From IMG/VR virus record IMGVR_UViG_3300005739_000002, positions 34,019-98,018 of that record: 64,000 nucleotides of DNA. The stretch is one strand, 5' to 3'. Positions within the stretch are counted from its first letter, which is position 1. Each line of letters opens with the position of its first letter. A program made the position numbers and the translations under genes. Shown here in pieces: positions 1 through 64,000 of this stretch. The notes beneath the pieces were generated by a model. The model did not search any database, was not told where the DNA came from, and was given only the letters and a program-made list of their open reading frames with translations. Origin of the DNA: a virus.

Positions 1-34
1 AGCGTTCGCAACGATTTAAACCTAAAGGATAGTA

Positions 35-2350
35 ATGGCAAAGGAAGACCTAAACCTTGGCGGCTCTACAGCCGCGTCATTTATTTCCTCTTTAAGAACT
101 GGCATCTCCTCTATACGTCAGGAGATGAATCTTCTTAAACAAGATACCTCTGGTTGGTCCAGCGCTCTTGGTGGAGCTATGTCCAGACTTGGTGGACGTG
201 GTGGTGGATATGGAAGCCCTGGTAACAATGTAATTGCTCCAGTTCCTGTATTTAAAATTACATCGCTTGGTGAAGCTGAACAAGTCGATATGTATCGGCA
301 AGGCGGCTATAACCGAGTATTTTCTTCTCCTGGTATAGAGCCATACAGACCGTTGCCTACTGGATATATGGGCGATGGAGGCGCTGCTGGCGGCGGCGGC
401 GGCGGTGGCGGTGGCGGTGGAGGTTTTGGCGCCCTAGGAAGACGCGCTATTACAGGCGGAGTTGTTGGAGGTATTGCCTCTTTACCTAATGCAAGAGAAG
501 CTGTTGAATATGAACTAGCTACAAAGAGAATGATTTTTTACCAGCAACAAGCAAGTTTTCAAGCTGGTAATGCTGGACCTTTTGGAAAGACTAATCCATT
601 TGGTATTTATGGACTAGGTACTAGCGGCGGTCAAGTTAGACCAGGTGGCGAATACGCTACGGCTACCACTCTACTACAAGAACTAGCAAAGGCTGGTACT
701 ACAACAGGTAAGTTTGACACAGTAGCTGCAATGGAAGCGGCTCGTCAACTTGGTATTGGTGGCCCTAACTTTGCACAAGTAGCGTTTGGTGCGGCGCAGA
801 TGTCTAACATAACTCCAGGTATTGGAGTTGAAGGTTCTATGCGTGCTTTTGGAGCAGTACAACAGGCTCGTAACGTTAACATGCTACGCGGTATTGGCAT
901 TCGTATACGCGGTGAAGATGGCTCTATGAAACCTATGCCGCAGATTATTGACGAGATTTGGGCCAAATTAAATAGAGAAAAGATGGGTAATGAACCCATT
1001 ACTGCACAAGACGTACAAATATCTTTGCAACCAGGTAACGCCTTAGCCTCAATGTTAGACCAATACTTTGGCAATGACCCCCTACTACGCAAGCAGGTAG
1101 AAGACGGACTTATGCTTAAAGCACGAAGCGGTGGAGCACGCTTTGCAGGTAGGGATATGAAAAAGCTTGCAGAACAATATGGCGCTACAACGCCTGCGGT
1201 TAGTTCGCTAAGCCAACGTATTACTGAATCTACTAAAACCCTACAGCAAGCAGCACCTGCTATGGCTGACGCGTTTACCGCAGCTAACAGAATTGTCAGT
1301 CAGATAACTGGCGTTATGAATCTTATTGATAGATTTACAGGAATGTTTACTGGATTGTCTGCTATAAAAGCTGGAACATCCACTCTAATGAGTGGTGGTC
1401 CTGGAAATATTATTGGCGGAATAATGAACTTTGCTGCCAACATCCCTTTTCTTGGCGCCCTATTACCTGGCAAAGCTGACGGTGGTCCTGTTGGCGGAAA
1501 GATGCCATACATTGTAGGTGAGCAAGGACCTGAGCTATTTGTACCTAAACAAGATGGCGTAATTATTCCTAATCATGAGATAAATAAAAACAACCCATTC
1601 CGCCATGAAGGCGGAGAGGTGCATAACAGAACTCATAATGCTCCTGACACTCGACCAAGTGGAGCAGGTAAAATTTTTAAATCAGAAGAAGAAATGAGAA
1701 AAATTTTACAACAAGCTGGGTTTGAAGGAGAAGGTTTAGCTAACGCAATGAAAATTGCTAAAGCTGAATCTAACTATAGACCTTGGGCATGGAACCCACA
1801 CGGTGGCGATTTATCGTATGGTTTATTCCAAATTAACATGCTTGGTGATTTAATGGATGAACGTTTAGGCAAAACATGGAAAGCTAAAGATGGTAGTACA
1901 TTTAAATTAAATAGACCTGAAGATTTATATGACCCGCTAACTAACGCTAAGGTCGCATACCACATGTCTCAAAAAGGATACAACTGGAGTCAATGGTCTA
2001 CAAAAGGTGTGTTAGGGGGAGGCAGCGCAGGCGGCTCCGCTAATGCTGGTGAAGGTGGTTCTGGAGTAACAGAATCTAAAGGTTTTGAACCTGGTGAAAA
2101 ATTTAGTATGTCTAAGTTTTTTTCTGGCGCTGAAAACAGCAATAAAAATCTTTTAAGTGAGTTTTTTAAAGGCTTTACTTCTTTTGCTACCCCATCCCAA
2201 AAAACTCAAGCTCAAACAAATGCTACCACCTACAACTACGGCGGGGTAACTGTGAACTTAACTGGTGGGACAAACCCAGAAGCAAATGCAGCAGCTCTTA
2301 AAGCAGCATTAGCTAACACCGAAACACTATCAAAGGCGGCGAATAACTAA
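35..2350 (+). CDS. tape measure protein with C-terminal lytic transglycosylase (SLT-like) domain
   Basis: Gly/Ala-rich helical 771 aa; GGPV..PYIVGEQGPELFVP tape-measure motif; AESNY..SYGLFQINM..DPLTNAKVA..WSQW SLT motifs; directly upstream of baseplate genes. Confidence 0.85.
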   Translation: MAKEDLNLGGSTAASFISSLRTGISSIRQEMNLLKQDTSGWSSALGGAMSRLGGRGGGYGSPGNNVIAPVPVFKITSLGEAEQVDMYRQGGYNRVFSSPGIEPYRPLPTGYMGDGGAAGGGGGGGGGGGGFGALGRRAITGGVVGGIASLPNAREAVEYELATKRMIFYQQQASFQAGNAGPFGKTNPFGIYGLGTSGGQVRPGGEYATATTLLQELAKAGTTTGKFDTVAAMEAARQLGIGGPNFAQVAFGAAQMSNITPGIGVEGSMRAFGAVQQARNVNMLRGIGIRIRGEDGSMKPMPQIIDEIWAKLNREKMGNEPITAQDVQISLQPGNALASMLDQYFGNDPLLRKQVEDGLMLKARSGGARFAGRDMKKLAEQYGATTPAVSSLSQRITESTKTLQQAAPAMADAFTAANRIVSQITGVMNLIDRFTGMFTGLSAIKAGTSTLMSGGPGNIIGGIMNFAANIPFLGALLPGKADGGPVGGKMPYIVGEQGPELFVPKQDGVIIPNHEINKNNPFRHEGGEVHNRTHNAPDTRPSGAGKIFKSEEEMRKILQQAGFEGEGLANAMKIAKAESNYRPWAWNPHGGDLSYGLFQINMLGDLMDERLGKTWKAKDGSTFKLNRPEDLYDPLTNAKVAYHMSQKGYNWSQWSTKGVLGGGSAGGSANAGEGGSGVTESKGFEPGEKFSMSKFFSGAENSNKNLLSEFFKGFTSFATPSQKTQAQTNATTYNYGGVTVNLTGGTNPEANAAALKAALANTETLSKAANN

Positions 2351-3681
2351 TGCCATATTTCATACCTCCACAAGCGTTACAAAATAAAAACGCTAAAGTA
2401 AAAAAAGAAACTTTAACTGATGCTCAAAAAATAAAAAGAATTAATAACCTAAATAATGCTAGCGTTGCCGCAACCACTGCTGGCAGTATAACCTCGGCCG
2501 CTGCTCCCACAGTTGCTGCTGGCGTAGCCGCTTCAACAGTTGCTGGTTCTGGTATTAATCGACTTGCTATAGGAGTAGCTGCCTCACGAGCTGGTTCCGT
2601 ACTAAGAGTTGGAGGATTTCCAGGTCTTGTTGCTGGAACTGGACTTACTATATTAGGAAAAGTATTAGAAAAAAAAGCTGTAAATGAGTACAATAAAATA
2701 GTAAATACTGTTACAGCAGATGCTAAGGAAAATGTTTCTTTCCCTCCATTAAACTATGAGTATAACCTTCCACCACATTCTTGGAGTTTGCCTATACGTC
2801 CTCATACTATGGATGGCCTTCGTCCATCGCACAACTTTGCACAAAATAATCACCCTGGAGACTTTCATAGACTTCGCCGCGGTGTCATATGGCACTGGGA
2901 TAACGGAAATTATATATCAAGAGTTGATGATTCTAGCGAAAAAGGTTTTAGAACAGCTGCTGAAGTTCAAGCAGATATTGCAAGTAAAAACCCACTTGCA
3001 ATAGCAGCAGCTAAAAAATCTCAAACTAATCCTAATAATTTTAAATATGGTTTTCAATTTTTGTGGAATCCAGAAACTATTTCTTCTGCTATCTCTAGAA
3101 ATATGGACGTCACGCCATCTTCAGCGGATAGGTTTCGTTCAGTTGCTGGCGCTTTTCCTGGACAAGAAACATATCAATTTCAAATTATGCTAGACCGCGT
3201 AAATGACTTTGCTTGTATACGTTCTGCTCTAGGAGACAGCTACCAGGGAACAGCTAAAAGAAATGTAACTAATTATAATAATCCTAATACTAGACATATC
3301 TATGGAGATATACCTCAAGAGTATTTGCAATATTATAAAAACGGTTTAGGCAGCCTAACCACTCAAAAGATTGCTGATTTAGCAAAGTTTGGAACAATGG
3401 CTGACCTTGAGTACCTATTCAAAGCGCTAAATGGGGACGGCGCTAGCCAAGATAGTGGTTCATGGGCTACTCTTTTAAGAAAGAAAACTGCCAACATTGG
3501 ATTCTTATCACCCAGCCTTTTGGCTTTTAGATTTGGACCTAATGCTACACAACAACTTTCTTTTGTTGGTTGGATAACTAATCTATCTATAAATCATACC
3601 TTTTTTACAGAAGACATGATTCCACTACGAACAACGGTGTCGTTCAGTTGTGATGCATTTGCAGGTTCTACGGTTATTTAG
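2350..3681 (+). CDS. tail/baseplate protein (tube-initiator-like)
   Basis: FQFLWNPETIS and C-terminal GWITNLSINHTFFTEDMIPLRTTVS resemble contractile-tail tube initiators; lies between TMP and LysM gene. Confidence 0.5.
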   Translation: MPYFIPPQALQNKNAKVKKETLTDAQKIKRINNLNNASVAATTAGSITSAAAPTVAAGVAASTVAGSGINRLAIGVAASRAGSVLRVGGFPGLVAGTGLTILGKVLEKKAVNEYNKIVNTVTADAKENVSFPPLNYEYNLPPHSWSLPIRPHTMDGLRPSHNFAQNNHPGDFHRLRRGVIWHWDNGNYISRVDDSSEKGFRTAAEVQADIASKNPLAIAAAKKSQTNPNNFKYGFQFLWNPETISSAISRNMDVTPSSADRFRSVAGAFPGQETYQFQIMLDRVNDFACIRSALGDSYQGTAKRNVTNYNNPNTRHIYGDIPQEYLQYYKNGLGSLTTQKIADLAKFGTMADLEYLFKALNGDGASQDSGSWATLLRKKTANIGFLSPSLLAFRFGPNATQQLSFVGWITNLSINHTFFTEDMIPLRTTVSFSCDAFAGSTVI

Positions 3682-3690
3682 GAGAGCACT

Positions 3691-3972
3691 ATGACTATAT
3701 ATGTAGGTTCTAGGTACGAGTTTTCTCTTGTAGACTTCTTTTCTACCACTGTTGGTGGCGGTGAAAACCCTGTAGTATTTTATGATTTTCCTGATATAGG
3801 AACTCTTTCATACTATGACCATACAATAGTAGAGGGTGAGAGGCTAGACCATCTTGCTAATAAATATTACAGAAGGTCTTCTATGTGGTGGATTATATTG
3901 GACCACAATCCAGAGCTTAAAGACATCTTTAATATACCAGCTGGAACTATAATAAGGATACCTCGTGTTTAA
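3691..3972 (+). CDS. LysM-like / tail X baseplate protein
   Basis: HTIVEGERLDHLANKYY..WWIILDHNP..IPAGTIIRIP pattern; SD GGAG. Confidence 0.75.
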   Translation: MTIYVGSRYEFSLVDFFSTTVGGGENPVVFYDFPDIGTLSYYDHTIVEGERLDHLANKYYRRSSMWWIILDHNPELKDIFNIPAGTIIRIPRV

Positions 3973-5305
3973 ATTTGCTAGCGTTAGGTTTCCTGAATCT
4001 CCAGAAGCGCCAACATATGTATATAAAGCTGTTCTTATGCAGAACCTATATCAACATGAACTACTGCTTTTGACTTTTAAAGACTGGAATCCAGAGTATG
4101 AGACAGTGCGTCCTGGCACACCTGTTGAGGTACAGTTAACAGCAAACACTACACCTAGAGATTTTTTTGGATATGTCCATCACATAACTCCTGTTGCTAG
4201 TCCAGGAAAAATGTTTACAGAAGTAGTGTGTATAGGCGGCTCGTTTCCTATGAAACAAGCTAGTCAAAAAGTTTATAGAGACCACACAGCTGACCAGGTT
4301 GTTAAAGAAATGTGTATAAAGCATCGTTTAAAATTTGAAGGAGTACCGCATCCAAGAGTATTTGATATGATTTCTCAAGCTGGATATACAGACTGGCAAT
4401 TAGCTGTCAGATTAGCTAAGCAAATTGGGTATACGCTTAGAGCAGAAAATACAGAAGTATATTTTGAACCTATATTAAACGACTATTCTTTGTATAGGGA
4501 ACAAGCTAAAAGATTTACATTAAGGGATGCGGGTTCTCCAGATGGTTCTACCCTATACTCTTTTAAACCTATTATTGGTGATTCTATAGAATATGACGGA
4601 GATATGAAAGCCGCCGTTTCTGTATCTGGTGTTGATAGATTTGCTAAAGCACCTATTGCACAGACTAAACAAAAAAGAAATAAAACTACAAAAAAGAGAA
4701 AACAAGATGAGTTCTTTGACCGTTTTAACGGTTTAGTTGTAGCGCCTTCATCGGCAATTGCATCATTTGAAGCCGATGCTGCAGAAGCAAGAAACTCCTT
4801 TCCCTATAGAGGCACTGCCACGGTCCTTGGTGACACCACTATACGACCCAATATGCCAGTGTACTTAAGTGGTATTGGCGGCACCTACTCTGGATATTGG
4901 ACGGTTCTTTCGGCAGAGCATGTGATAACAGAGGCTGAAAGAAACACCGCGTCTTATGTAACTAACCTTGTACTAGGAACTGATTCTTTAGGAGGAGCTT
5001 CTACATGGGTAGATGGGCGAACTATTGGAGCCCCTTCTGCTATTCCAAAGAGAGTGGTTAAGCCTGGTAAAAATAACACGGCTAAGCGTAGAGAACGACC
5101 TAAGTTAAAAAGAGCATCAAAAAGGACTAATAATAAGAAGACAGCAAGCTTTGGTTCTATTGGTAATAGAAAAAAAGATACTGCTAAAGCAAAGCAACCT
5201 TCTACTTGGGCATCTGCTAAAAAAACCGCAAAGGTGACATTTACAGATAAAAGGATAAAATCTCCTGCTGTAGCCAACAGAGTTAGGAATAGGGCGCTGC
5301 GATGA
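3965..5305 (+). CDS. baseplate hub (gp27/late control D-like) with basic C-terminal tail
   Basis: SQAGYTDWQLAVRLAKQIGY and GDTTIRPNMPVYLSGIG..SGYW motifs; synteny. Confidence 0.7.
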   Translation: MFKFASVRFPESPEAPTYVYKAVLMQNLYQHELLLLTFKDWNPEYETVRPGTPVEVQLTANTTPRDFFGYVHHITPVASPGKMFTEVVCIGGSFPMKQASQKVYRDHTADQVVKEMCIKHRLKFEGVPHPRVFDMISQAGYTDWQLAVRLAKQIGYTLRAENTEVYFEPILNDYSLYREQAKRFTLRDAGSPDGSTLYSFKPIIGDSIEYDGDMKAAVSVSGVDRFAKAPIAQTKQKRNKTTKKRKQDEFFDRFNGLVVAPSSAIASFEADAAEARNSFPYRGTATVLGDTTIRPNMPVYLSGIGGTYSGYWTVLSAEHVITEAERNTASYVTNLVLGTDSLGGASTWVDGRTIGAPSAIPKRVVKPGKNNTAKRRERPKLKRASKRTNNKKTASFGSIGNRKKDTAKAKQPSTWASAKKTAKVTFTDKRIKSPAVANRVRNRALR

Positions 5306-5856
5306 TAGATGATAAAAGGTTTTATGGTATCTATTTGGGCATTTGTATAGACGTAGAAGACCCTGAAAAAGATAACCGTATACGTTTACAGATACCGCAA
5401 GCTTTAGGTCAGTCAGAAACTGGATGGGCTAGAGCCTGCCTGCCTGTCACATCTAATAGTAATCACCCTGACCATAAAAAGCATTTGGCATCAGAGGTCG
5501 CAGCCCTGCTACAAGCCCACGCTACCCACGCTACCCATAGCGAAACTATCACCTCTAGTCCAGCAACCGTTAGCACCTTTGGCTCCCACACTCACACCGT
5601 AACCATCAGTCTTGCACACGATGCTCACACTAATAACCATACGGGCAAGACGCCAGACTCTACATGGAACTTAGACCATGAACATGAAGAGGATGAAAAC
5701 GCAGATAACAAGTGGAATGATGACCAAGAACAGTCGCTTGTCAATACAATGGAGCACACACCGCATAGACTAGTACCTAAACTAGGTCAAAAAGTCTGGG
5801 TAATGTTTGAGGGCGGAGACCCCAACTTCCCAGTGTGGATGGGAGTTGAACTATGA
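5302..5856 (+). CDS. baseplate spike OB-fold protein (gp5/VgrG/gpV-like) with His-rich insertion
   Basis: YGIYLGICIDVEDPEKDNRIRLQIP..GWA and VPKLGQKVWVMFEGGDPNFPVWMG. Confidence 0.8.
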   Translation: MIDDKRFYGIYLGICIDVEDPEKDNRIRLQIPQALGQSETGWARACLPVTSNSNHPDHKKHLASEVAALLQAHATHATHSETITSSPATVSTFGSHTHTVTISLAHDAHTNNHTGKTPDSTWNLDHEHEEDENADNKWNDDQEQSLVNTMEHTPHRLVPKLGQKVWVMFEGGDPNFPVWMGVEL

Positions 5857-6257
5857 CAGACCGCGCTATCGCTCTTCCATTCTCATTTAATTCATCAGGA
5901 GAAGTTAGCTACAGCAATGATGAAAAGAAGATTATCCAAGACCGCATTGTATTAGCAGTTATGACCCGACCAGGGGAACGTGTTATGCGCCCAAGCTTTG
6001 GAAGTGCTATATACAATACTTTATTTGAAGACGAGGCTGCGGCTCTAGATATTGCTAATCAAGCTGTATCAGCATGTTTTGTAGAAAATTTTCCATACTT
6101 AACTTTAATAGATGTGCAACCAGATTTAAGTACAGAAGATGGTACTTTAGAACTTCTTATTAGATATAAAAAAGGTGAACAATCTGCTACAGAGTCTTTA
6201 ACAGTGAAGACTAAAGTATTCTCCAGAGCTGGAGAGGTAATTCAGGAGGTTATCTAA
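5853..6257 (+). CDS. baseplate wedge protein gp25/gpW
   Basis: TRPGERVMRPSFGS motif. Confidence 0.9.
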   Translation: MTDRAIALPFSFNSSGEVSYSNDEKKIIQDRIVLAVMTRPGERVMRPSFGSAIYNTLFEDEAAALDIANQAVSACFVENFPYLTLIDVQPDLSTEDGTLELLIRYKKGEQSATESLTVKTKVFSRAGEVIQEVI

Positions 6258-8023
6258 TGGCTAACGAAAACTATGTTCCGCAGGTGGATTACACCTCACG
6301 AGATTACCTGACCCTTCGTGAGGAGATGGCAGCTCTTATACCCTACTTTGCCCCTAACTGGACCAACCGCGACCCCGCGGACTTTGGTATGACCTTGATT
6401 GAACTGTTTGCCTATATGGGTGACCAGCTTAATTATTATATTGACCGTTCACTAAACGAGGCATTCATAACCACTGCTAGTCAGCGTGATAACGTATTAA
6501 AAATCTCTAGATTGTTAGGGTATACCCCAACTGAATCCACAGCATCAAAGGTATTGTTAACTTTTCAAAATTCAACAGCTAACCCTATTACTGTACCTGC
6601 CAAAACTAAGGTAGCAACTACGGTTGTAAACAGCGGGGCTACTACTCAAATATTCTTTGAAACTAACACTGCTGTAACTGTACCTGCAAAAGTGGGGGCT
6701 ACTAACGGTTCAATTACAGTAAACGCTACGCAAGGTGAGTCTAAAGGATTTGGATTTGACCCAGATGACGGAGTCATTGGAGTATCTGATGGTACATCTA
6801 ATCAGTTTTTTGAAATTCCAGATTCTCCTGTAATTGGTGGCAGCGTAGAAATTGATGTATCTGGTGTTAAGTATACCTACGTTCCATTTTTAATTGACTA
6901 CCAGTCCTATGACCCAGTGTTCACTACCTACACTGACTCTGACGGAAACACATATGTTCAATTTGGAGATGGTATTAGCGGACGTATCCCAGCAAACCAA
7001 GCAGAGATAAAAGCAACATATCGAATTGGTGGAGGCAAAATCGGTAACGTAGCTGTTAATACAATTAAATTTATTATAACTAATGCTGTAGCTGGATTGA
7101 CAGTCAATAATCAAGACGTCGGGCAAACCTCTGGCGCCGCTGCTGGAGGAGCTGACCCAGAAACTACGGATTCAATTAGAGTAAACGCTCCTAAAAGTAT
7201 TAGGGCTTTATCAAGAGCGGTATCTTTATCTGATTATTCAAATCTAGCTATTCAAGTACCTGGTGTTGCAAAAGCAATTTCAATCGCTGATGTTTATAGC
7301 AGCATTACTATTTTTATTGCTCCATACGGAGACTCGGGGCTGCAATCAGATAACATAACAACCTCAGACGTATTTAATAATCTAGCGGTTAATATTGCAG
7401 CCTTCTTTCAGGACAAGACCCCTCCTGGAACTTCAATCACTCTTCAACCTCCAGCGTACGTGGATACTAGAGTTAAAATAGATTGCACTATACTTCCTCA
7501 ATTTAGAAACTCGCAAGTCACTGCTTCTATTATAGAAGCTATAACTGAACTATTTGATTTTGATAACGTATCTTTTAACGACAGAATTACAGCTTCAGAT
7601 GTATTAGCTGCTGTAAGAGATGTTGAAGGTGTTGCAAGAGCAAGTTTAATAAAACTAATAAGAAAAGATTTAGATAAAGTCTGGTCTATTAATAATAAAG
7701 CTATAACTAGTAACGTTGCTACTTTGACAACCACTGCTACTCACAACCTTAAAGTTGGAGAAACTGTTTTAATTAGTGGAATGCTAGCTCCTTTTGATGG
7801 CACCTATGTTATAACAGGTGTTACCTCAAATACGTTTAGCTTCTCTTTGATTAACGACAACGTTAACTCTGCTCCAGTTAGTCCAAACGGAAAAGTTGCC
7901 CTGATTGATGTGCAGGATATTATTTGTAGTGTAAATGAATTACCGCAGTTAGAAACAACAAAAGTATCTGGTGTAACCTCTATTATAGGTATTGACCTTA
8001 CTACTAGTGGGGGTATTAGTTAA
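6257..8023 (+). CDS. baseplate J-like wedge protein
   Basis: DYTSRDY..WT..DFG..LIELFAY, FGDGISGRIP, GGADPET, RAVSLSDY motifs. Confidence 0.9.
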   Translation: MANENYVPQVDYTSRDYLTLREEMAALIPYFAPNWTNRDPADFGMTLIELFAYMGDQLNYYIDRSLNEAFITTASQRDNVLKISRLLGYTPTESTASKVLLTFQNSTANPITVPAKTKVATTVVNSGATTQIFFETNTAVTVPAKVGATNGSITVNATQGESKGFGFDPDDGVIGVSDGTSNQFFEIPDSPVIGGSVEIDVSGVKYTYVPFLIDYQSYDPVFTTYTDSDGNTYVQFGDGISGRIPANQAEIKATYRIGGGKIGNVAVNTIKFIITNAVAGLTVNNQDVGQTSGAAAGGADPETTDSIRVNAPKSIRALSRAVSLSDYSNLAIQVPGVAKAISIADVYSSITIFIAPYGDSGLQSDNITTSDVFNNLAVNIAAFFQDKTPPGTSITLQPPAYVDTRVKIDCTILPQFRNSQVTASIIEAITELFDFDNVSFNDRITASDVLAAVRDVEGVARASLIKLIRKDLDKVWSINNKAITSNVATLTTTATHNLKVGETVLISGMLAPFDGTYVITGVTSNTFSFSLINDNVNSAPVSPNGKVALIDVQDIICSVNELPQLETTKVSGVTSIIGIDLTTSGGIS

Positions 8024-10836
8024 TGGCACGCTATGGCCTGGATTATTACTCAGCGTCTAGTTTTCCTCTAAGTTACTACGGTAGTGATAACCCTCTTAAC
8101 TATGACGCTTCTCCTGTTTATGCACTAGCTTCTGGGTACAATCAAATAACTTTGTTTTGGACTAGCCCTGTAGGAGCTTGGGTAAAACTAAGAATTATAA
8201 GAAGTCCGTACGGTTTTCCTGTAAACATTACAGACGGAGACAATGTATTTGAAACAACACGTAGAGCAGACCCACAGTTCTACATAGATAAGACCTCTTT
8301 AACCAATGCCGACTCTAAATTTTTCTTTTATTCTATATTTGTATTTGATTCCATACAATTAACCTGGGTTTTAGCTGGGCGGTTATCAGGTATATCAGTA
8401 AAAAACTACGGTACTTCTACAAATATGTATAACTATCTACCTCAGATTTATAAATTAACCACCCCCTATGTTGCGTCTGAAGCAACAGACAACAACGACT
8501 TAGCCAACTTTTTAAGCTTGTTTGCATTTGAGTTAGACCAGACAAGGGCTCTAGCAGAGCTTATTACAGAACGTTATAACTTTGAAAAAATTACAGCAGC
8601 CACTATTCCTCTGTTATTAAACCAGTTTGGTCTTAGGTTTGAGCCAGAAATTGGTTACCAACAATCCCGTATTCTGGTACGAGACTCAATTCAGTTAACA
8701 AAAGAAAAAGGCTCTGAACAAGGTTTGCGAGAATACATAAAAGGATTTACAGGTTGGGCTTGCCCAGCACCTGTAGCTGGAACGCCTAATCCAACAATAG
8801 ATGGAATTCAAGTTAGTCACAACCTAATGCTCGACTACAATGACTCATCTTTTGAAGAGGGTATTGGACATTGGACAACCCCAGATAATACAGCTTCTAT
8901 CAAACAACTTGGTAAAAAAACTGTAACTAGCTATCAATCTAATAACAATAACTTACGATTAATTGTAGGAGCGCATGGGTATCTTGTTGGAGACCAAATA
9001 ACTATTAGCGGATTTAAAACTCCTAAATACAACACCAGTTCTCCTATCTCAATTACAGGTGTTGACTCAACATCTTACATAGAAGTTATTGTTAGTGGTC
9101 CAGATATAGCTCTTGTTTCCGCTTACAATTTAGAAACTGATTCTTACCCAGTTATTGCTCCAGTTCCAGCACCTTATTCTGAACCAACTGCACCTGCTTT
9201 ATATCCAAACAAGCAAAATGGGATTCTTTCTGTAGCTAATAGCACTGCTAGTCCGCAGGTTGTTACCGTTTCATGTGGCAGTTCATCTCCAAGAACCTTA
9301 GGTATACCTGTTAATTCTGGAGATACTTATACCTTTAGCATCTATAGCGCAGCTCGAACTTCAACAAGAAGCTTTACTGCAGGCATTAGTTGGTACGACC
9401 GTTTTGGTACCTTTATGTCAACAACTACAGGAAATCCAGTAAACAATACAACAGGAACCTTATCTACAAGAGCAGTTGTTACTGCAGCGGCGCCCGCTTC
9501 TATTACTCTTAATCCTTTCTTTGCTACTGCTGGCACTGGATATGTAGATGGTGTTTATACAAATGTGCCTTTAACTTATGTATCTGGAAAACAATTTAGC
9601 ATTGCTCCTATTGCAAATATAGCAATATCTGGAGGCGCTGTATCTTCTGTAAACATCACTAACGGTGGTAAAGGCTCCGATACTACAACGGTATTTTCTT
9701 TTAATAGAACATCTATTGGTAGCCCTACTGGTTCTGGGTTTCTTGCAACGGTCTTTCGTGTGCAAGAGTCTTATTATGCCGCTCCAACTATTTCTATATC
9801 TAGCGTAGCAAATGCCGCTAGTGGTGAGCGCCATTATTTTGATGGGGCTCAATTTGAAAAAGCTAATGCGGTAACAGACTTTGATGAGGCTAGACAAGTT
9901 CACATAACTATGAAAGCCAATCGTATTAATGAAATTAAAAATCCTACATTTAATAGCGCAAGTAGCTTTGCCCCTTGGGGATTTACAAATGGAACAGCTA
10001 CTGCCACAACTGCACAATCAGACCCTATATTAGATGAATTAGCTATTGAAGGCTATCAACAATTAGGCGCTACTGCATCTATAAGTTTAACAACCGTACA
10101 TTCTTATAAAGTAAATGACGTTGTATTAGTATCTGGATTGCCGTCCCCATACTCAGGAGTAAAAACTGTTACGGATGTAACAGACTTTACTGTCAGTTAC
10201 ACAGTAAGTCCTAACGCAACTGTTTCTTTTACAACAGCATCTGGAACTATAGCTAAAACAGGTAGCTCCTGTTTAGTTTCAAAAACTGCAACTGGAAATA
10301 CAGAAATTGTTGCTGCAGCTACCTCTGCTGGATATTTAGATATTCACTATCCATCTACCTACTACACGTTTAGTGTGTATGCCAGAAGAGTCACAGGAAC
10401 TGCTGCCCCGATAGTAAGGCCTGTTATATATTGGTATGACAGCACTAAGACTGCAATCTCAAGCACCCTAGTTCCAACTACCACCCTTAATAGCCAAACT
10501 TCATGGACACGTGTTAGCGCTTCAGCGATAGCTCCATCCAATGCCGCGTATGCAAACGTTTCTTTAATATGGACTAATGGCGAAGCGGCAGACGAAATAG
10601 CGGTAGATGATGCGCTATTTGAAAACAGCCCCTTTGTTTTAGATTACTTTGATGGTAGTCAAGGATTTGGTTCTACGGCTGAGCTGTTCTGGGAAGGTCA
10701 AGTTCCTAACAACTCTAGAAGCCACTACTATAAAAACCGTGTAGCTATCTCAGACCGACTAGCTAAGGGAGCCCTAAACGAGTGGTTAATGAGTGGCTCC
10801 AGTTACGCCCTGTACCTCGCACAGCCAAAAACGTAG
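8023..10836 (+). CDS. baseplate wedge/tail protein (gpI-like N-part, carbohydrate-binding-like C-part)
   Basis: YLPQIY..LANFLSLFAFELD..KEKGS..GFTGW; beta-rich Thr/Ser repeats; YFDG motifs. Confidence 0.7.
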   Translation: MARYGLDYYSASSFPLSYYGSDNPLNYDASPVYALASGYNQITLFWTSPVGAWVKLRIIRSPYGFPVNITDGDNVFETTRRADPQFYIDKTSLTNADSKFFFYSIFVFDSIQLTWVLAGRLSGISVKNYGTSTNMYNYLPQIYKLTTPYVASEATDNNDLANFLSLFAFELDQTRALAELITERYNFEKITAATIPLLLNQFGLRFEPEIGYQQSRILVRDSIQLTKEKGSEQGLREYIKGFTGWACPAPVAGTPNPTIDGIQVSHNLMLDYNDSSFEEGIGHWTTPDNTASIKQLGKKTVTSYQSNNNNLRLIVGAHGYLVGDQITISGFKTPKYNTSSPISITGVDSTSYIEVIVSGPDIALVSAYNLETDSYPVIAPVPAPYSEPTAPALYPNKQNGILSVANSTASPQVVTVSCGSSSPRTLGIPVNSGDTYTFSIYSAARTSTRSFTAGISWYDRFGTFMSTTTGNPVNNTTGTLSTRAVVTAAAPASITLNPFFATAGTGYVDGVYTNVPLTYVSGKQFSIAPIANIAISGGAVSSVNITNGGKGSDTTTVFSFNRTSIGSPTGSGFLATVFRVQESYYAAPTISISSVANAASGERHYFDGAQFEKANAVTDFDEARQVHITMKANRINEIKNPTFNSASSFAPWGFTNGTATATTAQSDPILDELAIEGYQQLGATASISLTTVHSYKVNDVVLVSGLPSPYSGVKTVTDVTDFTVSYTVSPNATVSFTTASGTIAKTGSSCLVSKTATGNTEIVAAATSAGYLDIHYPSTYYTFSVYARRVTGTAAPIVRPVIYWYDSTKTAISSTLVPTTTLNSQTSWTRVSASAIAPSNAAYANVSLIWTNGEAADEIAVDDALFENSPFVLDYFDGSQGFGSTAELFWEGQVPNNSRSHYYKNRVAISDRLAKGALNEWLMSGSSYALYLAQPKT

Positions 10837-10848
10837 TAGACTGCTCCC

Positions 10849-11127
10849 ATGCTGGAGCTGTTATTGGTCGGATGCTTTACAGGGTTCTTCCTGGCTACAG
10901 TTCGTAACCTGGTAGACATCCTAAGTATCTTCATGCCTACTTCCGTAATTAATGCTGTACTTTCAATTATATTCTCTTCTATCGGTGTCTTTTTAATAGA
11001 TATCACAGCTGTCCGACAGTTTGTCATATGGACAGTAGCTGGAGCTTTCTTGGGCGCAGCCCTCCTAGCCATCGTAGAAAGAGTGTCTGTTTATAAACCT
11101 GCAGTAATTAACACGGCTAGAGATTAG
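10849..11127 (+). CDS. small multi-TM membrane protein
   Basis: three hydrophobic segments; leaderless TAGACT-N6-ATG. Confidence 0.6.
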   Translation: MLELLLVGCFTGFFLATVRNLVDILSIFMPTSVINAVLSIIFSSIGVFLIDITAVRQFVIWTVAGAFLGAALLAIVERVSVYKPAVINTARD

Positions 11128-11158
11128 TGATAGGGTACTAGGGACCAAAGGAGGTCCT

Positions 11159-11818
11159 ATGAGTAAGTACTACGTTCTGGTAGCGGGCAAAGGCTCTACC
11201 AGCAGACAAAACGTTGAAGCCCTGATGGAAGACCATTACTATGCCAAGGGCGCTGATGGCACATTGATTATGCCTATAGAAAAGCAGGCAACCCCGTCGC
11301 AAGTATTTGTTGCACAGTTTGCTAAAGATAAAAATAAAGACATTGTCATTGTTGCTAAAGAAGATGTGGATTTAAGTAACATGCCAGCGGCCTCTGTAGT
11401 ACATGACGCAGACCCATTTAAAAAAGCCGTAGAGATAATCGCAGGAACAGACGTATCCGCTTTCTTACTGTGGGATGATGGTGATGAATCTCTGCTATCA
11501 ACCCTATCTTCTTGTAAAACCGCAGGTATAAAGTGCTACGACCTAACTAACGGACTATCTGAAATTACCCCATCAACAACAATCCAGGAGCCACAACCAA
11601 CCCTGTTTCCAGAGGCTGAGATGGTCTCAGAAAGTGAGGAGGACGATGAGGAAGAAGAAGACCTCGAAGAGGGTGAAGACGAAGAAGAGTACGAAGACGA
11701 CGAAGAAGAAGCCGAAGACGTGGAAGATATCTACGCGGGGGTCGAAGCGATAGCCCGTGTTTTTGCCAAGGTCCTTATTGAGGAATGGAAGAAGGCCCAG
11801 GATGAGGCTAAGTCCTAA
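11159..11818 (+). CDS. hypothetical protein with acidic C-terminal tract
   Basis: SD GGAGG; long D/E tract. Confidence 0.6.
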   Translation: MSKYYVLVAGKGSTSRQNVEALMEDHYYAKGADGTLIMPIEKQATPSQVFVAQFAKDKNKDIVIVAKEDVDLSNMPAASVVHDADPFKKAVEIIAGTDVSAFLLWDDGDESLLSTLSSCKTAGIKCYDLTNGLSEITPSTTIQEPQPTLFPEAEMVSESEEDDEEEEDLEEGEDEEEYEDDEEEAEDVEDIYAGVEAIARVFAKVLIEEWKKAQDEAKS

Positions 11819-12752
11819 AGCCCTAGGTGTACTCCTAGAGGTGTCTGTATACGGGGCTCCAAGGGGCGTTAAAGGCCTTTGTGAGGCCTTTGGCGTGGGC
11901 CGTGACCAGATTAACTCTGCCCTAGCCGAACTAGCCTCTATGAGGCTTATAGCCCTTTCTAATGGCAAGACCTCTAAAGGTACATATTGGCATAAAATAG
12001 AACTAACAACAGAGGGTAAGGTTTACTCTCATGACTGGTTAACAGGTAACAGACCGTTGCGGGTTTTCCCAATCGGTGAAACCCCAACCTCCATATCACT
12101 GAATAGCAGTATGGCTGATACCTATAAAGCAGATATTCCATATAGCCAAGAGCAGTATGGTTTATACGCTAATTCAGTTAACCAAGGCGTGAAAACGAGT
12201 TTTCACGCACTGGAAAAGAAAAAAACGAAAGGAAAAAATATGGGCTTAGGCGAACTACCACTAGACCCCGACGATTTAGAAGCCGAATTAGAGAAGGACG
12301 CTAAACGTAAAGCCGAGGAGCGCAACGAGCAGTCCAGGGACTATTACAAGAAACGACAAATTGCTAGGTCTAAGAAGACTCCAGACCGCTGGACTCCTAC
12401 AGATATGGTTAATTATTTTGCTGAAAGATGTAAAACCATATGGCAGGTGGAGCAGGTCGCTCTTACTCAGCGCCCTAGGTTAGTGAAGGCTATGTATCAG
12501 TTCCGTGTAGACAACAACACTAACGGTGAAATTGATAAGCGTTTACTAGATATGTTTATTTCTAGTTACAGGTTTGAGCATAGAAAGCTATATAACCCTG
12601 AACAATTGTTTTGGACTTTCTTAAACTATGCGCCCTCTAAAATCGACGAGGTACGACGTGCTATGAAACCTGAGGACTTGGATGTAGTATCAGCAGCAAG
12701 AGAAAAGGCACGGGCAGAGCGCGAAGAGTATTTAAGGAGCATTGGAAGATAA
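11802..12752 (+). CDS. winged-HTH protein, probable replication initiator
   Basis: LSPKALGV..GVGRDQINSALAEL HTH; immediately precedes DnaC-like loader; start placed at ATG 11802. Confidence 0.6.
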   Translation: MRLSPKALGVLLEVSVYGAPRGVKGLCEAFGVGRDQINSALAELASMRLIALSNGKTSKGTYWHKIELTTEGKVYSHDWLTGNRPLRVFPIGETPTSISLNSSMADTYKADIPYSQEQYGLYANSVNQGVKTSFHALEKKKTKGKNMGLGELPLDPDDLEAELEKDAKRKAEERNEQSRDYYKKRQIARSKKTPDRWTPTDMVNYFAERCKTIWQVEQVALTQRPRLVKAMYQFRVDNNTNGEIDKRLLDMFISSYRFEHRKLYNPEQLFWTFLNYAPSKIDEVRRAMKPEDLDVVSAAREKARAEREEYLRSIGR

Positions 12753-13438
12753 TGTACGTATTAGAAAAACAAAAGATAAGACGCCGTGCATGGATACAGG
12801 CTGCTGGGATACCTAAATCTAAACTTGGTTGGACCTTAGACGATTGCACAGACTCAGACCCAGCAGACATAGACGAGATTCGTGGTTGGTTGAGTATCTT
12901 TGACGACGGTTCTATTGTTAGGGCATCAGGTAACCGTTATTGCGGCAGGGGTCTTTTATTAGCAGGCCTACCTGGTCGCGGAAAGTCGACAGTTGCAGCA
13001 GCAACTATCCAGAGTATCATGCTTAATTCTTCTTTACAGGCTTTTGATGTATCTGATGAGTCTGTGTTAATCAGGCCTTGTTATTTCATTACCTTTAACG
13101 ATGTATTAGCACTTCAAGGTCGCATGATGGATAGCCCGACAGACTGGGAGGAGGTGCTCTACCATGGGATTCTGGGCGACGCTCATGACCCTTATAACAT
13201 CAGAGTCTTGGTGATTGATGATGTAGGTAAGGAGCACGCTAGCCTCAGTGGATGGCAGAAGAACGTTCTCCACCATGTATTGCGTACGCGATACAACCAG
13301 GGTCTGCCAACCATCGTGACCACTAACGTTATGCTTGAGGACTGGAATAGTCTTTATGGTGACGCTACCGAAAGTTTTGCTAAGGAAGCGTTTACATATC
13401 TACCAATGGTTACGAGTAAAGGAGACTTACGAGAATGA
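12752..13438 (+). CDS. DnaC/IstB-like AAA+ helicase loader
   Basis: Walker A GLPGRGKS, Walker B LVIDDVGKE, R..PTIVTTN. Confidence 0.85.
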   Translation: MYVLEKQKIRRRAWIQAAGIPKSKLGWTLDDCTDSDPADIDEIRGWLSIFDDGSIVRASGNRYCGRGLLLAGLPGRGKSTVAAATIQSIMLNSSLQAFDVSDESVLIRPCYFITFNDVLALQGRMMDSPTDWEEVLYHGILGDAHDPYNIRVLVIDDVGKEHASLSGWQKNVLHHVLRTRYNQGLPTIVTTNVMLEDWNSLYGDATESFAKEAFTYLPMVTSKGDLRE

Positions 13439-13743
13439 GTAAGGTGATGGATACAAAACTAGTGCAAGTGTTTCTAAGTCAGACACAGTCGCCTGGGCCT
13501 GGAATCTACGAAGTGTCCTGCGATGAGAGCAACAAGTTGTACTGCACCTGCCCAGGTTACAGAGGCCGTAACACTTGTAAACATATTAAGTTTGTCAGCG
13601 CTCGCATTAAAGCAAATGGCGGAGACACCTATCCTCTAGAATTTTCTAGCAGAGCGTCAGCAGAAGACGTGGCTGTAGCTAAGACATCAAAGGAAGCCTT
13701 CAGAGACTTTGTAATAAAGTTTGGCAAGATTGAAGTCTTTTAG
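13435..13743 (+). CDS. SWIM zinc-finger protein
   Basis: CTCPG..CKHI. Confidence 0.75.
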   Translation: MSKVMDTKLVQVFLSQTQSPGPGIYEVSCDESNKLYCTCPGYRGRNTCKHIKFVSARIKANGGDTYPLEFSSRASAEDVAVAKTSKEAFRDFVIKFGKIEVF

Positions 13744-14153
13744 TGCGAAAAGGGGACATCAGTAACGAACTCCCCAAACGGATACTAGTTACCACAGACA
13801 TTATTATGGATGTGGAGATTAATATAAAGAAAAAGTTATTAATCATTCCCACCGTAAAAATACAAAAGAAGTTTAGACGGGACGCTTTGTCCTATCTATA
13901 CATATTTACAACCAGGGCTGGTTTTACCCTGGAACTCATCTCCTTTGATTTAGGGGATGCGGACTTACAAGAAGTTATGGATATGCTTGACAACATGGGC
14001 ACCAACCCATTTAGATACTACACGGCGTACGAATCGGACAACCACTTGCTCAGCGAACTTCCCTATAGACCTGAAGTAGTTGGCGTAGTTGATGTAGACT
14101 CCCGCCTCCTACGATACGGACATTGGGGAAGGACATTCGCTGATTTACAATGA
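13743..14153 (+). CDS. hypothetical protein
   Basis: ORF coupled to neighbours in the replication operon. Confidence 0.6.
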   Translation: MRKGDISNELPKRILVTTDIIMDVEINIKKKLLIIPTVKIQKKFRRDALSYLYIFTTRAGFTLELISFDLGDADLQEVMDMLDNMGTNPFRYYTAYESDNHLLSELPYRPEVVGVVDVDSRLLRYGHWGRTFADLQ

Positions 14154-15376
14154 ACAATGAATATAAATTATTAAGCAAGATATTAGAAGAGCGTAACCTT
14201 CCGTATTTATACGAACTAGGCATTAAGGATGCTTGGTTTATTGATAAAGATGTAAAACGTGTATGGATATTTGTTCGTGAACATTTTACAAAGTATGCAG
14301 AGTGCCCAAGCCTAGAGGTTATTGCTGAGAATTTTCCTACATGGAAACAGTATCCAACAGACGACAACATTGAGTATTTAGTAGACACGGTTATAGCTCA
14401 CCGTAGAGCTGGCTCTGTAATAAAGATGCTAGAAGCAGCGGCTACTGCTTTAGATAAAAACCGTGACCATGAAGAAGCGTTGCGTATATTCCAGGCTGGA
14501 ATTATTACTCTTGAAGAGGACGGCCTTAGTAAAACCAGCGACTTAAACCTAGTAGAAGACCCTAAGAGACGATGGGAAGAATACCTGTGGCGTAAGAACA
14601 ACCCAGGTCTACTTGGCGTTGGTACTGGGTTTCCTAGCGTTGACAAAGTTACAGGCGGTCTACAACCAGGTCAGTTGATAGTTATTGTTGCTCCACCAAA
14701 GACTGGTAAATCCACTCTTGCCTTGCAGTTTGCACAGAACGTACATCTGCAAGATAAGTCGGTTATGTTCCAATCCTTTGAGATGAGTAACCACGAGCAA
14801 CAGACTCGTTATGATGCCATGCGTGCTCGCATATCTCACACAAGACTTATTAACGGTGCGCTAGAACCTGAAGAAGAAGCGCGTTATAAAGCTAAATTAG
14901 ATGCGATGGAAAACATGCGTAAGCCTTTCCATCTTGTCGATTCCGCTAATGGCTCTACCGTGTCAGGTATTGGTGGAAAAATACAAACGCTTCATCCAGA
15001 CGTAGTATTTATTGACGGTGTTTATCTTATGATTGACGAGCAGACTGGAGAGGCAAATACTCCACAGGCTCTTACTAATATTACCCGTTCTCTAAAGCGC
15101 ATGGCACAGAAGTTTAAAGTGCCCATCGTTATTACTACCCAGGTTCTTAACTGGAAGATGCGTAAGGGTCAAGTAACTGCTGACTCTATTGGTTATTCCT
15201 CATCATTCGTACAAGACGCGGATGTTGTGTTTGGTCTACAGCGTGAGGATGAAAACGTAGATGACACACGTGTTCTTAAAGTTCTTGAGAGCCGTAACTC
15301 TGGACGTATGGAGATATCACTTATCTGGGCCTGGGATACAGGTACGTTTAGGGAGATTGATATCAATGACCTCTAA
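14150..15376 (+). CDS. dnaB: DnaB-like replicative helicase
   Basis: GLQPGQLIVIVAPPKTGKS, SFEMS, IDGVYLM, QDADVV. Confidence 0.9.
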   Translation: MNNEYKLLSKILEERNLPYLYELGIKDAWFIDKDVKRVWIFVREHFTKYAECPSLEVIAENFPTWKQYPTDDNIEYLVDTVIAHRRAGSVIKMLEAAATALDKNRDHEEALRIFQAGIITLEEDGLSKTSDLNLVEDPKRRWEEYLWRKNNPGLLGVGTGFPSVDKVTGGLQPGQLIVIVAPPKTGKSTLALQFAQNVHLQDKSVMFQSFEMSNHEQQTRYDAMRARISHTRLINGALEPEEEARYKAKLDAMENMRKPFHLVDSANGSTVSGIGGKIQTLHPDVVFIDGVYLMIDEQTGEANTPQALTNITRSLKRMAQKFKVPIVITTQVLNWKMRKGQVTADSIGYSSSFVQDADVVFGLQREDENVDDTRVLKVLESRNSGRMEISLIWAWDTGTFREIDINDL

Positions 15377-16277
15377 TATAGAAGACACGCTAGAAACGCT
15401 AGGTCTTAAGGTAGTGTCTATTCGCGGTAACGAGATACAGCTTCACTGCCCTGCTCATAAAGAGCGCACAGGCAAAGAGGATAACAATCCATCTTTTTGG
15501 ATTAATGGAGACAGTGGGTTATTTATTTGTTTTTCCTGTGATTGGAAAGGCGGACTTAAAACTCTAGTCAACTATCTAGGTGGCGGTGCTGTAACCATAG
15601 AAGACGTAGACAACACTGTGTCTAGATTGACTGCCAGAATACGCCAGCTTGTACAGGGCGGAAAGCCTGAGAAAGAAGAGATGGTTCCTATACATGAGTC
15701 TATGCTCTTTGCTTTTAAGTCTGTTCCTGATGACGTATGCATCAGTAGGGGTCTGTTACCAAAAGTGGCTGAACAATATGGGCTTAAATGGAATTCTTTA
15801 CAGGGTAATTGGATTATTCCTATTAGAGACCCGATGACTAATAAACTTCTTGGGTGGCAAGAGAAGGGCCACAAGAGTAGGTTTTTTAGAAACACTACTG
15901 GTGTAAAGAAGAGCGAGGCTTTATTTGGCTATGACCAGTATCGTGGCGGGGACATGATTATTGTAGAGTCTCCGTTAGATGTAGTGCGTCTAGCTTCAGT
16001 GGGTATACCTGGTGGCGTGGCTACATATGGATGTGCGGTATCAGATACGCAGTGGAGTTTAATTCGTGGGGCTACCAGACCAGTCTTTGCTTTAGATAAT
16101 GATGATGCAGGCAAGGCTTGCACCCGTGATATAAAAGACTGGGCTCTTGACATGGGGCTTCCTTGTTGGTTTTTTAATTATGACAACACTGACCAAAAAG
16201 ATGTGGGCGGCATGTCTAAAAAAGAAATAGAGTGGGGTTTGCAATTTGCTAAACATCTAATAGGGTTTCAGCCATGA
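15366..16277 (+). CDS. DNA primase (CHC2 zinc finger + TOPRIM)
   Basis: CPAH..PSF..CFSC; IVESPLD; ALDNDDAG; KDVG; start placed at ATG 15366. Confidence 0.85.
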   Translation: MTSNIEDTLETLGLKVVSIRGNEIQLHCPAHKERTGKEDNNPSFWINGDSGLFICFSCDWKGGLKTLVNYLGGGAVTIEDVDNTVSRLTARIRQLVQGGKPEKEEMVPIHESMLFAFKSVPDDVCISRGLLPKVAEQYGLKWNSLQGNWIIPIRDPMTNKLLGWQEKGHKSRFFRNTTGVKKSEALFGYDQYRGGDMIIVESPLDVVRLASVGIPGGVATYGCAVSDTQWSLIRGATRPVFALDNDDAGKACTRDIKDWALDMGLPCWFFNYDNTDQKDVGGMSKKEIEWGLQFAKHLIGFQP

Positions 16278-16465
16278 GTGGTACCACTAGATGGATGGCC
16301 GCAGGGCCTCTTAGAGATTACCTTGAAAAGGTATCAGCGGATAATAAAGAGAGGGCTAAGTACTGTCACGCATGTGATAAGAAGACTGCTGACCACTGGG
16401 AAAGCGTTAGAGGAACACCAACATTAGTTCGTTCATGTAAGGAGTGCTGCTCATGCCCAAAGTAA
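16274..16465 (+). CDS. small Cys-rich hypothetical protein
   Basis: CHAC..CKEC; overlapping operon arrangement. Confidence 0.5.
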   Translation: MSGTTRWMAAGPLRDYLEKVSADNKERAKYCHACDKKTADHWESVRGTPTLVRSCKECCSCPK

Positions 16466-16995
16466 TTGGTTTATCTGGATATGCACAGGTAGGCAAAGAC
16501 ACCGTAGCTCAAGTGCTAGTACAAAAATATGCGTTTGAGCGCATAGCCTTTGCTGATTCTATTAGAAATTTTCTATACGAGGTTGACCCTATTGTTGGAC
16601 ACGTAGCAACCGAGCCCCTATATCTATCTAGATTAGTAGACAGAGACGGATGGGAAGCAGCTAAGAAAAACCCTGAGGTTCGTCGTATGCTACAACGCAC
16701 AGGAGTGGCTGCTAGAAACCAGTGGCAAAAAGACTTTTGGATTGCCCAAGCATTGAAGAAGATGCTGCCTGCAGGTCCTAGGCAGTACGTTATAACAGAC
16801 GTGCGTTTTCCTAATGAAGCCTCGGCTATTAGATTACTTGGCGGTGAGATATGGCGGGTCACTAGAGGTGATGCAAAGGCCGTCAACTCCCATGTATCAG
16901 AATCTGCCTTAGACAACTTTAAGTTTGATAAGGTTATTGAGAACATAGGAACTATAAACGATTTAGAAAAAATTGTAGATAAATATGTGGGATAA
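16453..16995 (+). CDS. deoxynucleoside monophosphate kinase
   Basis: IGLSGYAQVGKDT, AFAD, R..LQRTG, ITDVRFPNE, HVSE. Confidence 0.9.
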   Translation: MPKVIGLSGYAQVGKDTVAQVLVQKYAFERIAFADSIRNFLYEVDPIVGHVATEPLYLSRLVDRDGWEAAKKNPEVRRMLQRTGVAARNQWQKDFWIAQALKKMLPAGPRQYVITDVRFPNEASAIRLLGGEIWRVTRGDAKAVNSHVSESALDNFKFDKVIENIGTINDLEKIVDKYVG

Positions 16996-17299
16996 CCCAA
17001 GAAGAAGTTATACAGCCCATCACTACCCTAAAGCCTGCGCCCATTGTTGGGTCTGGGTTAAGAGAAACGTCAACTGGGAAACAGAAGAAGGAGAACGCTT
17101 TATAGGCGACTACCTCACCATGGAGTGTGGACACTGTAGGAAGATGGGAAAGATTACTTGCCGTTGGAATGATGCATTGCATTCTCATATACCAGAGGGT
17201 TCTAAACGCGGGTTTTATAATGTTCACAATACGCTCGGGTGCCCACCTCGTGGTGGTAAATCTAAATCCAGTGAGTTAGAGTACGCAGATGACTTTTAA
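16985..17299 (+). CDS. hypothetical protein (Cys pairs)
   Basis: fills gap between kinase and helicase with overlaps at both ends. Confidence 0.5.
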   Translation: MWDNPRRSYTAHHYPKACAHCWVWVKRNVNWETEEGERFIGDYLTMECGHCRKMGKITCRWNDALHSHIPEGSKRGFYNVHNTLGCPPRGGKSKSSELEYADDF

Positions 17300-18878
17300 A
17301 GGCACCCTGCTTCCCTACCAACCAGAAGCCGTTGACAAAATGTGTGAGCGCGGCAAGGTCCTGGTTGCCTATGACTTAGGGTTGGGTAAGACGGTTCTGA
17401 CTATTGCAGCCATAGAAAGATTGATGGATGAGAAAAAAATTAAGGAACCAGGGCTTATAATTTGTCTATCCTCATTGAAATATCAATGGGCTGGACAGAT
17501 TGCGAAATTTACCAATGGAACTTCAAACGCTTTGGTCATTGATGGAACGCCAAAGCAACGAGATAAACAGTACGCCCAAGCGCTCGACTGGCGTAATACA
17601 GGCGTTGATTACATCATTCTTAACTACGAGCAGATTGTTAACGACTGGGATACCGTGTCAAAATTGCCCAGAGGATTCGTTGTCTGTGACGAAGCCACAG
17701 CCATTAAGTCCTTCAAATCCAAGCGGTCAAAAGCAGTAAAGAAGTTAATCAATGCGCCTTTTAGATTTGCACTCACTGGTACACCTATTGAGAATGGTAG
17801 GCCTGAAGAGCTGTATAGCATTATGCAGTTCGTTGACGCCAGCGTACTTGGTAGGTTTGACATCTTTGATGCAGCTTTTATTGTAAGAAATTCTTGGGGT
17901 GCTCCTCAGTACTATCGAAATTTATCAACTCTTCACAATAAGATGAAGGAAGCTTCTGTGCGTAAAGCGCAGAAGGACCCAGATGTTGCCCCTTACTTAC
18001 CTGACACAATTCACAAAGACCCAATCACTGTCGTATTTGATAGGGCTTCTTCAAAGTTATACACACGTATTGCTCAAGACCTGCTTACTGATTTAGACGA
18101 AGCACAAGATTTATTTGGAAGTAACTTCAACATCATGGCGCACTACGGTATGGAGTCTCGTCGAGGCGGTCCTGAGGATGAGATGCGTGGCAAGATTATG
18201 TCTAAGATTGGCGCACTTAAGATGCTTTGTTCACACCCAGACCTATTAAGAACTAGCGCTAAGAAATTTAAACAGATGGGCGGGGAAGGTTCGGCGTACA
18301 TAGCTGAGCTTGTAGACAATGGTGCAGTAGAAGATTGCAAAGACTCTCCTAAATTAGAGTATCTAGTTAGATATGTAAAAGAGTTCTTAGAGCAAAGTGA
18401 TGATAACAAGGTTGTTATATTTGCTACCTATGTTGACATGCTTGATAAGATTACGGATGCTTTAGGGACAGATATCTGCCGTCAATACTCTGGGAGAATG
18501 GATGCTCGTGCTAAAGAATCTAACAAAACTGACTTCAATACTAATCCCGCTGTACGCGTACTGGTTAGTTCTGACGCTGGGGGTTACGGTGTGGACCTTC
18601 CTGCTGCTAATCTTCTTATCAATTACGACCTCCCTTGGTCTTCGGGAAGTGCAACGCAAAGGAATGGCCGTATCCAAAGAGCGTCATCTACATGGCCCTC
18701 AATCGTAATTCAGGATTTAATTATGGCTGGCTCCATAGAGGAAAGGCAGCACGATATGTTGCAACAGAAGTCTTCTGTAGCCAACGCCATCATTGATGGC
18801 AAAGGTATTGAAGATGGTGATAAACTTTCTATGACTGTTGATAGCCTTAGGTCCTATTTGACTAACGGCAATGTTTAA
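17289..18878 (+). CDS. SNF2-family helicase
   Basis: DLGLGKT, DEA, LTGTPIEN, GGYGVDL, QRNGRIQR. Confidence 0.9.
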   Translation: MTFKGTLLPYQPEAVDKMCERGKVLVAYDLGLGKTVLTIAAIERLMDEKKIKEPGLIICLSSLKYQWAGQIAKFTNGTSNALVIDGTPKQRDKQYAQALDWRNTGVDYIILNYEQIVNDWDTVSKLPRGFVVCDEATAIKSFKSKRSKAVKKLINAPFRFALTGTPIENGRPEELYSIMQFVDASVLGRFDIFDAAFIVRNSWGAPQYYRNLSTLHNKMKEASVRKAQKDPDVAPYLPDTIHKDPITVVFDRASSKLYTRIAQDLLTDLDEAQDLFGSNFNIMAHYGMESRRGGPEDEMRGKIMSKIGALKMLCSHPDLLRTSAKKFKQMGGEGSAYIAELVDNGAVEDCKDSPKLEYLVRYVKEFLEQSDDNKVVIFATYVDMLDKITDALGTDICRQYSGRMDARAKESNKTDFNTNPAVRVLVSSDAGGYGVDLPAANLLINYDLPWSSGSATQRNGRIQRASSTWPSIVIQDLIMAGSIEERQHDMLQQKSSVANAIIDGKGIEDGDKLSMTVDSLRSYLTNGNV

Positions 18879-18890
18879 TAAGGTGGGTTT

Positions 18891-19046
18891 ATGGTTGATA
18901 TGCTTTTATGGTTCGTACTTGGGTTAGTAGTAGGTTTAGCTTTAGATTGGGTATTAGTAAAAATTATGTTGCGTTCAGTTAACACAAGGCTCATGGCTCT
19001 GGAGGTTAACCAGCGTAGACAAGACGTAGTTTGTAAATGTAACTAA
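18891..19046 (+). CDS. small membrane protein (51 aa, not in ORF track)
   Basis: MVDMLLWFVLGLVVGLALDWVLV... single TM; translated by hand. Confidence 0.5.
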   Translation: MVDMLLWFVLGLVVGLALDWVLVKIMLRSVNTRLMALEVNQRRQDVVCKCN

Positions 19047-19051
19047 GCAAT

Positions 19052-19124
19052 TGGACCATAGCTCAGTCGGCAGAGCGAGGAGCTGTTAACTCCTAGGTCC
19101 CTGGTTCGAGCCCAGGTGGTCCAG
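19052..19124 (+). tRNA. tRNA-Asn(GTT)
   Basis: acceptor TGGACCA/TGGTCCA, D-arm GCTC..GAGC, anticodon arm AGGAG-CTGTTAA-CTCCT, T-loop TTCGAGC. Confidence 0.95.
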
Positions 19125-19128
19125 CTTC

Positions 19129-19204
19129 GCGGACGTAGCGCAGTTGGTAGCGCGGAACCTTGCCAAGGTTCAGGTCGCGGGTTCGACCCCCGTCGTCCGC
19201 TCCA
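19129..19204 (+). tRNA. tRNA-Gly(GCC)
   Basis: acceptor GCGGACG/CGTCCGC, anticodon arm GAACC-TTGCCAA-GGTTC, encoded CCA. Confidence 0.95.
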
Positions 19205-19205
19205 G

Positions 19206-19276
19206 TGCCCTCTCGTCTAACGGTAGGACATCGCGCTCTGGACGCGAGAGTTGAGGTTCGAATCCTTGGGGGGCAG
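19206..19276 (+). tRNA. tRNA-Gln(CTG)
   Basis: acceptor TGCCCTC/GGGGGCA, anticodon arm TCGCG-CTCTGGA-CGCGA, TTCGAAT loop. Confidence 0.9.
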
Positions 19277-19318
19277 CTTTAGCAGTACATACAGACCTAT
19301 AGTAAATACACTATAAGT

Positions 19319-19468
19319 ATGCCTAACTCACCAAAGACCCCCACACGTACTATCCGTGTGTCAGATAATCTATGGACAGCGGTCCAGAAGAAAGCTGCAG
19401 CTGAGAAGGTTACGGTAACCAGCGTTATCATCCGTGCTCTTCAAAACTATATTAAAGAAGATAAATAA
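19319..19468 (+). CDS. ribbon-helix-helix DNA-binding protein (49 aa, not in ORF track)
   Basis: MPNSPKTPTRTIRVSDNLWTAVQKKAAAEKVTVTSVIIRALQNY; leaderless TACACT-N6-ATG. Confidence 0.75.
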   Translation: MPNSPKTPTRTIRVSDNLWTAVQKKAAAEKVTVTSVIIRALQNYIKEDK

Positions 19469-19627
19469 ATGGGGAAACACCACGATAAGGTAGCTGCTGC
19501 ATTGGAATGGCGTATTAAAACTATGCCTAAGGGTTCTGGATTTAAGAAGCCTGGGTCTATGAACCCACGCAAGACTGGCTACCGCAGCATCAATGCGGCT
19601 GAGGCTAGAAAAGCAATTAGCAAATAG
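19469..19627 (+). CDS. small basic hypothetical protein (52 aa)
   Basis: MGKHHDKVAAALEWRIK..KKPGSMNPRK; abuts RHH stop codon. Confidence 0.55.
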   Translation: MGKHHDKVAAALEWRIKTMPKGSGFKKPGSMNPRKTGYRSINAAEARKAISK

Positions 19628-19629
19628 AC

Positions 19630-19658
19630 TTGACACCGTCTTAGTCATCCATTAGGTT
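19630..19658 (+). promoter_or_regulatory. sigma70/SigA-type promoter
   Basis: TTGACA-N17-TAGGTT upstream of the 19688 operon. Confidence 0.75.
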
Positions 19659-19687
19659 CTGCCTAACAGCTAAACGTTAGGAAACTT

Positions 19688-20080
19688 ATGGACATTAATG
19701 CAATCAAAGAAGATGTACGCCAATTTAAGGCACTCAAAGATAATGTAGACCTGTTAGTAAAACGTCAGACTGATATTAAAAAAAGACTGACAGATAACAT
19801 TGACCAGTTTGGTTCAGAAGACGAAAAAGGTCACATCGTTCTTGCATTAGATGACGAAGATAAAATCATGAAGCAAAAGCGTGTAACTAAAAACCTTGAC
19901 ATTTCTGCAGCAGAAATTATCCTTACTAAAAAGGGTATTAGAGAGACCTGCATTAAGATGGTTCCAACATTAGATGAGGCAGCGATTATGGCTGCGTTTT
20001 ATAACGGTCATCTATCTGAAGAAGATATTGATACCATGTTTCCAGCAAAGGTGACGTACGCGTTTATTGTAGGAAAGTAA
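19688..20080 (+). CDS. hypothetical protein (coiled-coil N-terminus)
   Basis: ORF downstream of strong promoter. Confidence 0.6.
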   Translation: MDINAIKEDVRQFKALKDNVDLLVKRQTDIKKRLTDNIDQFGSEDEKGHIVLALDDEDKIMKQKRVTKNLDISAAEIILTKKGIRETCIKMVPTLDEAAIMAAFYNGHLSEEDIDTMFPAKVTYAFIVGK

Positions 20081-20081
20081 T

Positions 20082-20549
20082 ATGTCAGATGAAATTGACG
20101 CAATGTTTGCGGACCTTGATACCTACTATCCAGGCAGTAAAAAGAAGCGTCGTGAAACAAAACCTAAAACTAAACGAGTAACTAAAGATGGTTCGGACTG
20201 GACTACCACTGCGGTGTTTAGAAAACTACCATCGGGAGAACTACACGAGTTTTATCAGGTAGGTGCGTTGGCACAGGCCTTGGGCAGACCCCTTGTAACA
20301 ATTCGTTACTGGATTAAAGAAGGGTATCTACCTCAGGCGCCATATCGCTTGGCTGATAAAGAAACAAAAAATGGCGAGAAGCAACGAGGCCGCAGGTTAT
20401 ACTCGCGGGCTCAGATTGAAAAGGCTGTAGAATTGTTTGGAAAGGCTGGTATTCTTGATAAAGATAGGATACACTGGCCTAACCAGCAATTGACTAACGC
20501 AATCGCTGAGGCTTGGGACTCAATAAAGAGTGCCGAGCTTAACTTATGA
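20082..20549 (+). CDS. MerR-like HTH DNA-binding protein
   Basis: YQVGALAQALGRPLVTIRYWIKEGYLP..GRRLYS. Confidence 0.75.
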   Translation: MSDEIDAMFADLDTYYPGSKKKRRETKPKTKRVTKDGSDWTTTAVFRKLPSGELHEFYQVGALAQALGRPLVTIRYWIKEGYLPQAPYRLADKETKNGEKQRGRRLYSRAQIEKAVELFGKAGILDKDRIHWPNQQLTNAIAEAWDSIKSAELNL

Positions 20550-20574
20550 AACAACTGAAACAAGGAGAAAATAA

Positions 20575-21237
20575 ATGGCAGTAGACCGTACTGAAGAGTA
20601 CATGCCGACAACCGACGCGTTTGCAACCACCAGTGTTGAAGACCGTCCAGCAACACCATCAAGTAATGCAATTCAATCAGGTTGGGCAGCGGCAGAGTCG
20701 CTTACAACCGCATCAGGTGACTATCCCACAGAGTTTAAGTTTAACGATGGGGAGTTCACTGTAGTTAAGTTCATTGACCAGTCTGGTCCATTCGCAATCT
20801 ACAAGCAGCACTTCCTACAACAGAAGACTGTTGGCAAGAAGTCGTACGTCTCACTTGGACCTAACGACCCATTGTGCACCAAACTTGGAAGCAGGCCTGA
20901 AGACAAGCGAGCATTCACTATCGCAGTGGTTACTCCAACAGCCGTTGTACGTCAGATGTTGATTGCTAGCCCACGTCTTTATAAGACTTTGCACTCAGCA
21001 GAGTTTTCCCCACAGGGTCCTCTGACTAAGAACTTCTGGGCAATTAGCCGTACTGGCAAAATGCAACAGACTGTTTACCATCTACAGGCAATCAAGCCAC
21101 GAGACCTCATGGAAGACTATGGTATTGACCAAGCCTTCGCCGAGGCAGAGGTAGCAAAGATTAAGCCTTACGAGCGCTCTGTAATTAAAGAGCACACATG
21201 GGAAGAGCTAGAAGAAATCGCTAATTCCCTTCTCTAA
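20575..21237 (+). CDS. probable ssDNA-binding protein
   Basis: aromatic-rich OB-like core, acidic ends, strong SD, directly upstream of DNA polymerase. Confidence 0.6.
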   Translation: MAVDRTEEYMPTTDAFATTSVEDRPATPSSNAIQSGWAAAESLTTASGDYPTEFKFNDGEFTVVKFIDQSGPFAIYKQHFLQQKTVGKKSYVSLGPNDPLCTKLGSRPEDKRAFTIAVVTPTAVVRQMLIASPRLYKTLHSAEFSPQGPLTKNFWAISRTGKMQQTVYHLQAIKPRDLMEDYGIDQAFAEAEVAKIKPYERSVIKEHTWEELEEIANSLL

Positions 21238-21248
21238 TCAATAGTGTT

Positions 21249-21282
21249 AGGCTGGGGGTAGAACGTGCTCTACCCCTGGCCT
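21249..21282 (+). terminator. stem-loop after SSB gene
   Basis: AGGCTGGGGGTAGA..TCTACCCCTGGCCT inverted repeat; weak U-tract. Confidence 0.45.
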
Positions 21283-21300
21283 TAACCATTTTAGGATGCG

Positions 21301-23268
21301 ATGAATATAATAACTACACGTGAGCAACTAGATGAGATGGTTGCTTACTATATGAAACAAGATGCGTTTGCTTACGATACTGAGACTGTTGGAGAGCGCA
21401 GGGGTGTACCTGTAGTCAATGAAATTATGTGGATTAGCTTTGCTACACATGGACGCGGTGATGTAATCCCTTTAGGTCATCCAAACGGAGAGTTAACCGA
21501 AGTTATTAAACCTCTTACTGGGCAGGGAGCAAAGCGTGCCGAAAAAGGTTTGAATATAACTGATGAAGATTATTCTAAAAATAAAAAATTACATACATAT
21601 AAGTTTACTGAACCACCTACACAGTTGTACCCAGCAGAAGTATTTGAAGTCTTACGTCCTTTGTTTTTTAATCAGGCTACCAAAGTTGGTCATAATCTAG
21701 TATTTGACTTATGTTCTATTGCTAAATATTTTGGTGGCGAGGTGCCTGCTGGTCCCTATTTTGACACTATGGTTGGCTCGTTTATATATGATAACCGTAA
21801 TAAGAACAAGTGTGGTCTTGATGATTGCCTAAAGCGTGAGCTGGGTTATGATATGGAAAAAGGTGTCGGAGCACAGGTAGAGGTGCATGCCTTTAGTGTT
21901 GTTGCTAAGTACGCCTACTTAGATGCTAAATATACCTTTATGCTTTACAAGGTAGTAAAACAAAAAATACAGGATTCTGGCGTAGCTAACATCATGGACC
22001 TAGAAATGGACGTGCTAAGAGTTCTCTGTGATATGAAACTTGCAGGCGCTCCTATGGACCAAGATGCTCTAGCAAAATTACACGTGCAGTTGGAAGAGGA
22101 CATTGAACGGGTACGTGGCGATATTTATAGCGCTGCTGGAACCGTATTTAATATCAATTCCAACAGAGAGAAGCAACAGTTGCTTTATCTTCCAGCGCCA
22201 GAAGGTCGTGGTCTAAAGCCAAAGTTGTACACAGGAAAAGGAAATAAGAAGGAAGCAGAAGGTTTAGAACTAACTACTGACGACTTCTCTGTATCTGCTG
22301 AGGCTTTAGAACCATACCGAGACTCAGACCCGTTAGTAAAAGGCCTACTAGAGTACGCAGACCTTAATAAATTATTAACTACATACGTAATACCATACCT
22401 AGGAGGCGAAGTTGTCAGAACTACAGCAGGAAAATCAAAGACTGAGTATAGAGATAGTCTCCTCGTCAACGGTAAAGTACACGGTGACTTTATACAGCAT
22501 GGAGCGGAAACAGGTAGATTCTCGAGTCGTAACCCTAACCTACAAAATGTCCCCAACCCAGCCACAGCGCACGGTAAGGCTATCCGAAACCTGTTCTACG
22601 CTCCAGAAGATAGCAAACTTGTCGTAGCTGATTACTCGCAGATTGAGCCACGCATAATTGCTTCTATGTCTATGGACCCTATTATGATGAAAAACTATTT
22701 AGAAGGTGGGGACATATATACAACCGTAGGTGATGTCATGGGTGTCGACCGACAGGCTGGTAAAGTGTTGGTGTTGTCTATGGCTTACGGTGTAGGTCCC
22801 GACAAGATTGCCCGTTCTATCGGTTGTTCAGTAACTGAGGCTAGAGGGTTATTACAAAACTTTAGTGACAAGTTTCAAAACGTTAGTGCATACAGGGCAA
22901 AGGTAGTAGGTGTTGCTCGTAAGGTTGGTTATGTTTCTACTATTTTTGGTCGCAAACGCTACATACCAGAGATAACAAGTCGTAACATAGGTGAGCGTGC
23001 GGGTGCTGAACGTCAGGCATTTAACACCCGTATTCAAGGGTCTGCTGCTGACATTATGAAGCTTGCTATGATTAGGGCACATAAGATGATACCTAAGGGA
23101 GCTAGCCTCCTGCTTACAGTTCACGATGAGTTGGTAACTATCACTCCAAACAGCTTAGTCGAAGAGACTAGGGAGGCAATTAGAGAATCTATGGAAGGTA
23201 TCAAGGTTTTAGATGTACCATTGATTGCTGATGTCAAGGTCGTACAAAGATGGGGTGAGGCTAAGTGA
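21301..23268 (+). CDS. polA: family A DNA polymerase (3'-5' exonuclease + polymerase)
   Basis: DTET, GHNLVFD, TGRFSSRNPNLQN, ADYSQIEPR, K..YG, RIQGSAAD, VHDE. Confidence 0.95.
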   Translation: MNIITTREQLDEMVAYYMKQDAFAYDTETVGERRGVPVVNEIMWISFATHGRGDVIPLGHPNGELTEVIKPLTGQGAKRAEKGLNITDEDYSKNKKLHTYKFTEPPTQLYPAEVFEVLRPLFFNQATKVGHNLVFDLCSIAKYFGGEVPAGPYFDTMVGSFIYDNRNKNKCGLDDCLKRELGYDMEKGVGAQVEVHAFSVVAKYAYLDAKYTFMLYKVVKQKIQDSGVANIMDLEMDVLRVLCDMKLAGAPMDQDALAKLHVQLEEDIERVRGDIYSAAGTVFNINSNREKQQLLYLPAPEGRGLKPKLYTGKGNKKEAEGLELTTDDFSVSAEALEPYRDSDPLVKGLLEYADLNKLLTTYVIPYLGGEVVRTTAGKSKTEYRDSLLVNGKVHGDFIQHGAETGRFSSRNPNLQNVPNPATAHGKAIRNLFYAPEDSKLVVADYSQIEPRIIASMSMDPIMMKNYLEGGDIYTTVGDVMGVDRQAGKVLVLSMAYGVGPDKIARSIGCSVTEARGLLQNFSDKFQNVSAYRAKVVGVARKVGYVSTIFGRKRYIPEITSRNIGERAGAERQAFNTRIQGSAADIMKLAMIRAHKMIPKGASLLLTVHDELVTITPNSLVEETREAIRESMEGIKVLDVPLIADVKVVQRWGEAK

Positions 23269-23765
23269 GTTTCTTAGATAGATTTTTTAGACGCAAGAAA
23301 GAGTCCCCCTTTGACTTTGAGTTAATACAAAAAGATATACCGCTATCCACCCTTACCAGGTGGTACATATATGACACCGAGTTAGCTGAGCCTAATGAGA
23401 TAGCAAGTTTACTTGGACTTAGTAACGTAAGCGAAGAGGGTAATGAAAAGGAACGAGAAGATAGCGATGTTCGTTTAGAAAATATCCAACAGCTTCTTCC
23501 TTATCTTGACATCATTGCTAAGATAGGTGCGGATGTTATAACAAATATTCAAGTAAAAGAGATAACAGATAGGAATCCAGAAGACAAGGAAGAGATAGCA
23601 CGAGAGGTTGGGACCATGAATGTTCTTTATCGTGTTATTGGAATGTCTGCAATAATTGGTGCATTCTCGTCTGCTATGGAGATTGGGCTTATAAAGCCAG
23701 GAGATTTATCTGATACTCATACTTTATGGGATGAGACCTTAGAGGAAGGACACGACGATGAGTAA
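23265..23765 (+). CDS. hypothetical protein
   Basis: coupled ORF in operon. Confidence 0.6.
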   Translation: MSFLDRFFRRKKESPFDFELIQKDIPLSTLTRWYIYDTELAEPNEIASLLGLSNVSEEGNEKEREDSDVRLENIQQLLPYLDIIAKIGADVITNIQVKEITDRNPEDKEEIAREVGTMNVLYRVIGMSAIIGAFSSAMEIGLIKPGDLSDTHTLWDETLEEGHDDE

Positions 23766-24129
23766 CCAAAACTGGTGGGCACAGAAACTAGGTGGACAAC
23801 CTGTAGCACCTATTTATGCACAGCCTGTGCAGCAGCCTCAGCAGCCTCAACCAAACAACCTCATTCCTAATGGGCAAAACAACAACACACCACCTGTAGT
23901 GGCTAGAGTTTCAGAACGTTGTCCAGGTTGTGGTAGCAGTAATTATGGTGGTGCAACACCAGAATCTCGCAAAAGATGTTACGACTGTGGGTATCCAATA
24001 GTACAATCAGGTAGTGGAATGGGCCGCGGTATTGTCTCAGGACAACAAACTGCAGGTGCACCACAGCCAGCCAAACAAGTTCAATCTGGTGGCTGGAACC
24101 CAAATGTAATCATAGGAAAAATTGAATAG
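23758..24129 (+). CDS. zinc-ribbon protein with Q/P-rich linker
   Basis: CPGC..CYDCGYP. Confidence 0.6.
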   Translation: MSNQNWWAQKLGGQPVAPIYAQPVQQPQQPQPNNLIPNGQNNNTPPVVARVSERCPGCGSSNYGGATPESRKRCYDCGYPIVQSGSGMGRGIVSGQQTAGAPQPAKQVQSGGWNPNVIIGKIE

Positions 24130-24131
24130 GA

Positions 24132-25187
24132 ATGAATATGAAAAACGCAGAACTTATTAAAACTATCGCAGGTATTAACAAGAAGTATGGTGACGGAACT
24201 GTTGTATTAGGTTCAGATATTATTGAACAACCGCCAAGATTTACTTCAGGTTCCCTAGCATTAGATGTAGCGCTGGGAGGCGGGTGGCCTGCAAACCAGT
24301 GGCATGAACTTATTGGAGAGGCCAGTAATGGAAAGACTGCTATTGCGCTTAAGACCGTAGCAGCTAATCAAAAGCGTGACCCAGAATTTACAACTGTATG
24401 GGTAGCAGCTGAGCAATGGGTAGATAGTTACGCCCAGATGTGTGGCGTTGACACTTCGCGTGTGTATGTAGTTTCAACTAATATTATGGAGGAAGCATAT
24501 GAAGCCGTTGTCCAACTTACAGAAAGTCGGTCGGTGGATTGTATTGTTATTGATTCGCTACCTGCCTTGGTCCCTACAGCAGAGGACGATAAGGAGATGG
24601 AGGAATCTACTGTAGGCCGTGGTGCCCTCCTAACCAACAAGTTTTTCCGTAAGGTAGGCAAGGCCTCTAAGCGCTCGCTGGTAACCCCAGAGCGCCCATT
24701 TATTGGCATCATTATTAACCAGTGGCGTTCAAAGATTGGCGTTATGTACGGAGACCCACGCACAACCCCAGGAGGTTTGGGCAAGGACTACGCTTTCTTT
24801 ACCCGTTGCGAAGTCCGTCGTGATGAGTGGATTGAGGTAGGCGCTGGACAAGAGAAGCGCCGTGTAGGACAGTCAATTAAAGTTAGAGTATTAAAGAACA
24901 AGTCTGCAGCCCCCTCACAGGTCGCTACCTTTGACTTTTACTTTGCTGATGGTGGCCTAATTCCTGCTGGCGAGGTTGACTTTGCCAAAGAAATTATGGC
25001 TATGGGTATCCTTAATAAGGTAATCAAGCGCACTGGCGCCTACTACAACTATGGGGATAGAAAATGGATGGGCCAAGATGGTATGCTTGGGGCCATACGG
25101 GAAGAGATTGACCTTAAGGAACTCCTTGAGCGCGACGTACTAGACGCCCTACGGGCAGGTTCGAAGTTCGTAGCCGATGAAGAGTAA
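24132..25187 (+). CDS. recA: RecA recombinase
   Basis: SGSLALDVALGGG, GEASNGKT, IVIDS, INQWRSKIGVMYGDPRTTPGG, KNK. Confidence 0.95.
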   Translation: MNMKNAELIKTIAGINKKYGDGTVVLGSDIIEQPPRFTSGSLALDVALGGGWPANQWHELIGEASNGKTAIALKTVAANQKRDPEFTTVWVAAEQWVDSYAQMCGVDTSRVYVVSTNIMEEAYEAVVQLTESRSVDCIVIDSLPALVPTAEDDKEMEESTVGRGALLTNKFFRKVGKASKRSLVTPERPFIGIIINQWRSKIGVMYGDPRTTPGGLGKDYAFFTRCEVRRDEWIEVGAGQEKRRVGQSIKVRVLKNKSAAPSQVATFDFYFADGGLIPAGEVDFAKEIMAMGILNKVIKRTGAYYNYGDRKWMGQDGMLGAIREEIDLKELLERDVLDALRAGSKFVADEE

Positions 25188-25518
25188 AGGCCAAAGGGAA
25201 TCTCAGAAGCACGAGGCTCGACTAGCAAAACGTGTCGGTGGTAAGCGCAATGCTGCCAGCGGTGCATTTTGGAGTCGTAAGGGTGATGTGCGGTCTAAGG
25301 ACTTGTTAATAGAACACAAGTGGACTGGCAAAACTCAAGTAACTGTCAAGGCAGCAGTACTAGAAAAGATTGTCACCGAAGCCATCGTTGATAGTCGGAC
25401 ACCTGTCCTCGGGTTCAGTCTTAACAATAACAATTACATATTGCTAACTGAAGATGATTTTCTGGAAATGCGCCAGAATCTTCAGGAGCATAATTGTACG
25501 ACGACACAGGTCACGTAG
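25177..25518 (+). CDS. Holliday-junction resolvase-like PD-(D/E)xK nuclease
   Basis: E..SGA..KGDV..LIEHK. Confidence 0.7.
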   Translation: MKSKGQRESQKHEARLAKRVGGKRNAASGAFWSRKGDVRSKDLLIEHKWTGKTQVTVKAAVLEKIVTEAIVDSRTPVLGFSLNNNNYILLTEDDFLEMRQNLQEHNCTTTQVT

Positions 25519-25811
25519 AAGGCTGGCGACATAAAGCCAAGTGCCGCGGTATGGATACCGAGCTTTGGTTTCCCCCTCGTGATAAAACTAAATATAGAAA
25601 AGTAGCAACGATATCTAAGGGCGTCTGCTTTGGACGTGATGGTCTGCCAGAGTGCCCTGTACGCAAGCAGTGCTTGCTGTATTCGGACCAGATGGATGAG
25701 CAGCATGGTATCTGGGGCGGCCTTAGCCATCGTGAGCGTAACGCTCTTAAAAGAAAACTAAAAAAAGACGGAACCACTTTAAAGGAATACCTTGATGATG
25801 ATAGGGTGTAG
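25494..25811 (+). CDS. whiB: WhiB-family transcription factor
   Basis: four Cys, WFP, GIWGGLS..ER. Confidence 0.9.
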   Translation: MYDDTGHVEGWRHKAKCRGMDTELWFPPRDKTKYRKVATISKGVCFGRDGLPECPVRKQCLLYSDQMDEQHGIWGGLSHRERNALKRKLKKDGTTLKEYLDDDRV

Positions 25812-25813
25812 GC

Positions 25814-26662
25814 ATGAAAAGAAACATACAGAGCGAGGCGTTGAAAGCACTAGTAGACGTGGGTAGAGTCAAGACACGTGTGTTGGGTCCTCTAGAACGC
25901 CACTTAATAGCTGCACCTAAAGATAAAAGTCGTCGCACAGATGTTTTACATCCTTCCGATATGGTCAAGGCAGACTGGTGTCACAGGGCTTCTTACTACC
26001 ATTTGTTAGGTCGTGAGCCTCTGTCTTCAAAGGTTCATGGACTAAATACCCAGAGCATATTTGCTGAAGGACATGCCATCCATGCTAAGTGGCAAGGGTG
26101 GTTTAAATCTATGGGTACTTTGTACGGCAAATGGTATTGCTATGAGTGTGGTGAGATATTTTGGGGCGGTTCTGATTGTCATGATGGGCCTATTGAGTAT
26201 AAAGAAATTCCTTTGTTCTATGAACCACTACGTATCAATGGTCATGCTGATGGTTTATTACTAAACCTAGGTGACCCATTGATGTTAGAGATTAAATCCA
26301 TTGGCGCTGGGACTATCCGTTGGGAAAACCCAAGTCTATTCATAGAACATAACGGTGACCTAGATAAATGCTTTGCTGCTATCAAAGAACCTTTTGCTAG
26401 TCACGTTAATCAAGTTCAGGTATACATGAAACTTGCAGAACTTATTGGTCTTGAGTATGTTCCGCAAGAGGCTGTAATTATTTATGAGAACAAAGCTTCA
26501 CAGAAGGCAAAAGAGTTTGTAATACCAAAGAGTGATTTTACTGTTGCACCATTGTTTGACGCTGCTGCTAAGATTGTAGAAGCAGTTAACAATAAAATAC
26601 CACCTGCATGTAACGTAGATGGTTGGGGTAAATGCTCAAGATGTGGAGGCTACAATGACTGA
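25814..26662 (+). CDS. Cas4-like PD-(D/E)xK exonuclease
   Basis: N-terminal C, GHAIH, GHADG, LEIKS, QVQVY, C-terminal C..CSRC. Confidence 0.8.
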   Translation: MKRNIQSEALKALVDVGRVKTRVLGPLERHLIAAPKDKSRRTDVLHPSDMVKADWCHRASYYHLLGREPLSSKVHGLNTQSIFAEGHAIHAKWQGWFKSMGTLYGKWYCYECGEIFWGGSDCHDGPIEYKEIPLFYEPLRINGHADGLLLNLGDPLMLEIKSIGAGTIRWENPSLFIEHNGDLDKCFAAIKEPFASHVNQVQVYMKLAELIGLEYVPQEAVIIYENKASQKAKEFVIPKSDFTVAPLFDAAAKIVEAVNNKIPPACNVDGWGKCSRCGGYND

Positions 26663-27149
26663 GCTAGTGGCTACAGGAGTAAGTGAACAGGTATTAAAAC
26701 AGTTGGAAGAGCAAGGTCTTCCTTTTAAACGGTCCTTAAAGTTAGAGTTGCCAGACTTTCCTAGCGATATAACTTTAGTTGATGATGTAGAGCTTATGAG
26801 CATGGCTAGCAAGTACATTGAGAACATGAACTTCCTTCGCACCCAGGCGGCCTGCGCTGAGCTAGCAGAACTAGAGGCTGAGACTTTATACAATGATGCA
26901 GTAAACGCTGGTTTACTATCTAAGACCACAGGTAAAGCATCAGAGAAGGCTACCCTTCTTAGGGCACAGGTAGATGGCGACCCCGCAGTGCGTGAACTGG
27001 CTGACGCATACGCGTATTCTCGGGCCTATCATAAAATGATTAGAACTATCCTAGATAACATTGAACGTTACTACTCACTGACCAGCAGGGAACTAACACG
27101 CCGTACTTCTACCAGCCGAGTCACTGGGTTTAACAGGTATGCCCCTTAA
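26655..27149 (+). CDS. helical hypothetical protein (possibly recombination mediator)
   Basis: coiled-coil, SRELTRR end; lies within recombination operon; SD GGAGG. Confidence 0.55.
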   Translation: MTELVATGVSEQVLKQLEEQGLPFKRSLKLELPDFPSDITLVDDVELMSMASKYIENMNFLRTQAACAELAELEAETLYNDAVNAGLLSKTTGKASEKATLLRAQVDGDPAVRELADAYAYSRAYHKMIRTILDNIERYYSLTSRELTRRTSTSRVTGFNRYAP

Positions 27150-27681
27150 AAAAATTGAAGGAGGTCTAGACCGCGAAAGCAGTAGCTTTTATTTAGGCAT
27201 AGACCAGTCCTATACGGGGTATGCGATATGCGCCTATTATGAAGAGAAGTACTACATAGAAGTATTTAAATCAGACAAGCGCGGCATCAAACGCTTGGTA
27301 GAAATTCAAGATTACTTATATGAGTGGATGGGTTATAAATCTATATTAGATGTAGCCATGGAAGGCTACGCTATGGGCGCCATGGGTAAGGTGTTTCACC
27401 TAGGAGAGCTGGGTGGCATGACTAAATTAACGCTCGCCGTCCATAATTTATATCCATTGATAATCCCACCAACAACATTAAAGAAGTATGTAACAGGTTC
27501 AGGCACAGGGCAGAAGAACCAGATGATTTTGCATACCTATAAGAAGTGGGGTCAGACTTTTACAGATGACAACGCTGCAGATGCTTATGGACTTGCCAGA
27601 CTATGCTCAGGCGATGGTAAACTAGCTTATGAAAAGGCCATATACCAACAGGTACAAGACCCGAAGTACAGGGAGATTTGA
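27139..27681 (+). CDS. RuvC-like resolvase
   Basis: LGIDQS, AMEGY, PTTLKKY.TG, DNAADAY. Confidence 0.85.
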   Translation: MPLKKIEGGLDRESSSFYLGIDQSYTGYAICAYYEEKYYIEVFKSDKRGIKRLVEIQDYLYEWMGYKSILDVAMEGYAMGAMGKVFHLGELGGMTKLTLAVHNLYPLIIPPTTLKKYVTGSGTGQKNQMILHTYKKWGQTFTDDNAADAYGLARLCSGDGKLAYEKAIYQQVQDPKYREI

Positions 27682-27941
27682 TGAGTAAGAGACAAGAAAA
27701 AATAGCGCAACGCCAAGAAGAGCAGGCGGCTTTTATTAAACAGCGCAGATTACAACAGCTAACGCTTTTAGAGATGCAGTTTAAAAGAGGCGTAGAGCTT
27801 TATGAAGAAAACAAAGACAAGCTATCTGAAGAAGAAGTAAAGCTTTTAGAAGAAGAAAAACAAAAGTTTATGGATGCTTTATATAAGTTTAAGGAGGAAA
27901 ACGGCCTTGCCAAAGAAGAAGACGACACAGCAAATAATTGA
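27678..27941 (+). CDS. hypothetical coiled-coil protein
   Basis: coupled ORF. Confidence 0.55.
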   Translation: MMSKRQEKIAQRQEEQAAFIKQRRLQQLTLLEMQFKRGVELYEENKDKLSEEEVKLLEEEKQKFMDALYKFKEENGLAKEEDDTANN

Positions 27942-28200
27942 CGAATGTACCACCGACATTACGGGTCGTTCAATACATGGGGATAAAGAGCTAAGACAAG
28001 ACGGCTGGCTTACTATTGATGAGTTTATTGAACAACTTACCCCTGGTCTAACAAGTTGGCTAAAAGGTAACTGGGGGTTTAAAGGGGAGGATGACCTTCA
28101 CCATCCTGTAGACCTATTCACAAACGCCTCCATTTATATGGACGTGGCATATCATGTAGCCGAGGGTTTTGAGTCCTGCCGCCATGTCAAAGAGCATTAG
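27874..28200 (+). CDS. hypothetical protein (start uncertain)
   Basis: ORF fills operon gap. Confidence 0.5.
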   Translation: MLYISLRRKTALPKKKTTQQIIDECTTDITGRSIHGDKELRQDGWLTIDEFIEQLTPGLTSWLKGNWGFKGEDDLHHPVDLFTNASIYMDVAYHVAEGFESCRHVKEH

Positions 28201-28405
28201 AGCCCTTAAACCCGATTACACGGGGACCATGGAATATGAGGACCAAGTCCTACACGAATGCCCCGTATGTGGCTCAGATATATGGAATATTAAAGCTAGT
28301 TTTGACGACTATGAAATAGCCCAATATTTCTTGGATATGGAGTGCAGCAGCTGCGGGACCTATGCCAAGGCCCCTACCCCTTTAGACAGACCAAATCTAA
28401 TTTAA
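28169..28405 (+). CDS. zinc-ribbon protein (start uncertain)
   Basis: CPVCG..CSSCG. Confidence 0.55.
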   Translation: MSPAAMSKSIRALKPDYTGTMEYEDQVLHECPVCGSDIWNIKASFDDYEIAQYFLDMECSSCGTYAKAPTPLDRPNLI

Positions 28406-28450
28406 TATAGATAATTAATACTCCAACCGCAACACTAATAGGAGTATTAC

Positions 28451-28732
28451 ATGTCAGAAGAACAAAAGGACGACCAGGTCCTACGCGTAAGCGCGGGGTC
28501 TAATCCACAAGCTGTAGCTTCAGCTATTGCTCATAGTATTTATGAGACCCGTGCTTGCAAGATTCGTGCAGTAGGCGCTGGGGCAATCAATCAGGCGGTA
28601 AAGGCAATCGCTATTGCCCGTGGGTATACCGCTCCAAGGGGTATGGACCTTATTTGTATCCCAGGGTTTACCAGTATTGAGAGCCATGACGGCCAGATAT
28701 CTGCAATTGTGTTTGATGTCAGTGCACGTTAA
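28451..28732 (+). CDS. spoVS: SpoVS-family (Alba-like nucleic-acid-binding) protein
   Basis: LRVSAGSNPQAVASAIA..AVGAGAINQAVKAIAIARGY.AP.G.DLICIP.F matches the SpoVS signature. Confidence 0.9.
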   Translation: MSEEQKDDQVLRVSAGSNPQAVASAIAHSIYETRACKIRAVGAGAINQAVKAIAIARGYTAPRGMDLICIPGFTSIESHDGQISAIVFDVSAR

Positions 28733-28790
28733 CCCTGTATTTCCCCAATAAATACCCTACTCTGTTTATACCTTCGGCCAAAGGATTAAT

Positions 28791-29138
28791 ATGACAAAAG
28801 ACTCAACTAAGAACTCGAAGCCACTGGCTCCGACTTCTGCCTCCGCATCTAATGCGACGGGTGCAAAGCCTGCAAAGGTTGCTGCCCCTCTTAAAGGCAA
28901 ACTTGTAAAGAAGACTGGAAATGCTAAGGGCGGAACTGACCCATATCGCCAAGCAAAGCCATCCCGCAGCAATGTCTCTGCAACTGGCGGAGCTCGTTAC
29001 GGCGTTCGCGTTAAGTTCCAGAAGTCAGTCGCACCAGAAGCTAGCGCAACGCAGGCAAATGGGCGTATACTTTCCTCAGCAGTTAATCGTGGTATTCAAG
29101 CACCTCATTTCACTGAGGGTAAAGCTGACCACAATTAA
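28791..29138 (+). CDS. basic low-complexity hypothetical protein
   Basis: K/A-rich ORF followed by terminator. Confidence 0.55.
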   Translation: MTKDSTKNSKPLAPTSASASNATGAKPAKVAAPLKGKLVKKTGNAKGGTDPYRQAKPSRSNVSATGGARYGVRVKFQKSVAPEASATQANGRILSSAVNRGIQAPHFTEGKADHN

Positions 29139-29152
29139 GACAACTAAATAGC

Positions 29153-29186
29153 GCGAAGGCCCCCTGGCACGTACAGGGGGCCTTCG
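29153..29186 (+). terminator. intrinsic terminator-like hairpin
   Basis: CGAAGGCCCCCTG..CAGGGGGCCTTCG. Confidence 0.6.
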
Positions 29187-29282
29187 GCATTTACGGGAAT
29201 AATCTAATTTAGATTACGTTACAATCTAATAGTCCTGCCAAACGGGGGACATTAACCTAATCATGTCTAAGGAGTGATTATT

Positions 29283-29786
29283 ATGGCTTCAGGCTACCCA
29301 ATGAAATGGGAAAAAGAACCTCACCGTGTGTGGGGAGAACAAAAAGAAATCCGCCCAGTTACACCGCAGATAGACCCCTTTACGGCTCTGCATAGAATGC
29401 TAGACCCGTGGACTGTAGGGTTCCAGCGTCACCTAGACTTCTTTAAAGGACTAGAGGACGTTAGAATTACCAGCAGCTATCCACCCTACAACATCAAAAA
29501 CCTACCCGATGATAAAGCCCAGATTGAATTGGCTATTGCGGGATTCACCAAAAAAGATGTTAAGATTTCCTATAAGGAAAATATCATCACGGTAGAAGGT
29601 AACCGTGGGGAAGATGATGGGGATTACGCACACAAGGGCATAGCAGCACGCAACTTCGTACAGAAGTTTGCTATTGCTGATGATGTAGTAGTAAACGGTG
29701 CATCACTTGAAGATGGTTTATTGACTATCGACCTCGAACGTATTATTCCAGAGGCTAAAAAAGAAAAGTCCATCGACATCCACTGA
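29283..29786 (+). CDS. small heat-shock protein Hsp20 (IbpA-like)
   Basis: YPPYNI, IELAIAGF, HKGIAARNF, ASLEDGLLTIDLERIIPE. Confidence 0.95.
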   Translation: MASGYPMKWEKEPHRVWGEQKEIRPVTPQIDPFTALHRMLDPWTVGFQRHLDFFKGLEDVRITSSYPPYNIKNLPDDKAQIELAIAGFTKKDVKISYKENIITVEGNRGEDDGDYAHKGIAARNFVQKFAIADDVVVNGASLEDGLLTIDLERIIPEAKKEKSIDIH

Positions 29787-29804
29787 CGTTCACCTACGTA
29801 CAAT

Positions 29805-29835
29805 AAAAGGCCCGTGAGAATATCGCGGGCCTTTT
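29805..29835. terminator. bidirectional terminator
   Basis: AAAAGGCCCGTGA..TCGCGGGCCTTTT. Confidence 0.75.
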
Positions 29836-29902
29836 GCTATACATTTGCACTTTTTCTGGTAGGCTTATGTGTTGAATCGCCCGCTAGTCAAAGAGAGGTC
29901 GA

Positions 29903-30163
29903 ATGGGTACAAAGACACTAGGCGCTATATTAGACGGTTTTATTGCTGATTCTAAGCAGCCTAAAAGATGTAAAACACAAAAGTGGGTAAACACACTTGC
30001 TAAAGAAGACCAAACAAAACTTAATAATTTAGTAAATATTGACACCAAAGGCGTAGATTTTAAAAATCTATTTAATTCTTTGAATGATGCAGGAATTAAA
30101 CTACCTATGGGACTAACCGCTTTCCGCTCACATTTTAAGGGGTATTGCACATGCCAGAAGTAA
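29903..30163 (+). CDS. hypothetical protein (C..H..C.C, possible Zn-binding HTH)
   Basis: FRSHFKGYCTC end; SD GAGG. Confidence 0.55.
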   Translation: MGTKTLGAILDGFIADSKQPKRCKTQKWVNTLAKEDQTKLNNLVNIDTKGVDFKNLFNSLNDAGIKLPMGLTAFRSHFKGYCTCQK

Positions 30164-31176
30164 AAGAAAGTATTTCATCTATTTTAGATAAAGCACTGGT
30201 TTCAGTAACGGGTACTGATTGGCAATGGCCACCAATACAACAGGCTAAACCCACAATAATTAAGCCAGCTACATACAAAGAGCGCACCGCAAAAGCGAAG
30301 GGTGTGCGTTTAGTTATGTTTGTACCAGACCCACAGATTGGGTATCGTAAATATGAAGATGGAACATTAGACCCTTTTCACGACGAAGCCGCTATTGACG
30401 TACACTTTCAATTACTTGCTTATCTAGAAGAAAAATATGGCGTAGATGAAATCATCCATCTAGGTGATTACTTAGACTTACCTACTATGGGCAAATACGC
30501 TCAAGAAGAGATGTTTGCTCACACCGTACAGCCAGCTATCGAGTACGGTCATCAGCTGCTGGCTAAACAACGTGCTACCTGCCCTGATTCAAAGATTGTA
30601 TTCCTTGAAGGTAATCACGACTGCCGTATGTATAAATATATAATTATGAATGCCATGGCATCTCGCGGTATCAAACGAGCTGGCTCAGCACCAGAGGATT
30701 GGCCAGTGCTATCCCTTCCATATTTACTACATATGAAAGACCTTAAAGTTGATTACGTTGGCGCCTATCCAGCGGGAGAATATTGGGTAACTAAAACCCT
30801 GCGTGCTATTCATGGCACAAGCGTTCGTTCTAACGGCTCAACTGCTAGTGCGTATATTAATAAGAACCCACACATATCTACAGTCTTTGGCCATGTTCAC
30901 AGACAAGAAATGCAATATAAAACTGTCCACGACCAGGATGGTCCTATTCGCAGTGTGTCAGCAAGCCCAGGATGCCTATGCCGTGTCGACGGCGCTGTTC
31001 CTTCTTATGGTTCAGGGTTAACAGAGCAAGGGCGACCAGTAAAACACTGGGAAGATTGGCAACAAGGGGTAATGATTGGCTGGATAAAGCCCGATGACTC
31101 CTTTACTTTACAACCTATCCATATTATGGATGGTTGGGCCCTATACGAAGGCGTAGAGTTTAAGGCTTCTAACTAG
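30151..31176 (+). CDS. calcineurin-like metallophosphoesterase
   Basis: PDPQ, LGDYLD, EGNHD, IHG, FGHVHR. Confidence 0.9.
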   Translation: MPEVKESISSILDKALVSVTGTDWQWPPIQQAKPTIIKPATYKERTAKAKGVRLVMFVPDPQIGYRKYEDGTLDPFHDEAAIDVHFQLLAYLEEKYGVDEIIHLGDYLDLPTMGKYAQEEMFAHTVQPAIEYGHQLLAKQRATCPDSKIVFLEGNHDCRMYKYIIMNAMASRGIKRAGSAPEDWPVLSLPYLLHMKDLKVDYVGAYPAGEYWVTKTLRAIHGTSVRSNGSTASAYINKNPHISTVFGHVHRQEMQYKTVHDQDGPIRSVSASPGCLCRVDGAVPSYGSGLTEQGRPVKHWEDWQQGVMIGWIKPDDSFTLQPIHIMDGWALYEGVEFKASN

Positions 31177-31199
31177 ATTACTGGGCGTATCATTTAGGT

Positions 31200-31739
31200 A
31201 TGCCCAGCCCTAATCAAAATACACAGAACCTAGGCGCCAGTGGTCTATACGGAACGTATACCAACTATGGCGGCGGCGGTGTTCCTGTTGCTAGAAATGA
31301 ACTTGATGAACTGCGCTTGGGCGTGGGTCGTGCACCACAAGCAGAATACCCAGATGGTTATTTAGGAACTATTCGCACACGTCGCGATGACCGTGGAAGA
31401 CCTAACAGCGTATCTGAGAATGTACTCGACTCACTTAAAGTTAGAATAGGCCAGCGCTCCTATCAGCGTGGTGTTCACCGTGGTGAGCGCATTGACCAGC
31501 AGAGCTATTATTATCCAGCTGGACTAGAACCGCACTCTGGCATCCTGCGTCAAGCAGAAGCTATAAAAGATGGAAATGTATACCGCAGTCCTCGCCACGT
31601 ATTCATGGCAGACATTGCACCAGCTCCTCACCTACCAAATGATGGTAAAGCAGGTCCAACTGTACGCAGCGATTCACCAATGTATGTAAACAATGCACGT
31701 CAAGACCAGATGGCGCGTATGCGTCCACAGTGGAAGTAA
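31200..31739 (+). CDS. hypothetical protein
   Basis: leaderless TATCAT-N6-ATG; first gene of a tight operon. Confidence 0.6.
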   Translation: MPSPNQNTQNLGASGLYGTYTNYGGGGVPVARNELDELRLGVGRAPQAEYPDGYLGTIRTRRDDRGRPNSVSENVLDSLKVRIGQRSYQRGVHRGERIDQQSYYYPAGLEPHSGILRQAEAIKDGNVYRSPRHVFMADIAPAPHLPNDGKAGPTVRSDSPMYVNNARQDQMARMRPQWK

Positions 31740-31742
31740 CTT

Positions 31743-32123
31743 ATGCCAGGTAGATATTCAGACGGTACCTATGGTCGTAGGCCATGGACTGATGACGGTC
31801 GTCAGCCTTATCACACTCCAGAAGAAGCCGCGTTTCCCCCACAAGAATACCTAGGACCTTTCCAGTCTAACCAGGACCGTTTACTAAATCAGGCGATGGC
31901 TGTGTGGACGATGTCTAGCGAAGAGATTCAGGAACATGTACGCCCTAATCTTCCACAGATTAACCTATTCCCAGACCGTTACGGGTATACTGAAAATGAA
32001 CTAACCTTAGAAGATATTGTTCGCCTGCCTGCTGGTAGAGAACAGCGTGTGGAGTCAGACTACTCAAATACGCCAAACACTACACAGTCTACAAGCCGCA
32101 ACACGTTAGGCTATGGTGTCTAA
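31743..32123 (+). CDS. hypothetical protein
   Basis: tightly packed operon. Confidence 0.6.
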   Translation: MPGRYSDGTYGRRPWTDDGRQPYHTPEEAAFPPQEYLGPFQSNQDRLLNQAMAVWTMSSEEIQEHVRPNLPQINLFPDRYGYTENELTLEDIVRLPAGREQRVESDYSNTPNTTQSTSRNTLGYGV

Positions 32124-32323
32124 TGGCCCGAGATGCAGAATTTAGGAGAGAACTTCCTGGAATTAACTTGGGGAGCGGTACTCGCAAAGACAGTAATATG
32201 GAAGATTTGATAGGTAATAATGAAAAAAAGGCTTTAACATCTACACCTCATAGAGAGAGTAGAGACCCTGTAGCTGAAATGGCTGATTGGGGAGAGGCCT
32301 ATGAATATAGATATGGAGCGTAG
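32123..32323 (+). CDS. hypothetical protein
   Basis: TAATG coupling. Confidence 0.5.
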   Translation: MARDAEFRRELPGINLGSGTRKDSNMEDLIGNNEKKALTSTPHRESRDPVAEMADWGEAYEYRYGA

Positions 32324-32325
32324 TC

Positions 32326-32559
32326 GTGAGCAAAGACCCAGGATTATTTACAGATAGTACAGGCGAAGGTATGACAGGCGCTACTGATGTCCGTCTTTCT
32401 ACCCAAAAGTCCTTAAAAGATACCCTTTATAACGGCACCAGGGCCTGTAAGGCATGTGGTTCAGCCATGAACCCTGTAGAATCATTACGAGACCAGAGCG
32501 TGTGCCCTAAGTGCAACCGTATCAAGGCCTCAAAACTAGTTAAAGGACGGATGGCATAA
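32326..32559 (+). CDS. zinc-ribbon hypothetical protein
   Basis: CKAC..CPKC; SD GGAG. Confidence 0.55.
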   Translation: MSKDPGLFTDSTGEGMTGATDVRLSTQKSLKDTLYNGTRACKACGSAMNPVESLRDQSVCPKCNRIKASKLVKGRMA

Positions 32560-32768
32560 TGGCAACCAATCAATCACGTTCCCTCAATAGCGATATGACA
32601 GAGGGCGCAACAGACGGTAAGTATCGTAAGCGCCGTCCAAATACAACAGTTCAACCAGGCATGGGTGACCAGACCGTACAGGCTAACCGTGCAGGCTTGC
32701 ATCCATACATGAATTATGGTTTTATTAATTCAGAAGAGCCAAACAAGGTAAATCCAGGAGCCAACTAA
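32559..32768 (+). CDS. hypothetical protein
   Basis: TAATG coupling. Confidence 0.55.
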   Translation: MATNQSRSLNSDMTEGATDGKYRKRRPNTTVQPGMGDQTVQANRAGLHPYMNYGFINSEEPNKVNPGAN

Positions 32769-32769
32769 C

Positions 32770-33165
32770 ATGCCAATTTTTCGTAGAGATAACGACGGAC
32801 GTCGCGTTGTAAAGTTTCCAGACAAAGCAACTGCTCAGCAAACAATTAGCATGATTGCAAACTCTGGTGCATTAAGTGGTGGCGGTAGAAAGCCTAGCAA
32901 TATTGAAAGAGCTGCAACACGTTCTGAAATTAAGGACATTCAGGCAGACGCTAAAACACTTGCAGATGCAAATCCTAAGTCTTATGCGGCAAGAAATCCT
33001 GAAGGTGAACATGATATTTGGAATGACAATAAGCCTAATTTTGAAGCCACAAGAGAAGCTCAGGTTTGGCCATCAAAAGATTCACCAACAGGTAAGCCTG
33101 GTCTATCTGAGTATAAAAAAGCTCCTCCTTCAGAATCCAATAAACCTAAAGACCCCTGGGCGTAG
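32770..33165 (+). CDS. hypothetical protein
   Basis: SD AGGAG. Confidence 0.55.
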   Translation: MPIFRRDNDGRRVVKFPDKATAQQTISMIANSGALSGGGRKPSNIERAATRSEIKDIQADAKTLADANPKSYAARNPEGEHDIWNDNKPNFEATREAQVWPSKDSPTGKPGLSEYKKAPPSESNKPKDPWA

Positions 33166-33171
33166 TTTAAA

Positions 33172-33402
33172 ATGGAACCCGTAAATCGGCAGTTCCCAAA
33201 ACTTAAGGACCCAAATAAAGAGGTAGTTCCTGGTTATTTAGGTACGATAGTAGGGCATACCACACCTGAAGATATTCAAGCTTCCTACGCTCACAACGTG
33301 CATAGAAGTAATGAGATGGCTATTCTTGACCATCATGAACCAGACTTTGAAGCTGGTAAAAAAGCTGTTGCTGAGTATAGAAAACGGTATGGTTTGGACT
33401 AG
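33172..33402 (+). CDS. hypothetical protein
   Basis: operon packing. Confidence 0.5.
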   Translation: MEPVNRQFPKLKDPNKEVVPGYLGTIVGHTTPEDIQASYAHNVHRSNEMAILDHHEPDFEAGKKAVAEYRKRYGLD

Positions 33403-34034
33403 TGGGTCTAAAAGATATATCTAAAATTGTTGCCAATCAAACTGCTAGAGAAAAGCATGAGGAGGCAACAGCTGGCCTTGCCACCCCAAAAGAATCACCA
33501 AATGTTGATTTAAAACCTGGCACAAGTAGGCCTGCTAATGTAACTGGGCACCTTGGATTTAAATATGATAGTGCCAATCCTTTTCATAAAGACATGATAA
33601 AAACCCTGTTAAATAACGGGCAAATGGACAAGATAGTAATTCACGATAGTGGCGCGGTATCTATTCCAAAAGACCTTGCTTACGACGAAAGATATTCAGC
33701 CAAGTTTCAGACTGCCGCTGAAACCTCTGGTGGAGAGAAACGCTTTCAAGGAGAGGCTGCCAAGGTAAAACCTAGAAAATCAGAGACTAAGTCCGCTCCG
33801 TCCGTCAGACCTGCCCCTCCAAAAATTTCTAAACCGACAGCTGACAAAAAGGCAGTAGCCCCAGCAAATACGGCAAATAATATTAAAGAAGAAATGCGTA
33901 ATATTTTTGGTGGAGCAAACGTAAGAACTGACCCTGAAATCGCAGCCAAGCGTGCAGCTGAAAAGGCGGCCGCTGAGGCAGCCGAAAAGAAAGCTAGAGC
34001 AGCAGAGCGCAAGCGTCGACTCAGAGGAGACTAG
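33402..34034 (+). CDS. hypothetical protein with basic low-complexity C-terminus
   Basis: TAGTG coupling. Confidence 0.55.
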   Translation: MGLKDISKIVANQTAREKHEEATAGLATPKESPNVDLKPGTSRPANVTGHLGFKYDSANPFHKDMIKTLLNNGQMDKIVIHDSGAVSIPKDLAYDERYSAKFQTAAETSGGEKRFQGEAAKVKPRKSETKSAPSVRPAPPKISKPTADKKAVAPANTANNIKEEMRNIFGGANVRTDPEIAAKRAAEKAAAEAAEKKARAAERKRRLRGD

Positions 34035-34051
34035 TGTGGTAGCCTTCTCAC

Positions 34052-34615
34052 ATGGTACTTGACCTTTCTAAATTAAATCCCAAAGAGGACCCTAAAGACC
34101 GTCCTAAGGTACTGCTACTTGCCTGTTATGATTGCAAGAGCGTAGACGAAATCCCTTACGACGACCGATACCCTCACGACAATAAGCCTGGTCACGACCA
34201 GAACCGAAACCCATTTTTACATGCAATGGTGGAGCGCCACCCTAATCATCGCGGCATGCTTGCAGATGCAGACTTAGTAGTTTGGCAACATCCAGATGGC
34301 AAAAAACAGATTGTAGAGCAGTTCCAAAAGGGCGGGTCACCTGGTCTCGACGTCTTCGGCACAAACTTCTATGAGACTAAAGAAAACTATTCCGCAGATG
34401 CTATGAAGTGCTTTTCACAGCATAACCGTCCAAAAGGTCAATGCTCAGATTACAAAGCCGCTCATAAGATTTTAAAGCCAGATACTTTAAAAGAACGTAA
34501 AGATGCAGGTTTGGACCCAGCTAAAATGCCCAAGATGTATCTATGCGATTTCTGCCCAGTCAAGTCCTACAACATGATGAAGCACAACCAATCAAAGGGT
34601 CTATACACCAAATAA
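34052..34615 (+). CDS. Cys/His-containing hypothetical protein
   Basis: CYDC, C..H..C..CDFCP; leaderless TAGCCT-N6-ATG. Confidence 0.6.
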   Translation: MVLDLSKLNPKEDPKDRPKVLLLACYDCKSVDEIPYDDRYPHDNKPGHDQNRNPFLHAMVERHPNHRGMLADADLVVWQHPDGKKQIVEQFQKGGSPGLDVFGTNFYETKENYSADAMKCFSQHNRPKGQCSDYKAAHKILKPDTLKERKDAGLDPAKMPKMYLCDFCPVKSYNMMKHNQSKGLYTK

Positions 34616-34664
34616 GCCTATTACGGCCAAATGTGGCCAAACCTTAACCTAGTACACTAGACAT

Positions 34665-34949
34665 ATGCCCGTACAGCAGGGGTATACTGTATGTACAGAA
34701 CTAGGGATAGAGGTGGGCACCGTGGCGTTCATCGAAATGACGTGCAAGTGCGAAGCAAGTTTTCAGGCCGATTTAAATACTGAAACCAACGAAGGTTTAG
34801 TAATCATGTGGGCTAGCCAATTTGTAGCAGCGCATTCAGATTGTGGATTTATGGGTACTGTTAAACAAGATAAACCAGAGATTCACCGTGTTATCGACTG
34901 GGATAACGATGTTAAGTACAAAGAAAGCAACAAAAAAGATATAGAATAG
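34665..34949 (+). CDS. hypothetical protein (start uncertain)
   Basis: CKC..H..C motif. Confidence 0.5.
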   Translation: MPVQQGYTVCTELGIEVGTVAFIEMTCKCEASFQADLNTETNEGLVIMWASQFVAAHSDCGFMGTVKQDKPEIHRVIDWDNDVKYKESNKKDIE

Positions 34950-34953
34950 TCGC

Positions 34954-35886
34954 ATGGATTACTACAAAGCGCTGGCACAGCAGGCACGGCCAGTGTCCGT
35001 AGAGCCATCAGAAACGTCCTACTTTTCAGCCCCTGCGGCGGGGTTAGACCCTAGATTATTCCGAAATGGGAAGATTATCCCATCCATCAGGGCATCTATA
35101 TTAAGAATTGCATTATCTAATTTAAAACTTACCTGCACCGCCCCAGAAGCATACGTTACGCTGTGGCTAGCTGGGTCAGCTGTAAGCTACCAATGGTCAG
35201 CAGCAAGAAAACCAGCAGATTTAGATTGCTTGGTGGGTATCAACTACCTATTGTTCCGTCAGGCCAACCCTCAATATAGAAGCCTGAGCGATAAGCAGAT
35301 ATCTCAAACTTTAAACGAGGGGTTTCAAAAGGCAAATTCAGAAAACACCAATTTCATGGATGCCTTTGAACTTACATTTTATGTTAATGTACAGTCCGAT
35401 ATCAGAACCATTAAACCTTACGCAGCTTACAACCTGACGCAAGATGAGTGGACTGTTTCGCCAGAGGTACGCGGTGTTCCTAGGAACCAGATTTATGAAA
35501 GAAAGGTGGCACAAGATACGTCAATGGCTACCGAAATTTTATCTAGATATGCAGAAGCCTTATCTAATATAGGTGCGGCAACTACTGATGTTGCTCGTAG
35601 GAATGCTGAAGCTGCACTTAAGCTTGCGGTAGAACAAGGCTCCGCTTTATTTGAAGATATACATCGTGGCCGTAAATACGCATTTAGTGCCAGCGGTCAA
35701 GGGTACGCTGATATTCACAACTACCGTTGGCAGGCTGGTAAAGCTGCAGGAACTATACAAGCATTAAAAGCATTAAAAGAAATAGAAAAACAATCTAAAC
35801 AAATATTTGAGGCAGCAACGTATGGACAAGAACTACCATCTGCCGATACGCTTATCAGGAGAGCGCTATCTAACAAACGTAACTAG
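34954..35886 (+). CDS. Pol-beta-superfamily nucleotidyltransferase-like protein
   Basis: hAGS(AVSYQW)..DLD motif with downstream ELTFYV. Confidence 0.65.
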   Translation: MDYYKALAQQARPVSVEPSETSYFSAPAAGLDPRLFRNGKIIPSIRASILRIALSNLKLTCTAPEAYVTLWLAGSAVSYQWSAARKPADLDCLVGINYLLFRQANPQYRSLSDKQISQTLNEGFQKANSENTNFMDAFELTFYVNVQSDIRTIKPYAAYNLTQDEWTVSPEVRGVPRNQIYERKVAQDTSMATEILSRYAEALSNIGAATTDVARRNAEAALKLAVEQGSALFEDIHRGRKYAFSASGQGYADIHNYRWQAGKAAGTIQALKALKEIEKQSKQIFEAATYGQELPSADTLIRRALSNKRN

Positions 35887-35898
35887 GAGAACTAAGTC

Positions 35899-36369
35899 GT
35901 GGCAATACTTGTATTTATGGATGAGGTTATGCGTAACCACAAAAAGCATCCAATCGTAGAGGGCTTGGCCTTTTATAAAACTTTAAAAGAAAAGCACCGC
36001 GTACTTATCCTTTGTGAAGATAAAGATAAAGCAGACCACTGGCTTAGACAACAGCGCATTAATAATTACGACGATTTAGTAGCGCTTGAGGATGTTCCAT
36101 TTCCAGGTGACAATCCAAAACTTAGACATGTGGAGTGGGTACGTTCTCAGGGACCCGTAGAGTATGTAATTACGTCAGACCCAGACCTAGCAGTTAAACT
36201 ATTGGTCAGGGGTATAACAACTATAATGTTCCTTCACCCTATCTATACCAATGAAAACTTCCGACCAGATGGCCTAAAGCGTGGGTTCAAACCATGGGCG
36301 CAGATACAGGACGAACTAATAAGACAGCAGGACGAGTACGATAACGACCAGCGTAGAGACCGTATCTGA
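35899..36369 (+). CDS. HAD-like fold protein (degenerate)
   Basis: N-terminal ILVFMDEV, PIVEG, VEYVITSDP resemble HAD motifs I and IV. Confidence 0.45.
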   Translation: MAILVFMDEVMRNHKKHPIVEGLAFYKTLKEKHRVLILCEDKDKADHWLRQQRINNYDDLVALEDVPFPGDNPKLRHVEWVRSQGPVEYVITSDPDLAVKLLVRGITTIMFLHPIYTNENFRPDGLKRGFKPWAQIQDELIRQQDEYDNDQRRDRI

Positions 36370-37814
36370 TGCGTATTGTTTATATGGGATGTGAGGTCCC
36401 CAGCAATAGGACTTTGCTGGAAACTACAACAGCAAACCACCTTGGAGTGAGCTTTCAGGGTTTAGTACGTAGAGGCCTTCCAAAGACAAAAGAATATATA
36501 TTTGATAACTATTTCCCCAAGGATTCCTATATTTATCTATACCCAGGACTACCCCTGAATGCCAAGCTGGGCCGCCTGGAGCTAGAGGAGTTTGCAGCTG
36601 CCTATGAGCACTTTGTAGCCATAAATATAGATAGATTAACTTTATTTGCAGAACTTAATTATGGATTTGTGGACCCAGCCTTTGTAGAGCAACAGCGCAA
36701 AACAGCTTGGGCTTCAGTCCCACCTGGCAAGTTTTTACCAGTCTGGAACCCAGACTTAGGTTTAGATAACCTCAATAGGCTTATAAATAATTATTTAGAT
36801 ATAGGAATACCAGGGGCATCCATAGAGTCAGAGACCAGGCTAGCCGCCACCACCAGAACCGCCACCAAACGTCAGGGAACCAGATTCCATGCATTAGGTT
36901 GCGCCAAGCCAGATAACCTTCGTTCAATACAAGCGGAGACCGCCCACACCCTTTCATGGCTATCGCCCATGACGCATGGTGAGACAATCGTCTGGGATGG
37001 TACTAGGCTTGCTAGATACCCAAAGCGTATGAAAGAACAGGCAAGAGCCCGTTACAATCATATTTACGAGAAGGCTGGCTTGGACGCCGACCTTATCGCA
37101 GAGGATGACCCAAAAGAAGTTTGCCGTCTGGCAGTGTGGTCATATGAACGATTCGAAGAGAGGATTAACAAGGTGGGCGAGTCTTATTATCAGGATGAGG
37201 AAGGTCAGCCAAATACGGAAATTGCACCCTTGGATGCTGATAATAAGGGTATGGAAATGCGGAAACTTTCACCACGCAATCCTGATGAAATTCGCAATCT
37301 TCCAGTGTTTGGATACGATGTTAAGACAGATGTAGACGCTGATGGTGTCATCTCAGATAACACCCATGTAACTTCACAGGCAAGCACCCTACGTCAGTGC
37401 GACACCTGCTTTGTAGCGGCTAACTGCCCTGCTTTTAAACCGCAATCTATGTGTGCTTTTAAGTTACCGATAGAGGTAAAGAGTAAAGAACAACTTAAGA
37501 GTCTTATCAATGCAATCATAGAAATGCAGGGCCAAAGGGTTGCTTTCATGCGTTTTAGCGAAGAAATGAACGGTGGATATGCAGACCCTAACGTATCCCA
37601 AGAGATAGACCGCTTGTTTAAATTAATCAAAACCGTCAAGGAACTAGACGATTCCAGAGAGTTTATTCGCATGACTGTAGAGCGTCAGGGCTCGGCAGGA
37701 GTGCTATCTTCCATCTTTGGAGATAGGGCCCAAGTGCTTAAAGAACTGCCTGATGGTGGGCTTACAGAGGCAGAAACTACGGAGGTAATACGCAAAACTA
37801 TAGAAGATAAGTAG
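36369..37814 (+). CDS. hypothetical protein: TGT/DpdA-like barrel remnant plus Cys4 C-terminal domain
   Basis: FLPVW, RFHALG..TAHTLSW resemble the HxLG..SxDSxSW motif; CDTC..CP..C. Confidence 0.4.
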   Translation: MRIVYMGCEVPSNRTLLETTTANHLGVSFQGLVRRGLPKTKEYIFDNYFPKDSYIYLYPGLPLNAKLGRLELEEFAAAYEHFVAINIDRLTLFAELNYGFVDPAFVEQQRKTAWASVPPGKFLPVWNPDLGLDNLNRLINNYLDIGIPGASIESETRLAATTRTATKRQGTRFHALGCAKPDNLRSIQAETAHTLSWLSPMTHGETIVWDGTRLARYPKRMKEQARARYNHIYEKAGLDADLIAEDDPKEVCRLAVWSYERFEERINKVGESYYQDEEGQPNTEIAPLDADNKGMEMRKLSPRNPDEIRNLPVFGYDVKTDVDADGVISDNTHVTSQASTLRQCDTCFVAANCPAFKPQSMCAFKLPIEVKSKEQLKSLINAIIEMQGQRVAFMRFSEEMNGGYADPNVSQEIDRLFKLIKTVKELDDSREFIRMTVERQGSAGVLSSIFGDRAQVLKELPDGGLTEAETTEVIRKTIEDK

Positions 37815-37923
37815 TGCAACTTATCCTGATAATAACGGTACACAATATTAAAAAACACACAGTCTGAAATAGGCTGTATCTCAGAACTAGACTTATCACC
37901 TTTCGCAGAAACGGAGCAACAAG

Positions 37924-39957
37924 ATGCCATTATCTTTCAGATTTACAGAGGACTTCCTTAAGGAATATCGCAACAAGAAGGTACCTTGGGGATATAGGGA
38001 TGCGGGTGGCAACTCCGTTGGAGAAGTTACTTTCTTACGCACCTACTCTCGACTGAAAGAGGACGGCACTAAAGAGACTTGGGTAGATGTTTGCCAGCGA
38101 GTTATTGAGGGTATGTATTCCCTACAAAAAGACCACTGCAAAACCAATCGACTTCCTTGGAATGACTCCCGAGCTCAGGCTTCTGCTAAAGAGGCCTTTG
38201 ACCGCTTGTTTAATTTAAAGTGGACCCCACCAGGACGCGGTCTATGGGTTATGGGAACTCCCCTGGTCAATGAGCTCAAGAACTCTGCGGCTTTACAGAA
38301 CTGCGCCTTCGTGTCCACTGCCAGTATGACAAAGTTAGACCCCGCTAAACCATTTGCATTTTTAATGGAAGCGTCTATGTTGGGCGTAGGTGTCGGGTTT
38401 GATGACAAGGGTGCTGATAAAGACTTCACTATCTATGACCCACATCCAGATACCGACCCAATCGTCATCCCAGATACTCGAGAGGGGTGGGTTGAATCTG
38501 TAAGTTTGCTCATCAACTCCTATTTAATGCCCGATAAGAAGTCGCCTATATTTGACTATAGCGCTATCCGCCCTGCTGGTGTCCCAATTAAGACGTTTGG
38601 AGGCACGGCGGCTGGGCCAGAGCCACTGGTCAGGCTGCATGATTACATCCGTAACATATTTAAAGGTAGGGCTACTCAAAAGTTAACTAGGGTAGATATT
38701 GCGGATATAGGTAATTTAATAGGAGTCTGCGTGGTGTCTGGCAATGTGCGCCGCAGCGCTGAGCTACTCATGGGTAGATTAGACGATAAAGACTTCTTAA
38801 ATTTAAAGAACGCAAAGGTCTACCCTGAGCGTAACTCCTACGATGCATCCAACCCTGGTTGGGCCTGGATGTCTAATAATTCTGTAGAGGTTTCTGTCGG
38901 CTCTAATTTAGAAAACATAGTTGAGGGTATTGCTCTCAACGGGGAGCCTGGTGTTATCTGGATGGACGTTACTCGCAAGTACGGCCGTCTTATTGACCCG
39001 CCTAATAATAAAGACCATAGAGCCGCAGGTTATAACCCCTGCGCTGAGCAGTCCCTAGAGTCGTTTGAGTGCTGTACGTTGGTAGAAACCTACCTTAATC
39101 GTGCTGAATCTAAAGAAGATTACCTTCGTACTCTAAAGTTTGCTTATCTATATGCTAAGACTGTCACCTTGCTTCCTACTCACTGGGAAGAAACAAATGC
39201 GATTATGCAAAGGAACCGTCGTATTGGAACCTCTATGTCTGGTGTGGCTAACTTCGCTGATAGGGTTGGCATGCCTGTGCTTCGTGAGTGGATGGACGAG
39301 GGTTATCAGACAATACAAGACTACGATAAAACCTACTCTGAGTGGTTAGGTATCCGCGAATCTATTAAGACTACTACTGTAAAGCCTAGTGGCACGGTTT
39401 CTATATTAGCGGGAGAGTCTCCTGGAGTTCACTGGACTCCTGGTGGGAAGCACTTCCTTCGCGCTATCCGCTTTTCTAATGAAGACCCAATGCTACCTTT
39501 GTTTAAAGCGTCAGGTTATAAAATAGAAAAGGCTTCTGAATCACCAAAGACAACTAGCGTTGTTTATTTCCCGATTGAGAGCCAAGCCCTACGTTCAGAA
39601 AAAGATGTTTCTATATTTGAAAAGATGTCTTTAGCGGCTACCGCCCAGAGGCATTGGTCAGACAACAGCGTAAGCGTTACAGTATCCTTTAATTCAAATA
39701 CAGAAAAAGACGCCGTAGGAACCGTACTGCACATGTTTGACGGACAGCTCAAAACCGTTTCCTTCTTGCCTATGGGGAACGAGACCTATCCGCAAATGCC
39801 ATATACGCAAATAACTAAAGAAGAATACGATAAATACACATTTAAATTGCTTCCCATTGATTTTACTGATGTCTATGCGGGGATGGCCGCGGATGCTATT
39901 GGTGAGAAGTATTGCACTACAGACGCTTGTGAAGTAAGCTTTACTAAAATAGATTAG
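37924..39957 (+). CDS. nrdJ: class II (AdoCbl-dependent) ribonucleotide reductase
   Basis: PPGRGLW, ALQNCAF, GNVRRSAE, NPCAEQ, TTVKPSGTVS, C-terminal CTTDAC. Confidence 0.95.
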   Translation: MPLSFRFTEDFLKEYRNKKVPWGYRDAGGNSVGEVTFLRTYSRLKEDGTKETWVDVCQRVIEGMYSLQKDHCKTNRLPWNDSRAQASAKEAFDRLFNLKWTPPGRGLWVMGTPLVNELKNSAALQNCAFVSTASMTKLDPAKPFAFLMEASMLGVGVGFDDKGADKDFTIYDPHPDTDPIVIPDTREGWVESVSLLINSYLMPDKKSPIFDYSAIRPAGVPIKTFGGTAAGPEPLVRLHDYIRNIFKGRATQKLTRVDIADIGNLIGVCVVSGNVRRSAELLMGRLDDKDFLNLKNAKVYPERNSYDASNPGWAWMSNNSVEVSVGSNLENIVEGIALNGEPGVIWMDVTRKYGRLIDPPNNKDHRAAGYNPCAEQSLESFECCTLVETYLNRAESKEDYLRTLKFAYLYAKTVTLLPTHWEETNAIMQRNRRIGTSMSGVANFADRVGMPVLREWMDEGYQTIQDYDKTYSEWLGIRESIKTTTVKPSGTVSILAGESPGVHWTPGGKHFLRAIRFSNEDPMLPLFKASGYKIEKASESPKTTSVVYFPIESQALRSEKDVSIFEKMSLAATAQRHWSDNSVSVTVSFNSNTEKDAVGTVLHMFDGQLKTVSFLPMGNETYPQMPYTQITKEEYDKYTFKLLPIDFTDVYAGMAADAIGEKYCTTDACEVSFTKID

Positions 39958-39971
39958 GAGAAAAATTTAAT

Positions 39972-40214
39972 ATGAATCCAACAATATATACAAAACCAGA
40001 CTGCCCAGCATGCGACGCGACTAAAAAATACTTTAGTAAATACAATGTCGAGTATGTATCCGTTGATATTACGGAAAATGACGAGGCTCTAAACCTTATT
40101 AAATCTTTAGGGTATAACTACACGCCAGTAGTGGTGGTAAATGAATCTAACCATTGGCAGGGCTTTCGACCAGATAAAATTGCGTCATTAAAAACAATTA
40201 AACATGCTATTTAA
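39972..40214 (+). CDS. nrdH: NrdH-like glutaredoxin
   Basis: YTKPDCPAC.ATK, PVVV, WQGFRPDKI; follows RNR. Confidence 0.9.
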   Translation: MNPTIYTKPDCPACDATKKYFSKYNVEYVSVDITENDEALNLIKSLGYNYTPVVVVNESNHWQGFRPDKIASLKTIKHAI

Positions 40215-40476
40215 TAATAAAGCCTCTTGTGAAGGTCTTGAATCTGACATATTTTTTCCAGACGAAGCCAGTCACTATCAGTATTTATCAACAGTTAAAA
40301 AAATGTGTGATAATTGTTCAGCAAAATTAGAGTGCTTTGATTATGCTATAGAAAACGCGGTTCAGGGTATATGGGCAGGAACCACCTTTAATGAACGAGA
40401 CGCGTACAGACTAAAACATGGAATAGTCGCTAAAGGCGTTGTGCCAAATAATTTAGTTTACGACCATATCGCTTAA
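40204..40476 (+). CDS. whiB: second WhiB-family transcription factor
   Basis: C..FFP..CDNC..C..GIWAGTT..ER. Confidence 0.85.
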   Translation: MLFNNKASCEGLESDIFFPDEASHYQYLSTVKKMCDNCSAKLECFDYAIENAVQGIWAGTTFNERDAYRLKHGIVAKGVVPNNLVYDHIA

Positions 40477-40483
40477 TTAAATA

Positions 40484-40525
40484 AGAAAGCCCCACGTGTC
40501 AAAGCATAAGCACGTGGGGCTCTCT
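40484..40525. terminator. hairpin at convergence of + and - transcription units
   Basis: GAAAGCCCCACGTG..CACGTGGGGCTCTC. Confidence 0.7.
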
Positions 40526-40624
40526 CATTCCCGAGGAAGGCGCAGGTCTATCTCAGGCGAAGGGGTGCCTTCATGGATAGCCTTGGCGGGAGAGATAAGG
40601 AAACCGCCTTAACGCCGTTAAAAA

Positions 40625-40771
40625 CTAACATGAACCGCATTTAGTATCTACCCTTATATTTCTTTTATCTACGACTAACATACGACCACAATGATAGCAC
40701 GCTACGTACTTTACTTTGCTATTACGTTTATAAAGTTTAACTAGCGCTTCTAAATTAAGTTTAGTCGTCAT
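40625..40771 (-). CDS. small zinc-ribbon protein (48 aa, not in ORF track)
   Basis: MTTKLNL..CYHCG..CGSC; translated by hand. Confidence 0.5.
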   Translation of the reverse strand: MTTKLNLEALVKLYKRNSKVKYVACYHCGRMLVVDKRNIRVDTKCGSC

Positions 40772-40859
40772 CTTCTTCGTCCTCTTCAAATACGTCCTCG
40801 TCCTCTATATGGGGCATAGGTCTCTCCCACATAGGTTCGGGGATAATCGGGTTACTCAC
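40761..40859 (-). CDS. small acidic peptide (32 aa)
   Basis: VSNPIIPEPMWERPMPHIEDEDVFEEDEEDDD; overlap-coupled on both sides. Confidence 0.45.
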   Translation of the reverse strand: MSNPIIPEPMWERPMPHIEDEDVFEEDEEDDD

Positions 40860-41167
40860 GCGTTACTCTCTTGTTTATAGATTAGAGTGCCCTGAATTCT
40901 TACAGGCTTCTCGCTCTCATCAATAGAGGTGACCTCTAGTTTAATAGACTTGCGAGGCGTGAGTTGTTGGACTCTCTCTTTAATATAACGCTTACCTGCG
41001 CTGGCGTTAGACCATGCGGTTACGTTGTTATCAATTTCGATTTCGTCATATCCACCTAAGCCGTTACTGCGTAATTCGGTAATGGTGTAAGTGACTTTCC
41101 ATGCGCCACCCTTTACAGGGTTCTTTGCGAGCGTGGCTTTAAACGTACGCTCTACTTTTCTAGCCAT
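40856..41167 (-). CDS. hypothetical protein
   Basis: SD AAGGAG; operon packing. Confidence 0.6.
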   Translation of the reverse strand: MARKVERTFKATLAKNPVKGGAWKVTYTITELRSNGLGGYDEIEIDNNVTAWSNASAGKRYIKERVQQLTPRKSIKLEVTSIDESEKPVRIQGTLIYKQESNA

Positions 41168-41588
41168 TTAAGTTCTCCTTCGTAATAGGCCAATGGTAAG
41201 GCAGGGTTTCATCTACTAATGGGAAGTGTATCCTATAGTATTCGGGCAATTTTCGCACTAGGTTGGCTTGGTGCGATATATGTATGCGCTCGTCGCCTAA
41301 CCATGCTGGCATATCGGGCGCGGGTTTGTGTTGGAAGTGCTGGATAAGATTATCGTTGTAACCGCGACGTATCCACTCTAGGCATATCTCTCTCCCATAT
41401 AGTTTGAGAGCGTCAAGGTTATCTCTCCACATCAGCACCGCAGGGTGATTACGCCATGCGTTACTTTGTTGGGTACCGTCTAATACTCTTACTATTTGAT
41501 AAGCCTCTACACGTTGCTTACCTAGACGTTTATAATCTAATACGCGAGCGACTTCTGTAAAGTCTGCGTATGGTAGGAAAGTTTGCGT
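41160..41588 (-). CDS. pyrimidine-dimer DNA glycosylase / MSMEG_6728-like protein, apparent ACG start
   Basis: frame extends upstream of the track call: (ACG)QTFLPYADF..LDYKRLGKQRVEAYQI..WRNHPAVLMW..P.WLG..H.SHQANL.RK..Y.WP; AAGGAG 6 nt before ACG. Confidence 0.85.
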   Translation of the reverse strand, partial: TQTFLPYADFTEVARVLDYKRLGKQRVEAYQIVRVLDGTQQSNAWRNHPAVLMWRDNLDALKLYGREICLEWIRRGYNDNLIQHFQHKPAPDMPAWLGDERIHISHQANLVRKLPEYYRIHFPLVDETLPYHWPITKENLNG

Positions 41589-41598
41589 AACTCTCTCC

Positions 41599-41871
41599 TT
41601 ACGCTACGGGTTGATATTCGTATGGTAAATCTTTTACCTGTATTGGCACTAGTCCGTCGGTGCTATCGAAGTATAAACCTTTTAAGTCGTCCTCTACACC
41701 TGCGTCTAGGTGGCACGACTCCACTACTGGGTCGCTCTCATCTGAACCTATCCACGCAAGGGCTTCGGCTTCTGTATCGAATAGTTGTACGTCGTAGTAC
41801 GAATAGCCTTTGGGTTCATCGTTATCATCAACGAATACGGCTTTTATTACCCATTTCTCTTTGTAGTCCAT
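41599..41871 (-). CDS. acidic hypothetical protein
   Basis: GA-rich SD; stop codon overlaps SD of the next gene. Confidence 0.55.
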   Translation of the reverse strand: MDYKEKWVIKAVFVDDNDEPKGYSYYDVQLFDTEAEALAWIGSDESDPVVESCHLDAGVEDDLKGLYFDSTDGLVPIQVKDLPYEYQPVA

Positions 41872-41887
41872 ATCTCTCTCTCATTTA

Positions 41888-42034
41888 TTAAACGGTTGCT
41901 GGATTACCTGCTGGTGGTACGCACATTACGCAGAATCCTAGACCTATCTCGCTGGCTTCGTCAAGGGCTTCTGTATCAATGGGCACGATTACTTCCCCGT
42001 TGTCGTACTCGATAAAGCATTTAGCGCACCGCAT
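41888..42034 (-). CDS. small Cys-pair protein (48 aa)
   Basis: MRCAKC..CVMC; SD AGGAGAGAG. Confidence 0.5.
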   Translation of the reverse strand: MRCAKCFIEYDNGEVIVPIDTEALDEASEIGLGFCVMCVPPAGNPATV

Positions 42035-42045
42035 ATCTCTCTCTC

Positions 42046-42186
42046 CTACTTCTCTATTCCATATTTATCTAAACACTCGTCGCACATCTTACCGTGGCAA
42101 GCGCAGATAACTTCTGGATTATCCTCAGAATCTACGCCTGGAATCGTGCCGCGTAAATCCATCTGGGCATTTTTGTTACTACTCAC
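42046..42186 (-). CDS. small Cys-rich protein (46 aa)
   Basis: GTGA coupling; CACH..CDEC. Confidence 0.45.
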   Translation of the reverse strand: MSSNKNAQMDLRGTIPGVDSEDNPEVICACHGKMCDECLDKYGIEK

Positions 42187-42581
42187 TCTTTCTCTACTTC
42201 CTCATTTGTTTCTTGGGTTTCTAACTTTAACTCTGTGCCGTAACCCTGATATATAACTTTACCGTCGGCGTCGGTAACCGTTACGACATCACGGTCGCTG
42301 GTGATGAATTGGTGAAGGTGGTGACTCTCCACGATAGCCTCTACGGTTGCGTGGGTGCTTCCCTTGTAGGTGGTACCTTCGGGTAGTAATACTTGGGTCT
42401 GCCACTCGCCTTTATTAGCGTATTCGATAGCCCTAATACACACGTCGGTCATGCTAATCGGTACGGGTGGGTAGTGGTTGTTGGATAGGTGGAAGGCTAC
42501 TAACTTCCAATAATCGTTGGGTTCTTCTGTGAGGTCTGTATCCTCTACGAGTTCCGCGTCGATAATCTCATTGTTCTCCAT
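42183..42581 (-). CDS. hypothetical protein
   Basis: HLSNNHYPPVP..IVESHHL. Confidence 0.6.
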   Translation of the reverse strand: MENNEIIDAELVEDTDLTEEPNDYWKLVAFHLSNNHYPPVPISMTDVCIRAIEYANKGEWQTQVLLPEGTTYKGSTHATVEAIVESHHLHQFITSDRDVVTVTDADGKVIYQGYGTELKLETQETNEEVEKE

Positions 42582-42708
42582 TTAAGTCCTTATCTTTATA
42601 TTTAACTTTCCTAGTGTATCGCTTTTTATTAGTTAGAGGTACTGAAGCATTACTACGCCGTAACTCAAGGATACGGCGTAGTTGCTCTCTTGTCTTTGAT
42701 AGGCGCAT
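42568..42708 (-). CDS. small basic protein (46 aa)
   Basis: MRLSKTREQLRRILELRRSNAS..KKRYTRK; TAATG coupling. Confidence 0.5.
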   Translation of the reverse strand: MRLSKTREQLRRILELRRSNASVPLTNKKRYTRKVKYKDKDLNGEQ

Positions 42709-43019
42709 TAAATACCGTCTAGTCCGTACCCGTTCTCCATGTCGCGTGCGTCGGCTTCGTCAAGGATAGGCGCTCTTAGTCCTAATCTGTCCATGTCGGC
42801 TTCGATACTGTCGATAGCCTCATCTATCTCACCGCGTACTTCGTGGTAGTCGAAGTAACTTTCTAGTCGTTCGTCGCCGTGGCTACGCAGTACGCATAGG
42901 TCTAACGAAGCGCCAATAGCGGTGTCTAATAGGTGAATAGCGCTTGGGTCGCCATTTATATATTTAAGTACGAGGTCGTTATATTGACCTGTCTTAGGTA
43001 GAAAGTTTGTGCTGGTCAT
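42708..43019 (-). CDS. hypothetical protein
   Basis: ATGA coupling. Confidence 0.55.
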   Translation of the reverse strand: MTSTNFLPKTGQYNDLVLKYINGDPSAIHLLDTAIGASLDLCVLRSHGDERLESYFDYHEVRGEIDEAIDSIEADMDRLGLRAPILDEADARDMENGYGLDGI

Positions 43020-43180
43020 TTGCTCACGTCCTCTAGGTAGAATAGGTAGTCACCTATAGTTATTAGTAAGTTTATTAGATACTCGTCGGTTGCGTTGTGT
43101 GCTTTGACGTGACCCTGCGCTTGGGCTAGTAGGTCGCGTACTCGTTCTTTATAATCTATTGCTTCTGTTGCTATATCCAT
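43016..43180 (-). CDS. small hypothetical protein (54 aa)
   Basis: MDIATEAIDYKERVRDLL...; translated by hand. Confidence 0.45.
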   Translation of the reverse strand: MDIATEAIDYKERVRDLLAQAQGHVKAHNATDEYLINLLITIGDYLFYLEDVSK

Positions 43181-43263
43181 ATTTGTTTATCCATTTCTGT
43201 ATTTAAGTCGGAATCCCCTGCCCCGTAGCGCTTACCACGGGGCGGAGAATCCGAACGCTTGTT

Positions 43264-45132
43264 CTAGTGACGGGCGCTCATGGTCGCCTTCACTATGTCC
43301 TTCGCTAACTTCACCATGTCGGTTGGTTCCGCAATATCGCGGAAGTGCTTTGCGCCATGACGATAGCGTGCGACGGCTTTGTCGTACGCTTCTTTATCGC
43401 TATTCCAACGACGTAGGTCGTCGAGATATACGACGGCGGTCTGTACGCCGTCGGCGTTAAGGTCGGAGATTACCTTATCATTTTCCTCGGTCATATCCCA
43501 CTCGCCGTCGGTTACGATAAATAGCATACGCACGCCACGGCGACTAGATAGTAGGTGGCGTCGCGCTTCTAATAAGGCTTTGTAAGGATTAGTACCACCT
43601 GACGTATTGACGAAGCGGTATTCGGTAGGTTGCGCTTTGTCTGCCTGTGAGTAGATAAGCCTACTATCGTGGTTAAACTTATAGACCGCGACGCGACCGT
43701 TGATACGCTCGATACCGCGCTTGATAATCCATGCGCTTTCCATAACACGCTGAATCTGCCACGCCATACTGCCCGAAGTATCTACTAGGACTATTGCGTC
43801 TATGTCGTTGTTGCTATTGCCTTCGTGCCAACGGTCGAACACTTTGTCCATGTCGTTAATATCGGCACGCATGGCGCGACCTATATTTAAGCGACCCTCA
43901 GGTTGCTCTAATTGCCACGCAGGGTCGTTATCTATACGCACGCGCTCTAGGGCTACGGCGAAGGCGCGAGCGCTCGCAGATACTCTAGGGCTAACGGCTT
44001 GGTTGGAATAGTTACCTTGTTTAATAGCACTACGACGGTCACGGTTATCGTTAATAGCCTTACGGACTTCTTTAGCAGACCGTAATACTTCGTCGTTCTT
44101 GTTAAGGCTATCTAACCGTTCCTTAATATCTTTGCGTAGCACGTTATCGTCGGCTTCGTCCTTACCCTTGTTATCGAACGAACGGCTTGAGTTATCGTTA
44201 TCAGTATCGGTATCGGCAGGGTCTTTCATATCCTCAGTACCGCTACCTGCCTCGTCCTTGTTAGCCTTATTCTGTTGGGCTTCCTGTTCACGGTTACCCT
44301 TCATGCGACCCTTATCTTGTACGTCGCGGTCGCCGTGTCCATGTCCGTCCTTAGGAAGCATAGGCACGCCGTCCTTCTCGTTCACTTCGTCGCGTCCTAC
44401 TATGTCGGCTAATAGTCTTATTAACTCTAGTCCTCGGTCATAGTCGCGTGGGAATACGAGCGTGCGATACTCATGGATAATCAGCGCTAACGTCATGGCT
44501 ATATCTTTACCGAAGTGCTTTATAAATCTATCTGCGATTTCCTGACGTAACTCTATATCTAAATACTTACGACCCGTGATAAGTGGGAAGTAACTAGCGT
44601 ATTCCTCGGACTTACCCTTGAGTAAATACTCTAGGCATGACGCTTCTAAGAAAGGCGCAACGGACGGATACTTAGCGATAAGTAGCCGTTCGATACGGGC
44701 GTCCTCTAAGCAGTTATAGGCGTGTTGTAACCTCTCGGCTCTAATAGTCTTGCCAAACTCGCTACCGCTTCTAGGTGAATAAAGGACGTGGGCGACTTCA
44801 TGGTAATTAAATCCGTTGAGGGAGATAATAGTCCTATCGTCCACTTCCTCTAATAGGTGGGCGTTAAACACGATATTTTTACCGTCGTTATAGGCGGTGG
44901 TATCCATTTCAGGATTATCCTCAACGCGTACCTCTACGGGTTCTGCCGTGAGGATACGGTCGGTGCGACCATAGACCGCACCGACCGCCTGTAATTTGTT
45001 GATATGTTCCTCGATACGCTCGGCTTCTGCCTCTGCGTCAAACTCAGTATCACGATAGTTACCGTAACGTACCTGTGCGATAAGGTTATCCATAAGGTCG
45101 TTATGGTTATCGAACGCTTTGCGTGAGGACAT
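43264..45132 (-). CDS. vWA-domain protein with N-terminal HExxH (CobT-like) domain
   Basis: HEVAH, NCLEDARIE, MIDAS DTSGS, GGT, VTDG. Confidence 0.85.
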   Translation of the reverse strand: MSSRKAFDNHNDLMDNLIAQVRYGNYRDTEFDAEAEAERIEEHINKLQAVGAVYGRTDRILTAEPVEVRVEDNPEMDTTAYNDGKNIVFNAHLLEEVDDRTIISLNGFNYHEVAHVLYSPRSGSEFGKTIRAERLQHAYNCLEDARIERLLIAKYPSVAPFLEASCLEYLLKGKSEEYASYFPLITGRKYLDIELRQEIADRFIKHFGKDIAMTLALIIHEYRTLVFPRDYDRGLELIRLLADIVGRDEVNEKDGVPMLPKDGHGHGDRDVQDKGRMKGNREQEAQQNKANKDEAGSGTEDMKDPADTDTDNDNSSRSFDNKGKDEADDNVLRKDIKERLDSLNKNDEVLRSAKEVRKAINDNRDRRSAIKQGNYSNQAVSPRVSASARAFAVALERVRIDNDPAWQLEQPEGRLNIGRAMRADINDMDKVFDRWHEGNSNNDIDAIVLVDTSGSMAWQIQRVMESAWIIKRGIERINGRVAVYKFNHDSRLIYSQADKAQPTEYRFVNTSGGTNPYKALLEARRHLLSSRRGVRMLFIVTDGEWDMTEENDKVISDLNADGVQTAVVYLDDLRRWNSDKEAYDKAVARYRHGAKHFRDIAEPTDMVKLAKDIVKATMSARH

Positions 45133-46679
45133 TAGACACCTTCCGAGATAGTGTTATTAAGTGCGTTGAGTACGCCATTAAATACGGGGTGAACGTTGCT
45201 TACGTTGTTCACGTCAGGAGTGGAATCTGCTGTGGCAGTTTCCATGCCTTCGACTACTGCGCCTACTTCTGTATTTAATATGGCTTGTTCGGTATTTGTA
45301 TTGCCGAAGGTAGCCTTATTAGCAGTAACTTCCAACCCGAAATCAGTAGCGATATTGTCGCGGTGGGTTGTGAGTAATAGCCTTACTGCGCTACGTTCCT
45401 CATCACCCTCGAAGGAGTTGATATAGCAGTAGGACGCGAAGTCCATGCCTAGCGCCTTAGCGTTATCTGCGAAGGCTACGAGATTACGGGTTGAGATAGG
45501 GGTGTTGATAGTACCCTTATTAAACTCGTCGCGTAGTTGGTTCGCCATAACTAATAGGGCTTTGCTACCAATTAACTTCTGTTCGATAGCATTATCGTAT
45601 GGGAATACTAGACGCTCAGGGAAGCGGTCGGCGAGCGCCTGATTTAGTGGGCGTGTGCCTCGGTAATCGGGGTTCATGTCTGCCACGATAAGTAGGTCGG
45701 GGTGCGCTTTGATAACCTCGCCACCGTTCTCGAGTAACTGAATCTCACGGCGATAATCTAATAGGCTAAAGATAAAGGTGAGAAACCGCTCAGGTGCGAA
45801 GTTAATTTCGTTAAATAGGAGTACGCCACCATTACGGACGATTTCAGTAACGGCGCCGTCCTGCCACCTAAAGTGTCCGTCGGGAGTAGGAATCCAACGA
45901 CCGACTAGGTGTGACGCCTCAAGCCCGATATGGCATGCGACGTTAAAGTAGCGGTAGCCCCTAGCGGAAGCGTACGCCTGTACCATAGCGGTCTTACCGC
46001 TACCTGCGTGACCCTCGATAAGGACATTTTTCTTAGACGCCATAGCGTAATCCATAATCTCGAAGTCGGTTAGACCGCCTACGACCTTACGGTTGATATA
46101 CGCCTTAGCGAACGCCTTGTCGGGTACGGTCACCATAGCGGTTACGAGGTCACTACTAGCCTTATTACTCATGGCTTCGATAGTGGTTGGTCGCACCTCG
46201 ATAGGCTCGACGGTCGTGGAAGCCACGGTCGCCGAAAATTGAGGTACACCGTTAATAGGCTTGAGAGATAGACCCTGTGAGCGTCGCTTATCTGTGACGT
46301 ATTCAGAGAGGGTGGAATCCCCACTAATAAGCCTGTCGCGTAACCCTTCTACGGTGAAGTCGTGAGCGACGGGTGTGATAGGTGCGGTTGCGCTTTCTAA
46401 CGCATATAACGCCTTAATACCGACGTTAGTGATTTGACCCATGCCTAGCATTACTAGGTCGCGGTCGCTAAGTACGACCGCCACGGGAGTATGAGAGATA
46501 GGGTTAGTAGGTAGGTTGGTCGGGCGTTGCCATGCCTGTCCTCTACCCTTCGCCCCATTAGATACGCGGTGGTACGTCTGTACCTCGGTATCGGTGCCTA
46601 TGAGTAGGGTCTGCGCTTGAGCAGGTTCCCCCTCTAATATGGCGTCACTCACTACGAGTAACGCGAGGTGTGAAGTCAT
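45132..46679 (-). CDS. MoxR/CobS-like AAA+ ATPase
   Basis: GHAGSGKT, WQDG, LLFNEINF, MNPDYRGTRPLNQALADRF, ISTR; start placed at ATG 46679 with SD AAGGGG. Confidence 0.9.
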   Translation of the reverse strand: MTSHLALLVVSDAILEGEPAQAQTLLIGTDTEVQTYHRVSNGAKGRGQAWQRPTNLPTNPISHTPVAVVLSDRDLVMLGMGQITNVGIKALYALESATAPITPVAHDFTVEGLRDRLISGDSTLSEYVTDKRRSQGLSLKPINGVPQFSATVASTTVEPIEVRPTTIEAMSNKASSDLVTAMVTVPDKAFAKAYINRKVVGGLTDFEIMDYAMASKKNVLIEGHAGSGKTAMVQAYASARGYRYFNVACHIGLEASHLVGRWIPTPDGHFRWQDGAVTEIVRNGGVLLFNEINFAPERFLTFIFSLLDYRREIQLLENGGEVIKAHPDLLIVADMNPDYRGTRPLNQALADRFPERLVFPYDNAIEQKLIGSKALLVMANQLRDEFNKGTINTPISTRNLVAFADNAKALGMDFASYCYINSFEGDEERSAVRLLLTTHRDNIATDFGLEVTANKATFGNTNTEQAILNTEVGAVVEGMETATADSTPDVNNVSNVHPVFNGVLNALNNTISEGV

Positions 46680-46762
46680 AAGACCCCTTCGTATGGGTGG
46701 CGGTGTTGCCACGCCCCGAGCCTACCCTATTTCCGTATTTAAGTATCTCTCCTTCTCCAATT

Positions 46763-46781
46763 CTCAGGAAGTTATCCACAA
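46763..46781. promoter_or_regulatory. extended DnaA box 1
   Basis: CTCAGGAAG-TTATCCACA (46772-46780). Confidence 0.8.
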
Positions 46782-46911
46782 CCCCCTATCCTGATAACTC
46801 TCTGCGATAAGGCTATTAAATCTGGCCGTCCACCCACTCACTTAATACGGCTATTAAGCAGTAGCCTTCTCTCTCTCTCCTATCACGGCCGACGGCTTTT
46901 GGCAACTCTCT

Positions 46912-46930
46912 CTCAGGAACTTATCCACAG
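46912..46930. promoter_or_regulatory. extended DnaA box 2
   Basis: CTCAGGAAC-TTATCCACA (46921-46929). Confidence 0.8.
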
Positions 46931-46931
46931 G

Positions 46932-47073
46932 GTTTGTGTTGGCTCAAGGCTTGCAGCGTTGAGCCAATAGCAATGACCGCCATTTCTATATTAGAAATGG
47001 CGACATTTAGGGTGGGTACGAGTATTTCGGTATAATTTAATACCGAAATACGAGAGGGTGGGCCAACACAAAC
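46932..47073. repeat. cassette-boundary palindrome, type C (multi-hairpin)
   Basis: GTTTGTGTTGGC..GCCAACACAAAC enclosing CGCCATTTCTA/TAGAAATGGCG and GTATTTCGGTAT/ATACCGAAATAC hairpins. Confidence 0.8.
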
Positions 47074-47130
47074 TTTCCCGCAGCGGCAGCAGAGCCGTGA
47101 TTTGGTCTCCACGGTCTCCACCTCACCACC

Positions 47131-47175
47131 AAAAAGCCCTACTAGATGGCATCCTGCCTGTCTAATAGGGCTTTC
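47131..47175 (-). terminator. intrinsic terminator
   Basis: AAAAAGCCCTA.TAGA..TCTA.TAGGGCTTT, U-tract on minus strand. Confidence 0.65.
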
Positions 47176-47190
47176 TAGGGGGTATGTCCG

Positions 47191-47676
47191 CTAGCAGATT
47201 TCGAATCCACCGCTATCTGCTAAGAACTCTGCGAACTCTCGTACGTTCTCTGTTGAGAAGGGATAGTGTTTCTCCCAAGGTTCCTTCTCACGGGTTCCAT
47301 TACACGAATTACACGGGTCACGGAACTTTACAACGCCTTCTTCATAGTCAGGCCACTCAGGTTTTACCTGAACAATACCCATACCGTCACAGAAGTCGCA
47401 TTTTACATTTGGTAGGCTTTCTAAATAAGCCTTGTATTCCTTCTCATAGGCTTCACATGAGCCGTCTGATAGTTTTATCATAAGGACTTGTGATAGGAGT
47501 TCTGCGCCTTCGGCGCCTAACCCGTCACCGTCGTTGTAGTGCCCACTCACACCATTGACTAGGTCAGGTGCTACACGCTCTACATAATCCCATAGTGGTC
47601 GCCACCACCATACATTATTACGGAAGTACTCCCCTTTCTCGGATTTGGGAGCCTTACCATACACGTCCATACCCAT
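47191..47676 (-). CDS. hypothetical protein with DnaJ-like CxxCxGxG zinc finger
   Basis: MGMDVYG..YFRNNVWWWRPLW; CDFCDGMG, CNSCNGT; SD GAGGT. Confidence 0.7.
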   Translation of the reverse strand: MGMDVYGKAPKSEKGEYFRNNVWWWRPLWDYVERVAPDLVNGVSGHYNDGDGLGAEGAELLSQVLMIKLSDGSCEAYEKEYKAYLESLPNVKCDFCDGMGIVQVKPEWPDYEEGVVKFRDPCNSCNGTREKEPWEKHYPFSTENVREFAEFLADSGGFEIC

Positions 47677-47677
47677 A

Positions 47678-48199
47678 CTACTTACCTCGCTTTCTTTTCT
47701 TACCACCCAATAAGTCCTCGATAGTCATATCTAATAGGGCTATTGGGTCTTCTTTTTCGGCGGCCTCTACGATAGGCGTATTAGGGCGAAGGATTATTAG
47801 CAGGTCGTCAGGTGTATCCAACTCTAACTGATGTAGAAACTTGGCGTAAGTTCCCATTAGCATAGCCATTGGAGTAAAGGCGCCTACTACCCACGCTACA
47901 TGGATAGCCATGCTTGCCGTAGATAGGTCGTCGTCTGTGACTTCCTCGTCGTTCGCAACCTTATCAGCAAGAGTCGAGAAGCCTGTGTTGGCGAGCGCAT
48001 TTATCATATTGCCAATAAACGCCTCGTCCTCACGCATTTTGACCGCCTGTGCCATGATAGCGGTCTTTAGGTTGCCGTCTGATAAGCCTTTCGTACCGTC
48101 AGGCAACTTAGGGTCATACATATCGTTATCAGGGTCGCCCATAAGTTCTATAGACGACATAATCTCAGTAAAGCGCACCTTGCGCTCGCTACTGTTCAT
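47678..48199 (-). CDS. hypothetical protein
   Basis: first gene of cassette; SD AAGGGGG. Confidence 0.65.
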   Translation of the reverse strand: MNSSERKVRFTEIMSSIELMGDPDNDMYDPKLPDGTKGLSDGNLKTAIMAQAVKMREDEAFIGNMINALANTGFSTLADKVANDEEVTDDDLSTASMAIHVAWVVGAFTPMAMLMGTYAKFLHQLELDTPDDLLIILRPNTPIVEAAEKEDPIALLDMTIEDLLGGKKRKRGK

Positions 48200-48263
48200 T
48201 TACTACCCCCTTTGATAGGTGGCGCAACTCTACTCTCACTCTCCGTCATATAGCCATAACACT

Positions 48264-48282
48264 CTCAGAAACTTATCCACAG
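48264..48282. promoter_or_regulatory. extended DnaA box 3
   Basis: CTCAGAAAC-TTATCCACA (48273-48281); TAGAGT -10 40 nt downstream on minus strand. Confidence 0.8.
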
Positions 48283-48299
48283 GCCATCTCTCAAGCCTA

Positions 48300-48397
48300 T
48301 TTTGTTTGTGCTGGGGGCTTTTGGGCATAGGTGGGTTGAAAACCGTACCTATGCAGAGATAGCTACTTATTACCAAAAGCCCCCAGCACAAACAAAA
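48300..48397. repeat. cassette-boundary palindrome, type A
   Basis: 25-bp perfect arms TTTTGTTTGTGCTGGGGGCTTTTGG / complement; inner GCATAGGT/ACCTATGC; bulge GATAGCTACTTATTA. Confidence 0.9.
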
Positions 48398-48425
48398 AGG
48401 CCGCGAGGGAAGTCGCGGCCTTCTT
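48394..48425 (-). terminator. intrinsic terminator whose U-tract is the palindrome arm
   Basis: AAAAAGGCCGCGA..TCGCGGCCTT. Confidence 0.75.
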
Positions 48426-48442
48426 ATGACTAGGGGAAGAGT

Positions 48443-48925
48443 CTAGTCTTGTTCCTCTGCAGAGAACTCAAGATTGCTGATGATATCGCCGTCATCATAA
48501 TCAACCTCAACTGAATCAGAGGTACGTCCTTCGCCGTCGTATTCGATATCGAATGTTAGGCGTGCATTGTGAATGCTAAGGTTATCTTCTACTTCTGCGA
48601 TAGCGTCTTCCTCGGTATCGGCTTTTACATCAGTTACCTCTAGAATGTTTTCATAGAGGTAGGAAACCGTAACAGTCCAAGTACGGATTAGTGTGTCGAG
48701 GGTAGGCCATGAAACAGAGCCAACCTTCTCAGCGATAGCGTTGTATATCTCAAGGCCTTGCGCCTCGGTAACAACCTCGTTAGTAACCTTATCTCTTAGT
48801 ACATCTAAGGTTATAGTGTTGATAATGCCAACTGATTTCTCATGTTGGTTGTGACGTGTGGCAAAGACTTCGTTGTCTACCTCTTCTTTGGTATAAACTG
48901 TCTCACCGTTTATCGTATGTGACAT
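48443..48925 (-). CDS. acidic hypothetical protein
   Basis: single-gene cassette. Confidence 0.65.
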   Translation of the reverse strand: MSHTINGETVYTKEEVDNEVFATRHNQHEKSVGIINTITLDVLRDKVTNEVVTEAQGLEIYNAIAEKVGSVSWPTLDTLIRTWTVTVSYLYENILEVTDVKADTEEDAIAEVEDNLSIHNARLTFDIEYDGEGRTSDSVEVDYDDGDIISNLEFSAEEQD

Positions 48926-49001
48926 TTTCTCTCTTCCCGTAGACGCACCTTGCGCCCACGGGTCGAGTCTAATATAACTCTTTTTACAGGTCTCTCACGC
49001 T

Positions 49002-49020
49002 CACAGGAAGTTATCCACAG
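49002..49020. promoter_or_regulatory. extended DnaA box 4
   Basis: CACAGGAAG-TTATCCACA (49011-49019); TAGACT -10 39 nt downstream on minus strand. Confidence 0.8.
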
Positions 49021-49040
49021 GCTCTCTCCTAGCCCTATTA

Positions 49041-49130
49041 TGTTTGTGCTGGGCTTGCTGGTATAGGCAGTGATGATAATCCGTACCTATACCGTGATAG
49101 CTACTTATTACAGCAAGCCCAGCACAAACA
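49041..49130. repeat. cassette-boundary palindrome, type A
   Basis: 20-bp perfect arms TGTTTGTGCTGGGCTTGCTG / complement; inner GTATAGG/CCTATAC; bulge GATAGCTACTTATTA. Confidence 0.9.
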
Positions 49131-49157
49131 AAAGCCCCCGCATCTCTGCGGGGGCTT
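49130..49157 (-). terminator. intrinsic terminator
   Basis: AAAAGCCCCCGCA..TGCGGGGGCTT. Confidence 0.75.
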
Positions 49158-49169
49158 CGTAGTCTTATC

Positions 49170-49565
49170 TTAGAGCCATTGTGATACAGACTTATAGAGG
49201 CTCGCAGGAACATCAGGTTGTGCGGTCATACCTAGCAACTTGATAGTCTTACGGAGTTCCTCGTAATCGTTATCGTTGAACATGCCGTCAGGGCGGTCAG
49301 GGCGTTCTACCTGAGTAGGCAGTTTATCCTTATCTACCTTGAACTCAATTTCCAAAATACCATTCCACGAACGATAGTTAGTGTTATGGATTTCTAACTT
49401 ACCTGACTTTGCCAATGCGATAATCTTACTAGCAAAGGCTTCTTGTGCTTTGTTGTATTTTTCCTCTGCCTTCTTGTAGTCGGCACGGAACTTGTCTTGC
49501 TCGGCTAATCTGCCGTTTAGTGCGTCTAATAGGACTAGCCTATCTACTTTGATGGTTGTAGCCAT
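49170..49565 (-). CDS. hypothetical coiled-coil protein
   Basis: purine-rich SD; followed by terminator. Confidence 0.65.
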   Translation of the reverse strand: MATTIKVDRLVLLDALNGRLAEQDKFRADYKKAEEKYNKAQEAFASKIIALAKSGKLEIHNTNYRSWNGILEIEFKVDKDKLPTQVERPDRPDGMFNDNDYEELRKTIKLLGMTAQPDVPASLYKSVSQWL

Positions 49566-49592
49566 CTACCTTCCCTTTCTTATAGTTGTTGG

Positions 49593-49797
49593 TGAGCAGT
49601 TGTTCTACGACATACTCAGGTCGTTAGGATTACGCAGGTTTGCACCTACTATCCCCCTAACCCTAACGGGGTCTTGCCCTTTATTTTTCTAATCGTTGGC
49701 TACGATTACCCTTCCGTTCGGCGGTTCGCCTACTAGGCGGGATACTGATAAGCCTTTTATCCACTTGCTCAGGTGGTTCTCACGGGGGGTGAGAAAG
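49593..49797 (-). ncRNA. candidate structured RNA/leader with two compact pseudoknots
   Basis: CCAC-CTGAGCAA-GTGG..GGCTTA and ACGAC-CTGAGTAT-GTCGT..CTGCTCA; GCAA tetraloop hairpin between them. Confidence 0.5.
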
Positions 49798-50220
49798 TCA
49801 GAGTAGGTCTTTATCTACGCTGAAAAGGTCTTTTAGTGTGTTGAGTTGTTTAGCGTATTTGCGGGCTAGTGCCTTGTAGTAATCACGCTCGGCTTCTAAG
49901 TCCGAGATTAGTTTATCTACTTTGCTAATAGCCTTATCGGTAGTCATGCGCTCTGAACGCTTTGTGTATTTGCGTTTAGTGCGTTTGATAGCGTTAGCAG
50001 GATTATGTGTCCCTACATGTATGGACATCTGTGCCCTTGTTGGGGTCATGTGTCCGCAGATTTGGCAACCGAACATAGTTGTTCCGTCTAGCCATAGCAG
50101 TTCCACCATGTTGTGGAAGTAATGTCCCTTTGCCATTGGATTAGGCACGGGTTGGGATTGTAAAGGTGCGATGTTATTTCGCAAGAACTTTTGTTTGATA
50201 GTATCACCCCCCTCGTTCAT
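49798..50220 (-). CDS. C2H2-like zinc-finger protein (start uncertain)
   Basis: CQICG..H...H followed by basic segment and coiled coil. Confidence 0.6.
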   Translation of the reverse strand: MNEGGDTIKQKFLRNNIAPLQSQPVPNPMAKGHYFHNMVELLWLDGTTMFGCQICGHMTPTRAQMSIHVGTHNPANAIKRTKRKYTKRSERMTTDKAISKVDKLISDLEAERDYYKALARKYAKQLNTLKDLFSVDKDLL

Positions 50221-50337
50221 CTCTTTAGTGTTGCTCCTTTAGGAGTTGGTCGGCGACCATGTTGCTCTCCCTTCGTTAGTGTGGGCTTGTTCCCACTGAC
50301 TTATTCAACCATAATCTCAATAATCTATTTCATGGCA

Positions 50338-50356
50338 CTCAGGAAGTTATCCACAG
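50338..50356. promoter_or_regulatory. extended DnaA box 5
   Basis: CTCAGGAAG-TTATCCACA (50347-50355). Confidence 0.8.
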
Positions 50357-50369
50357 GTATCTCGTAAGG

Positions 50370-50449
50370 TTGTTTGTGTCGGGGCTTATGGGTGCATATA
50401 TCTATATAGCACCCGTAACACACACGCCCATAAGCCCCGACACAAACAA
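50370..50449. repeat. cassette-boundary palindrome, type B
   Basis: 23-bp perfect arms TTGTTTGTGTCGGGGCTTATGGG / complement; inner TATATAGC and ACACACGCCC. Confidence 0.9.
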
Positions 50450-50475
50450 AAAGCCCCGCCTTTCGGCGGGGCTCC
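50448..50475 (-). terminator. intrinsic terminator
   Basis: AAAAAGCCCCGCC-TTTC-GGCGGGGCT (GAAA tetraloop on minus strand). Confidence 0.8.
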
Positions 50476-50487
50476 TTGTTAGGCTTG

Positions 50488-51498
50488 TTAGACGCCAGCC
50501 AATTCGCGGACGGCGCGGAGTATGCGCCCCTTCTCGGCATTGACCACTGGGTCAAAGCCACTTGCCGCGCCCTTGAGCGCCTCGCCATTGGCGGTGCGAC
50601 CAGTGCGGAAATAGTCAATGCGCTCAGTGAGAGCATTGAGAGCGCCCCAATAGGTGCCCTTGATTGTTGATTGCGTAGGGGATACATGGTAAATATCCTC
50701 TAGGAGGTCGCGCTTAGCCTGCCACTTGGTCATAACTTGTGGCGCAACCGCATTGGCGTCGGGTTGCGGATAAATGGCATTGACCAATTTATCCCAATCC
50801 GCATTGGAGAGAGGAGCCTCGAAAAGAGACTTTGCGATGGACTCAAAAGAATCCATGTGAGCGAAGGTGAGACCTAGCACGCGACGCGCTTCCGCAATGC
50901 GACCCTCGACCTTGAGAGTGTGGCGCAACTTGAATGATTGCTTACATCCAGCCAGCGCCATGTTGAGCGTATTTTGGCAGACAACACGAACGGGCGTGAT
51001 TGACGCTTGAACGCTTGCGCTCCCGTCATGGGAGGTATGAACGAGCAGATAGGTGAGAGTCTTATCATTCGCCCCTTGAGGGTCGATGATGAACTCACGA
51101 GGAACGACAAGGCTACCGAAAACAACCTTGCCATTCTTGATTGAGCCAGCAGATTCCCAACTGGCGCCCCCGTCGAGAATGTTATCCCCGAATGTGAAAA
51201 GTTCCTCATTCTGGAATACGCGATAACGCTTACCGACAACCGCGAGGACATCGGTTCCAGCGTCGAACGGATTGGTGCGAACGACCATGTGAAGGTCGGT
51301 CTTTGAGCGATAGCCAGCGGGATACTGGACATCCTCTAGGCGAACATTCCAGTTCGCTAACTTTGCCGAATCCAACATGACATCGGTTGTCACATGTTCA
51401 TCAGCAGAAAAGATACGATTGGCGAGACCATGCCATGCGGGAGCGCCACGCAATGCGAACGCCACCTCACCGCCTTGAATCTCTAAATCGTGAGCCAT
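50488..51498 (-). CDS. DUF932 / TIGR03299-type phage-plasmid protein
   Basis: MAH..PAWHGL, Y..FQN, ESAGS..G, SHDGS, TPVRVVCQNTL, RHT, GT.WGA.NA.TE..D. Confidence 0.9.
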   Translation of the reverse strand: MAHDLEIQGGEVAFALRGAPAWHGLANRIFSADEHVTTDVMLDSAKLANWNVRLEDVQYPAGYRSKTDLHMVVRTNPFDAGTDVLAVVGKRYRVFQNEELFTFGDNILDGGASWESAGSIKNGKVVFGSLVVPREFIIDPQGANDKTLTYLLVHTSHDGSASVQASITPVRVVCQNTLNMALAGCKQSFKLRHTLKVEGRIAEARRVLGLTFAHMDSFESIAKSLFEAPLSNADWDKLVNAIYPQPDANAVAPQVMTKWQAKRDLLEDIYHVSPTQSTIKGTYWGALNALTERIDYFRTGRTANGEALKGAASGFDPVVNAEKGRILRAVRELAGV

Positions 51499-51571
51499 AA
51501 CAGCCCCCTTCTATGCGAGACCTTCTCGCATGCGCTCACCCTATCAGATACATCTCTCAACCCTATTAGTT

Positions 51572-51590
51572 CTCAGAAAGTTATCCACAG
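51572..51590. promoter_or_regulatory. extended DnaA box 6
   Basis: CTCAGAAAG-TTATCCACA (51581-51589); TAGGGT -10 37 nt downstream on minus strand. Confidence 0.8.
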
Positions 51591-51596
51591 GGCGCG

Positions 51597-51686
51597 ATGT
51601 TTGTGTTGGGCTGCTTATGTGTGTATATGAAGATATATAGCGAAATGTTTATACACACACGCCCATAAGCAGCCCAACACAAACAT
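51597..51686. repeat. cassette-boundary palindrome, type B
   Basis: 23-bp perfect arms ATGTTTGTGTTGGGCTGCTTATG / complement; inner TGTGTATA/TATACACA, TATATAGC, ACACACGCCC. Confidence 0.9.
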
Positions 51687-51691
51687 TCTTC

Positions 51692-51705
51692 GTTTCACGT
51701 GAAAC
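51692..51705. promoter_or_regulatory. parS: parS centromere-like site (ParB-binding consensus)
   Basis: perfect intergenic palindrome GTTTCACGTGAAAC, 15/16 match to TGTTTCACGTGAAACA. Confidence 0.8.
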
Positions 51706-51738
51706 AAAAAGGCCCGAGCGGGAAGGTGCTCGGGCCTC
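51706..51738 (-). terminator. intrinsic terminator
   Basis: AAAAAGGCCCGAGC..GCTCGGGCCT. Confidence 0.75.
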
Positions 51739-51758
51739 TTCGTAGGGGGTTTATAACC

Positions 51759-52058
51759 TCACGCCATCGCTGGCGTGAAGATTCGACGGATATAGTTTTG
51801 CTGCTTGCTTGTAGTGACGCTGAACTTCTGATTCACTACGTACCAACCATTGGCCCCATACCATGCGATTGGCGTGCTATATGATAAGACTACGTAGGCG
51901 CCCTCTTTAAAGTCTTCTACTAGTCTACTGTATTCCTCGCCTAGGCGTCCAGGTCCTGGCGTGTAGTTGTAATAACGGCCACTAAGTGAAGAGGCTTCGA
52001 ATGCTTGACGGTTAGCAATGCGCTCCATCGCTTCTTTCTGATTGACCTGCAGTCTCAT
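51759..52058 (-). CDS. hypothetical protein
   Basis: YVVLSYSTPIAW..W..KFSVTTSKQQ; ATGA coupling. Confidence 0.7.
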   Translation of the reverse strand: MRLQVNQKEAMERIANRQAFEASSLSGRYYNYTPGPGRLGEEYSRLVEDFKEGAYVVLSYSTPIAWYGANGWYVVNQKFSVTTSKQQNYIRRIFTPAMA

Positions 52059-52249
52059 GCGTCCTCCCTTGTACTGTGCCAGTAATCGGCCGCGGCTTCT
52101 GCCCTGTCCGCGTAATCCTGCTCACCCTCACTGTAACCCTTGAGGTAACCTGATATCTTGCCAGACCTGTAGGCGAAGAATCCGACAACAAGAGCAACGA
52201 GGATGTCAACGAGTAAGTTGAAACCGTTATAGAAGATGATTTCATTCAC
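52055..52249 (-). CDS. small membrane protein
   Basis: one TM segment then GY..GY..G; GTGA coupling at 52249. Confidence 0.55.
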   Translation of the reverse strand: MNEIIFYNGFNLLVDILVALVVGFFAYRSGKISGYLKGYSEGEQDYADRAEAAADYWHSTREDA

Positions 52250-52383
52250 GCTAGCGCTTTCCTTTCCTCGTCGGCGCATGTGTAGCAGATACGCCCGACG
52301 AATTCCAAAACACCTAACACGAACGCATCAACGCCACTGTGTACAATATTGCCGTCCTGCGTGGTACCGCATTTATAACACAT
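52246..52383 (-). CDS. small Cys-pair protein (45 aa)
   Basis: MCYKCG..CYTC; SD AGGGG. Confidence 0.5.
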   Translation of the reverse strand: MCYKCGTTQDGNIVHSGVDAFVLGVLEFVGRICYTCADEERKALA

Positions 52384-52458
52384 TTATAACCCCTAATCTG
52401 TGAGCCCCTTGCTCACTGGGATAAACTTAGCAGGCCTGGGATATATATCAATAACCCT

Positions 52459-52477
52459 CACAGAAAGTTATCCACAG
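52459..52477. promoter_or_regulatory. extended DnaA box 7
   Basis: CACAGAAAG-TTATCCACA (52468-52476); TAAGTT -10 38 nt downstream on minus strand. Confidence 0.8.
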
Positions 52478-52500
52478 GCAAACTCTCCTCCTATAACTCC

Positions 52501-52570
52501 CTATATTAGAACGGGGTGGGAGGGCCAACACAAACATGCGAGAGCCCCGCGCCTTGCGACGCGGGGCTTC
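52501..52570. repeat. half palindrome (type C remnant) plus terminator
   Basis: CTATATTAGAA..GGGCCAACACAAACA without left arm, then AGCCCCGCG..CGCGGGGCT. Confidence 0.6.
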
Positions 52571-52580
52571 GCTCTACTAC

Positions 52581-52955
52581 TTATGAAATTGTCGTCGTGC
52601 TCATGAGGCGGTCATCCTGAGCCTCGCCTACTTTTTCGTACCAACGGGTATCGCGCTGGATGAATGCTGCGATTATGTTAGACCATAGATTTACATGGTC
52701 AGAGCCATAATAAGGGGCGATTTTGATGTCGCATAGTTGCGTCATGTAATCGAAGTCCCATAGTTGGAACCCCTTATCATTTACCACTAGGCGGTATCCA
52801 CCTTGAGGTAATAGTTGAGAGTAAATTGGCATGGATACCAATTCGCGCTCGCGGTCAATATCTACCTCGCCGAATTCATAGAGCGAGTGTTCCGCGTTTA
52901 GTCTGCCCTCTAGTTCAGGGGTCAGACCTCCTGCGAAAGTGTAAAGAATAGTCAT
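52581..52955 (-). CDS. hypothetical protein
   Basis: first gene of the minus-strand block. Confidence 0.6.
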   Translation of the reverse strand: MTILYTFAGGLTPELEGRLNAEHSLYEFGEVDIDRERELVSMPIYSQLLPQGGYRLVVNDKGFQLWDFDYMTQLCDIKIAPYYGSDHVNLWSNIIAAFIQRDTRWYEKVGEAQDDRLMSTTTIS

Positions 52956-53047
52956 CTGACTAAACCTTCCCTACTTGGGGCGCTTACTCCTTGTTCAGCG
53001 CCCAGTGAGATAAACTTATGGCATAACCCTATTAGATACAACCGACA

Positions 53048-53086
53048 CTCAGAAAGTTATCCACAATCACAGAAAGTTATCCACAA
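53048..53086. promoter_or_regulatory. tandem extended DnaA boxes 8 and 9 (20-bp direct repeat)
   Basis: CAGAAAGTTATCCACAA x2 (boxes 53057-53065, 53077-53085); TTGTAT-N17-TAAGTT promoter follows on minus strand. Confidence 0.85.
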
Positions 53087-53203
53087 CCTAACCCTCTACC
53101 TGAGGTTGAGGGGTAGGGGTTAGACGACACGCCCGACCGCGTGGGTGGCAGGTAACATGAGTACCTATTTATACATTTAGTAGGCAGTAGCCTATAATAG
53201 AGT

Positions 53204-53668
53204 GTGCGAATAATGCGAAAGTACGGGAAGGGACACCTCGCCTTTACGCGGGGCAAGTTCGATGACTGGGCAGTCTATGTTAAATACCCAATGTTTCCTC
53301 AATGGCCCACAGACAAGTGGTACTTTATTAAGCTGCGGAGTATGGCCCTCTATGGACCCGCATACGATGATTTTGTCGCCCTTTACGATAAGACCACGGC
53401 GGAAGTTGATGAGCTGGTTTTTGACTGGATTGACGGGATAAGTACTAAGTACCCCAATGCCGAGGAGGCCGCGGTTATCTTTGGTATCTTCTATATGACT
53501 ATGATTGCAGAAGAGAACAAGGACGGGGCTATCCTAAAGAAAAGAATTAAGAGGCTAGGTGTCCATCAAGTACTCAAGGAGGGCATGAAACCAGAGCTGG
53601 CGGCTAACTATTCGCGGGGAAAGCCCGTCGGAGAGTTAACTTTAGAGTGTCACAAGAGAGGGTTCTGA
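53204..53668 (+). CDS. hypothetical protein
   Basis: TATAAT-N5-GTG; RGKFDDW..MIAEENK..KRIKRLG. Confidence 0.65.
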   Translation: MRIMRKYGKGHLAFTRGKFDDWAVYVKYPMFPQWPTDKWYFIKLRSMALYGPAYDDFVALYDKTTAEVDELVFDWIDGISTKYPNAEEAAVIFGIFYMTMIAEENKDGAILKKRIKRLGVHQVLKEGMKPELAANYSRGKPVGELTLECHKRGF

Positions 53669-53680
53669 TAGGATTAAGGC

Positions 53681-53917
53681 ATGGAACTATTAATTCTCGT
53701 ACTTATCGCTCTTGGTGTTGCTATTACCGCTGTTGCTCTTCGTGAAGATAAGTGGTTTAAGCAGGAAGACTACTCTTGGTTGGACTTTGAAGAAAAGGTT
53801 GATACCAAAGAAGAAGTCAAACCTAAGAAGAAGGCTGCTAAGAAGCCAGCTAAGAAGGCTGTAAAGAAGACAGCCAAAAAGAAGAAGCCAGCCAAGAAGG
53901 CTGCTAAGCGTCGCTAA
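53681..53917 (+). CDS. membrane-anchored protein with histone-H1-like K/A/P tail
   Basis: N-terminal TM; KKKAAKKPAKKAVKKTAKKKKPAKKAAKRR. Confidence 0.65.
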   Translation: MELLILVLIALGVAITAVALREDKWFKQEDYSWLDFEEKVDTKEEVKPKKKAAKKPAKKAVKKTAKKKKPAKKAAKRR

Positions 53918-54025
53918 TGTGTTTGAAGTGTGGGGCGTGCTCAAGAGAGCACCCCTACTCAATGGATGATGCTATAGATGCCTATGAGAGTTTAGGGTTT
54001 AAAACCCAGGCAGTAGCCTCACAAT

Positions 54026-54259
54026 ATGGTCGTGAGTTTCTACGACTATCTAGAAGAGAGCCTCGATTACCAGGGGCGCACCGCTAAGTTTGCACGTCTT
54101 GTATTCACAGACATACATAATGGTTGCGGTAGTTCTAAATATGACGCTGTAGCGTGGAAACGTCACTTTCAAGAAAAACATAAAGATTCTCCTCAATTAG
54201 TGGACATGCTTCTTCTTGCCTTTATTGAGTATTATCAGGCAAAGCGGAATAGACTTTAG
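54026..54259 (+). CDS. YozE-like small helical protein
   Basis: SFYDYL..FA..D..AF.EY pattern; leaderless. Confidence 0.45.
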   Translation: MVVSFYDYLEESLDYQGRTAKFARLVFTDIHNGCGSSKYDAVAWKRHFQEKHKDSPQLVDMLLLAFIEYYQAKRNRL

Positions 54260-54261
54260 TT

Positions 54262-54510
54262 ATGGCTAGAGATGATTGGGGCCCTGTTAAGTCGGGCGTT
54301 GTAAACCGTGCTAACGATAAAGCTCGTGTTATTGACTTAGGGGTGTACAGAAATAATCGCGACCTTGGATTTGCCAAGGGCACCTCACAAAGGCGTGCGA
54401 CAGTTGACACTCCTGATATGACACGACATGAGAACTCAGCTATGGAAGTTGGCAATCCAGAAAAATCTAAATTGCAAAAAGGCCTGCAATGGTTAGGGTT
54501 GACCGAGTGA
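54262..54510 (+). CDS. hypothetical protein
   Basis: leaderless TAGACT-N6-ATG. Confidence 0.55.
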   Translation: MARDDWGPVKSGVVNRANDKARVIDLGVYRNNRDLGFAKGTSQRRATVDTPDMTRHENSAMEVGNPEKSKLQKGLQWLGLTE

Positions 54511-54722
54511 TACCTGACGAAGACCCGATGAATGAGTACAGGAACCTTAATGATAAGTTTCCTGATAATCGTGTTAAGTATCAGCGTCCAGACCTCTCTG
54601 AGTACATGATGCGTCAAGTACGTCCAGATGAAGTTCACAATCCAAATGTAAAGCCTTATGACCCATATCATGACCCAGGTCCTTATCAATTTGGGAAAAG
54701 ACCAAAAGGATGGCGACCATGA
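54489..54722 (+). CDS. hypothetical protein (start uncertain)
   Basis: operon packing. Confidence 0.45.
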   Translation: MVRVDRVIPDEDPMNEYRNLNDKFPDNRVKYQRPDLSEYMMRQVRPDEVHNPNVKPYDPYHDPGPYQFGKRPKGWRP

Positions 54723-54786
54723 AAAAGATTATTCTTGATACTCTTATCTCTAAACCAGCGATATTTATCTATGGCTTCATTACAGG

Positions 54787-55080
54787 ATGGATAACCTATC
54801 TTCTTGTACTTGTAGCAGTTATGAGGGCATGGGGATGAAAGACCCAGCATTAGGTCGTAGCCGTGCAGAGCGTGCACTTGGCGAGGCATACCCTAAGAAG
54901 AAGGGTGTAAAGTCAAAAAAATCGGCTTCGTCAAAGAAGAAGGCTGTACGTAAGACCAACGATATTCGCAGAAATAGCAATGGGATATTTGATGGTCCGC
55001 GTCCATCATATGGAAGATACAATGTATCTGAGCAAGCTCAAGATGTTTTAAACCGTTCGTTGAATAGGAGAACCCGATAA
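54787..55080 (+). CDS. basic hypothetical protein (start probably later)
   Basis: K/R-rich; TAATG coupling to next gene. Confidence 0.5.
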   Translation: MDNLSSCTCSSYEGMGMKDPALGRSRAERALGEAYPKKKGVKSKKSASSKKKAVRKTNDIRRNSNGIFDGPRPSYGRYNVSEQAQDVLNRSLNRRTR

Positions 55081-55292
55081 TGCCAATCATTGGCCCAGTA
55101 GTAGGCGCTGTAGCAAAAGCTATAGGAGGAAGAGCTGCGCTTGGAAAAGCCGCTTCGTTTGCTAAATCACCTGCCGCTAAAATAGGTGCAGTTGGTTATA
55201 TGGCAGGAAGTTCTGGTCGTAGCGCTTCTATGCAACAGGGACAGATGGATGGCTGGTTCCCAGGTGCAGGTCAGGGTCCTGGTCAAGGATAA
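55080..55292 (+). CDS. Gly/Ala-rich hypothetical protein
   Basis: SD AGGAG, coupling. Confidence 0.55.
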   Translation: MPIIGPVVGAVAKAIGGRAALGKAASFAKSPAAKIGAVGYMAGSSGRSASMQQGQMDGWFPGAGQGPGQG

Positions 55293-55474
55293 TGAAAAGA
55301 ACTGGTGGACAATTTCCTACCTGTGAAAACTGTGGTAAAGAAATTAGAGATAAAGCTCTTAAAGTAGCCACCCGTAGACAAGGCGAGTATCAAATGTTTC
55401 ATCCTGATGCCCATGGATGTGCAAGTGCAACAGCGCCGAAGGAGCCTAGCCAACGTGCCAAAAAAAACAATTAA
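55292..55474 (+). CDS. small zinc-finger-like protein
   Basis: CENC..H....C. Confidence 0.5.
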   Translation: MKRTGGQFPTCENCGKEIRDKALKVATRRQGEYQMFHPDAHGCASATAPKEPSQRAKKNN

Positions 55475-55655
55475 AGTACAAGGTATTAAACATACCGTTA
55501 AGAAGAACAAAAAGGGCGATGTTGTAGTCGACCATGAAGCCAAAGCTAAAGCTGGCAAGTACGACAAGATTAACCTGACAAAAAAGGGTGGCTCTAAGAC
55601 AATTAAGCAGGGCGTCAAAGCCGTCCGTAAGTGGCATAAGGAGAACCCACACTAA
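55407..55655 (+). CDS. basic hypothetical protein (likely GTG start near 55455)
   Basis: HTVKKNKKGDVVVDH..DKINLT; SD AAGGAG before GTG. Confidence 0.55.
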   Translation: MPMDVQVQQRRRSLANVPKKTIKVQGIKHTVKKNKKGDVVVDHEAKAKAGKYDKINLTKKGGSKTIKQGVKAVRKWHKENPH

Positions 55656-55930
55656 TGGCTAAGTCAGCAGCATGGACCCGCAAAGAGGGTAAGAACGCCA
55701 AAGGCGGACTTAATGAAAAGGGACGCAAGTCTTATGAGAAGGCTAACCCTGGAAGCAATCTAAAGCCACCAGTTAAGCGTGAGCAGGCTAAGAAGTCTCC
55801 TAAGAGCGCCGCACGTCGTAAATCTTTCTGTGCACGTATGGAAGGTATGAAGAAGCGTAACACTAGCGCTAAGACTGCACGCGACCCTAATAGCCGTATT
55901 AACAAGAGTTTGCGAGCTTGGGATTGCTAG
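55655..55930 (+). CDS. conserved basic phage protein (DUF6321-like)
   Basis: AWTRKEGKN.KGGLN.KGR..RRKSFCARM..DPNSRINKSLRAW.C. Confidence 0.7.
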   Translation: MAKSAAWTRKEGKNAKGGLNEKGRKSYEKANPGSNLKPPVKREQAKKSPKSAARRKSFCARMEGMKKRNTSAKTARDPNSRINKSLRAWDC

Positions 55931-56087
55931 TTTGTCACCATGTGTACGAAAACACAGGATATGCTCTGTGCCCTTCCTGTGGCAAAGACACCCATGAGAT
56001 AGACTGGAATAAGCAAAATAAGTTACAAAAGAAGTGGCTGAAGGATAATCCTGATGCTTGGCGAAATGTAGGATGGTGGAGTATCTA

Positions 56088-56381
56088 ATGGCAGAGACCA
56101 AGAAGTTTGGACCCTACAAGGGCTCTAAGGCTAATGGCGGCCGCCCTATCTACGTTTATAAGAAGAAGGTCGGCGGTAAGTGGGTAACCACATCAAAGAA
56201 TAAAGCTAGGGCTGACTACGAGTCTAAGAACGGTAAACTTAAATCTAAGGATATTACGGTTGACCATAAGGACAACAACCATAATAACGACTCTAAAGGC
56301 AACCTAAGAGCCATCTCTCGCAGTAAGAATACTGCTAAAGAGAATAAGCGTCGTGCTGGTAAGAAAGAGAATGAGAAATGA
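56088..56381 (+). CDS. HNH endonuclease-like protein
   Basis: VDHKDNNHNNDSKGNLRAISRSKN; SD GGAG. Confidence 0.75.
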   Translation: MAETKKFGPYKGSKANGGRPIYVYKKKVGGKWVTTSKNKARADYESKNGKLKSKDITVDHKDNNHNNDSKGNLRAISRSKNTAKENKRRAGKKENEK

Positions 56382-56629
56382 CAGAGCGCACAGAAGGCCA
56401 GTTTGAAGGAACTACAGTTAATGTAGGACCTGACGGCGTTCACGCTATGAATAAAGAAGGCGTTAGCAAAGTCGATTTAAAGACTGGCAAAGGTCTTTTT
56501 ACCCCTTTTACCATGACTAGCAAGTCAAATCCTAATATTTCTTTTACAGGCTCTCATACAGAAGCAGGTCTTAAGATGATGAGAGAAAGACACGGAGAGA
56601 AGTGGGATATTCAAACTCATGAAGCATAA
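56378..56629 (+). CDS. hypothetical protein
   Basis: ATGA coupling. Confidence 0.5.
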   Translation: MTERTEGQFEGTTVNVGPDGVHAMNKEGVSKVDLKTGKGLFTPFTMTSKSNPNISFTGSHTEAGLKMMRERHGEKWDIQTHEA

Positions 56630-56786
56630 TGACTCTCAAGGTTTTCCAGACCCATGGACTGCAATGACAGATGAAGACTGGGCTGAAATGGATAGAAAAG
56701 CTGAAGAAGCTCATAAAAAGATGAGTGACGGCGACGGAACTAACCTATTAGACAAAAGAACTTGGAAGAGAAAGCCACCATTTTAA
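56619..56786 (+). CDS. small hypothetical protein (55 aa)
   Basis: MKHNDSQGFPDPW..; TAATG coupling; translated by hand. Confidence 0.45.
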   Translation: MKHNDSQGFPDPWTAMTDEDWAEMDRKAEEAHKKMSDGDGTNLLDKRTWKRKPPF

Positions 56787-56983
56787 TGGAAACTGTAACT
56801 GCACGAGAACTAACGGCTTTAGACCGCTGTGATAAGTGCAGTGCTGCAGCCCGTGTAATTGCAACTTTTCTAAATGGTGAGTTAATGTTTTGCGGTCATC
56901 ACGCAAGAGAACAACGTGATGCGCTACTTAATAAAGCTGCATCAGTTTACGACCCAGATAAATATATTTTAATGTTAAAATAG
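56786..56983 (+). CDS. small actinobacterial-type zinc-finger protein
   Basis: LTALDRCDKC.A.A..GELMFCGHH. Confidence 0.7.
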   Translation: METVTARELTALDRCDKCSAAARVIATFLNGELMFCGHHAREQRDALLNKAASVYDPDKYILMLK

Positions 56984-57004
56984 ACTTCTACTTAGGAGTC
57001 TTAA

Positions 57005-59665
57005 ATAAATAAACTGCGTTATCTCGCAGCACTATTCCTAGCAACACTTCTTCATTTACTTAGCCAAAATACGGCATACGCTAATGAGCCTGCCCCAGAG
57101 CAGACGGTTTCGCCTGCCCCTAATCCTTCTCAATCGCCTTCATCAGAGCCTCCAAGCGAGCCGTCACCATCTTCAACTCCTTCGTCTGAGCCATCACCTG
57201 CTCCAACTCAACCACCCAGCGAACCTTCGCCCACTGCCTCGCCATCACCCAGCCAAAGCTCCACGACACAGGAAAACACACCAACAGGAATAACACCTCA
57301 ATCAGAGACAATTACGGTTACCTCCGTACAAGAAAAAATTGATACAGCTGTGGCTACAGTCTCCACAACAAACATCCCATCTACAGTAGCATCAGAGACA
57401 ACAGTTGTCACAGCAGTTTCTGAAGCTAACACTGCAATTACAAATGCACAGACAGCAGTTGAAAGTGCAACTGTTTTAGTGCAACAAGCTGAGAGCGCAA
57501 CTGCTCTCGTAGCACCTGCCGCAGCGGCTGTGGAAACCGCTACCACCACAGCTGCTGCTGCAGCTACAGCAGTTACAACTCAAACTGCAGTTGTACAAAC
57601 TGCAACTGAAACTGTTGCTGCTAGACAAGAAGATGTAAACGTAGCCACTGCTGCCGTCTCTACTCAACAAGCAGTAGTAACGCAAGCCGTTACTACTGAG
57701 GCTGCTGCACAGGCTGTAGTAGACGCCGCTACTCAACCAGGACTTAAGGTTGAGGTTTACAACGTATTAGGACAAAACAACGCCCCAGTTCTTCCTGCAG
57801 GAGCAACGCCTATCCACACCACAACCGATACCAATGGAATTAATGAGCAGTGGCACAGCGGAAACGTGGCTGGGTCTAACCGTTCAGAAGATGTAATTGT
57901 TAAATACTCGGGTAATTGGACTCCACAATACACAGGAACTCAATACCTGCATACTCCAGCAGATGATGGAGTAAAACTTTACTTAGATGGTCAATTGGTT
58001 ATAAATGACTGGTATGACAAAGGTGGGGGAGGTTCCACAGCAGACGTTGCTACAACTGCTGGAACTAGTAAGGTATTTGAAATGTGGTATTACGAAAACG
58101 GTGGGGGAGCACACGTAGCCCTTATGCGTTATACGGGTTCTGGTTGGGAAATAATTCCAGGGTCTGAGTTTTCTCAAAGTTCTGCTACTCCACAACAAGT
58201 AGCCACATTACAAGCAGCAGAAGCAACTGTTACTACAGAAACCGCAGTGTTAGCAGTTAAAGAGGGAGAGAAAACAGCAGCAGAGACAGCACTTGCAACA
58301 TCTCAGACCACATTAACAACAGAAACTCAAACATTATCTAACCTCCAGGCTGAGAAAACTACTGCTGATGCTGCCGTTGTGTCAACTACTGCTGTTCTTA
58401 CGCAGGTTACAAATGATGCGGCAACCGCTACTTCCGCAGCTAATGCGGCTTTAAATACTGCTAATACTCTTGCAGATGTTGCTGTTGAAAAGTCTAATCA
58501 GATTGCGAGTGTAGTCTCCACTGCCGTTTCTCAGATTCCTGTCGCGCCGACTCAGCCGACAACTCCGCCAGAGCCTCAGCCTCAGCCTGCGCCTTCAACT
58601 CCTTCTCAACCAGAATCTTCTTCTTCAACGCCAACTGAGCCTGCAAGTCCAAGTACTCCAACGTCTCCTTCTGACGATGCTTCAACCACTCCTCCTCAGA
58701 CAGATTCTGGAAGTCCATCTACAAATCCTCCAACGGAACCGCAGCCTGATACCGAGCCTCAGCCTCAGCCTGAGCAGCCTTCTGAATCTCAGGAACCGTC
58801 TCCAGACAATGCTTCAGATGAGTCTCAAAACCAAGAATCCAATCAGGAATCTGACCAGACAACTGACTCTCCCGACGAGCAATCAGAAGATGCTGATACG
58901 CCTGAACCAGATACTGATAACACATCTGATGATGATAGTGATAATTCGACTGAGCCAACTCCGACTGATTCATCTGATACACCTACAGACTCAACAGAAG
59001 AACAAGAAACCACAGAAGAAGAACAGTCACAAACAGACCCCGAACAAACAGACGAAACCGACGAGTCTCAGACTGACAGTAGTACTGAAGAATCAACACA
59101 GCAACCGTCAGAAGAACCAGAGCAAGATAATCAGTCGGAAGAAACATCCGATAATAATACACCCGAATCTGTCATTAGTGAAGCATTGTCTGACGGTAAA
59201 TTAACCGAGGAAGAGAAAGCCGCGGTAGTAGAGGCCCTTATATCTGACCTAAAACCAGGAGAGGCTATTAGTGCAGAGGCCCTTCAAGAGTCTGGTCTTA
59301 CCTACGCTGACCTACCTCCAGAGACTCCAGTTGACGTTCGTACTGATGAGAACGGTAATCCCGTTATAATTGAAGCTGAGGTCGCTGCGGCTCTCGTGTT
59401 ACTTGAGGACCCCGCAGAACTCTTAGGCGCAATATTCGATGACCCAGGTCAGGTCCTTTTAGCACTCGGTTCTATCGGTGCTGATATGTCTCCAGAAGAA
59501 CGAGAAGAAGCAACCAAAATGGTGGTTGCTACTGTCGTAGCTGCTGGAGCGGCTCTTAATGCTATTGGTGCAACAGCTGGTGGCTCTTCCCCAACAGGGG
59601 GAGGCAGTTCTGGAGGGGGAGCCCCTTCTGGAGATAGTAGGGCCGTTAGGAGACGGAAGCCATGA
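57005..59665 (+). CDS. secreted/surface-anchored PA14-domain protein with Pro/Ser/Thr/Glu-rich stalks; apparent ATA start
   Basis: frame open from 57005 with signal peptide INKLRYLAALFLATLLHLLSQNTAYA; ADDGVKLYLDGQLVINDW..WYYENGGGA PA14 motif; C-terminal TM + RRRK. Confidence 0.8.
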   Translation: MNKLRYLAALFLATLLHLLSQNTAYANEPAPEQTVSPAPNPSQSPSSEPPSEPSPSSTPSSEPSPAPTQPPSEPSPTASPSPSQSSTTQENTPTGITPQSETITVTSVQEKIDTAVATVSTTNIPSTVASETTVVTAVSEANTAITNAQTAVESATVLVQQAESATALVAPAAAAVETATTTAAAAATAVTTQTAVVQTATETVAARQEDVNVATAAVSTQQAVVTQAVTTEAAAQAVVDAATQPGLKVEVYNVLGQNNAPVLPAGATPIHTTTDTNGINEQWHSGNVAGSNRSEDVIVKYSGNWTPQYTGTQYLHTPADDGVKLYLDGQLVINDWYDKGGGGSTADVATTAGTSKVFEMWYYENGGGAHVALMRYTGSGWEIIPGSEFSQSSATPQQVATLQAAEATVTTETAVLAVKEGEKTAAETALATSQTTLTTETQTLSNLQAEKTTADAAVVSTTAVLTQVTNDAATATSAANAALNTANTLADVAVEKSNQIASVVSTAVSQIPVAPTQPTTPPEPQPQPAPSTPSQPESSSSTPTEPASPSTPTSPSDDASTTPPQTDSGSPSTNPPTEPQPDTEPQPQPEQPSESQEPSPDNASDESQNQESNQESDQTTDSPDEQSEDADTPEPDTDNTSDDDSDNSTEPTPTDSSDTPTDSTEEQETTEEEQSQTDPEQTDETDESQTDSSTEESTQQPSEEPEQDNQSEETSDNNTPESVISEALSDGKLTEEEKAAVVEALISDLKPGEAISAEALQESGLTYADLPPETPVDVRTDENGNPVIIEAEVAAALVLLEDPAELLGAIFDDPGQVLLALGSIGADMSPEEREEATKMVVATVVAAGAALNAIGATAGGSSPTGGGSSGGGAPSGDSRAVRRRKP

Positions 59666-59835
59666 AGAACATATTAAAAGATTTTATTGACCAAACCTGG
59701 ACACTTCTAGGTATGTTCATCGCATGGGTCGTCTTAGACGGTAGCGCTAAGACAGTAGTTGGTTATGCAATCTTGTTCAGCTTAGGTGCTTGGGCAATTA
59801 CATACCCAATTCGTAACCCAAAGGATGATGAATGA
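59662..59835 (+). CDS. small two-TM membrane protein (57 aa)
   Basis: QTWTLLGMFIAWVVLDGSAKTVVGYAI; ATGA coupling on both sides. Confidence 0.6.
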   Translation: MKNILKDFIDQTWTLLGMFIAWVVLDGSAKTVVGYAILFSLGAWAITYPIRNPKDDE

Positions 59836-60224
59836 AATCACTAGGAAATATTATATTAAGAATCATCGCTACCTTCGCGGCTAGCGGTCTTTCAGTTATT
59901 GGTGCTGGAGCAATTGCTGGAGTAGACACCTTGACAGCTGTAACTGTCGCTGGTCTTACTGCTGTTGCTGCGGTAGTTGAGAAGCTCGCAAGAGGCTTCA
60001 TGAATGATGGAAAGCTTGACCTTGATGAGATTAATGCAGCATTTGCCGCTGTTGATACAAAGGCAAAGAGTGAGCATGACCTTAAGGTAGAAGCTAAACA
60101 AAACGGTCAGGACATTGTTATCAGTGCCGCTGGCGCAGTCTCCTATGCAGCAGTCACTAAACCAGACGGACAGGTGCCAGAAGAACAACCTGTAGACGAG
60201 GACTGGGACAAGGAGGATAAGTAA
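59832..60224 (+). CDS. holin-like membrane protein
   Basis: two hydrophobic helices; directly upstream of endolysin. Confidence 0.6.
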   Translation: MKSLGNIILRIIATFAASGLSVIGAGAIAGVDTLTAVTVAGLTAVAAVVEKLARGFMNDGKLDLDEINAAFAAVDTKAKSEHDLKVEAKQNGQDIVISAAGAVSYAAVTKPDGQVPEEQPVDEDWDKEDK

Positions 60225-60784
60225 TGGCTAATCAAGGAACCGCGGCACGGCTTATTGAAGTTGCTACCGCAGAACTAGGAACCATTGAAGGTCCTAAAGA
60301 TAACGAAACTAAATACGGTAAGTTTGCTAAGGCTAATTTCCAGCCATGGTGCGGCTCTTTTGTAATGTGGTGTGCTAATGAGGCTGGGGTAAAGGTGCCT
60401 AACACCGTTTATACCCCAAGTGGCGCAGCGGCGTTTAAAAAGGCTGGCGCATGGATTGACGGTGACCTAGCAGACCCAGATGCTGGAGATATCGCCTATT
60501 TTGATTTCCCATCAGATGGTGTCGATAGAATCTCACATGTCGGTATTGTTATTAAAGACAATGGCGATGGAACCGTATGGTGCATTGAAGGAAATACCAG
60601 CCCTGATGAAAAGGGTAGCCAGCGCAACGGTGGCCAGGTATCAAAGAAACTTCGTGCATTTAAGAAGAACCCAAAGAAGGTACAAATCTCCATTGTTGGG
60701 TTTGGCCGTCCTAAGTTCAAAGATACAGGAGCAGCCGCTCCTGCAGCTAAAACCTGCCCAACATGTGGTCAGGCTGTTAAATAG
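60224..60784 (+). CDS. CHAP-domain endolysin
   Basis: PWCGSFVMW, GDIAYFD, SHVGIV, IEGNT. Confidence 0.9.
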   Translation: MANQGTAARLIEVATAELGTIEGPKDNETKYGKFAKANFQPWCGSFVMWCANEAGVKVPNTVYTPSGAAAFKKAGAWIDGDLADPDAGDIAYFDFPSDGVDRISHVGIVIKDNGDGTVWCIEGNTSPDEKGSQRNGGQVSKKLRAFKKNPKKVQISIVGFGRPKFKDTGAAAPAAKTCPTCGQAVK

Positions 60785-60884
60785 TAGGTGCCACAAGACC
60801 TATTTTTATGTGGGGGGTGCGGGAAGAGATTTCCCGTACCCTCTTTAGCACGTTCTTGCGAGAAGAAACACCTACAATCAGATT

Positions 60885-61388
60885 ATGAAAAAGACAAGAG
60901 CAGTTAGAAGTGCGTCTGAAACCCAATTAAGGGCCAAAGCCACTTCTCACATGGGTCAAAGCGCTAAAAAAAGTAGGTTAATTAGAACCTTAACTGTTGC
61001 TAGAGTAGCTAGAGCTCTTGATAAATCTTTGTCTAAAAAGGGTAAAAGTGGTAAACGCGACTATATTGATGTAGAAGAAGTAACGCCTAGTAGTCGTAGA
61101 GAGAGTTCATCCACCCCTGGTCGTCAATTTGTACGTTCTGAAAAAGTAACTCGTGCCGTATCAGGAGGAAAAAGAACCCCTGCCGCATTACCAGCTCCAA
61201 AGTCTGGTACAAAACCAGCATCTAAGAAGCCTCAGCGCAGTAAAAAAGAGGAAACTCCTGGAATGCAGCGAGTATTTAAAGCAACACCTGTTGTAAAACT
61301 TGATGAAGGCCCTGATTTTGGCAAAATTACTTCGCAAATTGAACCAACTTTTCAACCAAAGAAGTCTAGGAAGAAAAAAGATGCATAA
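60885..61388 (+). CDS. basic low-complexity hypothetical protein
   Basis: leaderless TACAAT-N6-ATG. Confidence 0.55.
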   Translation: MKKTRAVRSASETQLRAKATSHMGQSAKKSRLIRTLTVARVARALDKSLSKKGKSGKRDYIDVEEVTPSSRRESSSTPGRQFVRSEKVTRAVSGGKRTPAALPAPKSGTKPASKKPQRSKKEETPGMQRVFKATPVVKLDEGPDFGKITSQIEPTFQPKKSRKKKDA

Positions 61389-61557
61389 AGATGGCGTTCC
61401 TAGAGAAAAAAGTAGTATTGCAGCCCGAATTACAACTAAAAAACCGAAAGGTAAGGCACGAGAAGAACGAGATAGACGTACGTATGTCATGTCTCCAATA
61501 AAAGGACAGACTACTATGTCTAAACAATGGAGCCGATATGAAGGATGGACCCCTTGA
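61381..61557 (+). CDS. small basic hypothetical protein
   Basis: ATG 61381 overlaps upstream gene end. Confidence 0.4.
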   Translation: MHKDGVPREKSSIAARITTKKPKGKAREERDRRTYVMSPIKGQTTMSKQWSRYEGWTP

Positions 61558-61722
61558 GAGGTGGCGAATTCAAAAAATCGGTTACAAAACCAAAAAAAGT
61601 GATTGATTCAAGGTTTGGTCTTCGAAAGCTGCGTTATAACAGCAATGAGAAGCCAAGCATAGCAACATGGAAGACCCCTGGTAGAGGCCCTAACGGGGAA
61701 AGTCAGAACTGAAAGGTACATA

Positions 61723-62517
61723 ATGCCAGCATCATTTCCTAGCGCAGTACGTGTTTTTACTACTAAACAAAATGTTATTGATACTGTAGATGCCTCACAT
61801 CCCAACAGTCTCCAAGAAGAAGTAGTTGCCATAGAGACCTCTCTTGGTCTTAATCCTGCAACTTCAACTACTCCAAATCCATCTGGTACATTTAATGGAA
61901 GCTCTACCAACTTTAATACTGTATCAGCGCGTATTGCAAACGTAGAAACAGGAGTTGTAGCAGATTCTCACACTCAATACTTAAGAAAAACATCAGATGG
62001 TGCTCAATCTAATAAAGTTCAAGCTGGTTTAGCAACTAATAGGCCATTAATTCTTCAAGGTGCCTTAAATCAATCAGTAAATCTTTTAGAATTTCAAGGT
62101 TCTGGTAACGAAATTATTGCTGGTGTTACTCCAGATGGTACATTTACTGGAAAAGTTTTAGCTAACCAAATTCAAGGTCAGGTTTCGGCTGTTGCAGCTG
62201 ACGCTACAGTAGAACAAAAATCTTCAAACTTTACGTTAGCTGTAGCTGATAAAAACAAGCTAATTTACTGTGTTAATACTAATACATCTGTAGATTTAGT
62301 TATTACTGTCCCAGCTGATACAGGAACTAACGACTTTCCAATAGGTTCTCAAATAAGCATTGTGAGGGGTCAGGTAGGCCCTGTTTCGTTTGCTGGTGCT
62401 GGAGTGGCATCTGTAAATGCTACCCCTGGATTAAAACTACGAGCCAGATGGTCAGGCGCTACTCTGGTTAAGGTAGCAAACAATACCTGGTGGCTATCTG
62501 GTGATTTGAGTGCTTAA
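61723..62517 (+). CDS. virion tail-fibre/adaptor-like protein
   Basis: DASHPNSLQEEV.AIE..LG N-terminus; FPIGSQI..LRARWSGATLVK..WWLSGDL C-terminal module. Confidence 0.65.
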   Translation: MPASFPSAVRVFTTKQNVIDTVDASHPNSLQEEVVAIETSLGLNPATSTTPNPSGTFNGSSTNFNTVSARIANVETGVVADSHTQYLRKTSDGAQSNKVQAGLATNRPLILQGALNQSVNLLEFQGSGNEIIAGVTPDGTFTGKVLANQIQGQVSAVAADATVEQKSSNFTLAVADKNKLIYCVNTNTSVDLVITVPADTGTNDFPIGSQISIVRGQVGPVSFAGAGVASVNATPGLKLRARWSGATLVKVANNTWWLSGDLSA

Positions 62518-64000
62518 TGCGCTACGTAGGAGTTAGTGACTCTCAAAAGAAGGTACCACCATTACCACCTTCTATTGCTTCGCGTTCAGATTCTGGCTCT
62601 AACAGGGCTTTTGATGATGGGGCGACGTTCTTAACATTTGAACCTACAACTTTTGATGGCAAGCTGCCGATTATAGATTATATTGTTGTAGCTACTCCTG
62701 AATCAGGGGCTGCTATTAATATTACACTATCTAATCTACTTCCTTTTGTTTTTACTGGCCTTCGCTCTGGCGTTAAATACACATACAGAATTAGGTCTAG
62801 AAATGAAGTTTTTGAATCTGCTGATTCTACAGGAGTAGGTCCTGATACAGCAACCACGGTTCCAGGAAGACCCACATCACTAACTGCAATTAATCAAGTT
62901 AATGGTGGAGGTATAACTTTAAATTGGGTAGCTCCACCAAATGGTGGAAAGTCCATAACTAGTTACACTATTACTCCAACTGTAGGCGCTCCTATAGTGA
63001 CTAATAGCGCAGCTACAACTTATGCTTTCACAGGAACAGTTGGAACTACTTATAACTTTACAGTTGCTGCTACAAACCAAAATGGAACTGGGCTAGACTC
63101 AACAGCATCTGGCACTGTAGTGCCTACAGCGCCCGCTCCACCCCCTCCCCCACCACCACCTGCGGGTCCTAGCGGTCCTGGTTTATCAATTGTTTCTTTT
63201 AGCGGCTCAGCTTTTAACTCTGGCGGCAATAATGGAGCAACTGTGACATGGAGCGCTACTGGCTACTCTTCTTACAGAGTTACTGGAGCTAATTGTGATT
63301 CAGGTATTATAAATGGTCAAGCAAGCTCTTATAATTTAATTTGTAATCAAGGTACATCACTATGCGGTCAAGTAGCAACCGCAGTTTTGACGGTGTGGCC
63401 ATTTTCTGGCGGTACTGGTACGCCAGTTTCATCTTCTACAAACATAACTTTATCAGCATGTGCGGCTGGCCCTTCTGGACCACCTGCAGGACCTACTCCA
63501 TCACCAACATGCTCTGGAGCCACTTTACTTAATGCAGGCAGCTTTACATTAACCTCAAGTGAAACAGCAACTAGATGTGATGGAACTACCGCTTATACAA
63601 GAACTGTTAATACTTATACTAATTTTTCTACTGGAGCAACACTTACATGTAATGGCCCAGAGTCTGGAGGAACAGCAAACTCTCCATCATGTGGTGGTGG
63701 TACAGTTGTAAATTGTAATTGTATTCCTATAAGCTTTACTTCTACTACTAGAAGCGTTAGTACAAGTATCTGCCCTTCTGGACTTCAAAGTGGAATTTTA
63801 TCAACATATAACGCTTGCTGTGTAACTAATGGAACGGTATCTAACAATCCAGAATATACTGCTTTTGAATGTATTGGTGGCGTAGGTCCAGGTCCTTCGC
63901 CTTCGCCAGCAGCGTCGCCAGCAGCGTCGCCAGCAGCGTCGCCAGCAGCGCCTCCAGCAGCGCCTCCAGCAGCGCCTCCAGCAGCGCCTCCAGCAGCGCC
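62517..64000 (+). CDS. fibronectin-III-repeat, Cys-rich virion/adhesin protein (runs off window)
   Basis: translated by hand from ATG 62517: FTGLRSGVKYTYRI, VPGRPT..LNWVAPPNGGKSITSY..YNFTVAATN; poly-Pro linker; multiple Cys. Confidence 0.75.
   Translation, partial: MRYVGVSDSQKKVPPLPPSIASRSDSGSNRAFDDGATFLTFEPTTFDGKLPIIDYIVVATPESGAAINITLSNLLPFVFTGLRSGVKYTYRIRSRNEVFESADSTGVGPDTATTVPGRPTSLTAINQVNGGGITLNWVAPPNGGKSITSYTITPTVGAPIVTNSAATTYAFTGTVGTTYNFTVAATNQNGTGLDSTASGTVVPTAPAPPPPPPPPAGPSGPGLSIVSFSGSAFNSGGNNGATVTWSATGYSSYRVTGANCDSGIINGQASSYNLICNQGTSLCGQVATAVLTVWPFSGGTGTPVSSSTNITLSACAAGPSGPPAGPTPSPTCSGATLLNAGSFTLTSSETATRCDGTTAYTRTVNTYTNFSTGATLTCNGPESGGTANSPSCGGGTVVNCNCIPISFTSTTRSVSTSICPSGLQSGILSTYNACCVTNGTVSNNPEYTAFECIGGVGPGPSPSPAASPAASPAASPAAPPAAPPAAPPAAPPAA
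63903..64000 (+). repeat. 12-bp coding tandem repeat (SPAA x4, PPAA x4+)
   Basis: TCGCCAGCAGCG x4 then CCTCCAGCAGCG x4, continuing to window end. Confidence 0.9.

Follow-up and report, generated by a model that had tools for sequence, protein, structure and literature searches.

Why does a phage repeat, in gap after gap between small genes, a sequence that reads as the binding site of a bacterial replication initiator? We addressed this question in an uncultured virus of freshwater actinobacteria with a genome of 98,018 bp, using a 64-kb stretch of the 98 kb (hereafter the window).

Repeated boxes in a chain of gene cassettes

An exact motif scan of the window found nine copies of TTATCCACA, all on the + strand within 46763-53085 (Table 1), as the initial annotation had claimed; all nine (9/9) match the 9-mer DnaA-box consensus TTATNCACA. 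Shuffled versions of the window contained 0.49 copies on average and two at most, which bears out the earlier estimate of less than one copy expected by chance in 64 kb. The further claim that there are none elsewhere held for the window, whereas scanning the full genome added one copy on the opposite strand, outside the window, giving 10 per genome. The motif CWCAGRAAS lies directly 5' of the box in 9/9 cases, again as described, and a search for the resulting 18-mer with up to three mismatches yielded no site in the window beyond the nine. In IMG/VR, the exact 18-mer gave 45 single matches, about the number estimated for chance, with no repeat-carrying phage among them. Neighboring boxes are spaced 149-1352 bp apart, except for one pair separated by 20 bp. 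The placement between genes was also upheld: every box falls between real genes of a minus-strand block, and the few ORFs overlapping boxes cross terminators and hairpins and look spurious.

The initial annotation had missed the setting of the boxes in cassettes resembling the PeSL units of T4-type phages. The minus strand carries the genes between 53.0 and 40.6 kb, read leftward, and the first 6.3 kb form a cassette chain. Each cassette consists, in this order, of a gene, an intrinsic terminator, a long hairpin with fixed ends, a spacer of 2-21 nt, the element CC-TGTGGATAAC-TTYCTGWGAG and a promoter; downstream of the predicted promoter follow a 5'UTR hairpin, a ribosome-binding site and the next gene. 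Every junction has the composite PeSL arrangement, a terminator with hairpin and then a predicted promoter, and the long hairpins fold much better than shuffled sequences (z −6.5 to −11.3). Pfam and PHROGs were mostly blank for the cassette genes, which are small and lie in a variable region. Gene content between the boxes varies among collinear relatives: three genes (48443, 52581 and 53204) are unique or almost unique, and the relatives G002 and G003 show two genes in changed order. As for parS, considered as another host-origin motif, an exact 14-mer does occur at 51692; because no relative has it, this candidate was rejected.

Table 1 Features of the cassette array (window coordinates)
Feature	Position	Strand	Details
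TTATCCACA boxes	46772, 46921, 48273, 49011, 50347, 51581, 52468, 53057, 53077	+	exact match
Array of self-contained, putatively early cassettes	46712..53085	-	each: promoter module, 1-2 small genes, terminator, hairpin
Box E (TCGGGCGTGTCG), single copy	53125..53136	-	module at every early promoter of the G003 group
Distal A+B module (TGTGGATAAC TTTCTGTGAT), first leftward promoter	53066..53085	-	about -79 to -60; 20 bp upstream of proximal module
Proximal A+B module, first leftward promoter	53046..53065	-	TTGTAT-17-TAAGTT; -35 TTGTAT 53036-53041; -10 TAAGTT 53013-53018, offset 47
A+B module	52457..52476	-	-35 TTGATA 52446-52451; -10 TAAGTT 52424-52429
Long fixed-end hairpin	51599..51684	-	z -11.3; terminator and parS-like palindrome 51692-51705 precede
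A+B module before DUF932 gene	51570..51589	-	-10 TAGGGT 51538-51543, TGA preceding
Long fixed-end hairpin	50372..50447	-	z -8.4; after terminator 50447-50465
A+B module	50336..50355	-	-10 candidates TATGGT 50308-50313 or TAAGTC 50299-50304
Long fixed-end hairpin	49042..49129	-	z -6.5; after terminator 49131-49158
A+B module	49000..49019	-	-10 TAGACT 48966-48971
Long hairpin, GTTTGTG...CACAAAC ends	48304..48393	-	z -9.5; between terminator 48399-48420 and box A
A+B module	48262..48281	-	-10 TAGAGT 48227-48232
A+B module	46910..46929	-	-35 TTGCCA 46900-46905; -10-like TAGGAG 46877-46882; precedes short unit (about 130 nt) without clear gene
A+B module before AAA_5 ATPase/VWA operon	46761..46780	-	-10 TAGGGT 46724-46729

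The boxes keep a narrow range of distances from the predicted promoters, which were identified solely from TANNNT spacing. A TANNNT hexamer begins 37-42 nt past six boxes (offset 46-51 from the first base of the box), as had been stated for these six, and a seventh has TTGCCA-17-TAGGAG at the equivalent place. Judging from the −10 offset, and reading along the coding (minus) strand, the box spans about −59 to −51 and the 20-mer formed by two modules, A and B, about −59 to −40, with two copies at the first promoter. The predicted promoters are of the sigma-A type, often with a weak −35 or no good one, and the position proposed for the boxes, just upstream of weak −35 elements, was thereby substantiated. 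The best 4-nt window of box-to-−10 distance captured 5/8 promoter-proximal boxes (p about 5e-3 after correction); the same test was stronger in three relatives, with corrected p values of 5e-3 to 1.5e-5 across the phages. The offset is 48-49 in G002, 67-69 in G001 and 69-72 in G004/5, forming two distance classes (box at about −59 or −79) that differ by ~20 bp, or two helical turns. The distance between hairpin and box, in contrast, is the variable 2-21 nt of the spacer. An E. coli-type consensus promoter scan misses these predicted promoters, and its hits were not above those in shuffled sequences.

Box A, its partners and the candidate host

Comparison with relatives indicates that the 18-mer is composed of two modules. 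Box A, the 13-mer gCCTGTGGATAACt, is kept at 40 sites in five related phages, at about −59 or −79; these sites share gccTGTGGATAAcT and are limited to the corresponding early region, and all contain the exact TTATCCACA (40/40), by which they had been collected. Relatives have other boxes in place of box B, TTYCTGWGAG, such that homologous promoters carry A+B, A+C, A+C+C', A+D or B+E. The close and complete relative G003 has the same cassettes without box A and keeps B-like boxes; since its cassettes run without box A, judged by sequence, box A is dispensable. More distant relatives carry other boxes with an ATAAC core, such as TATAACGATT. This pattern agrees with the earlier suggestion of a co-factor site in the extension, separate from the box: relatives keep A and swap the extension, and G003 keeps an extension-like box without A.

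Box B matches the DnaA box at no more than 5/9 positions, and as a candidate CRP half-site it lacks a second half-site; it would be a second, swappable site for some factor, or possibly a weak or half DnaA site. Box C, a set of GTGAACA repeats in G001 and G002, may represent either a direct repeat of the response-regulator type or a weak DnaA box, TTGTTCAC being one mismatch away from TTRTNCACA; the position pairing with the conserved C varies. We also rejected the box as a −10 element or a promoter of a phage RNA polymerase: in relatives, TAASNN shows no conserved T at its sixth position. The phage proteins examined, though not in a dedicated search, included no RNA polymerase.

The flanks of box A extend its resemblance to DnaA sites. 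They match those of the E. coli oriC boxes R1 (cccTGTGGATAAcaa) and R4 (tacTGTGGATAActc) in the mnmG-mioC gap, and box-A-like flanks recur in 80 mostly unrelated IMG/VR contigs, whose 274 boxes have C at position −1 (61%) and at +10 (73%) and T at +11 (72%). Other viral contigs hold DnaA-box arrays with an 11-bp period, unlike the studied phage. In complete genomes of the candidate host order, CCTGTGGATAAC(T) sits immediately upstream of dnaA and also between dnaA and dnaN. The initial annotation's identification of the 9-mer as a true DnaA box, which had been taken as established, gains support from these three sets of flanks, and box A is by sequence a canonical high-affinity DnaA box, most likely bound by host DnaA. 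Host DnaA is named as the probable binder because the phage encodes no DnaA: the domains Bac_DnaA and Bac_DnaA_C, like sigma region 4, are absent from the whole phage genome. The cultured distant relatives BRock and NootNoot, both Streptomyces phages, have no such arrays, just 4-7 scattered TTRTCCACA each.

The host is likely a member of a streamlined actinobacterial order, on the basis of one tRNA, GC content and WhiB. The phage tRNA-Gly is 96-100% identical to that of a single order with genomes of 1.2-2.2 Mb, compared with at most 95%, and mostly 83-91%, for 201 genomes sampled across the phylum. Five sampled regions of this order have a GC content of 44-48%, the same as that of the phage, and two WhiB genes in the phage point to an actinobacterial host. 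The nearest cultured phages are Streptomyces phages, with 40% identity in DNA polymerase I.

What the boxes may do

Might the 20-mer instead be the operator of a regulator other than DnaA, such as a phage early shut-off repressor, a middle-gene activator or another host factor, its identity with the DnaA box being coincidence or mimicry? As the motif scan favors recognizable motifs, a chance identity between a phage regulator site and the DnaA 9-mer is possible, but the flank match argues against it. The lineage-specific box combinations, together with the distant TATAACGATT, are typical of co-evolving regulator-site pairs, the single orientation in intergenic gaps is like that of Cluster A mycobacteriophage stoperators, and several small proteins are common only to the studied phage and the B-carrying G003. 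However, the DnaA match takes in the 13-mer flanks, which recur in the oriC of E. coli, in phages unrelated to this one and in the oriC of the candidate host, and no gene tracks box A (present in A-box phages and absent in the A-less relative) in a presence/absence comparison with four relatives, two of them incomplete. Pfam and PHROGs detected no helix-turn-helix, sigma, DnaA-like or other DNA-binding domain among the 30 predicted proteins scanned at 40.8-62.5 kb. In addition, the first-expressed promoters cannot need a protein yet to be made, unless it is carried in the virion. We regard such an operator as unlikely, though with an appreciable residual chance. If DnaA is the ligand, the boxes might still serve mainly as a sink that stops host initiation, in the manner of datA or the B. 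subtilis DnaA-box clusters, with promoter placement secondary. The numbers would suit this role, with nine boxes in the array and 10 per genome against 5-17 perfect boxes in whole candidate host chromosomes of 1.3-1.4 Mb (just 1-5 beside dnaA), and titration of DnaA by boxes on plasmids is a known effect (cited in PMC8203912). A sink, however, needs no fixed helical distance to the −10, no co-orientation with transcription and no single box per promoter, and the close relative G003 manages without box A. Known titration loci such as datA and the B. subtilis clusters are compact, whereas the boxes here extend over 6 kb, which also counts against titration; as the main role, it is improbable.

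The position of each box, just past a terminator and long hairpin and co-oriented with transcription, would also suit an orientation-dependent roadblock or insulator, in which box-bound DnaA stops read-through from the upstream cassette, much as stoperators do; Schaefer and Messer reportedly saw DnaA act as a roadblock to the E. coli asnC and gua transcripts. Strong terminators are already present, however, and it is the distance to the downstream −10 that is fixed, not that to the upstream hairpin, making a roadblock very improbable. There is slighter reason still to suppose that the repeats act mainly as DNA, in cassette recombination, PeSL-type shuffling or replication start, with protein binding to box A not under selection. 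Gene content and order between the boxes do differ among collinear relatives, and shuffling of this kind is a documented role of PeSLs (PMC2839356, PMC4122927). But recombination needs homology, not a 13-mer equal to a flanked DnaA box, and the hairpin ends would do. An origin should show a tight cluster beside an easily melted tract rather than nine boxes with 0.15-1.4 kb between them; an oriC-like cluster, with several boxes within a few hundred bp, was not found in the array.

We favor, with somewhat better than even confidence, a reading in which each early cassette, built much like a PeSL, has a promoter with a host DnaA site, the box forming the upstream part of the promoter module and DnaA titration being a likely side effect. 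It starts from what the analysis established: the sites, their geometry, conservation and modular make-up, and the match to candidate-host DnaA boxes. From these we infer DnaA binding, the direction of its effect on transcription, the early timing of the genes and a sink effect. Host DnaA on box A at about −59 would assist RNA polymerase at the early promoters or act as its gate, a role like that at nrdAB-type promoters, and early gene expression, probably tied to host DnaA, would track the replication and energy state of the host. The sink effect is plausible, given that the perfect boxes of one phage genome are about as numerous as those of a whole candidate host chromosome; because each phage copy would bring this number, phage replication should draw DnaA away from the host origin. 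More tentatively, and as a possibility that we hold to be less than even, a large freshwater actinobacterial phage family may use DnaA as a common switch for all its early promoters, with the second, lineage-specific box as a co-input.

If DnaA does bind and control these promoters, the whole early programme would be wired to the host replication initiator. On the more tentative reading, it would be launched only in hosts with active DnaA, and the replicating phage would strip DnaA from the host origin, so that portable promoter modules would combine a sensor of the host cell cycle with a shut-off of host replication. Such DnaA control would offer a simple account of how phages that infect slow-growing, streamlined lake bacteria could tell whether a host is fit for infection, and a new route to shutting down host replication. 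PeSL-type mobile promoter cassettes would then extend from T4-like to actinobacterial phages, and the swappable 10-bp boxes would represent a natural set of portable promoter inputs.

Comparison with known systems

Our literature search brought up no phage described as having a DnaA box at each early promoter; the closest published examples are lambda pR/ori-lambda and the injection-stop boxes of T5. The stoperators of Cluster A mycobacteriophages such as L5 and Bxb1 are asymmetric 13-14 bp sites, distributed genome-wide, that bind the phage's own immunity repressor. They share with the boxes described here an actinobacterial phage, many copies in intergenic gaps and one orientation relative to transcription, whereas our sites are confined to 6.3 kb plus one stray copy, occupy fixed promoter positions and match the site of a host protein.

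From boxes close to promoters, DnaA is known both to activate and to repress transcription, and on the boxes of E. coli nrdAB it is reported to stabilize the RNA polymerase-DNA complex (PMC8203912). The predicted phage promoters resemble those of dnaA and nrdAB in having high-affinity DnaA boxes close upstream (PMC8203912), but in this phage eight successive promoters each have the box, placed at a single fixed distance and joined to a swappable module. In lambda, DnaA stimulates transcription from pR, with a reported RNA polymerase contact (Szalewska-Palasz et al. 1998, cited in PMC8203912). Host DnaA stimulation of phage gene transcription is reported there and proposed here; the lambda case concerns a single site context tied to origin activation, with a proposed beta-subunit contact, unlike the repeated upstream module of the studied phage.

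PeSL cassettes of T4-type phages are composite terminator/early-promoter units flanking small genes (PMC2839356, PMC4122927). As in PeSLs, the units described here lie beside small genes, mostly of no known function, in a variable region whose gene content differs between close relatives; each, however, has an additional long fixed-end hairpin and an upstream DnaA-box module. By their layout, the cassettes work like PeSLs yet are not members of that class, as the phage is actinobacterial and unrelated to T4. In T5-like phages, a sequence-based proposal describes conserved DnaA boxes in the injection-stop region (Davison, bioRxiv 10.1101/866236). Both cases place several conserved DnaA boxes in the early region of a lytic phage, accompanied by repeats, inverted repeats and palindromes, but the eight boxes of T5 are grouped in one cluster within a long untranslated region, with a proposed role in keeping the DNA at the membrane, whereas the studied phage has one box per predicted promoter, at a fixed distance.

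A co-oriented array of perfect DnaA boxes

The IMG/VR record comprises 98,018 bp with direct terminal repeats and is judged complete, the window being its final 64 kb. Plus-strand genes, including those for tail, baseplate, helicase, DNA polymerase I, a DpdA-like transglycosylase and ribonucleotide reductase, occupy 1-40.5 kb of the window and resume from 53.2 kb on, and a minus-strand block lies at 40.6-53.0 kb. The closest cultured phages are Streptomyces phages, with 40% identity in DNA polymerase. The DpdA-like gene, annotated as a queuine tRNA-ribosyltransferase, suggests that the phage DNA may carry 7-deazaguanine modifications.

An exact scan of the window found nine copies of TTATCCACA on one strand, at the positions reported in the initial annotation, against a mean of 0.49 and a maximum of 2 in dinucleotide-preserving shuffles. 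The CWCAGRAAS extension described there immediately precedes all nine, and the resulting 18-mer has no other site in the window, even with 3 mismatches allowed. The full-genome scan suggested as a check (98,018 bp) added one copy of TTATCCACA, on the opposite strand and outside the window. The boxes are confined to the initial 6.3 kb of the minus-strand block and oriented as its genes, which between the boxes are small and mostly without a known family, except for a DUF932 protein and a pair of AAA_5 ATPase and VWA genes at the array end. The region's best sigma-70-like promoter, TATACA-17-TATAAT, points rightward from the divergent gap and faces a DUF7004 gene absent from all relatives.

The similarity of the 9-mer (box A) to the two perfect boxes in E. 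coli oriC (mnmG-mioC gap), cccTGTGGATAAcaa and tacTGTGGATAActc, extends past its nine positions. We also scanned IMG/VR for tandem boxes, obtaining at least 120 contigs, and analysed 80 loci, most of them unrelated to this phage and ranging from 28% to 65% GC. Flanking preferences over 274 boxes were C at -2 (49%), C at -1 (61%), C at +10 (73%) and T at +11 (72%). Many of these loci carry dense 11-bp arrays of CCTGTGGATAAC; those in the seven unrelated contigs tabulated below, with a maximum of 7 boxes per 130 bp, look like DnaA-dependent origins or DnaA traps. A profile search of the phage genome detected no DnaA, DnaA C-terminal domain or sigma region 4.

Coordinates of the features in the window and in compared loci
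Feature	Location	Strand	Remark
TTATCCACA copies	46772, 46921, 48273, 49011, 50347, 51581, 52468, 53057, 53077	+	
Long hairpin arms	48304-48393		
Long hairpin arms	49042-49129		
Long hairpin arms	50372-50447		
Long hairpin arms	51599-51684		
Partial long-hairpin forms	46932-47073 and 52529-52535		
Exact parS-type palindrome GTTTCACGTGAAAC	51692-51705		between terminator and long hairpin
TAAGTTTATCYCASTG	53013-53030, 52424-52441		also in relatives' promoters, e.g. L067 around 4760
Single TCGGSCGTGTCG copy	53125-53136		
TATACA-17-TATAAT promoter	53170-53198	+	
Queuine tRNA-ribosyltransferase gene	36369-37814	+	DpdA-like
WhiB-family genes	25494-25811, 40204-40476	+	
tRNA-Gly(GCC)	19129-19204		
Cassettes with TYCCTGTGAR and TCGGSCGTGTCG	L046 (G003) 2900-10000; also L047, L048		G003 group
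Dense 11-bp tandem arrays of CCTGTGGATAAC	L152, L134, L186, L147, L172, L170, L175		unrelated viral contigs, 37-65% GC
NootNoot early region	L110 1-8224		Streptomyces phage

Cassette architecture and box-to-promoter spacing

Read on the minus strand, each unit opens with the upstream gene's stop codon, then shows a GC-rich hairpin bearing a T run and a long hairpin. After a spacer of 2-21 nt, the box module CC-TGTGGATAAS-TTYCTGWGAG leads into promoter-like hexamers, and a small hairpin in the 5'UTR and a purine-rich ribosome-binding site precede the start codon. The long hairpins (~75-90 nt) differ in their interiors, invariably end in GTTTGTG/CACAAAC and fold 6.5-11 standard deviations better than shuffles; the same ends occur in relatives, some of them lacking box A. 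Placed after the terminator and ahead of the promoter module, the long hairpins would not be transcribed from the adjacent promoter. A parS-type palindrome, GTTTCACGTGAAAC, was not found in any of the 20 related loci and contigs examined, and may be a short insertion following the usual TTTTTGTTT. In addition, two promoters of the array share a conserved -10/start region, TAAGTTTATCYCASTG, with a GC hairpin downstream of it in the 5'UTR.

With offsets counted from the first T of TGTGGATAA, the 37-42 nt spacing to a -10 element in the initial annotation corresponds, in six units, to TANNNT hexamers at 46, 47, 47, 48, 49 and 51. In a seventh the hexamer pair is TTGCCA-17-TAGGAG, the second hexamer lying at 47, and three units show TTGNNN at 24-25, separated from the -10 by 16-17 nt. 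Setting the start of the -10 hexamer to -12 places box A at about -59 to -51 and the extension at about -49 to -40. A tandem pair of 20-bp modules precedes the first promoter. We evaluated TANNNT enrichment in the best 4-nt window, correcting p for the windows tried, in this phage (5/8 sites, offsets 46-49, p 5e-3) and in the related genomes G002 (6/9, 48-49, p 9e-4), G001 (7/8, 67-69, p 1.5e-5) and G004/G005 (7/11, 69-72, p 1e-3). The distances thus fall into two classes ~20 bp, or two helical turns, apart, and their constancy indicates that the box is coupled to the downstream promoter rather than to the upstream hairpin. Because a scan with an E. coli-type consensus did not pick out the array promoters, we infer their function from position and from actinobacterial TANNNT usage.

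Module exchange among relatives and the candidate host

Twenty related IMG/VR loci were retrieved with the ATPase gene; whole-contig comparison showed that the related genomes are collinear, with ~50-97% protein identity. G001, G002, G004 and G005 each contain 5-11 co-oriented TGTGGATAA boxes, only in the corresponding early region, and 40 sites from five phages give the consensus gccTGTGGATAAcT with no further shared sequence. What follows box A depends on the lineage: TTYCTGWGAG (box B) in this phage, TAGGTGAACA in G002, two GTGAACA-type repeats spaced 11-12 bp in G001, and an imperfect inverted copy, AATCGTTATA, in G004/G005. Promoters of the group of G003, a complete relative, lack box A and instead carry the box B-like TYCCTGTGAR and TCGGSCGTGTCG (box E), which ends 2 nt ahead of the -35; a few of their B boxes read TGTGAATAA, compatible with a relaxed DnaA consensus. 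More distant relatives have TATAACGATT-type direct repeats, and several loci from the tandem-box scan with a few proteins in common with this phage join box A to other boxes. Among the viral contigs found in IMG/VR, no other one carried the exact 18-mer as a repeat. As box A and the extension are shared with different sets of relatives, the 18-mer is composed of two modules. In the cultured Streptomyces phage NootNoot, the early region in the terminal repeat is likewise made up of small genes, each accompanied by a recurring intergenic unit with a TAGACT-type -10, upstream TTGTCCG/ATGTCCG repeats and palindromes; this resembles an analogous cassette arrangement built on different boxes.

The two WhiB-family genes point to an actinobacterial host. 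WhiB proteins act on sigma-A, and those of the phage could contribute to promoter control. The tRNA-Gly of the phage shows 96-100% identity to counterparts in nearly all of 81 sampled genomes (1.2-2.2 Mb) of one Actinomycetota order, with 100% in four genomes and 96-97% in most others; matches elsewhere in the phylum peak at 95% and mostly fall at 83-91% (201 evenly drawn genomes, including the unpublished G090, G107, G137, G171, G177, G209, G237 and G263, used in this summary statistic only). The match is a usable clue to the host. GC content is 44-48% in the candidate order (regions sampled from five genomes) and 45% in the phage; from this and the small genomes, we infer the streamlined freshwater acI lineage. 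CTGTGGATAAC occurs in 74 of the 81 genomes, ~4 times as commonly as a control word. In complete genomes the box recurs directly ahead of dnaA and between dnaA and dnaN (both genes confirmed by Pfam) as cagCCTGTGGATAACtt and taaCCTGTGGATAACTgtg, often adjoining a weaker box. Each chromosome has only 5-17 perfect 9-mers, so that one phage genome roughly doubles the top-affinity sites per cell.

Proposed regulation and comparison with known systems

The best-supported reading of these sequences is a chain of self-contained early cassettes similar to the promoter-early stem-loop (PeSL) cassettes of T4-type phages, in which every promoter would have an upstream regulatory module with a predicted host DnaA site as its invariant element. 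Identity as DnaA boxes and an activator-like position, the parts of the earlier DnaA-promoter interpretation that stood, are well supported by sequence evidence. On a single face of the helix, at -55 or -76, the box occupies a candidate activator position for DnaA; this placement, ahead of promoters in which a good -35 is often missing, is more compatible with activation than with repression, although the direction of effect is a guess. A further host or phage factor may recognise the second box, or this box may extend a DnaA oligomer. DnaA would probably also be titrated, an effect that may itself be selected. Points that speak against the DnaA reading are that G003 manages without box A and that the box repertoire drifts between lineages, as is typical of regulator/operator pairs. 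In favour of it, no phage protein was present in all A-box relatives and missing from G003.

At promoter-proximal boxes, DnaA is well known both to activate and to repress transcription; it reportedly stabilises polymerase binding to DNA at nrdAB, and it stimulates transcription at lambda ori/pR (PMC8203912). Full-text literature searches returned no description of phage early promoters bearing DnaA boxes. In T5-like phages, eight DnaA boxes lie in the injection-stop region (bioRxiv 10.1101/866236), but these form a single cluster with another proposed role. Stoperators share the single orientation and intergenic location, whereas this phage lacks their genome-wide spread, and a phage repressor is a feature of the stoperator system. 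T4-type PeSLs, units of early promoter and stem-loop, border genes without a known function in variable parts of the genome (PMC2839356, PMC4122927). The cassettes match this architecture, although the phage itself is not of the T4 type, and the long hairpin and the DnaA module are new relative to T4 PeSLs. The array would represent a variation on two known kinds of element, DnaA-regulated promoters and PeSL-type cassettes.

Follow-up and report, generated by a model that had tools for sequence, protein, structure and literature searches.

The closest known system to the parS site described here is that of the virulent Bacillus phage phi29. As summarised in PMC2731898, host-type parS sites in phages phi29 and Nf were described by Meijer et al. 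(2005); the same summary states that phi29 carries five parS sites for the host ParB homologue Spo0J, which help the phage genome to be segregated to the prespore, and that its early promoters contain Spo0A boxes that suppress the lytic cycle. Given this precedent, the idea of an orphan host parS on a phage genome is not new in principle. Chromosomal-type parS is a 16-bp palindrome, TGTTNCACGTGAAACA, for which up to two mismatches are customarily tolerated (PMC10197239), and the 14-bp parS of Streptomyces coelicolor ParB is credited to Jakimowicz 2002 where it is cited in PMC7022226 (also treated in bioRxiv 10.64898/2025.12.10.693275). One parS is enough for a ParB complex to form, and promoters close by can be affected by ParB (PMC7022226). 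In Caulobacter, ectopic parS disturbs ParB foci, cell length and division (PMC5815017). The Streptomyces plasmid SCP1 keeps a parS specificity separate from the chromosomal one, and a mobile element with a chromosomal parS is therefore not the default.

A first reading of an uncultured virus record, made without database searches (the sequence-only reading), had pointed to a chromosomal-type parS site in a lytic-looking phage and had proposed that the phage recruits host ParB/SMC to position, protect or segregate its DNA, or disturbs host segregation. Here, we compare this locus with the rest of the phage genome, with related phages, with viral contigs at large and with actinobacterial chromosomes. 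The window, by which we mean the whole 64-kb stretch of DNA that was analysed, is the final 64 kb of the 98,018-bp IMG/VR virus record, which constitutes a complete phage genome.

A single chromosomal-type parS site in a complete phage genome

The site had been called a perfect chromosomal-type parS, and its core bears this out: the 14-mer GTTTCACGTGAAAC is exact at window positions 51692-51705. The full 16-mer is identical to the consensus TGTTTCACGTGAAACA at 15 of 16 positions, the exception being the left flank, which is C instead of T, and it thus falls within the two mismatches tolerated for the palindrome. It does not share the origin-proximal, clustered arrangement of chromosomal parS, as there is one copy and the genome is viral. 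A search of the entire 98,018 bp returned only this site. No second copy of the 14-mer was found at up to one mismatch in the whole genome, and no other 16-mer site at up to two mismatches in the 64-kb window or at up to three of 16 in the complete genome; the remaining matches carry at least four mismatches in 16, which is the level of Markov-shuffled sequence.

The sequence-only reading regarded a chance occurrence as improbable. This stands for the single genome, in which 4e-4 copies of the 14-mer are expected from composition, but not for the scan as a whole, which covered about 250,000 windows and in which dozens of chance 14-mers are expected. A composition-matched control palindrome was found 29 times in IMG/VR. 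In view of the scan size and of these control occurrences, rarity inside one window is by itself no proof of function.

The site is placed between a terminator and a boundary hairpin

The parS site lies in a 260-bp spacer that separates two minus-strand genes (Table 1). Along the minus strand, the order is the 99-aa ORF, its terminator, parS, 5 nt, the 90-nt hairpin, the early-cassette repeat cccTGTGGATAActttctgaga, a leader of about 70 nt, an SD and the DUF932 gene. The T-tract of the terminator (A5 on the plus strand) directly abuts parS. This terminator was omitted by the terminator scanner, whose loop and stem rules it does not follow, and it was found as an inverted repeat and in the fold. 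The predicted fold of the 196-nt stretch is far better than that of shuffled sequences (z = -9.65) and gives parS a 5-bp mini-hairpin with a 4-nt loop. The spacer has no Rfam match.

Table 1. Features of the parS spacer and its surroundings and the two WhiB-family genes (window coordinates)
Feature	Position	Strand	Remarks
99-aa ORF, function unassigned	51759..52058	-	its terminator precedes parS
Intrinsic terminator of upstream cassette	51706..51743	-	inverted repeat and fold; GC-rich stem GGCCCGAGC / GCTCGGGCC
parS-type palindrome CGTTTCACGTGAAACA	51691..51706	.	15/16 against the consensus; core 14-mer exact
Long boundary hairpin, 90 nt	51597..51686	-	22-bp outer stem plus inner stem; ends in CCAACACAAACA
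Early-cassette repeat cccTGTGGATAActttctgaga	51571..51592	-	core is the DnaA-box 9-mer, TTATCCACA on the plus strand, 51581-51589
DUF932 gene, 336 aa	50488..51498	-	Pfam PF06067, E = 3.8e-49; phrog_1221; first gene downstream of the spacer
WhiB-family gene 1	25494..25811	+	PF02467, 61.3 bits, G000:59542-59766
WhiB-family gene 2	40204..40476	+	PF02467, 47 bits; adjoins glutaredoxin and class II RNR

A paralogous boundary at about 50370-50465 contains a terminator, a paralogue of the long hairpin (about 50370-50450) and the motif but no parS, and here CTTTTTG directly adjoins TTTGTGTCGGGG. Since the other three elements occur together without parS, the earlier description of the site as an insert between terminator and hairpin is accurate, and the layout could be confirmed.

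The long hairpin itself is about 96% identical to that of a related locus, L003 (about 3790-3880), with paired 2-nt indels on the two arms; on either side of it, L003 and the window have nothing in common, neither in the terminator nor in the promoter motif. Judged from this comparison, the hairpin behaves as a conserved module at cassette recombination joints. On the upstream side of the spacer, a 2-kb block (52012-53962) that includes a 124-aa ORF and a DUF7004 gene (53204-53668) has no counterpart in the otherwise collinear genome of the related phage G002, which puts parS at the edge of a variable block.

Gene content points to a virulent phage of an actinobacterial host

The gene products of the phage include proteins of the baseplate and the contractile tail, PolA, an SNF2 helicase, a class II RNR and a MoxR ATPase that has a VWA partner; three tRNAs are also encoded. 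Searches of the complete genome for integrases of the tyrosine or serine type found none, in agreement with its lytic appearance. Similarly, the absence of parAB that had been noted before extends to the complete genome, in which the three Pfam models ParB_N, HTH_ParB and ParA-type AAA_31 have no match. A parABS cassette of the plasmid or prophage kind was therefore rejected, as its own parA and parB have no Pfam match anywhere in the genome.

Both WhiB-family genes score well over the Pfam cut-off, which was exceeded only by Corynebacterium among 14 control genomes; WhiB proteins typify Actinobacteria and the phages that infect them (PMC8612146). Judged by PolA, Streptomyces phages come closest among isolates, with about 40% identity, and the closest cellular NrdJ proteins, at 60-65% identity, are those of Micrococcales. 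Together, the two WhiB genes and the Micrococcales NrdJ place the host, by gene content, among the actinobacteria.

NrdJ proteins 63-74% identical to that of the phage are also encoded on five contigs (L274, L280, L282, L283 and L287) of Lake Mendota and other MAGs, assigned to Flavobacterium, Gammaproteobacteria, Luteolibacter, Cyclobacteriaceae and Beijerinckiaceae. These are probably phage contigs that were mis-binned into MAGs, and the Lake Mendota contigs suggest a freshwater origin of the phage group. The genome ends share a direct repeat of exactly 55 bp (G000:1-55 and 97964-98018), which is probably no physical repeat but the assembler overlap of a circular contig. The long terminal repeat of BE-cluster Streptomyces phages contains the DUF932 gene (two places per record), and the early array of the present phage may accordingly be terminally redundant.

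The neighboring DnaA box is the core of an early-promoter repeat

A DnaA box had been noted about 100 bp from parS. The 9-mer TTATCCACA is indeed present, at a distance of 103 bp, but it does not stand alone. Nine plus-strand copies, all in the same orientation, are found between 46772 and 53077 (span to 53086), and only one further copy exists elsewhere in the genome. The repeat cccTGTGGATAActttctgaga, of which the 9-mer is the core, is placed once ahead of each early cassette; at two places, 46772/46921 and 53057/53077, it forms a tandem pair. The copy nearest to a cassette is about 85-95 nt away from the gene start, and only the upstream copies of the pairs, at 46921 and 53077, depart from this spacing. 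The element is not confined to this phage: 80 related loci (L002-L081, 640 kb) contain 108 copies of the 9-mer, compared with 9-24 copies of control 9-mers, and only CC-TGTGGATAA-CT is conserved around it in these relatives. Collectively, these data revealed that TTATCCACA is the core of a repeated early-promoter element and no stray box near an origin-like parS.

Two other interpretations of the box were rejected. A mimic of an oriC-like origin, for which densely spaced boxes of mixed orientation beside an unwinding element would be expected, does not agree with nine co-oriented boxes that are 20 (the tandem pair at 53057/53077) to about 1,350 bp apart and sit within a longer repeat, and a lone DnaA box does not agree with a 9-mer that belongs to the repeat ahead of every early cassette. 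In L040, the repeat core is directly followed by TTGTCCACA, and in some distant relatives the core is arranged in inverted pairs.

The site is absent from close relatives

The DUF932 gene identifies 80 related loci, and parS is absent from the syntenic spacer in all 80. The whole records of the five closest phages also lack the site at up to two mismatches. One of these is G002, a 100%-complete 96.9-kb genome with 121 of 151 ORFs in common, in which no degenerate parS remnants were detected over the shuffled background. The L003 locus combines a near-identical hairpin with a different terminator and a spacer of equal length and another sequence. In L247 and L248, which carry a homologue of the 99-aa ORF followed by a terminator, no parS comes after the cassette; in one of them an unrelated and shorter spacer takes its place, and in the other the spacer is missing. 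Among cultured phages, BRock, LuckySocke, pSt2308 and three BE-cluster Streptomyces phages, chosen as the nearest by PolA or DUF932, are likewise without parS, and three flank-based scans found no conspecific contigs. In the sequence-only reading, absence of the site from all relatives was one of two findings that together would speak against it, and as far as close relatives go this one applies: none of them has the site, even where the flanking cassettes are shared. By these comparisons, this copy appears to be lineage-specific and hence dispensable.

Such a distribution is what would be expected if a variable 20-nt spacer had drifted into a parS or had been replaced by one, with incidental ParB binding possible and no gain for the phage. 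The equal-length spacer of L003 fits this neutral scenario, as do the uniqueness of the copy and the frequencies of the control palindrome and of chance 14-mers given above. Part of the left arm, TTTTTGTTT, is moreover nothing but the terminator T-tract, a stretch that is also present in the paralogous unit at 50447. The low expectation for a single genome speaks against such an origin, and so do the wider distributions of the motif.

parS-type sites are over-represented in viral contigs and recur in the phage family

In IMG/VR, at least 119 stretches contain the exact 14-mer, compared with the 29 occurrences of the control palindrome. The 14-mer is thus at least 4-fold over-represented in viral contigs (loci L096-L243), and at least about 75% of its exact matches are in excess of the control. 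Among the matches listed, 60 of 98 single-copy loci carry both T..A flanks of the 16-mer (chance, roughly 10%), and 57% of these 98 loci, compared with 83% of control matches, fall within an open frame that is 120 aa or longer. ParB_N exceeded the cut-off in 3 and was lacking in 14 of the 18 parS-bearing contigs of at least 30 kb among the matches listed; in the same set, 6 of the 9 contigs that are at least 90% complete are without ParB_N. Orphan parS, as far as these counts go, seems widespread in viral contigs. One of the loci, L129:3419-3520, has a perfect parS core that is immediately followed by four iteron-like repeats, TGCTAAGNTATTTAGT; on this viral contig of 14 kb, the arrangement resembles a locus for replication or partition.

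A similar picture emerged in the wider family of the phage. The 14-mer at up to one mismatch is present in 9 of 50 relatives and its control in none. The 16-mer at up to two mismatches gave 13 sites in 10 of 50 records, compared with one control match; two of the ten records had been chosen for carrying parS, and without them the count is 11 sites in 8 of 48. One of the 13 sites is perfect, 11 have one mismatch and one has two, whereas chance predicts about 96% at exactly two. The relatives have one or two sites per genome, and all the sites examined are intergenic. Within the same early-gene array, they take up three different positions. One is before DUF932, as in this window, and a second, found in the syntenic pair G013 and G057, is directly upstream of the MoxR-VWA operon. 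The third, in an AT-rich clade, is the head of the array; at this one spot, the centre is CG in G055 and CA/TG in eight others. The phages of this clade (35-39% GC, WhiB-positive; G015, G019, G020, G023-G025, G029 and G030; loci L082-L090 and L091-L095) carry one or two intergenic copies of ATGTTTCA(CA/TG)TGAAACAT, which extends over 18 bp. A perfect intergenic 16-mer was also present in two further WhiB-encoding contigs, G069 and G074. In five of five mid-GC WhiB-encoding lineages, a hairpin of -21.8 kcal/mol or lower is found no more than 70 nt from the site, which is true of 6% of random positions. The motif-bearing relatives tested are WhiB-positive, and none of them has ParB_N over the cut-off (G057 has two sub-threshold matches). 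Taken together, parS-like sites recur non-randomly in this phage family.

This recurrence weighs against the neutral scenario. Family sites cluster at zero to one mismatch and the control gave a single match; the present site is intergenic, whereas most control matches lie inside long open frames; the placement next to a terminator is shared with four other WhiB-encoding lineages; and the bulk of the exact IMG/VR matches exceed the control. We therefore consider a neutral origin of this copy rather unlikely.

Some copies in relatives deviate from the palindrome. AT-clade copies are often found beside a gene for a 93-104-aa HNH endonuclease and a TAGTCGACTA palindrome. In G013 (L263), the sites at positions 5492 and 5858 are TGTTTCACGTGAACCA and TGTTTCGGCTGAAACA, 366 bp apart and upstream of the MoxR operon, and the second of these retains the outer arms only.

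The same motif marks actinobacterial chromosomes

Among Actinomycetes, the exact 14-mer was found in 93 of 121 genomes and the control in 0 of 121 (88 of 116 without the five unpublished genomes G089, G104, G109, G112 and G117). The sites typically form tight clusters, with 1-23 chromosomal copies per sampled genome. A Georgenia genome has the 16-mer with C at position 1, CGTTTCACGTGAAACA, as its chromosomal form, and in an Isoptericola genome two sites of a five-site chromosomal cluster have this sequence. Seven Actinomycetes genomes of 1.4-1.7 Mb (G092, G113, G129, G140, G155, G165 and G187) lack an exact 14-mer and carry paired 13/14 sites 0.6-1.1 kb apart, all with a CG centre, such as GTTTCACGTGAAtC with GTTcCACGTGAAAC or two copies of GTTTCACGgGAAAC. 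These pairs are presumably the chromosomal parS of the small genomes, so a natural parS need not be perfect.

Host ParB is the most economical binder

To our knowledge, ParB is the only protein that is known to read the parS sequence. The canonical parS, the lack of phage ParAB, the actinobacterial host and the recurrence in the family make host ParB the most economical binder. Moreover, the same 16-mer, including its T..A flanks, is present in phages that share few genes and range from 35 to 50% GC, which points to a universal host protein. Recruitment of host ParB, as proposed in the sequence-only reading, is thus supported on all these counts, and it is weakened by the absence of the site from close relatives. 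On balance, we regard the site as probably, if by no great degree of confidence, a genuine and dispensable orphan parS that would load host ParB on the genome of a virulent actinophage.

Several other candidates were tried and rejected. Phage ParB or ParA as the binder is incompatible with the lack of matches to the three Pfam models in the genome. For a phage-encoded binder, no candidate was found: the only ORF common to G013 and G057 and missing from the motif-less G002 is a glutaredoxin, and the HNH endonuclease beside the AT-clade motif has no homologue in this genome. A host parS with a CA/TG centre would explain the AT clade, but the small actinobacterial genomes all keep the CG centre; the CA/TG-centred variant was not found as a host parS in the genomes searched, nor in the literature searched. 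The CA/TG-centred sites of the AT clade may bind something other than ParB.

If host ParB is indeed the binder, a ParB dimer would nucleate on the 16-mer in the infected actinobacterial cell, close as a CTP-bound clamp and slide over the adjoining early-gene DNA, so that the phage DNA would be handled like an origin-proximal piece of the host chromosome. The site follows a terminator and precedes the next early promoter module, and this gap would be free of transcription. By analogy with phi29, a likely payoff would be that the phage genome rides on the host segregation machinery when lytic growth is delayed. Alternatively, ParB could act locally on the early promoter next to the site, or it could be sequestered by the replicated phage copies. 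ParB binding and each of these downstream consequences are what we infer from the sequence of the site and its context.

The phi29 analogy can be taken further. parS and the DnaA-box repeats might form one host-coupling module that supports a hidden carrier state, in which host DnaA at the early promoters would gate lysis by the replication or growth state of the host and host ParB would pass the silent phage genome on, together with the chromosome, to daughter cells or spores. We consider this extension improbable.

A regulatory site for another protein, either a phage regulator or a non-ParB host factor, would have to read GTTTCA-N2-TGAAAC, and the identity with parS would be a coincidence of the CG centre. 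The AT clade lends this operator interpretation some credit, as its form ATGTTTCA-(CA/TG)-TGAAACAT has a non-consensus centre and an 18-bp extent and lies, in several phages, beside the gene for the small HNH endonuclease; the outer arms left in TGTTTCGGCTGAAACA of G013 and the site in L194, situated between a promoter-like element and the RBS, point the same way. However, no candidate binder gene co-occurs with the motif once HNH endonuclease and glutaredoxin are discounted, the T..A flanks of the 16-mer consensus are kept as well, and the spread of one 16-mer over phages with little common gene content and different GC fits a universal host protein better. An operator of this kind is, in our view, quite improbable. 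Finally, an element acting at the RNA or transcription level, in which the palindrome would extend the terminator tail or form an extra hairpin with no protein partner, agrees with the position directly after the T-tract, with the mini-hairpin in the fold and with the strong hairpins within 70 nt in five lineages, but it is very improbable given that paralogous and orthologous cassette boundaries work without parS, that a 5-bp stem with a 4-nt loop is weak, that such a role does not demand the exact 16-mer in unrelated contexts and that Rfam gave no match.

Implications and comparison with known systems

Should host ParB truly load on the site, virulent actinophages would exploit the host partition machinery while encoding none of it, as phi29 does, and what has been the curiosity of a single phage would reach beyond one phylum and take in large uncultured phages. 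The over-representation in viral contigs, the conserved 16-mer flanks and the predominant lack of ParB suggest that the phenomenon is common and under-described. It would then bear on carrier states and pseudolysogeny and on the biology of ParB and SMC in the presence of extra centromeres, and parS could serve as a marker for host prediction. The importance of this particular copy is limited, since it is single and lineage-specific. If the two-part module with DnaA were real, host cell-cycle proteins would serve a whole group of freshwater and soil actinophages, about 100 kb in size, as a switch between lysis and dormancy.

Compared with the chromosomal ParABS centromere of Actinobacteria, the phage site has the identical 14-mer, and its CGTTTCACGTGAAACA form is itself found in chromosomal clusters. 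The chromosomal sites are origin-proximal, usually clustered and accompanied by parAB, whereas the phage has one site and no parAB. The plasmid-prophages P1 and N15 and the extrachromosomal mycobacteriophages (PMC7157519) likewise carry a centromere-like site on a phage genome. In contrast to the present phage, which has neither partition gene and uses the chromosomal consensus, they are temperate, encode their own ParA and ParB and have a private parS specificity.

The comparison with phi29 is the closest. The two phages differ in that phi29 is a protein-primed podovirus, 19 kb in size, whose host is a sporulating Firmicute, whereas the present one is a 98-kb contractile-tailed actinophage; phi29 has five parS sites and the present phage one, which its nearest relatives lack. 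For phi29, the dependence on Spo0J and the entrapment in the spore were shown experimentally, whereas the parS described here is known from sequence alone. Where phi29 has Spo0A boxes at its early promoters, the present phage has a DnaA-box-cored repeat before every early cassette. Like phi29, it is virulent, encodes no parAB and carries a parS of the host-chromosome type on its own genome.
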